Assembly: GCA_964415805.1 (NCBI GenBank)
Contig: CAYQBQ010000002.1
Location: 1 to 33,387, forward strand
DNA length: 33,387 bases
Source of the DNA: an uncultured Clostridium sp.
GTDB lineage: Bacteria > Bacillota > Clostridia > TANB77 > CAG-508
Reading direction: 5' to 3'
Part shown: in pieces, positions 1 to 33,387 of the stretch
Layout of the letters: the number at the start of each line of letters is the position of its first letter
Position numbering within the stretch: the first letter of the stretch is position 1
The notes under the pieces: generated by a model
What the model saw: the letters and a program-made list of their open reading frames with translations, nothing else
Database searches by the model: none
What the model was told of the DNA's origin: nothing
Made by a program: the position numbers and the translations under genes

Positions 1-52
1 CCCATGATTCCACCTTGAGAGGGTGGCGTCTTAACCGCTTGACCAAGGGGCC
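1..52 (-). tRNA. tRNA-Glu (anticodon CUC), 3' part cut by the window edge
   Basis: Reverse complement reads GGCCCCTTGGTCAAGCGGTTAAGACG-CCACC-CTCTCAA-GGTGG-AATCATGGG. Acceptor and D-arm are typical of bacterial tRNA-Glu. The 5-bp anticodon stem is CCACC/GGTGG and the loop is CT-CTC-AA. The T-arm runs off the window. Confidence 0.85.
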
Positions 53-68
53 ATAAGTAACTTTAATA

Positions 69-97
69 TTTATACCATTTTTTCTTTATTTAGTCAA
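69..97 (-). promoter_or_regulatory. sigma-A type promoter for the tRNA-Glu gene
   Basis: Minus strand reads TTGACT, a 17-nt spacer, then TGgTATAAA (extended -10). It ends 16 nt upstream of the mature tRNA 5' end. Confidence 0.5.
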
Positions 98-105
98 GCA
101 GATTT

Positions 106-1005
106 TTATAAATCTTTGAAACTTTCATTCGAATTTTCTTGTTGTTTATCTTTATTTTTGTTATTGTATATCATATACATTTCTTCGTCTTTCTCTGTCA
201 TATTAGTTTTAAAATTATTTATATTGTAATCACTAACAAATTGTTCATGAGAATTTATTTGTTGTATATTCTCTTGTTTGCCTTCAGTTAACATTTTGAC
301 TTTCTTTCTTGAGAAAATATTTTTAGTTTTATTAAATATATTAGTTAATTTTTCTTTTCTTTCAACTTTTTTTACATATCTGTTTACATTTTTTTCTACT
401 GGCTTTAATAACTTATCTATTTCTTTATCATCTTTATATAGAAATCTATCATATAATTCTTCAAATGTATTTTCTTTACCAAAATAATTTAAGAAATCTT
501 GTATAAATTTAATATCATTATTTATATATATTTGCATAAATATATTGGAATCTTTGGTATATTTAATCATCATTGGTTCTAATTTTGCAAATAATTTGTG
601 TCCTTCGATATAATGTCTTGGCTCTTCTCCACTAATTTTAGATGTCAAATAATCTGTCATTCCTTCATTTATTTGTATTCCAAACCCCTTCTCTCTATTT
701 CCTGCTATTCCATTTATTGTTCTATGTCCATTACTATCAAATTTACTAGAAATTGTATGCATTACTTCATGTATTACTGTATGTGCTGTTGCATCTGGTC
801 CTATATAAGATTCTCCGTTTCTGTTAAATCCTTCTAATATACCATAATCATCGTAATTGTTACCATATGCACTAATAAATTCTTCTTTATTAGTATATAC
901 ATGTATTTTTTTAAATGCTTTTTCTATTTTTTCTGGATTAATGTACAGCATTAATTCAGAATTATATATTTTATTCTTTGCATCTTGTACTAAATTATAA
1001 TTCAT
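106..1005 (-). CDS. Hypothetical HExxH protein (putative gluzincin-like metallopeptidase) with a Lys/Asn/Glu-rich C-terminal tail
   Basis: 299-aa ORF. It has the motif VIHEVMHT followed 30 residues later by INEGMTDY, an HExxH...NExx arrangement. No signal peptide is visible. GGAG sits 9 nt upstream of the ATG, and the gene starts 6 nt after the mrnC stop. Confidence 0.6.
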   Translation of the reverse strand: MNYNLVQDAKNKIYNSELMLYINPEKIEKAFKKIHVYTNKEEFISAYGNNYDDYGILEGFNRNGESYIGPDATAHTVIHEVMHTISSKFDSNGHRTINGIAGNREKGFGIQINEGMTDYLTSKISGEEPRHYIEGHKLFAKLEPMMIKYTKDSNIFMQIYINNDIKFIQDFLNYFGKENTFEELYDRFLYKDDKEIDKLLKPVEKNVNRYVKKVERKEKLTNIFNKTKNIFSRKKVKMLTEGKQENIQQINSHEQFVSDYNINNFKTNMTEKDEEMYMIYNNKNKDKQQENSNESFKDL

Positions 1006-1011
1006 ACAATA

Positions 1012-1404
1012 TTACTCCTTTTCTAGTATTTCTTTTAGTCTATCATTTTGTTTGGTTAGATACAAGTACCCAATTAAAGCTTCAAAAGCGGTTGAATACA
1101 TATAATCTTGAACATTTGCATTTTTAGGTAAATGATGATTTTCAGCATTTCTTCCTCTTCTTACTATATCTTTCTCTTTTTCGGTTAATTCTTCATATAT
1201 ATTTTTTAATGTTTCTGCTTGTGCTTTAGCTTTAACATGCTTTATAGCTTCAATGTGTAAAGCATGTGGTTTTAATTTAGTTTCATTTACCAATTTTGTT
1301 CTTATATAGAGTTCATAAACACAATCTCCTACATATGCCCATGTTAATGGTGGCATCAAGTTTACTTCTTGTTCATCTTTTTTTATTTCTATAAATTCGT
1401 TCAT
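1012..1404 (-). CDS. mrnC: Mini-ribonuclease 3 (Mini-III)
   Basis: 130 aa. The N-terminus LTWAYVGDCVYELYIR and the C-terminal AFEALIGYLYL are typical of Mini-RNase III. An AGGGAAG Shine-Dalgarno sequence is present. Confidence 0.85.
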   Translation of the reverse strand: MNEFIEIKKDEQEVNLMPPLTWAYVGDCVYELYIRTKLVNETKLKPHALHIEAIKHVKAKAQAETLKNIYEELTEKEKDIVRRGRNAENHHLPKNANVQDYMYSTAFEALIGYLYLTKQNDRLKEILEKE

Positions 1405-1427
1405 TTTCTTCCCTTCATTTTATTCTT

Positions 1428-2387
1428 TTATTGTAATTTTGGACGTTCTATTGTTATTTTTCCTAATTTTCCATTTTTGAATTCATCTAATATTAATCTT
1501 GATGTTTTTTCTTCATCTACTCTTCCTCCAGCCATTATGCATCCTCTTTTTTTACCTATTTCAAGCATTATTTCGTAAATATTGTTGTTTTCTGGTTGGT
1601 CTTGTCCTAATATGTTTTCTATGTATTCTTCATCTAATTTGTATCTCTCATATAATTTTTTTCTGTAGTTTTCTAATAAAAGTTTTGTTAATTGATATGC
1701 TATTTCTATCTTGTCTAATATTTCTTCTTTTATTGAGCCTGTGAAACATAAATGTAATGCTACTTCTTCACTTTCAAATTTTGGCCATAACACACCTGGT
1801 GTATCTAATAATTCTATTTTTTCATTTATTCGTATCCATTGTTTTTGTTTTGTTACTCCTGGTTTATTTCCTACTCCTGCTGTTGTTCTTTTTGATATTC
1901 TGTTTATAAATGATGACTTTCCTACATTTGGTATTCCTAGTATCATTGCTCTTATTCTTCTTCCTGTTCTTCCTTTTTCAGCATGTGCATCTAAGTCTAC
2001 TTTCATTATTTTTTCTATTTCTCTAATACATTCATCTATTCCTCTTCCAGAATTTGAATCTACTAATACTGCTGGAATGTTTTTGTTTTTGAAGTATTCT
2101 ACCCATAGTTTGTTTTGTTTGTCGTCTGATAAGTCACATTTGTTTAGTACTATTATTTTCTTTTTGTTTTTTGTTATTTCTGCTATGTTAGGGTTTTGGC
2201 TTGATATTGGTATTCTTGCGTCTAATAGTTCTATTACTATGTCTATTAGTTTTAGGTCTTGTATTATTTGTTTTTTTGTTTTTGCCATATGCCCTGGGTA
2301 CCAGTTGATTCCTACTTTTGAAAACCTTTCTTGATTATCATTATTTTTCTTTTCTTGCCTCATTTTTCTTTTTTGATACATATCCAT
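1428..2387 (-). CDS. rbgA: Ribosome biogenesis GTPase A (YlqF/RbgA)
   Basis: Carries INWYPGHMAKTKK, the circularly permuted GTPase motifs (LNKCDL ... GIPNVGKSS ... DTPG), and a C-terminal helical domain. The track start is a GTG. I chose the ATG (MDMYQ...) 12 nt downstream, which lies behind GAAGGTG. The basic N-terminal extension leaves the start uncertain. Confidence 0.85.
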   Translation of the reverse strand: MDMYQKRKMRQEKKNNDNQERFSKVGINWYPGHMAKTKKQIIQDLKLIDIVIELLDARIPISSQNPNIAEITKNKKKIIVLNKCDLSDDKQNKLWVEYFKNKNIPAVLVDSNSGRGIDECIREIEKIMKVDLDAHAEKGRTGRRIRAMILGIPNVGKSSFINRISKRTTAGVGNKPGVTKQKQWIRINEKIELLDTPGVLWPKFESEEVALHLCFTGSIKEEILDKIEIAYQLTKLLLENYRKKLYERYKLDEEYIENILGQDQPENNNIYEIMLEIGKKRGCIMAGGRVDEEKTSRLILDEFKNGKLGKITIERPKLQ

Positions 2388-2497
2388 TTTAATTTTCACC
2401 TTCTTCTTTTACATCTATATCCGTAATTTTGATTTCTTAAACTAGGTTCTACTGCTTAAATACTACAATCTGTTACATTCCTTCTTTATATTTTTTT

Positions 2498-2977
2498 CTA
2501 CATTGTTCTATAATTGTTTTTGTCAGCTCTATCATCTAACTTTCTATCAAACTCTTCGTTTTTATAAAACCAATCTGTTTTTTTATCTGTAGGATTTTGC
2601 TTTCTATTTTTATCTAGTAATAAATCTATTAAAACAGCCAATGGTAAAATTATTCCTAATATAGAAAACATTAATTGTGTGTTTTGGGCTAAAGTTAATG
2701 TTTCATTGTTTGATATTATATTTAATTTATTTGTTATATCCCCTCCAAAATAGATTGCGTGCAATGTAAGGTATAACAAGCTTCCTACTAATTTTCTTTT
2801 TACTATTAACACTAAGCATAATAAGGTTGCAAATAATATTGCAATTTCAAATGTTTCATTCATTGGTACCATTCCCATAAAATCTTTTCCCATTTGTGAC
2901 ATCATTGTAACTATTATTCTTACTATCCAGAATACTATCATAAACATTACTAATAAATATGTTGAAAATTTTTTCAT
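2498..2977 (-). CDS. Hypothetical integral membrane protein (about 4 TM segments)
   Basis: The ORF has four hydrophobic segments. The GAAGGAGGAA Shine-Dalgarno sequence lies inside the track's first 5 codons, so the start was moved to the ATG of MKKFSTYLL. Confidence 0.55.
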   Translation of the reverse strand: MKKFSTYLLVMFMIVFWIVRIIVTMMSQMGKDFMGMVPMNETFEIAILFATLLCLVLIVKRKLVGSLLYLTLHAIYFGGDITNKLNIISNNETLTLAQNTQLMFSILGIILPLAVLIDLLLDKNRKQNPTDKKTDWFYKNEEFDRKLDDRADKNNYRTM

Positions 2978-3042
2978 ATCTTCCTCCTTCATTTTATCTA
3001 AAAAATATTACTTCATTATTTTATTTAAATTTAATTTCTGTT

Positions 3043-3069
3043 AAAAAGGGGCGTCTCTTTTGACACCCC
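3043..3069 (-). terminator. Rho-independent terminator after the DUF1292 gene
   Basis: The minus-strand RNA forms GGGGUGUC-aaaaga-GACGCCCC (one G-U pair) followed by UUUUU. Confidence 0.7.
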
Positions 3070-3092
3070 CCTAACTCCACTTTTATTTTTTA

Positions 3093-3401
3093 TTAGTCAA
3101 CAAAATCAAAATCGTCTTTAAATTTTTCTTTGAATATTTCAAATACTTTATTTAATGTATCTTCATCTTCTACACTTACATATGATTCTTCTTCTGATTC
3201 TTCATCATCACTATCTTCTACTTTTAATATTACTACTTCTCCTTCATCTTCTTCTCCCTCTTCTGTGACTGGTAATAATACTACATATTCTTCATCGTCT
3301 AGTTCTATTAAATCTAAAAATTCGAATTTAACTTCATTTCCATCTTCATCATTTAATATTACTATGTTATCTAATTCTTGTCCTTCATAATTTTCATCCA
3401 T
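3093..3401 (-). CDS. DUF1292-family small acidic protein
   Basis: 102 aa and extremely acidic, with the core pattern DEDGNEVKFEFLDLIELDDEEYVVLLP typical of DUF1292. It has the usual position after ruvX. Confidence 0.75.
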   Translation of the reverse strand: MDENYEGQELDNIVILNDEDGNEVKFEFLDLIELDDEEYVVLLPVTEEGEEDEGEVVILKVEDSDDEESEEESYVSVEDEDTLNKVFEIFKEKFKDDFDFVD

Positions 3402-3535
3402 AATTTAAATTTCTCCCTTCAACTTTATCATAAAATCAAATTAACTTTCTATTTTATGAATTATTTTATATTTAATTAAATTAAATATCATAATTATAAT
3501 ACCTTATTTTAAATAATTTTGCAACAATTTTACGA

Positions 3536-3952
3536 TTATTTATTTTTATTTATATATGTTTCTAAAATATATACTGCAGATATAGTATCTACAATATCAC
3601 GTTTTTTATTCTTATTAATATCCAAAAAATTCATAGTTTTATGTGCTGCAACAGTTGTTAATCTTTCATCTACGGTCTCTATTGTAACTTTATTATATTT
3701 ACATTTCAATTTGTGTATAAATTGTTCTGTAACTTCTGCTCTTACTGTTTTCTCGCCCTTGAGATTTAGTGGCATTCCAACCACTATTGTATCCACTTCA
3801 TATTTAGATAATATTTCATCTAATCTTTTTAATACAATTTTATCAGAGCCATTTCTTTGTATTGTCTCTAGTCCTTGAGCAGTAAAATTTAATGGGTCTG
3901 TAATCGCTATTCCAACACGTGCATCCCCATAATCAATTCCTAGTTTTCTCAT
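3536..3952 (-). CDS. ruvX: Putative pre-16S rRNA nuclease / Holliday-junction resolvase-like protein YqgF (RuvX)
   Basis: 138 aa. The N-terminus LGIDYGDARVGIAITD and the overall RNase H-like pattern match the family. It starts 2 nt after the ireB stop. Confidence 0.85.
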   Translation of the reverse strand: MRKLGIDYGDARVGIAITDPLNFTAQGLETIQRNGSDKIVLKRLDEILSKYEVDTIVVGMPLNLKGEKTVRAEVTEQFIHKLKCKYNKVTIETVDERLTTVAAHKTMNFLDINKNKKRDIVDTISAVYILETYINKNK

Positions 3953-3954
3953 AA

Positions 3955-4215
3955 TTAATCCTCTAAGTCTAACCCTATATAACTTTTTACCATTTTTTCT
4001 AATAGTTCATCTCTTTCTATTGTTCTTATTTTATTTCTTGCGTCATTGTAACTTGTTATATATGTAGGGTCTCCTGATAATATATATCCTACTATTTGGT
4101 TTATAGGATTGTATCCTTTTTCTGTTAAAGATTCATATACATCTTTTAATATTTCTTTTGCTTTTGTGTTCTCTTCTCTTTCAACTTGAAAGCTCATTGT
4201 TTTGTCAAAATCCAT
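3955..4215 (-). CDS. ireB: IreB-family regulatory phosphoprotein (UPF0297)
   Basis: 86 aa. The motif [22 protein letters not shown] is characteristic of UPF0297/IreB. Confidence 0.85.
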
Positions 4216-4242
4216 TGCTCATACCTCCTTTGATTTTATAAA

Positions 4243-5322
4243 TTATATATTTGTAATGTCACTTTCGTTTATATCTGCATTGTCTAAATATTCTTCTTGT
4301 TTTTTTAATATTTCTTCTAATCCAGTTCCTTTATAATATGTTGATATTGTAAAGTTTAATCTTGGAAATGCGCTTATTTTTTCATTTTCTTCAGAAATTA
4401 TTTCTGTTTCTTCTATTTTGTCTTTTAAATCATTTATATATTCTGCAACACCATCTATCTCAACTCCAGAGAACGCAATAACAAATTTTGGTCCCATATA
4501 TCTTACAAAAACATACTGTTCAGATATATTTTCTTTAATATATTTACTTATTTTTTCTATTACTTCATTTCCTAATTCTCTTGAGCATTTATGATTTATT
4601 TCTTCCAGGTTTGTTATTCTAAACATACATATTGTTGATGTTGTATATTGATCTATGATTTTTCTTCCTTCTCCATATAGATATTCTTCTGAATATAATC
4701 CTGAATATAAATCTTTCCTTACTATAGTTTCAAGTGTTTTTTGATGTACTACTGTTTTTAAAACAGATACTATATTATCTTTTATTACCTCTAAAACGGT
4801 TGTATCTACATTGTCAAAATCATGAGGTGTTCCACTTTCTATAATCCAATATCCTATATATACATTATCTATATATAATGGGAAAAATATTGCTGATTTT
4901 GCTCTTCCAAATTCCATTTGTTGATATGGCAATCTTTCTTGTTCATTATTTACAGTAACATATTTAGGGGTTGCTTGTGCTATACTATCTTTGAACATAT
5001 CTACATCCTGAAGTGATTTTAATGCATCCCAATGTCTTTCATCTACATTTGATGCTTTTATTTCATATTCTGCTCCATTAAAAACAACTATAGTAGAATA
5101 TTTTATTTCATATTTTTCTATTAAGATTTCATTTACTTTCTTTATTTTATCATCTACTGTAGATGTTTCGCCTATTGCACTCATAAAATCTTGTACTACT
5201 GATAAATTATTTATCTTTTGATTGATATTTTTATACGTTTGTATCTTTTTATGTATGCTAAGGTTATATATTATTAGCCCTAAAACTGCTATTATTAATA
5301 TTATCACTATTACTACTAACAC
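4243..5322 (-). CDS. Membrane-anchored sensor-like protein with a degenerate (probably inactive) GGDEF domain
   Basis: 359 aa with a GTG start behind AGGGGGGG and one N-terminal TM segment. A middle domain of about 150 aa may be GAF-like. The C-terminal region aligns by eye to GGDEF: DLYSGLYSEEYL resembles DxLTGLxNRRxF, and ICMFRITNLEEIN replaces the D-x-D metal site. VRYMGPKFVIAF replaces RxGGDEF. Confidence 0.6.
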   Translation of the reverse strand: MLVVIVIILIIAVLGLIIYNLSIHKKIQTYKNINQKINNLSVVQDFMSAIGETSTVDDKIKKVNEILIEKYEIKYSTIVVFNGAEYEIKASNVDERHWDALKSLQDVDMFKDSIAQATPKYVTVNNEQERLPYQQMEFGRAKSAIFFPLYIDNVYIGYWIIESGTPHDFDNVDTTVLEVIKDNIVSVLKTVVHQKTLETIVRKDLYSGLYSEEYLYGEGRKIIDQYTTSTICMFRITNLEEINHKCSRELGNEVIEKISKYIKENISEQYVFVRYMGPKFVIAFSGVEIDGVAEYINDLKDKIEETEIISEENEKISAFPRLNFTISTYYKGTGLEEILKKQEEYLDNADINESDITNI

Positions 5323-5345
5323 TTTTTTCCCCCCTATTGTTATCT

Positions 5346-7652
5346 TTAATATTTATTTTTCATTTGATTAAGTGTTGAATTCATACTAGGTGTAAATCCA
5401 TTAGTTTCTACTCTTGGTGGTACATATGTTGATTTTGCAGATACCAATGGATATACCATGTTTGATAATTCATTTAGTATTTGTACCATGTTTTTTGGAT
5501 ATCCTTTAATTGAAACTTCACAATTTATTATATTTTCTAGATACCTTGTATACACCTCGTCATTAAATGGAACTGTTATATATCTTATTGTGTTTTTATC
5601 AAATAACTCTGTCATAAATGACATTGCTGGATCATTGTAATATGCCATTCCGCCTATAATAGTTTTATCATTAACTCCTCTAACTTTTACTGCCTTATTT
5701 AATATAACTCTTAATTTGCTTTGATTTAATATATCTTTTGATTTTAATTCTCTTAAAAAAGCTGTTAAAGGTTGAATTGTTAACACATCAAAAGATTGAA
5801 CTAAATATATTTCTTGAGTTTTTTCAAAATACTCTAATGGTGTGTAAAAATCACAATCAATTAAAACTAATGAATGTTTTTTCAATAATGTTTGTAATAT
5901 TGTTCCTGCGTTTTCTATTCCTTCTGTTTCTTCTGGTAATGATGTATATACAGTTAAATTTTTGTTTACTTGTATTCCATCTGCTACACCTTGTAATAAG
6001 TTATTTATGCTGTCCATTGCTGTTTTTCTTAAATTTTCTTCATTTTTTGTATATATATAATATGAATTTCTATTTTTTGTTGTATCTAGTATTGCTGTAT
6101 CTATACCCATTTTAGATGTTATTTCTGCTAAATTATTTACTATAAATGATGTTCCATTTTTACTTGTTCCTATAAAACATGCTACTTTTTTATCTGAAGT
6201 TAATAGTCTTGATATATCAACATCTTCATATGATTGATTTATATTCTGTAAGCTTGTCTCTTGTTGGTATCCATAATTGTTATAATTTGTATTTGTTTGT
6301 TGACTATTTTTTGTTTCAAACTCTGGCATCTTTGTTTCTTCTTGTTCATCTTCAAATCCTGGTAATATTGTTTCATTTTCTTCAAATCCTGGTAATATTG
6401 TTTCTTCTTGTTCATCTTCAAAACCTGGTAATAAAACATCTTTTTCTTCTTCCTCTTCAAATCTATGTGAAACATTGTTATTATCTTCTTCATCTAATCC
6501 TGGTAAAACCATAGATTCCTGTTCTTCAGGCACAGGATTTTTTCTAGGTCTACCCCTTCCTCTTTTTGGAGTTTCTACTGTGTTTTGTTCTGGTACGGGA
6601 TTCTTTCTAGGTCTACCCCTTCTTCTTTTTGGTTCTTCAATAACTGGTTCTATTACATCTTTATTGTTTTGTTGTTCCATAATTTTCTCTGGTTCCTCTT
6701 TTATTTCGTCATCAAACATAGGTCCAATTTTTCTTACTTCAGTTACAACCTTATCATTTTTTATTGTTCCAATTGGTTTTATTTCACTCTTTGTCTTTGC
6801 CATTTTTCTAGTACTATTCATATTCACTGAAGATGGTATAACTACTGGTTTTGAAAGTATTCTTTCTCTGTTACTTGTATTTAATAATTTGCCACTAGTT
6901 CCATCTGTTTGTTCCTTCTTTATACTTTTTGATCTTAGGTTGTCAGATATTTTACTATTGAAAGATATTATTTGTTGATATTTTGATGATTTTTCTTCCA
7001 ATACAGCTCTAACGTTTAATGGTAAAAATTTTGTTATTATTCTTAGTTGAGCATCATTATACTGTGATGCAATATTGTCAAAACTTTCTACATATTTTTT
7101 TTCATCTTTTCCAAGTCTTTTGTAATGTGCTAAAATATTTTGTATTTCCACTTCACTAACATCATTCTCATTTTCAGATTGATATGACACATCTTCAGAA
7201 TCAATTTTATAATATGATTTTGCTTCTTTTTTTACTCTTGGTTTATTTAATAATTTACATACATTATCTACACTTCTATCGTTCCCTAATAATGCATTAT
7301 AAATTCCTATTCCAAATAATTTTACTAACATTTCCTCGCTCTTTTCTCTTCTATCAGAGCAAATCAATATAATTGGAATATCTTCTCCTTTTAAATTAGA
7401 TGCTTCATCACTAATACTATCCAACTTATCAAATATAAATTTGTCTATTTGATCATATTGTGTATTAGTAAACGCTTGCAACTCTTCACTTATTACTACC
7501 CTATCATAATTTTTGTCCTTTTGTAATTCTTTTAATATTGCATTGAAGTAATAAACATTTTTATACGAAATTATTTCTTTATATTCTTTTTGATATCTTT
7601 TTACTATTGATTCTGATATCTCCTCATTACTTACAGCAAATAAAACTTTCAT
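5346..7652 (-). CDS. Multidomain hypothetical protein: receiver-like N-terminal domain, two AT-hooks, acidic LPGFE repeats, and a ParA/MinD/CpaE-like C-terminal domain with a degenerate P-loop
   Basis: 768-aa ORF behind a GGAAGGGGG Shine-Dalgarno sequence. The N-terminal 140 aa or so have a flavodoxin/CheY-like beta-alpha pattern (KVLFAV..., RVVISEE..., IPIILICS...). KRRRGRPRKNPVPE and KRGRGRPRKNPVPE lie in the middle. The C-terminus has KKVACFIGTSKNGTSF and LVLIDCD, reminiscent of Walker A and B in ParA-like ATPases. Confidence 0.6.
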   Translation of the reverse strand: MKVLFAVSNEEISESIVKRYQKEYKEIISYKNVYYFNAILKELQKDKNYDRVVISEELQAFTNTQYDQIDKFIFDKLDSISDEASNLKGEDIPIILICSDRREKSEEMLVKLFGIGIYNALLGNDRSVDNVCKLLNKPRVKKEAKSYYKIDSEDVSYQSENENDVSEVEIQNILAHYKRLGKDEKKYVESFDNIASQYNDAQLRIITKFLPLNVRAVLEEKSSKYQQIISFNSKISDNLRSKSIKKEQTDGTSGKLLNTSNRERILSKPVVIPSSVNMNSTRKMAKTKSEIKPIGTIKNDKVVTEVRKIGPMFDDEIKEEPEKIMEQQNNKDVIEPVIEEPKRRRGRPRKNPVPEQNTVETPKRGRGRPRKNPVPEEQESMVLPGLDEEDNNNVSHRFEEEEEKDVLLPGFEDEQEETILPGFEENETILPGFEDEQEETKMPEFETKNSQQTNTNYNNYGYQQETSLQNINQSYEDVDISRLLTSDKKVACFIGTSKNGTSFIVNNLAEITSKMGIDTAILDTTKNRNSYYIYTKNEENLRKTAMDSINNLLQGVADGIQVNKNLTVYTSLPEETEGIENAGTILQTLLKKHSLVLIDCDFYTPLEYFEKTQEIYLVQSFDVLTIQPLTAFLRELKSKDILNQSKLRVILNKAVKVRGVNDKTIIGGMAYYNDPAMSFMTELFDKNTIRYITVPFNDEVYTRYLENIINCEVSIKGYPKNMVQILNELSNMVYPLVSAKSTYVPPRVETNGFTPSMNSTLNQMKNKY
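6318..6443 (-). repeat. In-frame tandem repeats encoding four (I/L/M)(L/P)(P/E)GFE-acidic units
   Basis: The 24-nt string ttcaaatcctggtaatattgtttc is identical at 6351-6374 and 6381-6404. The 22-nt string tttcttcttgttcatcttcaaa is identical at 6335-6356 and 6401-6422. The peptide reads LLPGFEDEQEETILPGFEENETILPGFEDEQEETKMPEFE. Confidence 0.85.
6529..6632 (-). repeat. 63-nt-period duplication encoding two AT-hook motifs
   Basis: The 41-nt blocks 6529-6569 and 6592-6632 are near-identical. Both contain ...ttctaggtctaccccttc.tctttttgg, which encodes PKR(R/G)RGRPRKNPVPE. Confidence 0.85.
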
Positions 7653-7655
7653 TTG

Positions 7656-8063
7656 TTACCCCCTTCCAAATTTTACAAACATTGCAAATGCTAATGGTAA
7701 AATTTGGCATATAATTAATAATGTAACGAATGTTACAATTAATCCCATTCCTTTTTCTAATGTATCTAGTTTTCTTATACCTATTATGTATTGATGTATA
7801 GCTCCAATTGCTATTCCTAAAAAGCAAAATGGTATACTGTATATTCTAACTAGATTTAAAATATATGCAACTAATCCATATGCATCAGAGCCATATTTTT
7901 CTTGATAATCTTGAAGTGATTTTGTTTGTGTTTCTTTTATTTCCACAAGTTTACTTTCTGTTTTTTCATCTATTGCTTTTTCCGCAGAATATACTTTATT
8001 TGTACATGTAAATATTCCTAATATTAATATTGACATTGTAAATATTGCTATTATTTTTTTCAT
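7656..8063 (-). CDS. Small secreted/membrane protein (signal peptide plus two C-terminal TM helices)
   Basis: 135 aa behind a GGAAGGAG Shine-Dalgarno sequence. The signal-like N-terminus is MKKIIAIFTMSILILGIFTCTNKVYSA. A hydrophilic stretch of about 40 aa follows, then two hydrophobic helices split by RKLDTLEKG. It stops 3 nt before the 768-aa gene. Confidence 0.6.
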   Translation of the reverse strand: MKKIIAIFTMSILILGIFTCTNKVYSAEKAIDEKTESKLVEIKETQTKSLQDYQEKYGSDAYGLVAYILNLVRIYSIPFCFLGIAIGAIHQYIIGIRKLDTLEKGMGLIVTFVTLLIICQILPLAFAMFVKFGRG

Positions 8064-8126
8064 TATTTTAGCTCCTTCCTTATATTCTTACAATCGCTTA
8101 TTTTTTTACGTTTTCTTTACTTTTAT

Positions 8127-8155
8127 ATCATACAATAACTTCTAAAAAATATCAA
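8127..8155 (-). promoter_or_regulatory. Candidate sigma-A promoter of the 135-aa/768-aa/GGDEF-like operon
   Basis: Minus strand reads TTGATA, a 17-nt spacer, then TATGAT. The -10 ends about 64 nt upstream of the ATG at 8063. Confidence 0.4.
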
Positions 8156-8185
8156 GGAATTTTGCAAAAATTTTACAAATTATTA

Positions 8186-8208
8186 TTAAAATTGTTACAG
8201 TTCAGTGA
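8186..8208 (+). promoter_or_regulatory. Conserved box TTAAAATT-GTTACAGTTCAGTGA (copy 1 of 2)
   Basis: The second copy at 21898-21922 is identical except for one transition and a 2-nt insertion. There it coincides with the -10 and initial transcribed region of a predicted promoter. Confidence 0.3.
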
Positions 8209-8312
8209 AGAATTATCCTCTCACTTGACTATACCAAAAAATTTAAAATTCAGAAGCTAACATATTATCTATGTTTTCTCCTGAATTTTTTGAATACTAA
8301 TATATCTATGTA

Positions 8313-8882
8313 TTAAATATTTGTGGAAGTATTATCTCCATCAAATGGAATAAATTTATTAACAATACTTTGTTGTTCAACACCTTCTGCTCTAAAAGTC
8401 ATGAAAGATGTATTTATTTTATTCTCAATTTGTTCTTCTACTTCTTCTTGATTAGCATGTTCCGCTAATACAAGTTCACTAACTAATATTTGTTTTGCAT
8501 TATTAAGCATTTTCTTTTCTCCTGTAGAAAGACCTTTTTCTTTTTGTTTAAAACTTAAATTTCTAACTACATCTGCTACTTCGTAAATGTCTCCACTTTT
8601 CATTTTGTCCATATTATCTCTATATCTTTTATTCCAATTTTTTTCCATTTCTGTTTCATCTTCACTAAGTACTTTAAAAACTTTTTCTGCTGATTGTTTA
8701 TCTATTATATTTCTAACACCTACTTCTTCTGCCTTAGCTGTTGGTATCATTACTTTTACATCACTTGGCATCTTTAAGATGTAGTATGATTGCTTCTCAC
8801 CTAAAATATCTTTTTCTTCTATTGAATCTATTGTCCCTGCTCCATGCATTGGATATACTATTTTGTCTCCTACATTAAACAT
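8313..8882 (-). CDS. CarD/CdnL-family RNA-polymerase-binding transcriptional regulator
   Basis: FNVGDKIVYPMHGAGTIDSIEEKDILGEKQSYYILKM is the CarD_CdnL_TRCF N-terminal domain. The track start is a TTG that abuts the Shine-Dalgarno sequence, so I chose the ATG of MFNVGDK, 9 nt after AGGGAG. Confidence 0.85.
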   Translation of the reverse strand: MFNVGDKIVYPMHGAGTIDSIEEKDILGEKQSYYILKMPSDVKVMIPTAKAEEVGVRNIIDKQSAEKVFKVLSEDETEMEKNWNKRYRDNMDKMKSGDIYEVADVVRNLSFKQKEKGLSTGEKKMLNNAKQILVSELVLAEHANQEEVEEQIENKINTSFMTFRAEGVEQQSIVNKFIPFDGDNTSTNI

Positions 8883-8996
8883 GTAAGTCAACTCCCTTCT
8901 CTTCGTTCTATCTCATTTTTTCAGCAAAAAAATATTATAAAGTTAAGTCAACATGAAATAACTTTATTGGATTTTTTAACCATATTTATTATACTA

Positions 8997-9035
8997 CAAA
9001 AAAAATAAAAAGTCAAAGCTTTTATTTTGACTTTT
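8997..9035 (-). terminator. Rho-independent terminator after dut
   Basis: A 10-bp stem pairs AAAAGTCAAA (9008-9017) with TTTGACTTTT (9026-9035) around an 8-nt loop. A T-run follows on the minus strand. Confidence 0.6.
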
Positions 9036-9108
9036 TATGTAATTGGGGTTAAAAAGCCCAAGATTTCAAGTTAAATTTTTTATTATTTTTTCTATTAGAA
9101 TGGTTATT

Positions 9109-9570
9109 CTAATTTGATGTTGATCCAAATCCTCCCACTCTCTCTCCTTCTGCTACATCATTATCTGCCATAAAAAATTTTTGAAAAACCCCCTGTCCTA
9201 TTGCTTCACCTTTTTTTATAGTTATATCTTCATCTTTTATATTATAAAAAGCAAACATTATATGTCCATCATTATCTGGATTTCCATAATAATCTTTATC
9301 AATAACTCCAACACTATTTGCTAATATTAACCCTTTCTTTTTAGGATTAGAACTTCTATTATATAACATTAATACTTCATCATCTAGCATATATGCTTTT
9401 ATTCCAGTTTTTATTAATGTTGGTGCCATTCCTTTTTTAAAACTTGGTATTACTGTATCTTCTGCTGCCTCTATATCATATCCTGCTGAATATTTCGTTT
9501 TTCTAATCGGTAAATTTATTGATTTATCTTCAAATCCTTTTGCTATTTCAAATCCTCTTACTTTCTCCAT
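9109..9570 (-). CDS. dut: dUTP diphosphatase (dUTPase/dCTP-deaminase superfamily)
   Basis: Carries SAGYDI, RSS, GVIDKDYYG and the C-terminal GGFGSTS motifs. The track start is a GTG inside the Shine-Dalgarno region, so the ATG of MEKVRGF behind GAAAGGAAG was chosen. Confidence 0.8.
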   Translation of the reverse strand: MEKVRGFEIAKGFEDKSINLPIRKTKYSAGYDIEAAEDTVIPSFKKGMAPTLIKTGIKAYMLDDEVLMLYNRSSNPKKKGLILANSVGVIDKDYYGNPDNDGHIMFAFYNIKDEDITIKKGEAIGQGVFQKFFMADNDVAEGERVGGFGSTSN

Positions 9571-9642
9571 TTTAAATCTTCCTTTCACATTTTTTCTTTA
9601 GTAATTTTTACATACGTATTTTAAAATGTCAAGTATTTCCCC

Positions 9643-9684
9643 AACAAAAAAAGATATTCTGTATTTTTGCTACAAAATATCTTT
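9643..9684 (-). terminator. Probable terminator after spoVS
   Basis: A 9-bp stem pairs AAAGATATT (9650-9658) with AATATCTTT (9676-9684) around a 17-nt loop. TTTTGTT follows on the minus strand. Confidence 0.45.
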
Positions 9685-9694
9685 AAGTTTTATA

Positions 9695-9958
9695 TTATAC
9701 TCTTGATTCAACAATAAGTTTTATTCCTGTTCTATCTTCTCCTTCTACTTCTACCTCTGCAAAAGCTGGTATACATACTAAATCAACTCCTGATGGTGCT
9801 ACAAATCCTCTTGCTATTGCTACTGCTTTTACAGCTTGATTTAATGCTCCTGCTCCTATTGCTTGCATTTCTGCTTTATTTGATTCTTTTACTAATCCAG
9901 CTATTGCTCCTGCTACTGAATTAGGGTTTGATTTTGATGAAATTTTTAAAATTTCCAT
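9695..9958 (-). CDS. spoVS: Stage V sporulation protein S
   Basis: 87 aa. MEILKISSKSNPNSVAGAIAG...IGAGALNQAVKAVAIARGFVAPSGVDL is nearly identical in pattern to Bacillus SpoVS. Confidence 0.92.
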   Translation of the reverse strand: MEILKISSKSNPNSVAGAIAGLVKESNKAEMQAIGAGALNQAVKAVAIARGFVAPSGVDLVCIPAFAEVEVEGEDRTGIKLIVESRV

Positions 9959-10101
9959 TTTCTTTTGCCTCCTAATTATAATTTATTTTTTGTTGCAACT
10001 ATGATGGTATTTTATATCTTCTGGAAAAAAATGTAAATAGTTTTTTGGAAATTTTTTCAAGTTTTCATCGCAATAAGATTTATTTTTCGACATTTAAATT
10101 T

Positions 10102-10875
10102 TTAATTTTTATATATTCTCTTGATATTCGTAACCTTCGATGTTTTATCATCAATTTCGAATATTACACCGTTAAATATACATTTTCCTTCTGCAATTCT
10201 ATATCTTTCTGGTAATGTTGTTTCAAATCTTTTTATTGATGCTTTTATATCCATCCCTATTACTGAATGTTCTGGACCTGTCATACCTATATCAGTTATA
10301 TAACCTGTTCCGTTTGGCAATATTTTTTCATCTGCTGTTTGTACATGTGTATGTGTACCAAATATAGCTGTAGCTTTTCCGTCTAAATAATATCCCAATG
10401 CTATTTTTTCAGCTGTTGCTTCTGCATGAAAATCTACAAATATCATGTCAACTTGATTATGAATTTTTTCTATTATTTGTTTAGCTTTTAAAAATGGATT
10501 TTCTGTCAATATGTTTATATCAACTCTTCCCATTATATTTATAACAGCTATTTTTTTATCTTTGCATTTATAAATATTATATCCTTTTCCAACAACTCCT
10601 TCTGGATAATTTGCTGGTCTTATAATTTTTGGATTATCTATAAATTTAAATATATCTTTTTTCCCCCAAGTGTGGTTTCCCATTGTTACTACATCTACAC
10701 CTTGTGAAATTATATCATTAAAGTTTTTTTCTGTTATCCCCATTCCTTCTGCTGAATTTTCTCCATTTACAATTGTAAAATCTATGTTTTCTTTTTCTTT
10801 TATTTCTTTTAATCTTAATTTTAATTCATTAACTCCTGCTGAACCAACTATATCTCCAACTGATAAAACTTTCAT
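10102..10875 (-). CDS. ymdB: YmdB-family metallophosphoesterase (2',3'-cyclic-nucleotide phosphodiesterase, TIGR00282)
   Basis: MKVLSVGDIVGSAG, GENSAEGMGIT, GNHTW and DFHAEATAEK motifs are present. It has the canonical position between rny and spoVS. Confidence 0.88.
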   Translation of the reverse strand: MKVLSVGDIVGSAGVNELKLRLKEIKEKENIDFTIVNGENSAEGMGITEKNFNDIISQGVDVVTMGNHTWGKKDIFKFIDNPKIIRPANYPEGVVGKGYNIYKCKDKKIAVINIMGRVDINILTENPFLKAKQIIEKIHNQVDMIFVDFHAEATAEKIALGYYLDGKATAIFGTHTHVQTADEKILPNGTGYITDIGMTGPEHSVIGMDIKASIKRFETTLPERYRIAEGKCIFNGVIFEIDDKTSKVTNIKRIYKN

Positions 10876-11003
10876 TTTTAATATCCTTCCTCTCTCAAAA
10901 CAAAAATTAATCTTTTGTCCTTTTGTATTTTAATTCTTTACTATAATACTATATTTTTCTAAATTTATCAAGTTTGCTTTTTTATAAATTGTTCCATACT
11001 GCA

Positions 11004-11044
11004 ACTAAAAAAAGAGTTGCAACTTTATAAAGTCACAACTCTTT
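11004..11044 (-). terminator. Rho-independent terminator after rny
   Basis: A 9-bp stem pairs AAAGAGTTG (11011-11019) with CAACTCTTT (11036-11044). TTTTAG follows on the minus strand, 5 nt after the rny stop. Confidence 0.55.
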
Positions 11045-11049
11045 TTATT

Positions 11050-12591
11050 TTATCTTGCATAATCAACAATTCTTGTTTCTCTTATAACATTAACTTTTAT
11101 TTGGCCTGGATAATCCATTTCATTCTCAACCTTTTTAGCTACATCTCTAGCTAAAATTGTCATTTGATCATCATTAATTTTGTCTGGTTTAACAATAATT
11201 CTAACTTCACGACCAGCTTGAATAGCAAATGATTTTTCAACACCATCAAATGAGTCTGCTATTTCTTCAAGATTTTGTAATCTCTTAATATATGCCTCTA
11301 ATGTTTCTCTTCTAGCACCTGGTCTTGATGCACTTATTGCATCAGCTGCTTGGATTAGTACAGCTTCTAATGTTTGTGGTTCAACATCTTCATGATGTGC
11401 CTCAACTGCATTTATAACTAAAGGATTCTCTTTATACTTTTTAAGTATTTCTACACCTATTTCTACGTGTGTCCCTTCCATATCGTGGTCTAATGCTTTA
11501 CCAATATCATGCAACAGTCCAGCTCTTCTTGCAAGTTTTGCATCTAAGCCTAATTCTTCTGCCATAATTCTTGCTAAATTAGATACTTCTATTGAATGAT
11601 TTAATACATTTTGACCATAGCTTGTCCTATATTTTAGTTTTCCTATTAGTTTTACAATATCTGGATGTAATCCTATTACTCCAGTTTCTAGAACTGCTCT
11701 TTCTCCTTCGGCTTTTATTGTTTCTTCTAGTTCTTGTTTAGCTTTCTCTACTACTTCTTCTATTTTTGCTGGATGTATTCTTCCATCATCAATTAATTTT
11801 TCCAAAGCTATTTTAGCAACTTCTCTTCTTAATGGGTCAAATCCTGATAGAACCACTGCTTCAGGTGTATCATCGATTATTAAATCAACTCCTGTTAATG
11901 TTTCCAAAGCCTTTATATTTCTACCTTCTCTACCTATAATCCTTCCTTTCATATCATCACTTGGAAGTGCTACTATTGATACTGTAGTTTCTTGAGAATG
12001 GTCTGCTGCACATTTTTGAACTGCATATGTTAATAGTTCTTTTGCAGCTTTATTAGTTTCTTCTTTTGCTTTTTGATTTGCTTCTCTTATTATAGCTGCT
12101 TTTTCTGCTGTTATATCTTTTTCCACTTCTTTTAACAATCTGTTTTTTGCTTCATCCTTTGTTAAAGCTGCTATTCTTTGAAGTTCTTCAATTTCTTGTT
12201 CATGTAATTTTTGAATTTCCTGTTTTTGTTTTTCTAATTCTTTTACTCTTGATTCTAAATCTTCTTCTTTTTTTTCAAAATTTTCTGAACGTCTGTCTAA
12301 ATTTTCTTCTTTTTGAATAAGTCTTGCTTCTTGTCTTTGTACTTCGCCTCTTCTTTCTTTAATCTCTTGATCTAATTCATTTCTACTGTTTACTATTTCT
12401 TCTTTTGCCTCAATTATTTTAGCTTTTTTTAGATTCTCTGCTTCAATTTTTGCCATACTTACTATTTTTTTAGATTCTTCTTCAGCACTGTTTATTTTAG
12501 ATTCTGCAATTTTTTTTCTATATGCTATTCCCATTAGTATTCCTATTGCAAGTGAGATTAAGACAGCGGCGATAATGATTCCTATATTCAT
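11050..12591 (-). CDS. rny: Ribonuclease Y
   Basis: 513 aa with an N-terminal TM segment, a coiled coil, a KH domain ([15 protein letters not shown]) and an HD domain (LLHDIGKA). Confidence 0.93.
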
Positions 12592-12682
12592 GAATCTACA
12601 CCTCTTTCTTATTAAATTTTCAATGTTCGAATCAAATATATATGTTCTCTTTTTATTAATATATTTTTTTCTTACCTATTAT

Positions 12683-12711
12683 ATTTTATCTTTATTATTA
12701 GCAACTGTCAA
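12683..12711 (-). promoter_or_regulatory. sigma-A promoter of rny
   Basis: Minus strand reads TTGACA, a 17-nt spacer, then TAAAAT. The -10 ends about 90 nt upstream of the rny ATG. Confidence 0.5.
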
Positions 12712-12742
12712 GTGATTTTGAAAAAATATTTATATATCAATA

Positions 12743-14497
12743 TTATAGTGTTTTTTCTTCTTCATCTTTTTGTTCTTTATCAGGAACAAAATTTCCGTTC
12801 ATTTTTATTCCTGTTTTTCCACTTTCTAAATCTACATATTTATGTGGATATATTTGAGATATTTTTTTACATTTCTTTGTAACTAAATTACCTAAATGTT
12901 TAGTATAATTATATTTTAGATCAACAGGATTAATCGTTTTATTCTTATATATTATCTCAGATTCTCTTATATCTGTTAAAGGCATTAATATTTTTGTTGT
13001 TAAATTTCTACCTTTATATCTCATATCGTTATATCCTTCGTACATTGGTATAACTGCACTGTTTTTTAATGTTTTAAAAAATTCTATTATATCCTCTTTA
13101 TCTGCATGCAGTCTTAGTGGCATATTAAAACCAGGGTAATCAATTCCTAATAAAATTTTTTTCTTATCTATCTGTGCTTCTTGTGGGTTTTCTGGCATAT
13201 ATCCCCAATTTGTTATTTTTCTATTATAATCTATTTGTAACAATACTTCTTTTAGCATATTACTTTTTGACAAATATATTATATCAATGTTATTTCGACT
13301 TGATTGTCCAGATAATAGATCTTTATCAAAATTGTTCTCACTTTCTGGTAATATTGTATTGAAATAATCTGTATATTCTTCTTTTAATTTAGGGCTAATA
13401 TCTTTCATATTCATAACTGAATATTTATAATTTTCAGTTTCATAAAATTTTGTAATTTGTCCTTTTATTTTATTTGAAATATTATCACATAATTTCATTT
13501 TTAATATAGTTTTTATTATTTGTTCATCACTCAAACAATCTTCATAGTCCTCGTTTTCTAATTTTCCCCATAAATTTAAAGTATCTGCAATAAATATTGC
13601 TTCTTTTACATTCTCGATTCTTTTTGTAAATCTATTTTGCCAAAATGCATTTAATACGGACAATTTTTCTACATCCAAGGTATCTATATATTCATCTGTA
13701 AATATATTTTCTAATCCTATATCTTTATCATCTTTTTCTGTTCTTAATTTATATTGCATTTTTGGCATTGATAACTCTTTATAGTCCTCGTTTTGTTGTT
13801 TCAATGGTTCTTCTAATAAATCATATTTTTTTAAAAACCTTCCTGATAGTTTAAAACATTTCTTTTCCAACTCAAATAACGTATTTTTAAGGTAATCTTT
13901 TCTATACTCTATATATCTATTTAAACTTTCTCTTTCATCATCAGTCATATATATTTTTGTATACTGAATAGCATCTTTAAGTTCAGGATCTTCTGCAATT
14001 TGTTTTTTGAATTTTCTTTTTTCATTTTCGTCTTTTGGATTTATTATTCTTTCTATGAAATTTTTTATTTTTTTATCTATTTCTTCTTTTCTTATGCTTT
14101 GTACCATTAATTTCACTTCAAATTCAGCACATTCTTCTTCATTACCTTTTATTTTGTATTCTTCATCCGATAAATTAATTTTTTTCAAATCTTCATCTTT
14201 TATTTTATTATAAATTTTATCTACCAAACGTGGATTTGCGCTTAATATTTGTAATATATTTTCTTGTCTTTGTATTGAACCTGTTCCTGATACCTTTGTA
14301 TATTCTTCTATTTCATTATCAAATTCATCATATATAACATCTCTAATTTCAATATTTTCATCGCCAAAATATCTTTTTAATTTCACAATGTACTTATGTA
14401 AAACCTTTAAATTTTTTCTTGCATATATTATCTGTTTTTGTTGATTATCTATTGATTTTTTTGCTTTTTCCAGTTCCTTTTTAAAATTTATATTCAT
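12743..14497 (-). CDS. Hypothetical protein, 584 aa, no recognisable domain
   Basis: Long uninterrupted ORF behind a GAGAGG Shine-Dalgarno sequence. The N-terminal half is Lys/Glu-rich and helical. The C-terminal third is more complex (NWGYMPENP, GIDYPGFNMPLRLHADKEDIIEFF, PMYEGYNDMRYKGRN). No TM segment or signal peptide is visible. Confidence 0.6.
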   Translation of the reverse strand: MNINFKKELEKAKKSIDNQQKQIIYARKNLKVLHKYIVKLKRYFGDENIEIRDVIYDEFDNEIEEYTKVSGTGSIQRQENILQILSANPRLVDKIYNKIKDEDLKKINLSDEEYKIKGNEEECAEFEVKLMVQSIRKEEIDKKIKNFIERIINPKDENEKRKFKKQIAEDPELKDAIQYTKIYMTDDERESLNRYIEYRKDYLKNTLFELEKKCFKLSGRFLKKYDLLEEPLKQQNEDYKELSMPKMQYKLRTEKDDKDIGLENIFTDEYIDTLDVEKLSVLNAFWQNRFTKRIENVKEAIFIADTLNLWGKLENEDYEDCLSDEQIIKTILKMKLCDNISNKIKGQITKFYETENYKYSVMNMKDISPKLKEEYTDYFNTILPESENNFDKDLLSGQSSRNNIDIIYLSKSNMLKEVLLQIDYNRKITNWGYMPENPQEAQIDKKKILLGIDYPGFNMPLRLHADKEDIIEFFKTLKNSAVIPMYEGYNDMRYKGRNLTTKILMPLTDIRESEIIYKNKTINPVDLKYNYTKHLGNLVTKKCKKISQIYPHKYVDLESGKTGIKMNGNFVPDKEQKDEEEKTL

Positions 14498-14601
14498 GTT
14501 TTTACCTCTCTTTTTTGTCTTTTATTTTGTCTTATGAACAAAATAATAAAAAAGTTTTTTGTAAAATAAAAAAAGTAGCTCGTAGAACTACCCTTTTTAT
14601 C

Positions 14602-14802
14602 CTATGCAAGTCCATATTTCTTTTTGAATCTATCTGCTCTACCACCAACTGTTTCTTGTCTTAAATTACCTGTCCAGTATGGATGGCATTTTGAACAAAC
14701 ATCAACTTTTATGTCTTTTTTTGTTGAACCAACTTCTAAAACATTACCACATGCACATGTGATTGTTGTTTGATTATATTCTGGATGTATTCCTTCTCTC
14801 AT
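14602..14802 (-). CDS. rpmE: 50S ribosomal protein L31 (Zn-binding type A)
   Basis: MREGIHPEY is followed by CxC ... [10 protein letters not shown]. The protein is 66 aa. Confidence 0.92.
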
Positions 14803-14847
14803 TCTAATTTCACCTCTTTTTCGTATCTTATAACATGACTGTTCTTT

Positions 14848-14876
14848 ATAATAACATATTATCTAAATTTTTTCAA
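14848..14876 (-). promoter_or_regulatory. Candidate promoter of rpmE
   Basis: Minus strand reads TTGAAA, a 17-nt spacer, then TATTAT. The -10 ends about 45 nt upstream of the rpmE ATG. Confidence 0.35.
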
Positions 14877-14879
14877 GTA

Positions 14880-15044
14880 TTATTTTTTAGTATTTTTATT
14901 TACTTGTTCACTAAATACATATTGTGCTGATTGTAACATTTCTTTATTTAATGATAGCTTATGTACTAATTTGTTCATCACATTAAATACACATGCAATT
15001 ATCAATATTAACATTCCAATCTTTTTCCAATATCTTTTTAGCAT
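14880..15044 (-). CDS. Small hypothetical membrane peptide (54 aa), absent from the ORF track
   Basis: The ATG lies behind AAAAGGAGAAAATATT. The peptide is MLKRYWKKIGMLILIIACVFNVMNKLVHKLSLNKEMLQSAQYVFSEQVNKNTKK, with one hydrophobic helix. It fills an otherwise empty 340-nt gap. Confidence 0.4.
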   Translation of the reverse strand: MLKRYWKKIGMLILIIACVFNVMNKLVHKLSLNKEMLQSAQYVFSEQVNKNTKK

Positions 15045-15144
15045 AATATTTTCTCCTTTTTAAAATAATACATATATATTATACTGTCTTTTTTATAAAA
15101 AGTCAATCAGAAATTCACAAAAAATAGTATCTTAAATTTATTTT

Positions 15145-16371
15145 CTAATTATTTTTATCTTTATAAATTTTTATAATATCTTTAAAATTCATTTTTGTAC
15201 CATAATTTAAAATAGCATTAGAATATATTTTTATTGCAACTTGTGCTATGACTATTATTGTAATAATTAAAATTGCAATTGATGCTAGAACATCAGTATT
15301 ACTTGCTAATCCCATCATAACTCTAAATGGCATACAAAATGGTGACGAAATCGGAAACATTGACGCAAAAACATTTAGTTCACTTGTAGGATTCATCATT
15401 GTAAAATATGACAAATAAAATCCTATAACTGCTAAAATTGCAATAGGTGAATTAGCAGATTGTATATCTTCTGGTTTGCTTACTGTTGAGCCTGTTAGTG
15501 CATATAATAATGCATATGCTAAATATCCTAATATAAAATATATAATTGTTATGATACCTAAATATGGAGTTATATTAGACATATCTAAAACTGAATCAAT
15601 TATACCTGGCTCTAAAAATAGCTTTGCACTAATTAGTGCAGTTCCAACTATTAATATCATTTGCATTAATCCAATTATTCCTATACCAATTGTTTTTCCT
15701 AGCACTATTGTTCTTGGACTTGTTGATGTGACCAATGTTTCCATTATCTTTGATGTTTTTTCTGTTGTTATTGAACTTGATACTTGATATGCACAGAAAT
15801 ATATTGCATAAAATAATACTATAGATAATAGCATTATTGCATATATATTTCCACTTGCTTTTTCTTCTTCTGTTTGTTCTAAATCAAATTCAAAATTAGG
15901 CGTTATTGATTGTAATTGTTCTTGTGTTAATCCTAATTTGCTTATTTGTAAATTTGTATATAGTGAATTAATTGCCCCAACAATGTCTTCTGGTACTGTT
16001 TCCATCATATTCATATTTTTAACTATATATCTTATTTTTATATTTTGTTCATTTGGTTCTATAATAATTGCAGATTCTATATTCTCATTTTCAATTTCTT
16101 CTTTTATTTTTTTGTAATCCAAATTTTCTATTTGTATATCATATCCTAAATTTGCTTCTTTTAAAGTTTCTAGTGTACCTTCAAATATATTTTGACTGTC
16201 AACTATTAATAATTTGTCTCCAGTGTTATCTCCTTTTATTGATTTTAGTAATTTTGGCACATTAAATCCTACTACAATTAAAATCAAAATTATTAGTGTA
16301 GATATAATAAAAGATTTTCTTTTTATCATATCTTTCATTGTAAATTTCATTACAGTTATAAAATCTTTCAT
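15145..16371 (-). CDS. ABC-2 type transporter permease (NatB-like)
   Basis: About 408 aa with an N-terminal TM segment, a large extracytoplasmic loop and five C-terminal TM segments. It overlaps or abuts the upstream ATPase gene. The start is either the GTG at 16380 or the ATG at 16371, which lies behind AGGTGA. Confidence 0.75.
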   Translation of the reverse strand: MKDFITVMKFTMKDMIKRKSFIISTLIILILIVVGFNVPKLLKSIKGDNTGDKLLIVDSQNIFEGTLETLKEANLGYDIQIENLDYKKIKEEIENENIESAIIIEPNEQNIKIRYIVKNMNMMETVPEDIVGAINSLYTNLQISKLGLTQEQLQSITPNFEFDLEQTEEEKASGNIYAIMLLSIVLFYAIYFCAYQVSSSITTEKTSKIMETLVTSTSPRTIVLGKTIGIGIIGLMQMILIVGTALISAKLFLEPGIIDSVLDMSNITPYLGIITIIYFILGYLAYALLYALTGSTVSKPEDIQSANSPIAILAVIGFYLSYFTMMNPTSELNVFASMFPISSPFCMPFRVMMGLASNTDVLASIAILIITIIVIAQVAIKIYSNAILNYGTKMNFKDIIKIYKDKNN

Positions 16372-16372
16372 A

Positions 16373-17263
16373 CTACTCACCTACCTTTTCTATAAATATA
16401 TCATTTAATGTTGGTTTTTTAATTTCAAATTTATTAATTTCTATTCCATTTTTGACTAGTTCATTTAAAAGGTTATGGGCAACTGCTTCATTTTCAATTT
16501 TAATTATATAGTCATTATTTTTCTCATTTTCTTTTGTTAAATTAAATCTTTTTATGTATTCGTCTATATTTTGATTCACATCAATTTCTACACGATTTGC
16601 TGGATATGTATTTTTTATCTCTTTTAAATTTCCTTGTAATACTGTTTTACCTTTATTTAAAATTAATATATCACTACAAAATTCTTCTATTGTTGACATC
16701 TGATGTGCTGACATTATTACGTATTTTCCGTTTTTTACTAAATCTATTATGATATTTTTTAATATTTCTGTATTTACTGGGTCTAATCCACTAAACGGTT
16801 CATCTAGAACTACTAATTCAGGATTATGTATTACTGCTGTCATAAATTGAATTTTTTGTTGATTTCCTTTTGATAATTTTTCTGCTGGCATTTGTAAATA
16901 TTCTTCTACTTTTAGTTCTTTTGCCCATTTATTTATTGAATCTACTGCTTCTTGTTTTTTCATTCCTTTTAATTCAGCAAAATACATTAGTTGATCAAAT
17001 ATCTTTGTTTTGGGATACACTCCTCTTTCTTCTGGTAAATACCCAAAGTTAACATTTTTTCTTTCTACTGTTTTTCCATTCCATGTTATTTCTCCACTAT
17101 CCTTTTTTATAATTCCTAACAACATTCTTATTGTTGTAGTTTTTCCTGCACCATTTGTTCCTAATAGTCCAAATACTCCTGGTTTGTCTAGTGTTAATGA
17201 TACATTGTCTACTGCTTTTTTGCCCACAAATGTTTTGGATACATTTTTTAATACTAAACTCAT
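16373..17263 (-). CDS. ABC transporter ATP-binding protein (NatA-like)
   Basis: Carries Walker A GTNGAGKTT, the signature LSKGNQQK and Walker B LVVLDEPFSGLD. Confidence 0.9.
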   Translation of the reverse strand: MSLVLKNVSKTFVGKKAVDNVSLTLDKPGVFGLLGTNGAGKTTTIRMLLGIIKKDSGEITWNGKTVERKNVNFGYLPEERGVYPKTKIFDQLMYFAELKGMKKQEAVDSINKWAKELKVEEYLQMPAEKLSKGNQQKIQFMTAVIHNPELVVLDEPFSGLDPVNTEILKNIIIDLVKNGKYVIMSAHQMSTIEEFCSDILILNKGKTVLQGNLKEIKNTYPANRVEIDVNQNIDEYIKRFNLTKENEKNNDYIIKIENEAVAHNLLNELVKNGIEINKFEIKKPTLNDIFIEKVGE

Positions 17264-17390
17264 TTGCTTATCCCCTTTCTATTTTCTGTTTTCAATTATA
17301 TATTATAATTATTACATTTGGCAATATAATTGACTTAATATTCAAAAAAAAGAAACTACCTAATCCAGATAATTTCTTTTTATACTAATT

Positions 17391-18551
17391 TTACATAGCT
17401 CTTCTATATAATTCAATAAAGTCTTCTTTTGAAACTTCTCTTGGATTTCCTGGTTTGCAAGGATCTTCCATTGCTTTTTCAGCAAGCATTTCAAAATCTT
17501 CTTCCTTAGCTCCATAGTCTTTTATAGTTTGAGTAATACCAACTGCTTTAGAAAGTTCACTTATCATCCATACAAATGTATTTATAACATCTTGGTCATT
17601 TAAATGTGCAGCATCTGGTCTACCTATTTCACATAATATTTCTCTAAATCTTTGTGCTGTTTCTGGGCTTTCTCCATTAAATCTCATAACTGTTGGTAAA
17701 AGCATAGCATTTGCGATTCCATGTGGTGTATCATATACAGCTCCTAATTGATGTGCCATTGAGTGGACTATACCAAGTCCTACATTTGAAAATCCCATAC
17801 CTGCAATATATTGGGCCATTCCCATCATTTCAACAGCCTTTGGATCTTTTTTATTTACTGCAGCTGGTAAATATTTAAATATTAATTTTATAGCCTTCAT
17901 ATGGAACATGTCTGACATTTCGTTATGAGCTTTTGTTATATATCCTTCTACTGCATGTGTTAATGCATCCATTCCTGTTGCTGCAGCAAGTGATTTTGGC
18001 ATTGATGCCATTAATTCTGAATCAACTATTGCTACAATTGGAATATCGTTAGGGTCAACGCATACCATTTTTATTTTTCTTTCTTCATCTGTTATTACAT
18101 AATTAATTGTAACTTCTGATGCAGTTCCTGCTGTTGTTGGTAGTGCAATCATTGGCATTCCTTTGTTCACTGTGTTTGATAATCCATTTAGAGATTTTAT
18201 ATCAGCTCTATCTGGGTTTGTCATCACTATTGAAATTCCTTTTGCTGTGTCCATGCTTGAACCTCCACCTACAGCTACTATTACATCTGCTCCTGATTCT
18301 TTACATGCAGCCACTCCATCTGTTACATTTTTGATTGTTGGGTTTGGTTTTATTTCATCATATAGTGAGTATTCGATTCCTGCATCTGTTAATATTTTTT
18401 CTACTTTTGCAGTTACTCCTGCTTCTACTAATGGTTTATCTGTTACCAAAAATACTTTTTTGAATTTTCCTTTTTTTATTTCTTCTGCTAGTACTTCTCT
18501 TGCATTGTTTCCAAAATATGATGTCTCGTTTAAGACAAATCTTATTGCCAT
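17391..18551 (-). CDS. Iron-containing (group III) alcohol dehydrogenase, lactaldehyde/propanediol reductase-like
   Basis: 386 aa with GGGSSMDTAKG, the metal-site histidines (THAVE, HSMAHQLG, HG.ANA) and a typical Fe-ADH layout. Confidence 0.85.
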   Translation of the reverse strand: MAIRFVLNETSYFGNNAREVLAEEIKKGKFKKVFLVTDKPLVEAGVTAKVEKILTDAGIEYSLYDEIKPNPTIKNVTDGVAACKESGADVIVAVGGGSSMDTAKGISIVMTNPDRADIKSLNGLSNTVNKGMPMIALPTTAGTASEVTINYVITDEERKIKMVCVDPNDIPIVAIVDSELMASMPKSLAAATGMDALTHAVEGYITKAHNEMSDMFHMKAIKLIFKYLPAAVNKKDPKAVEMMGMAQYIAGMGFSNVGLGIVHSMAHQLGAVYDTPHGIANAMLLPTVMRFNGESPETAQRFREILCEIGRPDAAHLNDQDVINTFVWMISELSKAVGITQTIKDYGAKEEDFEMLAEKAMEDPCKPGNPREVSKEDFIELYRRAM

Positions 18552-18644
18552 TTTTCATTCCTCCTTTGTATTTTTTTCTTTTTAATTATATCAATAATAA
18601 TTTCTTTGTACAATATTTTTCATTAAACTTTCATAAAAAAGTGA

Positions 18645-19295
18645 CTACACTTCTGTATAGTCACTTGGAATATTGAAATAACTGTCATTTACATTTCCAT
18701 AACTTATATCTATTTTAATTAATTCTTGATTTTCTCCAACAATTGTTTTTATATAAGAAAGCTCTCCATTTTTGTAATATAATCTAGTTTTTGCATACTC
18801 TAGATTATTTACTGACAATTCATCATCAAATAGAAATCCTTGAAAATTCGGTATTTCCTCATATTTATATTGTTTTCCATTTATATTTTCTTTACCAATT
18901 TTTAAATTTGCTGTATCTATTTCTTCAAATTGTTGTTTTATTTCAGTTAGTATTTCATCATTGTTTTCATATTTATAATAGTTTTTTTCACTATCATCTA
19001 AATAATACGTATCTCCATTTTTTACAATATATTTTTTTGTTTTACCATTTGTTGTTATTTCTTTATATGCTTGGCTTCCTTTTATCATTATAATAATTTT
19101 ATTTTTTTCGTCAACTGTTCTTGTATAAGTTATTTCATTTGTATTATTTATTTTTTCATACATTTTGGATGTTAAAGTATTTTCTTGATTATCTGTATTT
19201 TTGTTCTTTATTGAAAATACAATTAATCCTATAATAATTGCTAATACCACTATAGCTATAATTATAAAAATAATATTTCTCTTTGACTTTGACAT
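18645..19295 (-). CDS. Hypothetical membrane-anchored extracytoplasmic protein
   Basis: 216 aa behind an AAGGGAG Shine-Dalgarno sequence. It has an N-terminal TM anchor followed by a Tyr/Asn/Lys-rich, beta-type sequence. No motif was recognised. Confidence 0.55.
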   Translation of the reverse strand: MSKSKRNIIFIIIAIVVLAIIIGLIVFSIKNKNTDNQENTLTSKMYEKINNTNEITYTRTVDEKNKIIIMIKGSQAYKEITTNGKTKKYIVKNGDTYYLDDSEKNYYKYENNDEILTEIKQQFEEIDTANLKIGKENINGKQYKYEEIPNFQGFLFDDELSVNNLEYAKTRLYYKNGELSYIKTIVGENQELIKIDISYGNVNDSYFNIPSDYTEV

Positions 19296-19331
19296 TTTAA
19301 ATTTCTCCCTTCATTTTGTTTTGTTACGTTT

Positions 19332-20477
19332 TTAGTCTCCTAAATTAATACCCACACTTCTAGCAGTTTTAACTAAATCATCATCTAATGTAACTTTTCT
19401 TTGGTTACTTTGTACTGTATTTCCTGAAACCGCACCTATTTCTTTATTTTGTCCAACAACATCTTCTAATGACGCATAATCTACTTTTCCATCTTTTATA
19501 ACTACTAAATTTCCAAATTTTTCTTCCATAGCTAATCTCATAGCTGCTGTTCCATATTTTGTTGATAACACTCTATCAAACGCTGTTGGTGTTCCCCCTC
19601 TTTGCATATATCCTAATGTTGTATTTCTTGCCTCTAATCCTGTTAATTCTTGTAATTGTTTTGCAACTTTTTCTCCTACTCCACCAAGCTTAGTATTATC
19701 TACACCTTTTCCATTATCTCTTACATTTTCAACTGTAATCTCTCCATCTTTTGGTTTTGCGCCTTCTGCAACAACTACAACACTAAAGTTTTTACCTCTT
19801 TTTTGTCTATTTTTTACTTTTTCTGCCACTCTATTAATATCATATGGTATTTCTGGAATTAGAGCAACATCTGCTCCTCCTGCTATAGCTGATTCTAATG
19901 CTATCCATCCTGCATATCTTCCCATAACCTCTAACACCATTATTCTATGATGTGTTTCACCTGTAGTATGAAGTCTATCAATCGCTTCCATTGCAACAGA
20001 TACAGCTGTATTATATCCAAATGTTATTTCTGTGCATGCTACATCGTTATCTATTGTTTTTGGAACTCCTATTACATTTACTCCTTTTGTTGCAAAATCT
20101 CTTGCTGATTTTTGTGTTCCATCTCCTCCTAGTGTAAACAAACAATCAAATTTATCATTTTTTATATTTTCTACACATTTATCAGATAAGTCTTTATATT
20201 CAATTGTTCCATCTTCATTTGTAACTTTATAATTAAATACATTTGCATTTGTTGATGAACCAATTATTGAACCACCTTTTGGTAATATTCCTTCTGCATT
20301 TCCATCTTCTGCTGTACTTAATCTTACATAATCATTTTTTAATAATCCATTATATCCATCAATAAACCCATAACATTCTACGTCATTATTTTCAGCAGTT
20401 TTTACAATACCTCTTATTACAGCATTAAATCCTGCTACGTCTCCTCCATTTGCTAATATTGCAACTTTTTTAATCAT
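19332..20477 (-). CDS. 6-phosphofructokinase (PfkA superfamily; phosphoryl donor not assignable)
   Basis: Carries VAILANGGDVAGFNAVIRG, LGGDGTQKS, VPKTIDNDV and MGR.AGWIAL. The start is set at MIKKVAIL behind AGGAGG. The 13 extra codons in the track run through an inverted repeat. Confidence 0.85.
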   Translation of the reverse strand: MIKKVAILANGGDVAGFNAVIRGIVKTAENNDVECYGFIDGYNGLLKNDYVRLSTAEDGNAEGILPKGGSIIGSSTNANVFNYKVTNEDGTIEYKDLSDKCVENIKNDKFDCLFTLGGDGTQKSARDFATKGVNVIGVPKTIDNDVACTEITFGYNTAVSVAMEAIDRLHTTGETHHRIMVLEVMGRYAGWIALESAIAGGADVALIPEIPYDINRVAEKVKNRQKRGKNFSVVVVAEGAKPKDGEITVENVRDNGKGVDNTKLGGVGEKVAKQLQELTGLEARNTTLGYMQRGGTPTAFDRVLSTKYGTAAMRLAMEEKFGNLVVIKDGKVDYASLEDVVGQNKEIGAVSGNTVQSNQRKVTLDDDLVKTARSVGINLGD

Positions 20478-20493
20478 CTTAATTCCTCCTTTA

Positions 20494-20570
20494 GGGATTA
20501 AGGGGCCACCACACAAAATCCCTATTTTTTTTATAACTACCGGGATTTTGTGTGGTGGCCCCTTAATCCC
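20494..20570. repeat. Perfect 29-bp inverted repeat with a 19-nt loop (GC-rich palindromic element A)
   Basis: GGGATTAAGGGGCCACCACACAAAATCCC (20494-20522) is the exact reverse complement of 20542-20570. It lies between the DUF4116 stop and the pfk Shine-Dalgarno sequence. No U-tract follows on either strand. Confidence 0.9.
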
Positions 20571-20575
20571 GCTTT

Positions 20576-21136
20576 TTATCCTATAAGACTTTTTATTTCC
20601 TCATCATTTTTCAATTCTTTGCTTAAGAATTGAAATGCTCTTTTATCTTGTTTTATGGCAATCTCTGCAATTTCTTTATCATTTCTTAATCTTAGACTTG
20701 CATATTTTACAATTAAACCTTTATTTTCAACAGCAGCCTTAACTACTTCTTTGTCATCTCTCAACTTTTTACTTGCATAATATAGTGTTTGTCCATATTC
20801 TTTTACACTTGCCATTATGACATCTTTATCAGCCTTTAATCTTTCAGATACATAGCATGCAGTCCATGGAGCTTTATTTATTGCAAGTAATGCAATTTGT
20901 TTATTATCCCTAAGTCTATCAGATACAAATTCCATTGTTTCTCCATCTTGTTCTAATGCTGTTTTTACAATTTCCTCATCATCTTGAAATTCTGGTATCG
21001 CAAACTCTAATAACTTTCCTTTATTTTGTACCGCTTTCAAGACATATTCTCTATTATCTTTATTTGCCTTCATCTCTGTTACATCTGGATCTTCCATTAA
21101 TTTTCTTTCCTTTCGACATTTTTCTACATATTTCAT
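20576..21136 (-). CDS. DUF4116 repeat protein
   Basis: 186 aa built from repeated units of about 30 aa, of the type (A/V)(V/L)xQ(N/D)Gxxhx(F/Y)(A/V)Sxxh(R/K)(D/N)(D/N)KE(I/V)hxxA(I/V). The Shine-Dalgarno sequence at the first ATG is weak, so the start is uncertain. Confidence 0.65.
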   Translation of the reverse strand: MKYVEKCRKERKLMEDPDVTEMKANKDNREYVLKAVQNKGKLLEFAIPEFQDDEEIVKTALEQDGETMEFVSDRLRDNKQIALLAINKAPWTACYVSERLKADKDVIMASVKEYGQTLYYASKKLRDDKEVVKAAVENKGLIVKYASLRLRNDKEIAEIAIKQDKRAFQFLSKELKNDEEIKSLIG

Positions 21137-21156
21137 GAGACAAATTAAGACCGTCC

Positions 21157-21819
21157 CTATTGTCTCATTTTTGCTATTAATGCTTTTATTTTTATTCCTT
21201 GCTCAGAAAACATTTTTTCATGTTCTGTTTCAATATTATTTTCAAAAATTGGTTCTTTATGCAAATCAAATGTTTTTGATATTATTTCAAAACCACTTTC
21301 TTCAAAATAAATCAAGCTTGAATTAAATAAATCGTCATCATCTGTCTTAAAAAAGATTTCTCCATCTTTTGATAAAAATTGCTTGTATTTTTCAAGTTGT
21401 CTTGTATGAGTAAGTCTTTTCTTTCTGTGTTTTCCTTTTGGCCATGGATTACAAAAATTTATATATATTCTTTTTATATTATCTTGCTCATTTAAAATCA
21501 TTAATATTCTTTCTATATCGAATCTTGTTAAAAGAATGTTATCAGTTTCTATATGGTTTTCTTGATAAATTTGTTCAACATTTCTCTTTGCTAATCCTAA
21601 CATCGCATCTACTAAATCTATTGCAATATAATTTGTGTTTAAATTGCTTGATGCTAAATTTGCTATAAATTGTCCTTTTCCACATCCTAATTCTAGATGT
21701 ATTGGATTATCTGGATTTTTAAAAAGTTCTTTCCATTTTCCTTTGTATTCTTCTGGATTGTCTATATAAAATTTACTTGCTTCTAATTCGGGTCTTGCCC
21801 ATTTTTTATATCTTATTCT
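21157..21819 (-). CDS. trmB: tRNA (guanine46-N7)-methyltransferase
   Basis: [13 protein letters not shown] starts like Bacillus TrmB. The SAM motif is [10 protein letters not shown], and FNFCNPWPK-like [16 protein letters not shown] is present. The start was moved to the ATG behind GGTGA. Confidence 0.85.
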
Positions 21820-21875
21820 CATTTTTTTCACCAAAGAAATTATATACATAATTTTTTAAAAAGTAAAGGCAAAAT

Positions 21876-21922
21876 TTGTATTTTTTGTTTGTAAATGTTA
21901 AAATTATGTTATAGTTCAGTGA
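21876..21922 (+). promoter_or_regulatory. Candidate promoter of the pseudouridine synthase gene plus conserved box copy 2
   Basis: TTGTAT (21876-21881), a 17-nt spacer, then TAAAAT (21899-21904). The box TTAAAATT-at-GTTATAGTTCAGTGA (21898-21922) overlaps the -10 and the first transcribed bases. Confidence 0.4.
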
Positions 21923-21983
21923 GAAATAGTTATGTTATTTAAACTTTGACTCACCAATAATATTTAAATTTTAAGAGGTTTTT

Positions 21984-22856
21984 ATGAAATTAGAATATAT
22001 TATAGAAAATAATAAATCAAATATAAATCAAATATTGCAAAATGAACTAAGTATATCTTCCAGATTACTTTATAAACTAATTAAAAGCCAACGAATTTTA
22101 TTAAATGGAAATATTTGTGATACCAGAAATCATTCTAATGTTGGTGATACATTAATAGTAGATTTTAATTATGATGAAGATAATTCTAATATTGTTCCTA
22201 CTAAAATGGATTTGGATATTATATATGAAGATGAATGGCTGTTGATTGTTAACAAACCTGCTGGAGTAGCAATTCATCCATCCATTTTACATTATTCTGA
22301 TTCTTTATGTAATGGTATTAGATTTTATTTTGATTCTATTGGTTTAAAGAAAAAGATTAGACCTGTAAATAGACTTGATTTAAATACTTCTGGTTTAGTA
22401 ATTTTCGCAAAATGTGAATATATTCAAGAATGTTTAATTTCTCAAATGAAAGATCATTTGTTTAAAAAAGAATATTTAGCTATATGTGACGGAATTTTTG
22501 AAAATAAATATGGTACCATTAATTTACCAATTGCTAGAAAAAAAGATAGTATTATTGAAAGATGTATTTCTGATGATGGTCAACCTTCTATTACTCATTA
22601 CGAAGTTTTAAAAGAATTTAGTAATTATAGTTTAGTTAGATGTATTTTAGAAACTGGTAGAACTCATCAAATTAGGGTTCATATGTCTGCTATTTCTCAT
22701 CCTCTAATTGGTGATAGTTTATATGGTTCTCTTTCTGATTTAATTGATAGACAGGCTTTGCATTGTTATAAATTAAAATTTTTACATCCTATCACAAAAA
22801 AGTTTATGGATTTTTGTGGCGAAATACCACTAGATTTTAAAAAATTAGAAGAGTAA
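21984..22856 (+). CDS. RluA-family 23S rRNA pseudouridine synthase (RluD-like, S4 domain plus catalytic domain)
   Basis: Carries VNKPAGVAIHP, RPVNRLDLNTSGLVIFAK and the GRTHQIRVH motif. An AAGAGG Shine-Dalgarno sequence is present. Confidence 0.85.
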   Translation: MKLEYIIENNKSNINQILQNELSISSRLLYKLIKSQRILLNGNICDTRNHSNVGDTLIVDFNYDEDNSNIVPTKMDLDIIYEDEWLLIVNKPAGVAIHPSILHYSDSLCNGIRFYFDSIGLKKKIRPVNRLDLNTSGLVIFAKCEYIQECLISQMKDHLFKKEYLAICDGIFENKYGTINLPIARKKDSIIERCISDDGQPSITHYEVLKEFSNYSLVRCILETGRTHQIRVHMSAISHPLIGDSLYGSLSDLIDRQALHCYKLKFLHPITKKFMDFCGEIPLDFKKLEE

Positions 22857-23196
22857 ATCTGTAAGCCGGGTTCTGTCTTTTAAAATAGTCATTTATCTAG
22901 GATATATATTGCTATATATCTCAAGCCACGCAATTCAAGAAGGTGCCGAGCAGGCTTAATCTTCTTTATTAGGTGTTGCTCCAGATGGGGTTTACACAGC
23001 CCTCTATGTCACCATAAAGGCGGTGAGCTCTTACCTCGCCTTTTCATCCTTACCCTTAAAAAGGGCGGTTATTTTCTGTTGCACTTTCCTTAGGGTCACC
23101 CCCACTAGACGTTATCTAGCATCTTTGCTCTGTGGAGCCCGGACTTTCCTCTCGTAGTTCCTTTCGGAATTTACCAGCGACTATTCAATTTACTCT
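22850..23196 (-). ncRNA. rnpB: RNase P RNA, bacterial class A
   Basis: The minus strand contains GAGGAAAGTCCGGGCTCCACAGAGC, GTGCAACAGAAAATAACCGCC, GGGTAAGGATGAAAAGGCGAGGTAAGAGCTCACCGCC, GTAAACCCCATCTGGAGCAA, CTAGATAAATGACTAT and ACAGAACCCGGCTTACAG. These occur in the same order as in E. coli M1 RNA. P1 pairs AGAGTAAAT at 23196-23188 with ATTTACTCT at 22858-22850. Confidence 0.93.
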
Positions 23197-23203
23197 ATTT
23201 GAA

Positions 23204-23212
23204 ATTATATCA
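23204..23212 (-). promoter_or_regulatory. Extended -10 promoter element (TGATATAAT) for rnpB
   Basis: TATAAT lies at 23209-23204 on the minus strand. It is preceded by the TGA stop codon of the upstream CDS, which supplies the TGn. The predicted start site, 7-8 nt downstream, coincides with the P1 5' end. Confidence 0.45.
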
Positions 23213-24124
23213 CATATTTTGTAATTCTTCTAGTAAATTTTTATATTTTATTAAAAAAACTTCTTTATCTTTTAATGTTACAGCATTTTGTAATTCATTT
23301 ATTATGATATAAGTTTTATTTATGTTATATTGATTTACGTTTTCTTTATTACTAACATCTGTAACAAGTTTTGTAAATTCCTGTGTTGCATTATTAATAT
23401 TCTCGGATATTGTATTCCATTCTTCTTTATCTAAAATACTGTATGCTCTAAATATATTATTTTTTGTTTTTATTATTATCTTTTCTTTCTCACTATTGGT
23501 ACAGTTATCCATAAATTTTGGTAAATAATCATATAACATTGATAATTCTTTTAAACTATTTTCCTTATTTTCTTCTTTTACCGCTTTTGTTAAATTATCA
23601 TATTCTTTGTTAAAGTTTATAATTTCTTGTTGATTTATTGTAGTTTGATATAAATCAATAGTTGTTGGATATAAAGTTGTATACATTTTTTCAACATCAG
23701 TTTTAATTTGATTCCAATTAATTTCTGAACTTTTATTTAATATTCCGTTTTCCTCCAATTTATATTGTTTATTATCATTGGTTGATTCTGAACTCTCTTC
23801 TGATATTTTAGAACTACTCGACGTTCCTTTTTGGCTTTTTTCGCCTTCACTACTGCTTGAATTTTTTGATTCTTCTGATGTTTGATTTTTGTTTTCTTCT
23901 TCTTTTATTTCGCTTGATGAAATTTTATAGTTTTCAAAACTTATATTATTTAACTCATTAAATAAATTTTGAAATTCACTTTCTAAATGTTTTATTTCTG
24001 CTAATGTTTTTTCTTCTAACTTTTCATTTGCATTGTTTTGTCCAAAAACTTTATAAATAAAAAATCCTGATAAAAAAACAATTAATATTAAACTTATATA
24101 TGCAATATTTGTATATTTTTTCAA
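23210..24124 (-). CDS. Hypothetical membrane-anchored protein with a Ser/Glu-rich linker
   Basis: 304 aa with a TTG start 6 nt after GGAGGG. It has an N-terminal TM segment (IAYISLILIVFLSGFFIY), a low-complexity region SEESKNSSSSEGEKSQKGTSSSSKISEESSES, and a helical C-terminal domain. Confidence 0.55.
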   Translation of the reverse strand: MKKYTNIAYISLILIVFLSGFFIYKVFGQNNANEKLEEKTLAEIKHLESEFQNLFNELNNISFENYKISSSEIKEEENKNQTSEESKNSSSSEGEKSQKGTSSSSKISEESSESTNDNKQYKLEENGILNKSSEINWNQIKTDVEKMYTTLYPTTIDLYQTTINQQEIINFNKEYDNLTKAVKEENKENSLKELSMLYDYLPKFMDNCTNSEKEKIIIKTKNNIFRAYSILDKEEWNTISENINNATQEFTKLVTDVSNKENVNQYNINKTYIIINELQNAVTLKDKEVFLIKYKNLLEELQNM

Positions 24125-24262
24125 AACACACCCTCCATTTATAATTGTATCTAATATTTAGTATTAGCAAATTTATATAAAGTATTCTAAATTTATTTTT
24201 TTAGGTATATTTTAATAACTTTATAATATAATAATAGTAAATACATAAAATAGGAGAATATT

Positions 24263-24541
24263 ATGGTTTCTGTTAATTTGTATAGTGAAAGTTCTAAGGA
24301 ATTAGAAAGGTTTTTAAGTTTATTTTATAATTCTTCTTTTAGTATAAATAATAATTTAAATTGGGAACATAGATATAAGAATCCAATAGAGATTACTGAA
24401 ATAATTGGTGCTTTTGTAGATAATTTTGAAGATTTTAAAATTATGATGTGGATATCTTTAGACAAAGGTGTTTACATTCATGTAACAAAGGATAATGCTA
24501 ATAACTTAATTAAATATTTATATGAAAGATATCCTTATTAA
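24263..24541 (+). CDS. Hypothetical small protein (92 aa)
   Basis: The ORF lies behind a TAGGAGAA Shine-Dalgarno sequence. No motif was recognised. Confidence 0.5.
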   Translation: MVSVNLYSESSKELERFLSLFYNSSFSINNNLNWEHRYKNPIEITEIIGAFVDNFEDFKIMMWISLDKGVYIHVTKDNANNLIKYLYERYPY

Positions 24542-24549
24542 TGGACGTT

Positions 24550-24628
24550 TTGAACCAATGGGGACGTTCTTAAATTGGTAGAAATCGCATTGATTTCAAC
24601 CAATTTAAGAACGTCCCCGTTGGTTCAA
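24550..24628. repeat. 30-bp-stem, 19-nt-loop palindromic element B (same family as 32440-32512)
   Basis: TTGAACCAATGGGGACGTTCTTAAATTGGT (24550-24579) pairs with 24599-24628 with a single T-G mismatch (24559/24619). It lies between convergent genes and starts 9 nt after the stop of the 92-aa ORF. Confidence 0.9.
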
Positions 24629-24647
24629 TCCGCTTGATTAAAAGCGT

Positions 24648-25196
24648 CTATTCTTCTTTCAAATGTTCCACAGTTTCATCATGATTTTCATCAACATCTG
24701 ATTCAATTGAAACTGTTTTTTCTAAATCAGATTTTTCCTCTTTTTCTTGTTTTCCATTGTCTTCTAAATTCTCATTTTTTTTATTTGATTCATCAACTAT
24801 TTCAACTTCTTTTGCAGACTCTTCTTTTATTTCTTCTTGTTTAGTTCCACATTTTGGACAAAATTTTACATCTTTTTCTATTTCTGCATAACAATTTGGA
24901 CATTTTCTTTTATCTTTTAATTCTAAACATTGTTTTAAAATTGAATCTATTTCATCACTTAAACAATCAATCTTTGTACATTGTTCTTCTAATTCATTAG
25001 TAATATCTTCTTTTTCCTCTTTAACATGATTTTCATATACAATTTTGCCGATTTCTTCATATATGTCATTAATTTCAGATTTTAGTTCTCCCATTTTCAT
25101 TCTAAGTTTAGCTTCTTTTGCTAATTTTCCTGTTTTATCTGCTGTTACTTTGTATGCCTCACTTGCTTTTTTTCCTAATTTATCAAAAAATTCCAT
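24648..25196 (-). CDS. Zinc-ribbon domain protein with a helical N-terminus and acidic tail
   Basis: 182 aa. CPNCYAEIEKDVKFCPKCG is a CxxC-x10-CxxC ribbon. A strong AAGGAGG Shine-Dalgarno sequence is present. Confidence 0.65.
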   Translation of the reverse strand: MEFFDKLGKKASEAYKVTADKTGKLAKEAKLRMKMGELKSEINDIYEEIGKIVYENHVKEEKEDITNELEEQCTKIDCLSDEIDSILKQCLELKDKRKCPNCYAEIEKDVKFCPKCGTKQEEIKEESAKEVEIVDESNKKNENLEDNGKQEKEEKSDLEKTVSIESDVDENHDETVEHLKEE

Positions 25197-25278
25197 ATAT
25201 ATTCCTCCTTTTAGGCCAAAGGCCTGTCCTTTTCTGACCCATTTTTACCATAAATATTATTCCATATGTTTTTATATT

Positions 25279-26262
25279 TTATTCATATTTTTTATCTCTT
25301 GTCATAAGAGTTTTTACTGCTTCTCTTGGGTTTAATCCTTCATAAAGTACTTCATATACTGTTTCTACAATAGGCATTTCAATATTGTGTAATTTTCCTA
25401 ATTCATAAGCTACTTCTATATTATCAATACTTTCAATTACCATTCCTACTTCTTTTTTTGTATCTTCAAGTGACATTCCCTGTCCTATTAAAAATCCTGC
25501 TTTTCTATTTCTGCTGTGTTCACTCAAACATGTTACTATTAAATCTCCAAGCCCACTCAAGCCATAAAAAGTTTCTTCTTTTCCGCCTAGTTCTATACCT
25601 AATCTTGATATTTCTTTTAATCCTCTTGTTATTAATGCTGCAAAGCTATTATCTCCAAGTCCTATTCCTGCTGCTACACCTGCACAAAATGCTATAATAT
25701 TTTTTAAAGCTCCTCCTAATTCTACTCCTTTAATATCATTTGATGTATATATTCTCATTTTTTCTGACATGAATGTGTCTTGTATTAATTTTAATATATT
25801 TTGATGTTTAGATGCTATTACTAATGCTGTTGGTATTGCTACAGATACTTCTTCTGCATGGCTTGGTCCTGATAAAACACCTATTTTTGCTTCAGGCATT
25901 TCCTCTAAAATAACTTCATCTAATGTCTCAAGTGTTTCTTTTTCAAATCCTTTTCCACATATTATGATTGGTTTATTTTTTACATATTGTTTATATTGTT
26001 TGAAAGTATTTCTTGTAAATTTTGATGGTGTTACATGTATTATAAATTCAGTGTCCTTTATTACTTCTTCAAAACTTGTTGAACAATATATATTTTCAGG
26101 CAATTCTAATCCTGGCAAGAATTTGCACTTTTTTTCATTGTTTATAATATCTCTTTCTTCTTCTAAAAAAGACCATATTTTTACATTATTTCCTAATTTT
26201 GCCAAATGTACAGCTAATGCAACTCCCCAACTTCCACTTCCTATTATTGCTATATTCTTCAT
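25279..26262 (-). CDS. gpsA: NAD(P)H-dependent glycerol-3-phosphate dehydrogenase
   Basis: IAIIGSGSWGVALA is a Rossmann motif. GALKNIIAFCAGV is present, and the gene follows plsY. Confidence 0.9.
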   Translation of the reverse strand: MKNIAIIGSGSWGVALAVHLAKLGNNVKIWSFLEEERDIINNEKKCKFLPGLELPENIYCSTSFEEVIKDTEFIIHVTPSKFTRNTFKQYKQYVKNKPIIICGKGFEKETLETLDEVILEEMPEAKIGVLSGPSHAEEVSVAIPTALVIASKHQNILKLIQDTFMSEKMRIYTSNDIKGVELGGALKNIIAFCAGVAAGIGLGDNSFAALITRGLKEISRLGIELGGKEETFYGLSGLGDLIVTCLSEHSRNRKAGFLIGQGMSLEDTKKEVGMVIESIDNIEVAYELGKLHNIEMPIVETVYEVLYEGLNPREAVKTLMTRDKKYE

Positions 26263-26326
26263 ACTTTATTCTTCGTTCCTTTCAATTCGCTTTTTTCTCA
26301 GTGTAATATAAAAATTTCTATAAATT

Positions 26327-26971
26327 TTATTTTTTACTAAAACTTAATTTATTTTCAGTTCCACTTAGTATTCTTTTTATATTTTCTCTATGATTATATA
26401 AAACAATTATCGCTAATATTACACTATATACAAAGTAAACATTTCCGTTTTTTCCTTCTGTTAAAACTGTATAATGTTGATTTATAAATAATGTCAAAAC
26501 AGGAAATAATACTGCTGCTGCGCAAGAACCTAATGATACCATTCTTGTCAAAGCCATTAATACTAATGCAAATACTAAACATATTAATCCAATTTGCCAG
26601 TTACTCATAAGTAATACTCCCAAAGATGTTGCAACACCTTTTCCACCTTTAAATCCGAAAAATATTGGGAATGTGTGTCCTAATACAACTGCAATTCCTG
26701 CTATTTGTAAAAGTAATTCTTTATCCAGATTTTTTGAAATATTACCTATAATTATTGCTATTACTATTGAAACTACTCCTTTTAAAATATCACAAACTAA
26801 TGTTATTGCTGCAGCCTTTTTTCCTACTGAACGCAACATGTTAGTTGTTCCAGCATTTCCACTACCTTTTTCTCTTACATCAAATCCTGCCATTTTTTTG
26901 CTAATTATAATTGAAAAATTTATACTTCCTATTAAATACGCAATTATTGCCATAATAATATACCAAAACAT
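26327..26971 (-). CDS. plsY: Acyl-phosphate:glycerol-3-phosphate acyltransferase
   Basis: 214-aa multi-TM protein with GSGNAGTTN and FKGGKGVATS motifs. Confidence 0.9.
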   Translation of the reverse strand: MFWYIIMAIIAYLIGSINFSIIISKKMAGFDVREKGSGNAGTTNMLRSVGKKAAAITLVCDILKGVVSIVIAIIIGNISKNLDKELLLQIAGIAVVLGHTFPIFFGFKGGKGVATSLGVLLMSNWQIGLICLVFALVLMALTRMVSLGSCAAAVLFPVLTLFINQHYTVLTEGKNGNVYFVYSVILAIIVLYNHRENIKRILSGTENKLSFSKK

Positions 26972-26973
26972 TT

Positions 26974-28302
26974 CTATATCTCCTTTTCATTTTTTTCTCT
27001 TACGATTATTCTTACTGGTGTTCCTTCTAATCCAAATTCTTTTCTTATTTGATTTACTAAATATCTTTGATAAGAAAAATGGAATAGCTCTTTATTGTTT
27101 ACAAAAATAACAAATGTTGGCGGTTTCGTAGAAGCTTGTGTTCCATAATAGATTCTTAATCTTCTGCCTTTATCTGTTGGTGGTTGAACAATCGCTATAG
27201 CTTCATTTATTACTTGATTTAATACTGATGTTGATACTCTTAATGCATTTTGTTTTGCTACATTATTAATCATATCAAATAATTTATCCACTCTTTGTCC
27301 AGTTTTTGCTGATATAAATATGACTGGTGCATATGATAAATATGATAATTTTTCATAAACTTCTTTTTTATATTTTTCTAAAGTCCCCGTCGTTTTTTCA
27401 TATTCATCCCATTTATTAACAACTATAATAACACCTTTTCCTGCTTCATGAGCTTCACCTGCTATTTTAGCATCTTGGTCTGTTACACCATCATTTGCGT
27501 CTATCATCATCAAACATACATCTGCTCTTTCAACTGCTAATAAACTTCTTTGAACACTATATTTTTCTATTGATTCATTTACCTTAGCTTTTTTTCTGAT
27601 ACCAGCTGTATCTATCAATACATATTTTCCATGTTCATTTTCAAATGGCGAATCTATTGCATCTCTTGTAGTTCCTGCAATATTACTTACTATTGTTCTT
27701 TTTTCACCCAAAATTTTATTTATTAATGATGATTTTCCTACATTTGGTTTTCCTATTACTGCAACTTTAATTATTTCTTCATCATCTTCAGAATCATCTT
27801 TTTCAGGAAAATGCTCGTATATACAATCTAAAACATCTCCTATACCCAATGCATTTGTTGCTGATATTGGATGGGGATCACCTATTCCTAAATTATAAAA
27901 TTCATAAGCTTCTTGACTGTCTCTATCATAGTTATCTGCTTTATTACAAACTAATACTATTGGTTTTCCTGATTTTTTTAGCATTAAAGCAATTTCTCTG
28001 TCTGCTGCAGTTACACCCTGCCTTATATCTGTTAAAAATATAATTACATCAGCCATTGCAATTGCTAAATTTGCTTGTTCTCTCATTTGAGATAAAATGA
28101 TATCCTCTGAATCTGGTTCAATTCCACCTGTATCTACTAGTGTGAAATTTCTTCCACGCCAATTTGTTTCTGCATATATTCTGTCTCTTGTAACACCTGG
28201 TGTATCTTGAACTATTGATATTCTACTTCCTGCCAAATAGTTAAAAAATGTTGATTTTCCTACGTTTGGCTTTCCTATTATTGCTACTATTGGTTTTGAC
28301 AT
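26974..28302 (-). CDS. der: Ribosome-associated GTPase Der/EngA (tandem G domains plus KH-like domain)
   Basis: There are two P-loops, both GKPNVGKS(T/S). DTGG/DTAG and NKAD/NKWD motifs are present. The protein is 442 aa. Confidence 0.93.
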   Translation of the reverse strand: MSKPIVAIIGKPNVGKSTFFNYLAGSRISIVQDTPGVTRDRIYAETNWRGRNFTLVDTGGIEPDSEDIILSQMREQANLAIAMADVIIFLTDIRQGVTAADREIALMLKKSGKPIVLVCNKADNYDRDSQEAYEFYNLGIGDPHPISATNALGIGDVLDCIYEHFPEKDDSEDDEEIIKVAVIGKPNVGKSSLINKILGEKRTIVSNIAGTTRDAIDSPFENEHGKYVLIDTAGIRKKAKVNESIEKYSVQRSLLAVERADVCLMMIDANDGVTDQDAKIAGEAHEAGKGVIIVVNKWDEYEKTTGTLEKYKKEVYEKLSYLSYAPVIFISAKTGQRVDKLFDMINNVAKQNALRVSTSVLNQVINEAIAIVQPPTDKGRRLRIYYGTQASTKPPTFVIFVNNKELFHFSYQRYLVNQIRKEFGLEGTPVRIIVREKNEKEI

Positions 28303-28340
28303 TTGCTATTTCCCTTCTCTCTGTTTTAGTCTATGGTTCA

Positions 28341-28360
28341 AAAAGGGAGGCTCCCCTTTT
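28341..28360 (-). terminator. Weak candidate terminator after the DUF2207 gene
   Basis: AAAAGGG-aggctc-CCCTTTT forms a short palindrome 10 nt after the stop. Only three of its pairs are G-C. Confidence 0.3.
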
Positions 28361-28370
28361 AAACCAATTT

Positions 28371-30263
28371 TTATCTTCCGGCCACCGCCGCCTCCGGCCT
28401 CCGGCCTCCACCGCCGCCACCAGAGAAACCTCCTCCTGAGCCTGAACCTGATGAGTATGTGGCTGAAGAGATTGATGAACTTATTGCACTTGAAAAACTT
28501 GAACTAAAATTTGTGTTCATCATTATATTCATATATGCATACGTACCTATTCCTGTTGTCATTTCTTCAAAATTTGGATATACCATTTTTAATTGTTTTA
28601 TAACTTTATCTGCTATTCCGAATGCTGTTGCATATACTAAATATTTTTCCCAAACTATCAATTCTGGTACTTCTCTTTTGTCTAGTCTTGAAAAGTCTTC
28701 CATAAATTTTTTAAGACCTTTCCACTGTTCTTGTAAATCCACACCTTTTTGAGTTAGTACATTTAATTTTTTTGCAATCATTCCACACATAAATGCATTA
28801 ATTGTTAGTATAATTATTGGTATTATAAATGCTACAAATGTAAAAAATAATAAAAATACTATTGCAAAAATATATGCAACTTGAATTCCTCTATATTTTG
28901 CGCATTCCTTTTGCATTTCGGAATCTATTATTTCTTCTTTTATAAGTTGTTTATTAACATCATCATAAGTCATACTTAATAAACTTTCTGTCTTAGAAGG
29001 ATGATTTTTTATATACTTTTCTAGCTCTTTTATAGTTAATGACTCTTCGCCTTTTGAAGCTTCTAGTATAAATTTCATTATACGAGCCTCACTAGGTTTC
29101 AATTCATAAGTAGCTTCTTTTAAAATGTATATATTTATAATATCTTTTCCTTTTTCATTTTTTTCTTTTCTTATGTCTAAATATCCCTTTAATGTTAAAT
29201 CTAACATCGTTGCTGAAAATATTTTTCCAAAATTTGTTGATGAAAATGAAGTTACCTTCATATTTAATGTTTTTACTGCTTCCCCAGGCGCAGAGTTCTC
29301 ATCTGGTATGTCTCTATAATATTCCAATTCTGTTGTTGGTTTATACTTTTTTAAACCTTTGATTTTTTTAAAATATTTTATTGTTTTTGTTATAAAAAAT
29401 ACGCCTAATATAACATTAATTATAGCCCATCCAATAAATAAAACTTTAGCTAAGTTCTTTTCAATCCATTCTTGTCTTTCTCTTCTAGAATTTGCTTCAT
29501 CTGCCCATTTTGTTTCTTCTTTTATAGCTGTTTGCAAAATTTCTGTGTTTTTTGTTCTTCCAGAATATGTTATTAATTCTGTTGGAAATAATGTTCTTAT
29601 TTCTACATATCTACCACTTCTAAAATCATTTAACTCAAACTCGATTTTATTTAAATCTGTTGCATATATTGTTCCATTTAAGTCTTCTGTATGTCCCCAA
29701 ACCTTAATATCTTCTTGATTTGAAACATTTGATGGTAAATATATTGTTCCTGTTATTCTATCGGCAGGAACTTCAAAATCCTCTCCTATAAATTGCCAAT
29801 ATAATTCTGAATAATCATTGTATTTAGTTATTGCATCTTTAACTGTATAAGATATTTCGTATTTTCTTGTTCCACTGCTATTGTCTAATCCTACACCCCA
29901 ACCAATTTCAAAATTGTTATCTTCATTTTCAGTTCCATAATAATAATTTTTCTTTACATGATATGCCCATTCATTTGTTTTTGTAAAGTTAATATTTTGA
30001 CCATTTGTTATTTCTTTTACTGTTACATTTGTTATTCCAGAATATTTTTTTGAATCTGTTTTAAATGACTTATATAATGTATTTGTTTCTTTTATGTTTA
30101 TATCCCATATTTCTGTTACATCCATGCTTCCATCATTATTTATTTGTACATTGAAATCTAAATCATTAAGTTTTAAACTTCCAGCATTTGATTTTACTGT
30201 GCCAATTAGTAAAAATATAAAAGAAAACATTAATATATATATGATTTTTTTTGTATTTTTCAT
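28371..30263 (-). CDS. DUF2207-family membrane protein with a Gly-rich C-terminal tail
   Basis: 630 aa with a signal peptide, an extracytoplasmic beta-rich N-domain of about 240 aa, several TM segments, and the ending SGSGSGGGFSGGGGGG, as is common in DUF2207 proteins. Confidence 0.7.
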   Translation of the reverse strand: MKNTKKIIYILMFSFIFLLIGTVKSNAGSLKLNDLDFNVQINNDGSMDVTEIWDINIKETNTLYKSFKTDSKKYSGITNVTVKEITNGQNINFTKTNEWAYHVKKNYYYGTENEDNNFEIGWGVGLDNSSGTRKYEISYTVKDAITKYNDYSELYWQFIGEDFEVPADRITGTIYLPSNVSNQEDIKVWGHTEDLNGTIYATDLNKIEFELNDFRSGRYVEIRTLFPTELITYSGRTKNTEILQTAIKEETKWADEANSRRERQEWIEKNLAKVLFIGWAIINVILGVFFITKTIKYFKKIKGLKKYKPTTELEYYRDIPDENSAPGEAVKTLNMKVTSFSSTNFGKIFSATMLDLTLKGYLDIRKEKNEKGKDIINIYILKEATYELKPSEARIMKFILEASKGEESLTIKELEKYIKNHPSKTESLLSMTYDDVNKQLIKEEIIDSEMQKECAKYRGIQVAYIFAIVFLLFFTFVAFIIPIIILTINAFMCGMIAKKLNVLTQKGVDLQEQWKGLKKFMEDFSRLDKREVPELIVWEKYLVYATAFGIADKVIKQLKMVYPNFEEMTTGIGTYAYMNIMMNTNFSSSFSSAISSSISSATYSSGSGSGGGFSGGGGGGRRPEAAVAGR

Positions 30264-30330
30264 AAGCTTTCTCCTCTCTTTTTTTCATAATTATTTTACT
30301 ATATTAATATGGAAAATGCAAGAAAATAAT

Positions 30331-30363
30331 AAAAAATAAGGGCCAGTTCATTTTGAACTGACC
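30331..30363 (-). terminator. Rho-independent terminator after the 80-aa ORF
   Basis: A 7-bp stem pairs CAGTTCA (30344-30350) with TGAACTG (30354-30360), plus two outer G-C pairs. CTTATTTTTT follows on the minus strand. Confidence 0.5.
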
Positions 30364-30369
30364 TTGATT

Positions 30370-30612
30370 TTAGTATTTATCAAAAAGATATTGAATCTCT
30401 CTTTGTATATATACTCTTTTGCCATTAGTGTACTGGGACATCATTTCTTGAAGTTCTGATTCTTTAATTGTTTTTTCTAAAAAATGTCTTCTCCGAAATC
30501 TTGCAACAACACTTTGTTTATTACCTTCATAACGCTTTAAAGCAAGTATTGTCAATCCCTCCTCTTCTAAGACAAACTTTGGAGAACTACAGTTACTGTA
30601 ACAATTTGCCAT
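30370..30612 (-). CDS. Hypothetical small protein (80 aa)
   Basis: The ORF was started at the second ATG (MANCYS...), 9 nt after AGGAG. No motif was recognised. Confidence 0.45.
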   Translation of the reverse strand: MANCYSNCSSPKFVLEEEGLTILALKRYEGNKQSVVARFRRRHFLEKTIKESELQEMMSQYTNGKRVYIQREIQYLFDKY

Positions 30613-30751
30613 AAGTACCATCTCCTTCTAATTTTTTTGTATTATAATTATATGAAAATAAATTAGCTTTGTCAATTTTTTATGATAATAAAAATTTGAA
30701 GATTTAAAAATTTTATGATATCATATATAAAATTTGAAAGGAATGATTTTA

Positions 30752-32437
30752 ATGGCATTTGATGGAATTGTAACAAAAGCAATAGCAACAGAACTATCTG
30801 AACTCAATGGAGCAAGAATAGACAAAGTTTTTCAACCCACTAAAAATGAAATAATATTAGGATTATATTTAAATAAAAAAAACTATGCACTAAACATATG
30901 CATAGATTCACAGAATTGCAGAATTAATTTAACAACAAATTCTAAACCTAACCCACAAGTTGCACCTAACTTTTGCATGTTATTACGTAAAAATTTAATA
31001 GGTCTAAAATTAAAAAATATTATAACATTCGATTTAGAAAGATTAGTCATCTTAGAATTTGAAGGTTTTGATGAATTAGATGATATTATTTCAAAAAAAT
31101 TAATAATTGAATTAATGGGAAAACATAGCAACATAATTCTATTAGATGATGCAAATATAATTATTGATAGTTTAAGACATATTACAGAAATTGATGAAAA
31201 TTATAGAGATATATTACCACATACAAAGTATAGTTATCCAACTTCAAATAAATGTAGCTTTTTGGAATTAAAAGATTTTGAAGACTTTAAAAATCTTTTA
31301 GATATCTCTGATATTGGCACTTTTCCTACTCAAATTTCAAACACTTTTAACGGTATATCTAAAGGTTTTATTAATTCTATAATTAAAAAACTAGAAATCA
31401 AAGATTTGACTGTTTCAAATTTAGAACTTATTTATAATTATATCAAAAATATAATTGATAACATTGGAACTAATAATTTGTCTTTTAAAAAAGTAAAGAA
31501 TCAAGAAGGAATTATAAAAGACTATTTTTTAGTCAATTCAAAATCCACAAAACCTTTTGAATTGAACTTTTTTATAGATGATTTTTATTACAGCAAAGAA
31601 ATCTCTGAAGCATTTCGAAATTATAGAAATACTTTATTAAAACTTATTTTGGATACATTAAAAAAATATAATAAAAGATTATATAATATAAATGAAAAAT
31701 TACATGAATGTGATGATATGGAGAAATATAGAATCTATGGTGAGCTTATTACTGCAAATCTATATCGTATTCCAAATAAAAATTTAGAAGAAATCGAATT
31801 AGAAAACTATTATGATAATAATAATAAAATTTTAATTAAGCTTGATAAACGCTACTCTCCTAGTATTAACGCAAAAAAATTTTTCAAAAAATACTCTAAA
31901 CTTAAAAATGCATTAGCAATTGTTTCTGAACAGAAAAAAGATACTTTAAAAGAACTTGATTATATTGAAAGTATTGTTTATGAGCTTGAAAGTTCTACTT
32001 CAATTGATGAACTTACATCAATTTTTGATGAAATTTCTGAAAATGATATTTTTAAAGAAAAAACTTCCAGAGTCAATAATACAAAAAAATCTAAAATAAA
32101 ATATAATGTTGATGGTTACACTGTTTTAGTTGGTAGAAATAATAAGGAAAATGATTATTTAACTCTAAAATACGCTAGCAAAAATGATATATGGTTTCAT
32201 ACAAAAGATTTTCATGGTAGTCATACAATTTTAAAAATAACAAATAATTTACCTTATCCTAATTTTGAGATTTTAGTTGAGACTGCTAAAATTGCTGCAC
32301 AACATAGCAAGGCAAAGAACTCCTCAAATGTTCCTGTTGATTATTGTGAAGTAAAATATGTAAAAAAACCTTCTGGTTCAAGGCCTGGTATGGTTATTTA
32401 TACAAATAATAAAACTTTGAATGTTAATCCTTTATAA
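30752..32437 (+). CDS. rqcH: Ribosome quality-control protein RqcH (NFACT family; formerly fibronectin-binding protein A-like)
   Basis: MAFDGIVTKAIATEL...ARIDKVFQP is the NFACT-N start. ELMGKHSNIILLD, a long coiled coil and the C-terminal NFACT-R motif (VGRNNKENDYLT...DIWFHTKDFHGSH) are present. The start is set at the ATG behind AAAGGAA. Confidence 0.88.
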   Translation: MAFDGIVTKAIATELSELNGARIDKVFQPTKNEIILGLYLNKKNYALNICIDSQNCRINLTTNSKPNPQVAPNFCMLLRKNLIGLKLKNIITFDLERLVILEFEGFDELDDIISKKLIIELMGKHSNIILLDDANIIIDSLRHITEIDENYRDILPHTKYSYPTSNKCSFLELKDFEDFKNLLDISDIGTFPTQISNTFNGISKGFINSIIKKLEIKDLTVSNLELIYNYIKNIIDNIGTNNLSFKKVKNQEGIIKDYFLVNSKSTKPFELNFFIDDFYYSKEISEAFRNYRNTLLKLILDTLKKYNKRLYNINEKLHECDDMEKYRIYGELITANLYRIPNKNLEEIELENYYDNNNKILIKLDKRYSPSINAKKFFKKYSKLKNALAIVSEQKKDTLKELDYIESIVYELESSTSIDELTSIFDEISENDIFKEKTSRVNNTKKSKIKYNVDGYTVLVGRNNKENDYLTLKYASKNDIWFHTKDFHGSHTILKITNNLPYPNFEILVETAKIAAQHSKAKNSSNVPVDYCEVKYVKKPSGSRPGMVIYTNNKTLNVNPL

Positions 32438-32439
32438 AA

Positions 32440-32512
32440 TTCGACCACTGTGGACGTTCTTAATTTGGTTGTGAGTCAGTTGAACCAATTAAGAACGTCA
32501 CCAGTGGTCGAA
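32440..32512. repeat. Palindromic element C (homologous to element B), imperfect 28-bp stem
   Basis: TTCGACCACTG-tg-GACGTTCTTAA-t-TTGGTT pairs with AACCAA-TTAAGAACGTC-ac-CAGTGGTCGAA around a 12-nt loop. It lies between convergent rqcH and rimO-like genes. The left arm is 25/30 identical to the element B left arm. Confidence 0.85.
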
Positions 32513-32518
32513 TAGATT

Positions 32519-33387
32519 TTATTTTATTACACCTATCAAATCATAATTACTTACATCTGTAATCTTACACTCTACAAAACTATTCAAAACATCTTTTTCC
32601 TTTAATTTTTCATCATTCTGAATATACACTAATCCATCTTCTTCTGGAACATCTTGCATAGTACGACCAATAAAATATTTTCTATCAAAAGACATATCTT
32701 CTATTAAAACTTTATATGTATTTCCAATCTTATTTTTCAAATTTGCAAATGAAATTTCTGCTTGAGCTTTCATTATTTTATTATATCTTGATTTCTTTGT
32801 ATTTCCATGAATTTGTTCTGGAAGTCTTGCAGCTGGTGTCCCCTCTTCTTTTGAGTACATAAATGTTCCTAATCTATCAAATTTTGTAGTTTTTACAAAT
32901 GATAATAATTCCTCAAAATTTTCTTGTGTTTCTCCTGGAAAACCTACTATTAAACTTGTTCTTATTACAACATTTGGTATTTGTTTTCTTATTTTTTCTA
33001 TGATATTTGTTATGTTTTCTTTACTTGTTTTTCTATTCATTTTCTTTAATATAGAATTAGAAATATGTTGAATTGGAATGTCAAAATATTTTGCAATTTT
33101 CTCATTATTAGCTACTGTTTCTATTAGTTTATCTGTAATTCCTTCTGGATATGAATATAAAAATCTAATCCATTCTATTCCTTGTATCATACTTAATTTT
33201 TCTAATAATTCTGCAAGTTTACTTTCTCCATATATATCAACACCATATTTAGTTGTGTCTTGAGCAATAACTATTAATTCTTTTATTCCTTTTTTTTCTA
33301 GCATTTCCGCTTCTTTTAATACTTCTTCCATTTTTCTACTTACAAATGGACCTCTTATATATGGAATTGCACAATATGTACATTTAT
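32519..33387 (-). CDS. Radical-SAM methylthiotransferase, RimO-like (N-terminus outside the window)
   Basis: The reading frame stays open to the window end. The last codons read KCTYCAIPYIRGP, part of the CxxxCxxC cluster. A C-terminal TRAM-like domain is present (VECKITDVSNYDLIGV). RimO versus MiaB/MtaB cannot be settled by eye. Confidence 0.75.
   Translation of the reverse strand, partial: KCTYCAIPYIRGPFVSRKMEEVLKEAEMLEKKGIKELIVIAQDTTKYGVDIYGESKLAELLEKLSMIQGIEWIRFLYSYPEGITDKLIETVANNEKIAKYFDIPIQHISNSILKKMNRKTSKENITNIIEKIRKQIPNVVIRTSLIVGFPGETQENFEELLSFVKTTKFDRLGTFMYSKEEGTPAARLPEQIHGNTKKSRYNKIMKAQAEISFANLKNKIGNTYKVLIEDMSFDRKYFIGRTMQDVPEEDGLVYIQNDEKLKEKDVLNSFVECKITDVSNYDLIGVIK

Follow-up and report, generated by a model that had tools for sequence, protein, structure and literature searches.

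Related systems

TadZ and CpaE combine an atypical receiver (REC) domain, a lysine-less ATP-binding, dimerizing ATPase domain, and a C-terminal amphipathic helix (PMC13170226, PMC10482377), and TadZ of E. rectale has lost both Walker-A lysines (PMC10482377). In the window analyzed here, a stretch of 33,387 nt from an uncultured Clostridium sp., the modeled architecture of the product of one gene, gene B, is that of this Tad-pilus localization factor. Other described systems share parts of the locus. AT-hooks next to an acidic stretch are known from Myxococcus CarD and eukaryotic HMGA, and BcsE carries degenerate REC and GGDEF domains and binds c-di-GMP through an RxxD I-site. Within the Bacillota, Noc (ParB-like) and RacA (HTH plus coiled coil) serve as DNA-membrane tethers.

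Organization of the locus

The preliminary description of the window listed three minus-strand genes, separated by gaps of 3 and 23 nt and lying 27 nt from ireB, with a candidate promoter ahead of them. The ORF check found these genes as described, and the promoter site exists. The locus contains the following features:

8127-8155, minus strand: σ70-type promoter-like element ahead of gene A (TTGATA, 17-nt spacer, TATGAT; 10/12 matches in the scan)
7656-8063, minus strand: gene A, ORF of 135 aa
5346-7652, minus strand: gene B, ORF of 768 aa
4243-5322, minus strand: gene C, ORF of 359 aa with a GTG start
3955-4215, minus strand: ireB, IreB/ReoM family phosphoprotein (PF06135, E = 1.9e-39; NCBIfam equivalog, 2.8e-40)
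3536-3952, minus strand: ruvX (YqgF; PF03652, 1.4e-39)
3093-3401, minus strand: DUF1292 gene, a member of the conserved block (PF06949, 2.7e-18; synteny)

Across related loci, the median gaps are 3 nt (A-B), 24 nt (B-C), and 21.5 nt (C-ireB). Strong Shine-Dalgarno sequences were found 5' of genes B, C, and ireB, and that of gene B lies within the last codons of gene A. Although promoter-like sites as a class were not above chance in the scan (52 found versus 48.8 expected), the site ahead of gene A falls in a block, CTTG[AC]TATTTTT...TTATTGTATGATATA, that is kept when 60 upstream regions are aligned, some of them from loci with a different gene upstream of A. The scan found no terminator-like sites between 2400 and 9100. 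Based on the short gaps, the gene B Shine-Dalgarno sequence inside A, the terminator-free interval, and the promoter kept in 60 loci, the arrangement of A, B, C, ireB, ruvX, and the DUF1292 gene behind one conserved promoter fits a single operon.

Distribution and gene order

Wherever the contig reaches far enough, the order two-TM protein, large protein, IreB, RuvX, and DUF1292 holds in 80 related species and in 7 distant loci (31-39% identity). The neighborhood check on co-occurrence, which covered representatives of these species and distant lineages, found the genes in all 80 of the related species. The three-gene unit proposed in the preliminary description is intact in the close relatives, where A, B, and C occur together in 80/80; however, gene C is present in 4 of the 7 distant loci. 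The deep, invariant core is the two-TM gene A plus gene B, and some distant lineages lack gene C. Wherever the flank is long enough, ireB comes after B or C. The linkage to ireB-ruvX, previously described as a local graft, instead extends to the entire family within the limits of sampling.

Even at 31-39% identity, genes A and B stay joined across a 3-nt gap, despite repeated rearrangement upstream of A. The genes found there vary (CarD, SecDF, glucosaminidase, or PBP5); in most relatives, the upstream neighbor encodes a G5-SH3-glucosaminidase or a PBP5-type carboxypeptidase. Synteny is also conserved 3' of ireB (x164, a YlqF-like GTPase, and Mini-III RNase).

All sources of the family are MAGs of uncultured Clostridia, and hundreds of gut Clostridia species carry the gene set. 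The family has no named members and no Pfam model. The absence of CpaF, TadB/C, pilin, and secretin genes noted earlier was borne out, as genes for Tad, type IV pilus, or type IV secretion systems were found nowhere in the window. Likewise, >85 loci examined over ~±6 kb yielded no pilus genes (CpaF, TadB/C, prepilin peptidase, Flp, or any other), and the conserved block contains no ParB-like or MinE-like activator gene.

Gene B protein

Gene B has >6792 homologues, which form 626 clusters at 50% identity. The window protein has no match in Pfam, NCBIfam, or PDB sequences, and no profile assigns it to any characterized family, in agreement with the earlier remark that the locus resembled no named system. 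The preliminary description had read the protein as a receiver-like domain, two AT-hooks, LPGFE repeats, and a ParA-like domain; AlphaFold2 (AF2) models, Foldseek, and alignment recovered each of these parts. The structural check resolved the folded ends as a pseudo-receiver and a ParA/MinD-fold domain. The following features were assigned:

7242-7652, minus strand: residues 1-137, pseudo-receiver (REC-fold) with an invariant Glu56 at the phospho-acceptor position (AF2, Foldseek)
6957-7232, minus strand: residues 141-232, helical subdomain, possibly HTH-like (AF2 helices, Foldseek)
6597-6626, minus strand: residues 343-352, AT-hook 1, RRRGRPRKNP (sequence, alignment)
6534-6563, minus strand: residues 364-373, AT-hook 2, RGRGRPRKNP (sequence, alignment)
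6312-6524, minus strand: residues 377-447, acidic repeat region with five [LM]P[GE][FL][DE] copies (sequence, alignment)
5421-6221, minus strand: residues 478-744, ParA/MinD-fold (SIMIBI) domain (AF2, Foldseek, Pfam CbiA)
6147-6170, minus strand: residues 495-502, variant P-loop GTSKNGTS (hhalign to MinD, survey of 202 relatives)
5349-5396, minus strand: conserved C-terminal peptide FTPSMNSTLNQMKNKY, candidate membrane-targeting or docking helix (motif conservation)

The N-terminal domain (AF2 pLDDT 88) is not detected by the Pfam Response_reg model; its lowest-rmsd Foldseek matches are the N-domains of CpaE (4myr, 4n0p, and 4dad; TM ~0.7, rmsd 3.7-4.0 Å). Nearly all family members carry [SG]E[ED]L after strand 3 of this domain.

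Between the two folded domains lies a disordered insert of ~240 residues, in which two AT-hooks are followed by the acidic LPGFE stretch. The two RGRPRKNP copies are invariant across 31 aligned homologues, and both are present in 80/80 related loci. At the scale of the family, the hooks are confined to one large clade (56/83 full-length cluster representatives) and absent from 27/83; therefore, hook-based DNA binding cannot be the family-wide function of B. Copy number of [LM]P[GE][FL][DE] ranges from 2 to 8 among relatives, and a DNA tandem repeat at 6332-6433 (unit 30-36 nt) underlies the LPGFE repeats. Residues 377-476 contain 29 D+E versus 4 K+R. CarD and HMGA similarly place RGRP AT-hooks beside a strongly acidic segment; however, B is a ParA/MinD-family protein into which the hook module is inserted, LPGFE is repeated in its acidic part, and it has no CarD_TRCF domain.

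For the C-terminal domain (AF2 pLDDT 91.9), the top Foldseek match was ParA 3ea0 (E = 1.8e-9), with further matches to MinD 4v02, BcsQ (MinD-like; ranks 5 and 12), FleN, and FlhG (overall E 1e-9 to 1e-6); MinD, FlhG, and FleN share its fold at TM 0.63-0.72. Pfam CbiA matched 15/25 family members (best E = 3.9e-6), and matches to CbiA or MipZ in many members are a further likeness to MinD. Unlike MinD, B has extra N-terminal domains and the insert, and it adjoins no minC or minE gene. In the hhalign alignment, T496 and T501 correspond to MinD K11 and K16, such that both ParA/MinD lysines are replaced, as is the equivalent of Asp40. The P-loop of 202 relatives reads G[TA]xKxGT[ST], with Lys before the final [ST] in 0/202, whereas Lys498 is near-invariant (198/202). 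Asp523, Asp599, and Asp601 are invariant, and the Walker B and switch aspartates are retained; together with Lys498, these three invariant residues could support real ATPase activity.

The C-terminal peptide occupies the place of the membrane helix of CpaE and MinD. Its motif, F-x3-M-x2-TL-x2-M-[KR], occurs in 55/83 full-length representatives; the hydrophobic-moment score of the window sequence was z = 1.2, in a test that did not pick out the MinD control either. In a distant clade, the C-terminus is a basic stretch plus GLFG or FFG, which we take to resemble the membrane-targeting sequence of MinD.

The preliminary comparison with TadZ/CpaE remains the best available. Shared features are the atypical receiver followed by an atypical ParA/MinD-fold domain, the position of the C-terminal peptide, and, in E. 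rectale TadZ, the loss of both Walker-A lysines (PMC10482377). B differs in its disordered insert, its extra helical subdomain, its own P-loop (GxxKxGT[ST]), and its neighbors, which are never tad genes and always ireB-ruvX. Noc and RacA offer a purely functional analogy, as a DNA-binding element and a membrane-binding helix (predicted in B) occur in one protein; however, the folds are unrelated, and no specific DNA site is known for B.

Gene A and gene C proteins

The earlier reading of gene A as a secreted two-TM protein was upheld. The gene A product is predicted to be a secreted or anchored two-TM hairpin protein, with an N-terminal signal sequence (~residues 1-27; conserved VY[SA]|A site) and, based on hydropathy, hydrophobic segments at residues 64-96 and 101-134. 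The predicted order is signal peptide, variable ectodomain, conserved juxtamembrane helix, TM1, short basic loop, and TM2, which bears a Q[IV]LPL[IA]FA motif. Gene A has no significant Pfam match, and its 4022 relatives are all unnamed. Homologues adjoin B upstream in distant loci (in L081, with 32% identity and E = 5e-24).

The gene C protein likewise agrees with its first reading as a single-TM protein with a GGDEF domain lacking signature residues. A single TM segment at the N-terminus (residues 1-27) is followed by a GAF-like region (~40-185) and then by a degenerate GGDEF domain (~195-350; Pfam 2.3e-8, with an NCBIfam GGDEF match too). Aligned to solved cyclases, the protein has MGPKF where diguanylate cyclase 6zxb has GGEEF, and RIT in place of the metal-binding DxD. 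Divergent homologues keep the degenerate motif as RY[MLF]GPKF. GAF matches were weak (GAF_2, E = 0.15, in 3/7 members; PDB 4g3v and 3rfb, E ~0.4-0.5). Genes A, B, and C share with BcsE-BcsQ-BcsR a set of degenerate modules and a small partner protein; however, the domains are divided among the proteins in another way, the locus has no cellulose synthase genes, and, unlike in BcsE, no RxxD I-site was seen at its usual position upstream of the motif in gene C.

Possible function of the locus

Our preferred reading, which we hold tentatively, is that B is a scaffold resembling TadZ/CpaE, for the most part without catalytic activity, that links the membrane to AT-rich DNA and works with cell-envelope or division control; we infer that the locus functions as a membrane-tethered, nucleoid-binding positioning or signaling module. 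B would form a dimer on the cytoplasmic face of the membrane, held by its C-terminal helix, and in the hook-bearing clade only, its AT-hooks would grip AT-rich chromosomal DNA. The acidic LPGFE repeats might recruit partners multivalently or fold back onto the basic hooks to regulate them. Because B has neither the signature lysine nor that of the P-loop, and no equivalent of MinD Asp40, it would act as a scaffold and not as an ATP-driven motor; because the Walker B and switch aspartates and the family-specific lysine are kept, it may still bind nucleotide to dimerize, like E. rectale TadZ. The co-translated protein A and protein C, which lacks catalytic residues, would be membrane-side partners or sensors, albeit with a predicted cytoplasm-facing loop in A of just ~12 residues, which leaves little surface for contacting B. 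The obligatory ireB linkage and the frequent peptidoglycan enzymes directly upstream in relatives suggest that the module acts to coordinate the position of the nucleoid or membrane with division or growth of the cell wall; the ireB/ruvX linkage may also be mere co-expression with housekeeping genes, without shared function.

Of the alternatives, we consider it least probable that B is a genuine TadZ/CpaE that localizes the machinery of a Tad (Flp) pilus, whose genes would lie in another part of the genome, with A as a pilin-like subunit. B has the three architectural features of CpaE/TadZ (PMC13170226), and Pfam T4SS_pilin (PF18895) weakly matched 3/7 members of the A family; however, these matches (best E = 0.0075) were below threshold and fell on hydrophobic segments, no pilus gene was found in the window or within the ~±6 kb covered in >85 loci, and the partner is always ireB-ruvX. 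Among the best 50 Foldseek matches of the C-terminal domain, there was no solved TadZ/CpaE ATPase-domain structure, and the B profile found no TadZ/CpaE sequence in the PDB, whose TadZ/CpaE chains have no sequence-level similarity to B. We also know of no TadZ with an AT-hook insert. It is unlikely that B is an active ParA-type positioning ATPase that dimerizes via the non-canonical K498 and moves cargo on a hook-bound nucleoid matrix, segregating or positioning it, with AT-hooks replacing the usual ATP-dependent DNA-binding surface. The ParA/MinD fold, the invariant switch and Walker B aspartates, and the conservation of K498 argue for such activity, as does E. rectale TadZ, which keeps ATPase activity without canonical lysines (PMC10482377). 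Nevertheless, both lysines and the Asp40 equivalent are replaced, the block lacks a ParB-like or MinE-like activator gene, and AT-hooks that bind constitutively would undo the switching of DNA binding by ATP on which ParA gradients depend.

Also unlikely, in our view, is that the main role of B is that of a regulator (transcriptional or nucleoid-associated), in which a pseudo-response regulator, an HTH-like subdomain, and AT-hooks control its own operon or many AT-rich promoters and the MinD-like domain serves for oligomerization only. Type Ia ParA proteins autoregulate via N-terminal HTH domains, B has AT-hooks, and full-length NarL, VraR, and RcsB (REC plus LuxR-type HTH) head the Foldseek list for the N-terminal 235 residues (E ~5e-4), but these alignments have an rmsd of 13-15 Å and TM ~0.4, and Pfam detected no HTH families in B. 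A regulator would also leave unexplained why the C-terminal peptide is conserved and why the partners are membrane proteins. Finally, it is very unlikely that A, B, and C are functionally unrelated neighbors that only operon inertia keeps together, in a lineage with slow rearrangement. Such inertia would agree with the conserved synteny 3' of ireB; however, the region upstream of A was repeatedly rearranged while the A-B junction persisted, and the gene B Shine-Dalgarno sequence lies inside A.

Gene order and promoter

Gene A, which encodes a small protein with two transmembrane segments, is followed on the minus strand by gene B, encoding a TadZ/CpaE-like protein, by gene C, encoding a protein with a degenerate GGDEF domain, and by four further genes:

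7656-8063, minus strand: gene A, open reading frame of 135 aa
5346-7652, minus strand: gene B, open reading frame of 768 aa
4243-5322, minus strand: gene C, open reading frame of 359 aa with a GTG start
3955-4215, minus strand: ireB, 27 nt after gene C
3536-3952, minus strand: ruvX, next after ireB
3093-3401, minus strand: DUF1292 gene, after ruvX
2498-2992, minus strand: gene for a 164-aa membrane protein with three transmembrane segments, directly after the DUF1292 gene

The intergenic gaps measured from these reading frames (A-B, 3 nt; B-C, 23 nt; C-ireB, 27 nt) agree with those reported in the preliminary description. A strong Shine-Dalgarno sequence precedes each of B, C, and ireB, and that of B (GGAAGGGGG) lies inside the final codons of A, which suggests that translation of B is coupled to that of A. 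We found no terminator-like hairpin between positions 2400 and 9100, and an Rfam scan of the 249-nt region upstream of A identified no riboswitch or leader.

A candidate promoter had been proposed at 8127-8155, and a promoter-like site (TTGATA-17-TATGAT, 8155-8127, minus strand) is indeed present; however, it was one of 52 scan matches against a chance expectation of 48.8, so the scan by itself is uninformative, and it is conservation that backs the site. In an alignment of 60 upstream regions, the block CTTG[AC]TATTTTT...TTATTGTATGATATA is conserved while the flanking sequence has diverged, and the block is kept also in loci that have a different gene upstream of A. Because the block persists amid diverging surroundings, whatever the upstream gene, there is good comparative evidence that a real promoter heads the A-B-C-ireB block. 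Judged from sequence, the genes from A through ireB and ruvX have an operon-like organization behind this conserved promoter.

Distribution and synteny

Scanning one genome per GTDB species, we identified relatives of B in at least 492 species. The best 80 of these all derive from uncultured Clostridia or "Clostridium sp." metagenome-assembled genomes, obtained from the guts of humans (Hadza, Nepal), rabbits, goats, and mice. An exhaustive search of 1.84 billion cluster representatives returned 626 B clusters (50% identity) at E ≤ 1e-3, with identity down to 31%; all inspected clusters consist of an N-domain, a variable linker, and a C-domain, with lengths from 553 to 1434 aa.

The order A, B, C, IreB, RuvX, DUF1292, 164-aa membrane protein occurs in all 80 close loci as far as the contigs reach, with median gaps of 3 nt (A-B), 24 nt (B-C), and 21.5 nt (C-ireB). 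Synteny breaks upstream of A, and comparison of window positions 8064-8312 with the close loci places the breakpoint exactly at the A promoter. Upstream of A, the window carries CarD, dUTPase, SpoVS, and YmdB genes, one close locus (L001) carries genes for an HD protein, SecD, and SecF, and most other close loci carry a same-strand gene for a G5-SH3-glucosaminidase of about 410 aa. Distant loci often have a PBP5-type D-Ala-D-Ala carboxypeptidase or a glucosaminidase in this position.

Seven distant loci, in which B is 31-39% identical to the window protein, were informative. In six of them, a gene for a small protein with two transmembrane segments is followed by B, sometimes by a gene of the degenerate GGDEF type (~370 aa), and then by IreB and RuvX; DUF1292 is present in five of these six, and the sixth (L089) has the elongation-factor P gene after RuvX instead. 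The contig of another locus (L088) stops inside a C-like gene, ahead of any possible ireB. C is absent in three of the seven. Based on the synteny of the close and distant loci, the conserved core is A plus B, C is a clade-specific addition, and the linkage of B to ireB is family-wide. The co-occurrence elsewhere in Clostridia that the preliminary description had proposed to check is therefore seen for A, B, and C in the 80 close loci and for A and B in distant ones, but its view of the cassette as a graft onto ireB-ruvX does not hold, as the ireB linkage is ancestral. We also considered a local insertion or mobile-element origin and rejected it: G+C content is ~26% across the window and does not shift at the cassette, and the gene arrangement goes back to the ancestor of the family.

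Two further observations concern these loci. On one contig (L082, positions 1-3144), a B gene represented by its C-terminal part (37% identical to window B) precedes a complete copy of 649 aa; this tandem pair indicates local duplication of the B family in at least one lineage. The 164-aa membrane protein has no Pfam match; it ends in a conserved C-terminal motif (TDWFY...ERELDERADKN) and is encoded in every one of the 80 close loci whose contig extends to this point, as well as in distant locus L083 (37% identity).

Gene B

The window B protein had no significant match in Pfam, NCBIfam, or, using phmmer, PDB sequences; profiles of either of its domains likewise found nothing significant among PDB sequences, and ten distant homologues had no Pfam match. 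In an alignment of 31 close homologues, two highly conserved ends (residues 1-240 and 478-768) flank a variable middle. The preliminary description had assigned to B a receiver-like domain, two AT-hooks, LPGFE repeats, and an atypical ParA-like ATPase domain, and each of these was recovered, the first and last as predicted folds.

The C-domain, modeled with AlphaFold2 from 25 divergent sequences, the least similar at 31% identity, is predicted to adopt a ParA/MinD α/β fold (pLDDT 91.9). Foldseek aligned this model to 213 PDB structures at E ≤ 1e-3; the top match was the ParA-family ATPase 3ea0 (E 1.8e-9, TM 0.66/0.72), and MinD, BcsQ, FleN, FlhG, and HypB were among the other best matches. The Pfam family CbiA (MinD/ParA nucleotide-binding domain) was matched individually by 15 of the 25 family members (best E 3.9e-6), and MipZ by 6. 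The P-loop of window B, GTSKNGTS, departs from the canonical deviant Walker A motif, xKGGxxGK[ST]. Based on hhalign alignment to E. coli MinD, T496 corresponds to the signature Lys11, T501 to the P-loop Lys16, D523 to Asp38, and T525 to Asp40. The family loop reads G-[TA]-x-K-x-G-T-[ST], with Lys at the fourth position in 198 of 202 relatives and at the canonical GK[ST] position in none of the 202; D523 and a Walker B-type DxD (D599, D601) are invariant. Since both MinD lysines and the Asp40 equivalent are replaced, B is predicted to combine the ParA/MinD fold with loss of the canonical catalytic residues. According to PMC10482377 and PMC13170226, both of which cite Xu et al. (2012), the TadZ of E. 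rectale lacks both lysines and can nevertheless bind ATP and form dimers. That protein offers a precedent for a lysine-less ParA/MinD domain that binds ATP, and nucleotide binding by B is putative.

In the model of the N-domain (pLDDT 88), a receiver fold precedes a helical subdomain. Among the Foldseek superpositions of this model, those with CpaE N-domains were best (4myr, 4n0p, 4dad, and 4dn6; rmsd 3.7-4.0 Å, TM about 0.7), and Pfam Response_reg matched none of 28 family members. The acidic pocket of receivers is replaced: after strand 3, the phospho-acceptor Asp position is occupied by an invariant Glu (Glu56), and almost every member has the motif [SG]E[ED]L there.

Across the 31 close homologues, the variable middle holds two invariant AT-hooks (RGRPRKNP). 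Of 83 full-length cluster representatives, 56 have AT-hooks; all 80 close loci have two, and the distant B clade has none. The insert also contains acidic [IV]LPGF[ED] repeats in variable number, with two to eight LPGF-like copies in close relatives; the underlying DNA is a tandem repeat at 6332-6433 (period about 30-36 nt, 3 copies, 79% matches). The varying copy number among related species suggests frequent slippage or recombination at the repeat within B. The insert is bipolar, as residues 241-376 are net basic (32 K+R vs 20 D+E) and residues 377-476 strongly acidic (29 D+E vs 4 K+R). Its combination of basic AT-hooks and an acidic region recalls the layout of HMGA proteins and Myxococcus CarD.

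At the C-terminus, 55 of the 83 full-length representatives end in F-x3-M-x2-T-L-x2-M-[KR]-x2-[YF]. In the most distant clade, the tail is instead basic and closes with GLFG, FFG, or GFW, which resembles the MinD membrane-targeting sequence (KKGFLKRLFGG). A C-terminal amphipathic helix is reported for CpaE (PMC13170226). Compared with shuffled sequences, the hydrophobic moment of the window tail gave z = 1.2 and the 55 motif-bearing tails a mean of 1.6, and the MinD control likewise failed to score; the test is non-discriminating at this tail length, so it is from position, conservation, and analogy that we infer that the C-terminal peptide of B may target the membrane.

Comparison with TadZ/CpaE

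TadZ/CpaE is the closest known protein to B, as both combine an atypical receiver lacking the phospho-acceptor Asp, and a lysine-less ParA/MinD domain, and B has a conserved C-terminal peptide at the position of the CpaE helix. TadZ/CpaE was the only known ParA/MinD branch with a receiver-like head and was regarded as dedicated to Tad pili. However, the tad locus that defines TadZ/CpaE is absent around B: neither the window, where the preliminary description had already noticed that Tad-type genes are missing, nor the flanks of >85 loci contain genes for CpaF, TadB/C, Flp, or prepilin peptidase. In addition, B has features beyond those of TadZ/CpaE (a P-loop variant of its own, an additional helical subdomain, and the insert with AT-hooks and acidic repeats), and it lacks sequence-level similarity to solved TadZ/CpaE chains. 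For these reasons, B should not be filed as TadZ; it represents a new family in the ParA/MinD superfamily with a TadZ-like build.

The relatives whose names were looked up are all called "MAG: hypothetical protein [Clostridia bacterium]." In the literature found on AT-hook ParA/MinD proteins, IreB-RuvX operons, and TadZ, the family is not described, and the TadZ papers concern TadZ/CpaE itself. The preliminary description had recognized no named system here, and we likewise found no profile family, annotation, or published description.

Genes A and C

In the A protein, a signal sequence (conserved site VY[SA]|A) and an ectodomain that varies among homologues precede a conserved juxtamembrane helix and a transmembrane hairpin, whose short, basic loop (IRKLDTLEKG) is the sole part predicted to face the cytoplasm. 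Homologues of A lie directly upstream of B even where B is only 33-34% identical (L081, 32% identity in A, E 5e-24; L083, E 9e-6), and at least 4022 proteins, none of them named, belong to the A family. We considered whether A is a VirB2/TrbC-type T4SS pilin. Three of seven members gave sub-threshold matches to PF18895 (best E 0.0075), the PDB profile matches were noise, and the window contains no T4SS genes; the pilin assignment was rejected and is kept as a weak lead only.

The C protein comprises a transmembrane segment, a region with weak though consistent hints of a GAF domain, which we call "GAF-like" only, and a GGDEF domain. The signature residues of this domain had previously been noted as lost; accordingly, in an alignment to 6zxb, MGPKF replaces GGEEF and RIT replaces the metal-binding DxD (DID), so that the GG[DE]EF active site and the metal-binding Asp are both lacking. 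No RxxD I-site occurs in the corresponding stretch, SEQYVFVRYMGPKF, at the usual I-site position upstream of the GGDEF motif. The degenerate motif is itself conserved, as RY[MLF]GPKF, in C homologues at 34-54% identity, which points to a retained non-catalytic role for C.

Proposed function

In bacteria, the ParA/MinD family organizes chromosomes as well as division sites and large machines. We tentatively favor, at somewhat less than even odds, a reading in which B forms dimers and serves, largely without catalysis, as a scaffold at the cytoplasmic face of the membrane. In the AT-hook clade it would hold AT-rich DNA, the LPGFE repeats might either mask the hooks or bring in a partner, A and C would be membrane-side partners or sensors, and the module would act with cell-envelope or division control. 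In Bacillota, peptidoglycan synthesis is controlled by IreB/ReoM, the substrate of the PASTA kinase. The window IreB has the N-terminal sequence MDFDKTMSF, whose threonine matches the PASTA-kinase phosphosite of ReoM/IreB; the retention of this context suggests that a PASTA-kinase pathway exists in this lineage. The proposed envelope or division role draws on IreB/ReoM biology, on this DKTM threonine, and on the peptidoglycan enzymes frequently encoded upstream.

Other readings were given lower probabilities. That B is an active ParA-like motor would fit its fold and its invariant aspartates, and is unlikely given the replaced lysines. A DNA-binding regulator of the pseudo-response-regulator type would draw on the receiver fold and on Foldseek alignments of full-length NarL, VraR, and RcsB to the N-terminal model; these alignments have high rmsd, the helical subdomain has no Pfam support as a helix-turn-helix, and we regard this reading as distinctly unlikely. 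Mere operon inertia would fit the synteny that is conserved downstream of ireB as well, and is very unlikely beside the persistence of A next to B in close and distant loci whose upstream region is rearranged. Finally, B could be a true TadZ serving a distant tad locus, as its architecture would allow; with its AT-hook insert, and no tad genes in any flank inspected, this is highly improbable.

A bolder form of the scaffold reading, unlikely as a whole, is that A-B(-C) is a hitherto unrecognized chromosome-membrane tether or nucleoid-occlusion-like system. It would consist almost wholly of pseudo-enzymes (pseudo-receiver, pseudo-MinD, and pseudo-GGDEF); a TadZ-like pilus-localization scaffold would have been exapted and would have gained eukaryote-style AT-hooks; the operon link would tie the tether to the PASTA-kinase/IreB cell-wall checkpoint; and in this large uncultured clostridial lineage the system would take the role of Noc, RacA, or Min components in model Bacillota.

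If B does tether DNA to the membrane, as in the favored reading, it would show how nucleoid position is coupled to envelope growth in a major uncultured lineage and would be a natural case of AT-hooks in bacterial cell organization. In this family, the TadZ/CpaE architecture is re-used outside a pilus context, with a DNA-hook insert and in a conserved block with the IreB cell-wall regulator. The family, which is large and found in abundant yet uncultured gut Clostridia (based on the best 80 of at least 492 species), merits a name and a Pfam entry even if the tether model is wrong.

Other features of the window

The remaining genes are housekeeping genes (CarD, dUTPase, SpoVS, YmdB, RNase Y, Der [EngA-type GTPase], PlsY, GpsA, PFK, and RNase P RNA), and no pilus or secretion genes occur anywhere in the window. 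The RNase P RNA (bacterial class A, 22846-23196, minus strand, 309 bits) fills the gap that separates a 304-aa open reading frame from a pseudouridine synthase gene in divergent orientation. That frame (23210-24124) is one of four sizeable minus-strand open reading frames without a Pfam match, the others encoding 299 aa (106-1005), 216 aa (18645-19295), and 584 aa (12743-14497, flanked by the RNase Y gene and an ABC-2 transporter pair). A partial tRNA at the window edge (1-52, minus strand) was detected by Rfam at 30.4 bits and was not called by ARAGORN. A minus-strand gene (20576-21136), flanked by those for phosphofructokinase and a Methyltransf_4 (TrmB-like) methyltransferase, encodes a 186-aa protein that consists of four DUF4116 repeats (E 4.6e-48).

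Follow-up and report, generated by a model that had tools for sequence, protein, structure and literature searches.

From the minus strand of the window, i.e., the whole stretch of 33,387 nucleotides analyzed here, a protein of 768 aa (P0001, positions 5346-7652) can be deduced which is composed of a receiver-like N-terminal domain, a variable linker bearing two AT-hooks and a MinD/ParA-like C-terminal domain. Directly upstream, a small membrane protein of 135 aa with an N-terminal hydrophobic segment and C-terminal hydrophobic segments, as judged by hydropathy, is encoded on the same strand (7656-8063), and its gene occupies this position in 79 of 80 loci of the window's family as well as in most loci of the sister families. 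Downstream follows the gene for a 359-aa membrane protein (4243-5322, minus strand) with a weak match to GGDEF (Pfam, E-value of 2.3e-8), which adjoins the hook gene in all 80 family loci and also in family f3; in the loci of families f4 and f5, it was not found next to the hook gene. After the GGDEF-like gene, ruvX and a DUF1292 gene are located, and these four neighbors, i.e., the genes for the small membrane protein, the GGDEF-like protein, RuvX and the DUF1292 protein, are kept in 74-80 of the 80 loci. Pilus genes are not present in this gene cassette. Genes for PilB/PilT-type ATPases are found on other contigs of these genomes, showing no linkage to the hook gene. In the window, a stand-alone CdnL gene (8313-8891) is situated upstream of the hook gene as well. 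Its linkage was considered as representing a split CarD and was rejected, as CdnL is encoded within 4 kb in none of the 80 related loci, pointing to a coincidental neighborhood.

For the globular parts of the 768-aa protein, searching the full-length sequence against Pfam and NCBIfam did not result in a family assignment (no match at E-values up to 1, sub-threshold noise only). Likewise, no usable match was obtained when the PDB was searched by sequence, using profiles of either domain as well as the hook segment, and an Atlas look-up returned only unnamed clusters and generic ParA-type names. The N-terminal domain (6939-7652, minus strand; residues 1-238), showing a mean column identity of 83%, is predicted to adopt a receiver (CheY) fold from residue 1 to about 150, followed by a helical part (model pLDDT of 74.7). 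Its best structural match is the N-terminal domain of CpaE2 (4myr) with a Z-score of 13.5 and an rmsd of 2.4 over 121 residues, CpaE (4n0p) reaching a Z-score of 12.5 and other receivers lying within about 1-2 Z of the best match. When mapped by predicted secondary structure, strand 3 comprises residues 51-55 within the local sequence RVVISEE. A phospho-acceptor Asp at the end of this predicted strand is absent and Ser-Glu is found there instead, with E56 being invariant.

The C-terminal domain (5349-6221, minus strand; residues 478-768) is also highly conserved, with a mean column identity of 63%. An alignment-based model of residues 472-768 (pLDDT of 81.6, pTM of 0.83) gave a Foldseek match with an E-value of 1e-8 and, as structural matches, ParA (3ea0) with a Z-score of 20.0 and an rmsd of 2.6 over 221 aligned residues, FleN (5j1j) with 19.6 and MinD (4v02) with 19.5. 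The TadZ protein of E. rectale (3fkq) scores 17.4 and shows, at 16%, the highest identity in the list. By this model, the domain is assigned to the SIMIBI-class MinD/ParA fold. Its P-loop reads GTSKNGTS, six positions of which do not vary in alignment A1 (G24, T25, K27, N28, G29, and T30). A G-K-[ST] motif does not occur, and both lysines of the deviant Walker A motif, i.e., the signature lysine and the one of the P-loop, are absent. A hydrophobic strand resembling Walker B and having a terminal Asp has been retained, with invariant residues D128 and D130 in alignment A1. The last 13 residues are predicted to form a helix of low hydrophobicity and a hydrophobic moment of about 0.3, and a MinD-type C-terminal membrane helix is thus, due to the weak moment, unsupported. 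Taken from these models, the host protein would represent a scaffold with a pseudo-receiver N-terminal domain and a lysine-less MinD/ParA-fold C-terminal domain.

The succession of a receiver-like N-terminal and a MinD/ParA-like C-terminal domain is shared with TadZ/CpaE from Tad/Flp pili. In contrast to these proteins, however, the protein from the window does not match by sequence models, is not accompanied by a tad/flp pilus cluster and possesses a linker of 240 aa with hooks as well as a P-loop without lysine. Moreover, TadZ is outscored by ParA, FleN, and MinD in the comparison with the C-terminal domain. With the ParA/MinD ATPases (Soj, MinD, FlhG/FleN, McdA, BcsQ), the protein has in common the fold, at Z-scores of 17-20 over about 220 residues, and the Walker-B-like strand ending in Asp, whereas both deviant Walker A lysines are replaced and a C-terminal amphipathic helix was not detected. 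In addition, contact with DNA would here be established via the hooks of the linker and not via an ATP-bound dimer. The MinD/ParA fold family is outlined as working on the nucleoid or the membrane as matrix (PMC11407121) and, because the Walker A lysines are replaced in the C-terminal domain, another mode of surface attachment is plausible for the protein.

Each of the two hooks is a 15-residue peptide with an R-G-R-P core flanked by Lys/Arg and Pro. AT-hook 1 (6588-6632, minus strand) corresponds to residues 341-355 with the core R345-P348 and AT-hook 2 (6525-6569, minus strand) to residues 362-376 with the core R366-P369, resulting in a core-to-core distance of 21 residues in the 768-aa protein. 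Both peptides quoted in the earlier note are found in the ORF at 5346-7652 on the minus strand, and the interval of 6529-6632 given there is essentially right, apart from its start at 6529 being located 4 nt inside hook 2. At the DNA level, the repeat consists of two blocks of 48 nt (6522-6569 and 6585-6632) with an identity of 42/48 (88%) and, as had been recognized before, a period of 63 nt, while a block length of 41 nt had been put too short.

When the isolated 49-aa segment is compared with the Pfam AT_hook model (PF02178), two stretches are matched at 21.6 bits (E-value of 1.6e-4), which is above the gathering cut-off of 17.4 bits, whereas with the full-length protein only 12.5 bits (E-value of 0.14) are obtained. 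The same model matches all 80 orthologous segments when E-values up to 10 are considered (best E-value of 3.4e-8). Over 159 hook copies, the G, the second R and the P of the core are present in 159/159 each and the first R in 158/159. Position -2 is R or K in every copy (159/159), positions +4 and +5 are basic, with Lys at +5 in 157/159, and the flanks past +6 are Pro, hydrophobic or acidic. In line with this, hook 2 agrees at 9 of 11 positions with the AT-hook consensus of Reeves as quoted in PMC11354804. Based on amino-acid composition, about 8e-6 occurrences of the extended motif are expected over the complete set of ORFs with 100 aa or more in the 1.12-Mb assembly; it is observed twice, and both occurrences are in the 768-aa protein only. 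The hook pair is not a product of chance. With a (near-)invariant R-G-R-P core, basic and Pro flanks and a segment score exceeding the Pfam cut-off, both motifs are, by their sequence, genuine AT-hooks, and the previous classification as canonical ones holds.

The linker of about 240 aa is of low conservation and variable length and is, on this basis, predicted to be disordered. Within it, the hooks stand out by their conservation (0.67 versus 0.20-0.25 for the remaining linker). Immediately after hook 2 follows an acidic tract (6318-6524, minus strand; residues 377-445) with a net charge of -23 and LPGFE-type repeats. Over 80 species of uncultured gut Clostridia, compared via species-level genomes, a net charge of -16.9 ± 3.2 was found for the stretch of 60 residues following hook 2, and the most negative stretch of 60 aa carries between -8 and -47 in the hook-bearing family versus -1 to -10 in the sister families. 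Members of the hook-bearing family lacking the hooks retain the acidic tract. Among the orthologues compared, a strongly acidic tract is specific to the hook-bearing family and appears along with the hooks; judged by these sequence features, hooks and acidic tract are an HMGA/CarD-like module.

The host protein itself was found in 200 of 201 genomes of the order, distributed over five families and with genome sizes of 0.8-2.2 Mb. When 290 genomes from other orders within the class were searched with a profile of its N-terminal domain, no match was obtained at E-values up to 1e-5. In the genomes covered, it is a near-universal, order-specific core protein. The RGRP motif, however, is absent from the 21 orthologues of four sister families in which it was sought, all of them keeping both globular domains. 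The linkers of the sister families are entirely different, consisting of long Glu/Ala/Lys/Arg repeats, of Pro-Lys-Val-Glu repeats or of just 62-67 residues. In a tree built on the two globular domains, the hook-bearing family forms one clade with a support of 100. A hookless member of genus 9 is firmly nested within this clade (support of 99-100), and a further hookless member, belonging to genus 12, is placed within it, its branch being long and weakly resolved. At least three changes are needed to explain this distribution on the tree, namely one gain at the base of the window's family and two losses. Orthologues that lack RGRP and keep the rest of the protein had been named in the earlier note as speaking against its interpretation; this situation is encountered in part, namely in the four sister families. 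Because the sister-family orthologues keep the domains without RGRP, DNA binding would be an add-on of one family and not the core function of the protein. Moreover, the existence of sister families without hooks and the two losses in the hook-bearing family indicate that the hooks are dispensable for the core or ancestral function. AT-richness was considered as the driver of the hook gain and was dismissed, since the locus of the hookless family f4, with a GC content of 25%, is on a par with the 26-28% of the hook-bearing family.

DNA tethering is the probable function of the hooks. In the assembly (1.12 Mb, 31% GC), A/T runs of at least 6 are encountered once per 30 bp and cover 29% of the sequence, bearing out the previous assumption that nearly the whole chromosome is a potential ligand. 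With regard to binding to DNA, the contribution of the acidic tract, a connection to the membrane and the purpose in the cell, we infer the following course. The RGR cores would contact A/T runs by entering their minor groove, and the two hooks, being about 21 residues apart, could bind neighboring runs together in a bivalent manner. Such binding would result in a sequence-unspecific and ATP-independent attachment to the AT-rich chromosome, probably tempered or gated by the acidic tract, as is the case with the acidic tail in HMGA and CarD (PMC2919716). The two globular domains, i.e., a dead receiver and a MinD/ParA domain without the Walker A lysines, may hold protein partners, the first candidate being the small membrane protein encoded upstream. 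In this way, the protein would serve as a connection between the nucleoid and a membrane-associated complex, with gene adjacency as the basis for suggesting a membrane link. Several points speak against a tether, however. The four sister families (21 loci) without hooks keep both domains as well as the partner gene, the hooks have been lost twice inside the hook-bearing family, and family f4 is hookless albeit equally AT-rich at the locus (25% GC). Furthermore, the adjoining acidic tract could neutralize the hooks.

Alternatively, the hooks might represent a short linear motif directed to a non-DNA target, serving intramolecular pairing with the acidic LPGFE tract, docking of a partner protein or binding to anionic lipids. 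Such a role would fit a scaffold with degenerate enzymatic sites in which the hooks adjoin a strongly acidic tract in every species and in which both elements appear together in the same family. However, a G and a P that never vary within the core (159/159) would be required neither for a simple charge partner nor for a lipid patch, the acidic tract is kept in hookless members, and it is a DNA-binding consensus as well as the corresponding Pfam model that is matched; a target other than DNA is accordingly considered unlikely. AT-hooks are also able to bind RNA. Structured or AT/AU-rich transcripts might be bound instead of the chromosome, for which the RNA-binding extended AT-hook (eAT-hook) described from Tip5 (PMC11354804) is a precedent, and ruvX is encoded further downstream in the operon. 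A distance of 12 residues between basic patches and GRP core is what defines the eAT-hook (PMC11354804), whereas in the hooks studied here the basic residues are placed directly at the core and the flanks past +6 consist of Pro, hydrophobic or acidic residues. This arrangement corresponds to the canonical DNA type, and RNA is considered a very unlikely target.

As to the age of the pair, the earlier note had assumed a recent in-frame duplication and had proposed a comparison of the copy number among orthologues. In this comparison, 78 of the 80 orthologues, taken at the species level and sharing 44-84% identity, turned out to possess precisely two hooks, located at the same site. Two hooks were also found in 119 of the 120 closest database homologues and, with one representative per genus, in 17 of the 18 genera of the window's family, including a variant of 1702 aa. 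Over the 80 species, the hook spacing has its mode at 21 residues and lies between 19 and 23 in 70 of them. Contigs from three independent bovine-gut DNA studies span the region and show the two-copy form without indels. Contigs from one metatranscriptomic library match 6295-6583 and further stretches of the gene with an identity of 99-100%, but are not taken as a sign of transcription, DNA carry-over being possible. A contig of low depth in run X1 (2.4 versus 76.9), joining 6629 back to 6522 via 18 foreign letters, shows mismatches and most likely stems from a related species, so that it does not represent a copy-number variant.

The likeness of the two copies in the window does not require a recent event either, being at chance level for codons. 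At 14 codons, both copies encode the same amino acid, and the codon is identical in 10 of these, with 9.4 expected from the codon usage of the gene, and differs synonymously in the other 4. Protein constraint together with the extreme codon bias of the AT-rich genome thus fully explains the DNA likeness of the copies. Considering all species, codon identity between the copies is higher than expected (0.87 versus 0.72), in one clade other than the window's lineage the copies are 94-96% identical at the DNA level, and homologue P0213 carries six tandem hooks. This suggests occasional gene conversion or re-duplication elsewhere in the family, whereas none is detectable in the window. Although these latter observations and the 88% identity of the 48-nt blocks at a 63-nt period would be compatible with a recent in-frame 63-nt duplication, possibly in a slippage-prone tract of variable copy number, such an origin is practically negligible in view of the unchanged location of the two hooks in 78/80 species and 17/18 genera, a single gain on the tree, codon identity in the window close to expectation and the lack of insertions and deletions in the contigs of the three independent studies. 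The orthologous sequences show the two hooks to be ancient and strictly maintained in a single bacterial family. More generally, short coding repeats of near identity are not necessarily of recent origin when found in very AT-rich genomes, as strong codon bias and protein constraint can produce them.

The combination of AT-hooks with an acidic flank is a hallmark of eukaryotic HMGA proteins. With HMGA1/2 (PF02178), the module described here shares the GRP core with R on either side and Lys/Arg plus Pro flanks, as well as the arrangement of multiple hooks in a non-globular segment with a highly acidic flank. In contrast, HMGA is a small free chromatin protein with three hooks, whereas here two hooks are found in the linker of a 768-aa two-domain protein, the acidic tract has LPGFE-type repeats and hook binding is a prediction. 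Among bacterial proteins, the HMGA-like domain of CarD is defined by multiple AT-hooks, a flanking highly acidic region and an intrinsically unfolded segment (PMC2919716). The first two elements, i.e., two hooks and an acidic flank, are found in the protein from the window, and the third is predicted from the low conservation and variable length of its linker. As of 2010, an HMGA-like domain was stated to be present among prokaryotic proteins only in CarD and its orthologue from Stigmatella (PMC2919716). In both CarD from Myxococcus xanthus and the protein studied here, AT-hooks and a contiguous acidic region are joined to a non-DNA-binding protein-interaction domain (PMC2919716) in a bacterial protein. 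However, CarD bears four hooks fused to a CarD_CdnL_TRCF RNA-polymerase-binding domain, while here two hooks are placed between a pseudo-receiver and a MinD/ParA fold, and the phylum is Bacillota. A canonical RGRP hook is also present in mycobacterial WhiB7, where HMGA-like binding of the C-terminal hook is described as confirmed by structural studies (PMC11354804; PMC10432532). WhiB7, though, is a small Fe-S transcription factor with one hook, without acidic tract and scaffold domains, and is promoter-specific via sigma-factor binding. In a literature search, no paper on the hook-bearing protein family was found, and none among the papers listed joined AT-hooks with MinD, FlhG or TadZ.

Taken together, an HMGA-like module fixed at two hooks, mostly 19-23 residues apart, is present across an abundant family of uncultured gut bacteria and resides in a core protein named by no database. 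We tentatively propose, as a possible though rather doubtful scenario, that this module has been invented independently in one family of small-genome gut Clostridia and has been inserted into the linker of an order-specific, enzymatically dead scaffold, giving rise to an ATP-independent nucleoid-to-membrane tether. If true, myxobacterial CarD would be joined by a second prokaryotic HMGA-like domain, the first one within a protein of the positioning type, and the tether would take the place of the nucleotide-dependent binding to surfaces by which ParA/MinD proteins are defined. It could then serve, for example, nucleoid occlusion or the positioning of an envelope complex. The sister families, possessing the same protein minus the hooks, represent a clean natural experiment which could reveal the contribution of nucleoid attachment to a MinD/ParA-type scaffold and the way in which scaffolds of this type work after loss of the ATPase site.

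The GGDEF-like gene downstream of the scaffold gene (4243–5322, minus strand) adjoins the latter, which encodes the protein with a receiver-like N-domain and a MinD/ParA-like C-domain, in the window's own family and in sister family f3 (loci compared including L081–L098). At the f4 and f5 loci within L081–L098, a GGDEF-like gene was not found beside the scaffold gene, which is directly followed by ruvX in these two families. Therefore, the invariant unit consists of the small membrane protein and the scaffold. On the upstream side of the cassette, at a distance of 250 nt, the window carries a stand-alone CarD/CdnL-type gene (8313–8891, minus strand) with the domains CarD_TRCF_RID and CarD_C. 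Reading this gene together with the cassette as a 'split CarD' is tempting, but the adjacency occurs in 0 of the 80 related loci.

Four further ORFs on the minus strand, encoding 584 (12743–14497), 299 (106–1005), 164 (2498–2992) and 216 aa (18645–19295), match nothing in Pfam at E ≤ 0.001. The same assembly also holds, on a different contig (G000 C55:4978–6622), genes for PilB- and PilT-like ATPases (T2SSE), the larger of which has an in-frame TAA within the match.

Compared with bovine-gut populations, the window's assembly shows two fixed differences, with T at position 5531 and G at position 5559 where all three DNA runs from independent studies as well as the contigs of the metatranscriptomic library have C and T, respectively.

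As to the AT-hooks of the scaffold linker, rare lineages do expand the copy number, since one homologue, P0213 of the representative library, has six hooks as tandem repeats of 25 residues. The 1702-aa orthologue of locus L115 (G001:C13:8700–14400), with a linker of 1175 aa and a linker net charge of –337, still has exactly two hooks, at a spacing of 19 residues. In the species of L015–L031, L060 and L063, the two hook-coding blocks share 94–96% DNA identity and have common flanks, a sign that, unlike in the window, one copy has converted or re-duplicated the other.

The linker itself differs family by family, the types across the f5 (L085–L090, L096, L098), f2 (L099, L101, L103) and f3 loci (L091–L094) being long Glu/Ala/Lys/Arg-rich repeat arrays of up to 510 aa, Pro-Lys-Val-Glu repeats and a stub of 62–67 aa. 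Each family re-invented its own linker between the two conserved domains, which suggests that it serves as a length-tunable spacer.

Follow-up and report, generated by a model that had tools for sequence, protein, structure and literature searches.

Hairpin doublets of the REPIN type in uncultured gut Clostridia and their association with a tyrosine transposase of RAYT/TIRYT type

What is a long, nearly perfect palindrome doing between the ends of two convergent genes in a small AT-rich genome, and how did it come to be there? The locus in question lies in a stretch of 33,387 nucleotides, referred to below as the window, which is contig C2 of the 1.12-Mb genome of an uncultured Clostridium sp. 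(154 contigs, 31% G+C, 62% complete). DNA nearly identical to the window is present in bovine, pig and sheep gut metagenomes. An earlier note, made from the letters of the window alone, had likened the palindrome to dispersed repeats of the REP/BIME type. Contigs of this source genome are denoted below by C numbers followed by the position, and related genomes by G numbers.

Two palindromes in the window and their repeat family

The palindrome at 24550-24628 (copy A) is real, and its sequence and coordinates are those given in the earlier note. It is 79 bases long and near-perfect, 35 of 37 positions being complementary around a 5-nt loop; a repeat finder returned two arms of 37 nt (24550-24586 and 24592-24628) that are 95% complementary. 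The 30-bp stem described before was found again, but not the 19-nt loop ascribed to it, as one A/A mismatch and then six further pairs lie beyond the stem and leave only 5 nt. The facing arms (..CCAATGG.. on the left, opposite ..CCGTTGG..) also bear out the single T-G pair, which is a G-U wobble in the plus-strand RNA and an A-C mismatch in the minus-strand RNA. The plus-strand RNA is predicted to fold with -67.3 kcal/mol (z = -14, equalled by none of 200 shuffles) and the minus-strand RNA with -60.2 kcal/mol. As had been pointed out, no U-tract follows copy A on either the plus or the minus strand, and it does not have the make-up of a canonical intrinsic terminator. An Rfam scan of 24300-24900 gave only sub-threshold matches to microRNA and sRNA hairpins, none of them near the gathering score.

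Copy A consists of two units in inverted orientation around the 5-nt central loop, and thus resembles a REPIN doublet with a shortened spacer, derived from a canonical element of ~107 nt. The left unit (24549-24585, plus strand) has the core AACCAATGGGGACGTTCTTAAATTGGTA and matches the family profile with an nhmmer E-value of 7.8e-12, and the right unit (24593-24628, minus strand) does so with 3.3e-12, each differing from the 28-nt consensus by 1 mismatch. The partial core GGACGTT noticed before at 24543-24549 (plus strand) is present; it abuts copy A as the truncated remnant of an outer unit and resembles the partial outer copies of nested elements elsewhere. On the left, a 92-aa ORF without a Pfam family (24263-24541, plus strand) ends with its stop codon 8 nt ahead of copy A, and on the right the gene for a 182-aa zinc-ribbon protein (24648-25196, minus strand) runs towards it. 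The only terminator-like site in this spacer is a weak, small hairpin of 5 bp just past copy A (24631-24646, plus strand).

The second copy, reported at 32440-32512, was located at 32439-32513 (copy B). It is a doublet of the same family, likewise with a short spacer and flanked by convergent ORFs, namely an NFACT (RqcH-like) gene (30734-32437, plus strand), the stop codon of which abuts it, and a radical-SAM/TRAM gene (32519-33331, minus strand). Copy B carries a CCACTG variant of the arms and is more decayed (27-nt arms, 93% complementary), and its predicted fold is -42.2 kcal/mol (z = -7.5; about -42 on both strands, z about -8). A T-rich run begins 3 nt past the stem on the plus strand; the terminator scan reported no site there. 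The orthologous doublet is intact in G170, the nearest relative. Altogether, the 12-nt core GGACGTTCTTAA occurs five times in the window at no more than one mismatch, as compared with 0.04 occurrences expected.

A logo of 171 distinct units defines a repeat of ~34 nt with sharp borders and the consensus T[G/C][A/G]ACCAATGGGGACGTT[C/G]TTAAATTGGTTGAAA; the same logo has no conserved flanking sequence and no GTAG tag. The unit is itself a hairpin, with the stem AACCAAT/ATTGGTT and a conserved loop of 14 nt, GGGGACGTT(C/G)TTAA, within which a conserved GGGGACG is located (CGTC on the opposite strand). The long palindrome is therefore a repeated element, as had been supposed, but it is not the unit of repetition, being a doublet of the ~34-nt hairpin.

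Further copies do exist in the source genome: a genome-wide profile search (nhmmer, E < 0.01) yielded 42 unit matches in 29 clusters, and 27 units were found at three or fewer mismatches, with none for the reversed-pattern control. All 29 clusters are intergenic, even though ORFs cover about 89% of the DNA, and many lie directly past a stop codon or a few bases ahead of a ribosome-binding site. The position between convergent genes holds for copies A and B but not for the family, as only 8 of the 29 clusters are convergent; 3 are divergent, most of the others lie between genes of the same direction, and 4 abut a contig end. At two places (C116:2394-2399 and C1:39072-39076) the adjoining gene takes its stop codon from a unit, namely the TGA at the outer border; at the C116 site, the stop codon in G170 is TAA instead.

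Outside the source genome, an exact-pattern scan with one genome per species revealed 71 loci in about 9 metagenome-assembled genomes (MAGs) of uncultured gut Clostridia, including Clostridium sp. CAG:575, MAGs from Hadza and Nepal human guts, and one from mouse. A first draw of 40 relatives contained no units at all, which was a sampling effect, as the later scan of the full genus located the clade that bears them. In that scan, units occurred in 12 of 338 species genomes and at least 10 units in 7 of 338 (57, 52, 33, 28, 27, 16 and 10, the source genome being the one with 27). With so few unit-rich genomes, the family belongs to a small clade.

Doublets, Y1 genes of sister species and the missing cognate gene

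Pairs and arms were analysed in the source genome, in G170 (fetched almost whole) and in the 71 loci. Among neighbouring units within 200 nt of each other, 72 pairs were arranged '+-' and none '-+'. The two arms were identical in 42 of 64 distinct doublets; over 28 positions they differed by 0.73 mismatches on average within a doublet versus 2.19 between doublets (none of 2000 permutations was as good), and 65 variant positions were mirrored in both arms as against 47 that were not. This covariation of the arms partly reflects subfamilies and shared descent. The spacers are AT-rich and non-palindromic, with a modal length of 45 nt, and are 93-95% identical between doublets at different loci within one genome, which shows that whole doublets of ~107 nt were copied.

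Copies A and B depart from this pattern in length. Copy A has 17 nt between its 28-nt cores, the family mode being 45 nt, and 9 of 69 doublets have, like copies A and B, a spacer not exceeding 17 nt. As G170 carries longer versions at the orthologous sites of both, they look like centre-deleted derivatives. Some single units, such as that in C52, correspond to doublets at the same site in a sister genome. Moreover, an older, truncated copy symmetrically encloses 15 of 62 doublets (2.7 expected), and AACCAAT units are found at the tips of palindromes of another family (C14, C63). The nesting and these tip positions suggest insertion at the tips of hairpins.

The palindromes at C14 and C63 belong to one of two other hairpin families of the source genome. 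A second family has a unit in the window at 21134-21168 (stem ATGAGACAA/TTGTCTCAT, with CCGTCCC in the loop), and about 35 strict matches to this TGAGACA family occur in the source genome. A third is represented in the window by a perfect long palindrome at 20494-20570, GGGATTAAGGGGCCACCAC..AATCCC and its complement; it is members of this family, at C14:7573 and C63:2097, that bear AACCAAT units at their tips. Between C14:7573-7607 of the source genome and C5:12330-12364 of G170, the large GGGGCCACCAC palindrome has its interior turned round, along with the AACCAAT unit borne at the tip. This difference appears to be a small inversion between the palindrome arms.

The earlier note had proposed to look for an associated RAYT or IS200/IS605 Y1 transposase gene. 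Such an association was found in sister species but not in the source genome, in which the cognate gene is missing from its locus and the only Y1 gene found has flanks of a different hairpin family. A Pfam Y1_Tnp search of five unit-bearing genomes returned eleven genes. Two of these, one in G167 and one in G171, are preceded at 95-170 nt by a unit(+), and a unit(-) overlaps their last codons; in G132 a third Y1 gene, 70% identical, is bracketed by units in the same manner. In all three genomes the bracketed gene follows the RNase J gene; as this locus is orthologous, they represent one ancestral arrangement and not three independent associations. The cognate gene is present once per genome at this fixed locus, and paralogues are 31-42% identical. 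G132, a genome of 1.9 Mb in the same genus, has seven Y1 paralogues (38-70% identical to the cognate protein).

The bracketed genes encode proteins of 251-264 aa. Across the 11 aligned Y1 proteins (246-264 aa, compared with a core of about 146 aa) the motifs NH[AV]H (HuH) and YIHxNP (Y motif) are invariant. Their best NCBIfam match was REP_Tyr_transpos (NF047646) with 61-71 bits, which is below its cut-off of 80; the IS200 model gave 27 bits (cut-off 55). When a profile of the Y1 proteins was searched against the PDB, the sole convincing match (E <= 0.001) was E. coli TnpA_REP (4ER8, E = 2e-5), whereas a search of PDB sequences with a single Y1 protein found no match. In the search for a C-terminal helix-turn-helix, a weak match resembling sigma-70 region 4 (E = 2.8e-4) was obtained, and Pfam reported no helix-turn-helix.

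The paralogous genes independently support the rule that a Y1 gene is flanked by inverted hairpins, as 8 of the 9 paralogous loci examined have such hairpins of their own. Seven of these loci carry GGGAC upstream and GTCCC downstream, reading GGGACAG or GGGGACG, with stems that differ (TGAGACA, CGGGATTGG, TTGGAACAA and others), while one paralogue in G170 (L097) is flanked by GGGGCCACCAC..AATCCC arms without the GGGAC motif. These arms are those of the third family described above. TGAGACA-family units flank the only Y1 gene found in the source genome (C26), as they do the orthologous genes of G170, G169 and G167.

The loss of the cognate gene in the source genome is seen at the RNase J locus. 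This locus is contiguous there (C4), with only ..ATTGAACCATTGGTTGAAAGGAG.. in place of unit, gene and unit, and the short remnant ..AACCATTGGTTGAA.. (C4:12404-12440) is made up of the outer parts of the two units, which meet in a CCATTGG common to both. In G170 the RNase J locus contains this remnant as well, at 99% identity. The remnant arose either by precise excision or by a deletion between microhomologies. The Y1 gene in C26 is paralogous (50% identity over 147 aa) and flanked by the TGAGACA family, and its upstream hairpin is interrupted by an IS3-family element; no other close homologue was found in this 62%-complete assembly. The cognate gene is thus absent from its locus, though a copy may lie in the unassembled 38%. 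The orfA and orfB of this IS3-family element occupy about 1864-2046 and 2047-3329 of the C26 locus (L001), inside the upstream hairpin, and its insertion removed the first half of the upstream unit relative to G170. G168 and G169 also lack the cognate gene at the RNase J locus, and have 52 and 28 units, respectively; the four unit-rich assemblies without it (the source genome, G170, G168 and G169) thus have 27-52 units. At this locus G169 (L121) has a 260-nt insert with a lysine-rich ORF of ~75 aa and no units.

Turnover, terminator positions and alternative explanations

The sites themselves differ between species. Copy B is common to the source genome and G170, and a plain terminator (A-tract, hairpin, T-tract) is found in its place in G167, G168 and G169. 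Where the source genome has copy A, an A-tract/hairpin/T-tract structure of its own is found in each of G167, G162, G089 and G016, and the hairpin in G051 comes from a further family associated with Y1 genes. At C5:21578 of the source genome and at C4:32771 of G170, the respective partner genome has a canonical terminator instead; at the former, a unit together with a partial arm forms a G/C stem, directly after which a T-tract has been retained. The elements in C79 and C116 have empty counterparts in G170, and comparison with outgroups shows that the element in C53 is ancestral and was deleted in G170. As occupied and empty sites differ among sisters, the elements have come and gone in the time over which the species diverged, often at positions where relatives have terminators.

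Two side observations bear on such sites. In G051, the orthologue of window 24542-24650 (L085) has CGGGATTGAAGACCTCGCCCCCAATCCCG between A- and T-tracts, which resembles the hairpins flanking the Y1 paralogue L101 of G167; going by this resemblance, some apparent terminators in the genus may be Y1-family hairpins. At four unit-bearing sites (C1:37863, C16:1911, C30:6039 and C40:7086), the source genome has the unit alone, and in G170 an additional 0.5-1.5 kb of gene-containing DNA lies beside it; the unit repeats there appear to mark points of gene gain or loss.

We regard it as probable that copies A and B are non-autonomous mobile elements of the REPIN type, linked to a Y1 transposase and located at positions that relatives use for terminators. 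A possible reading, though one to which we give less than even weight, is that the element is mainly a device of the host, that is, a bidirectional terminator or stabiliser of mRNA 3' ends that replaces an ordinary terminator, its repetition being secondary; this would be compatible with a mobile origin as an exaptation. The canonical terminators of relatives at copy A, copy B and two further sites speak for it, as do the very stable hairpins predicted on both strands, the lack of another convincing terminator in the spacers of copies A and B, and the T-tract retained at C5:21578. However, the missing U-tracts of copy A and the frequent location of clusters between genes of the same direction, often just before a ribosome-binding site, or in 3 cases between divergent genes, do not fit such a role well, and another terminator is missing about equally with and without the element (terminator-like sites in 2 of 8 convergent spacers with an element versus 32 of 91 without, a difference that is not significant with so few cases). 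Two identical 163-nt contigs from RNA libraries, possibly of one data set, end at 24550, but as DNA contigs also break inside the copy A palindrome, these ends are uninformative on termination.

Two other origins can be weighed with the data on insertion sites and arms. We consider it highly implausible that the element is a MITE of an insertion sequence with a DDE transposase (as are Correia and RUP), moved by cut-and-paste with duplication of the target site. Its ~34-nt terminal inverted repeats, its size near 100 nt and its AT-rich interior would suit a MITE, its outer end begins with TG like those of the IS3 family, an IS3-family element exists in the source genome, and short imperfect direct repeats stand beside some copies confined to that genome. 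Yet no DDE gene bracketed by units was seen, whereas the Y1 gene is bracketed; the 171-unit logo has no conserved flank; and the end of the IS3 element at L001 shares only TGAACC (6 nt) with the unit, for which reason IS3 parentage was rejected. Nor did a rule of target-site duplication emerge: the imperfect direct repeats at the source-only elements of C53, C79 and C116 are irregular in length and might also result from deletion between microhomologies in the genome used for comparison, the C53 element is ancestral, and the spacers are variable in all the genomes. At the polymorphic sites, neither a clear target sequence nor a duplication of constant length was found. The formation of doublets in place, from single hairpins by template switching during replication (palindromisation) and without transposition of doublets, is also very unlikely, in spite of arms that are usually identical even in rare variants, partial copies that are symmetric and nested on both sides, and the different orientation of the unit at the orthologous C14:7573 in the source genome and G170. 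It does not account for non-palindromic spacers shared across loci, nor for the exclusive '+-' arrangement, which is also that around the transposase gene. Template switching may still account for the homogenisation of the arms and for the deletions at the centre.

Returning to the mobile REPIN-type reading, the canonical element of ~107 nt comprises a unit, an AT-rich spacer of ~45 nt and an inverted unit, a layout that equals that of TIRtron or REPtron ends, in which the spacer is replaced by a gene for a Y1 HUH transposase (RAYT group 1 or TIRYT type). By analogy with TnpA_REP and the IS200/IS605 enzymes, the transposase would recognise the folded single-stranded hairpin and its GGGGACG tag, and would cut and rejoin single-stranded DNA, thereby spreading doublets in trans. 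The 41 single units had no orientation bias with respect to local GC skew (Fisher p = 0.74), which gives no support for insertion specific to the lagging strand. The elements would decay by central deletions, as in copies A and B, or by loss of one arm, giving singlets, and the host would tolerate them in intergenic DNA only. With the cognate gene lost, the ~40 units of the source genome are either decaying orphans or moved by a paralogous Y1 enzyme. Where the long hairpin is transcribed at a terminator position, it probably acts as a 3' structure, that is, as a barrier to transcription, a block to exonucleases or a substrate of RNase III.

Several transposase-hairpin pairs coexist in these genomes of 1.1-1.9 Mb. 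We speculate, with low confidence, that: the GGGGAC(G) loop is a cleavage or recognition tag shared by the long RAYT-group-1/TIRYT transposases, with the stem determining the choice of paralogue; the population of the source genome is kept alive by cross-mobilisation through paralogues; and the elements prefer the tips of existing hairpins, whether terminators or older copies. If true, a shared loop tag would supply the missing REPIN-type partner for a large Y1 subclass that was without REP-like sequences in the study of Quentin et al. (PMC6006769). The sister genomes with and without the transposase gene form a natural series for the persistence or decay of repeat populations, and elements at terminator positions matter for the annotation of 3' ends and operons in MAGs and for the assembly breaks that occur there.

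Comparison with known systems

Copy number, intergenic bias and the association with a Y1 transposase bear out the earlier comparison with REP/BIME repeats, and the AACCAAT repeats form a real family of hairpin doublets, REPIN-type and restricted to one lineage, that is associated with a tyrosine transposase of RAYT/TIRYT type. With the REP/BIME and REPIN-RAYT systems of Enterobacteria and Pseudomonas (Nunvar 2010; Bertels and Rainey 2011, PMC3116915; Ton-Hoang 2012, PMC3333891) it shares a palindromic unit that is short and extragenic, inverted doublets that form one long hairpin and are copied whole, singlets that resemble decay products of doublets, a single-locus and vertically inherited Y1 HUH gene bracketed by repeats, a location mostly downstream of genes, and lineage-specific families. 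Classical REPs are tagged by GTAG at the hairpin foot, or by a terminal CGTC, whereas the conserved GGGGACG occupies the unit's loop here. A C-terminal extension makes the transposase longer by about 100 aa, the host is an uncultured member of the Clostridia with a small AT-rich genome, the copies number tens and not hundreds, and the cognate gene is absent from the source genome.

The IS200/IS605 elements and palindrome-associated MITEs have the Y1 HUH transposase fold family in common with the present system, as well as end hairpins that are presumably recognised as single-stranded DNA. However, the ends here are inverted repeats instead of a pair of hairpins on the same strand, the RAYT model suits the protein far better than the IS200 model (65-71 versus 27 bits), the gene is single-copy at a fixed locus, and the single units, unlike insertions of IS200/IS605, have no strand bias relative to GC skew. 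Among MITEs, the Correia elements of Neisseria and others like them serve as terminators or as targets of RNase III. Like the element described here, they are intergenic palindromes of ~100 nt that can replace or provide a 3' RNA structure, but Correia elements have TA target duplications and no link to Y1, whereas here no regular duplication was seen, nor any DDE parent.

A close description is that of TIRtrons and their TIRYT proteins (Di Nocera et al. 2013, PMC3733652), for which TnpA_Y1 subclass 2.1 (Quentin et al. 2018, PMC6006769) and RAYT group 1 (Bertels et al. 2017, PMC5581495) are regarded as equivalents. The last group has been reported from Clostridia, the text of Di Nocera et al. 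mentions neither Firmicutes nor Clostridia (PMC3733652), and Quentin et al. found no REP-like sequences beside subclass 2.1 genes (PMC6006769). In TIRtrons, too, a RAYT-like gene is flanked by inverted repeats with a GGGG-rich motif, and the repeats are also dispersed as dimers or clusters in moderate numbers; TIRYTs are likewise long proteins with a Y---NP motif, and they have a C-terminal helix-turn-helix-like tail. The published consensus motif of the TIRtron inverted repeats is GGGGWSAS (PMC3733652), and the motif here, GGGGACGT, agrees at 6 of its 8 positions and deviates at the last two; a further difference is that the repeats here are themselves small hairpins. The paralogues and their flanks agree with the TIRtron/TIRYT description and with TnpA_Y1 subclass 2.1, to which the Y1 protein may belong. 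The family is a new case, in uncultured gut Clostridia, of a kind of bacterial repeat already known, and no new principle; it extends REPIN-type elements and domesticated tyrosine transposases to small-genome members of this group, here from livestock gut metagenomes. Specific to the present case are the clean loss of the cognate gene, the short-spacer copies A and B, and the positions at which the elements replace the terminators of relatives.
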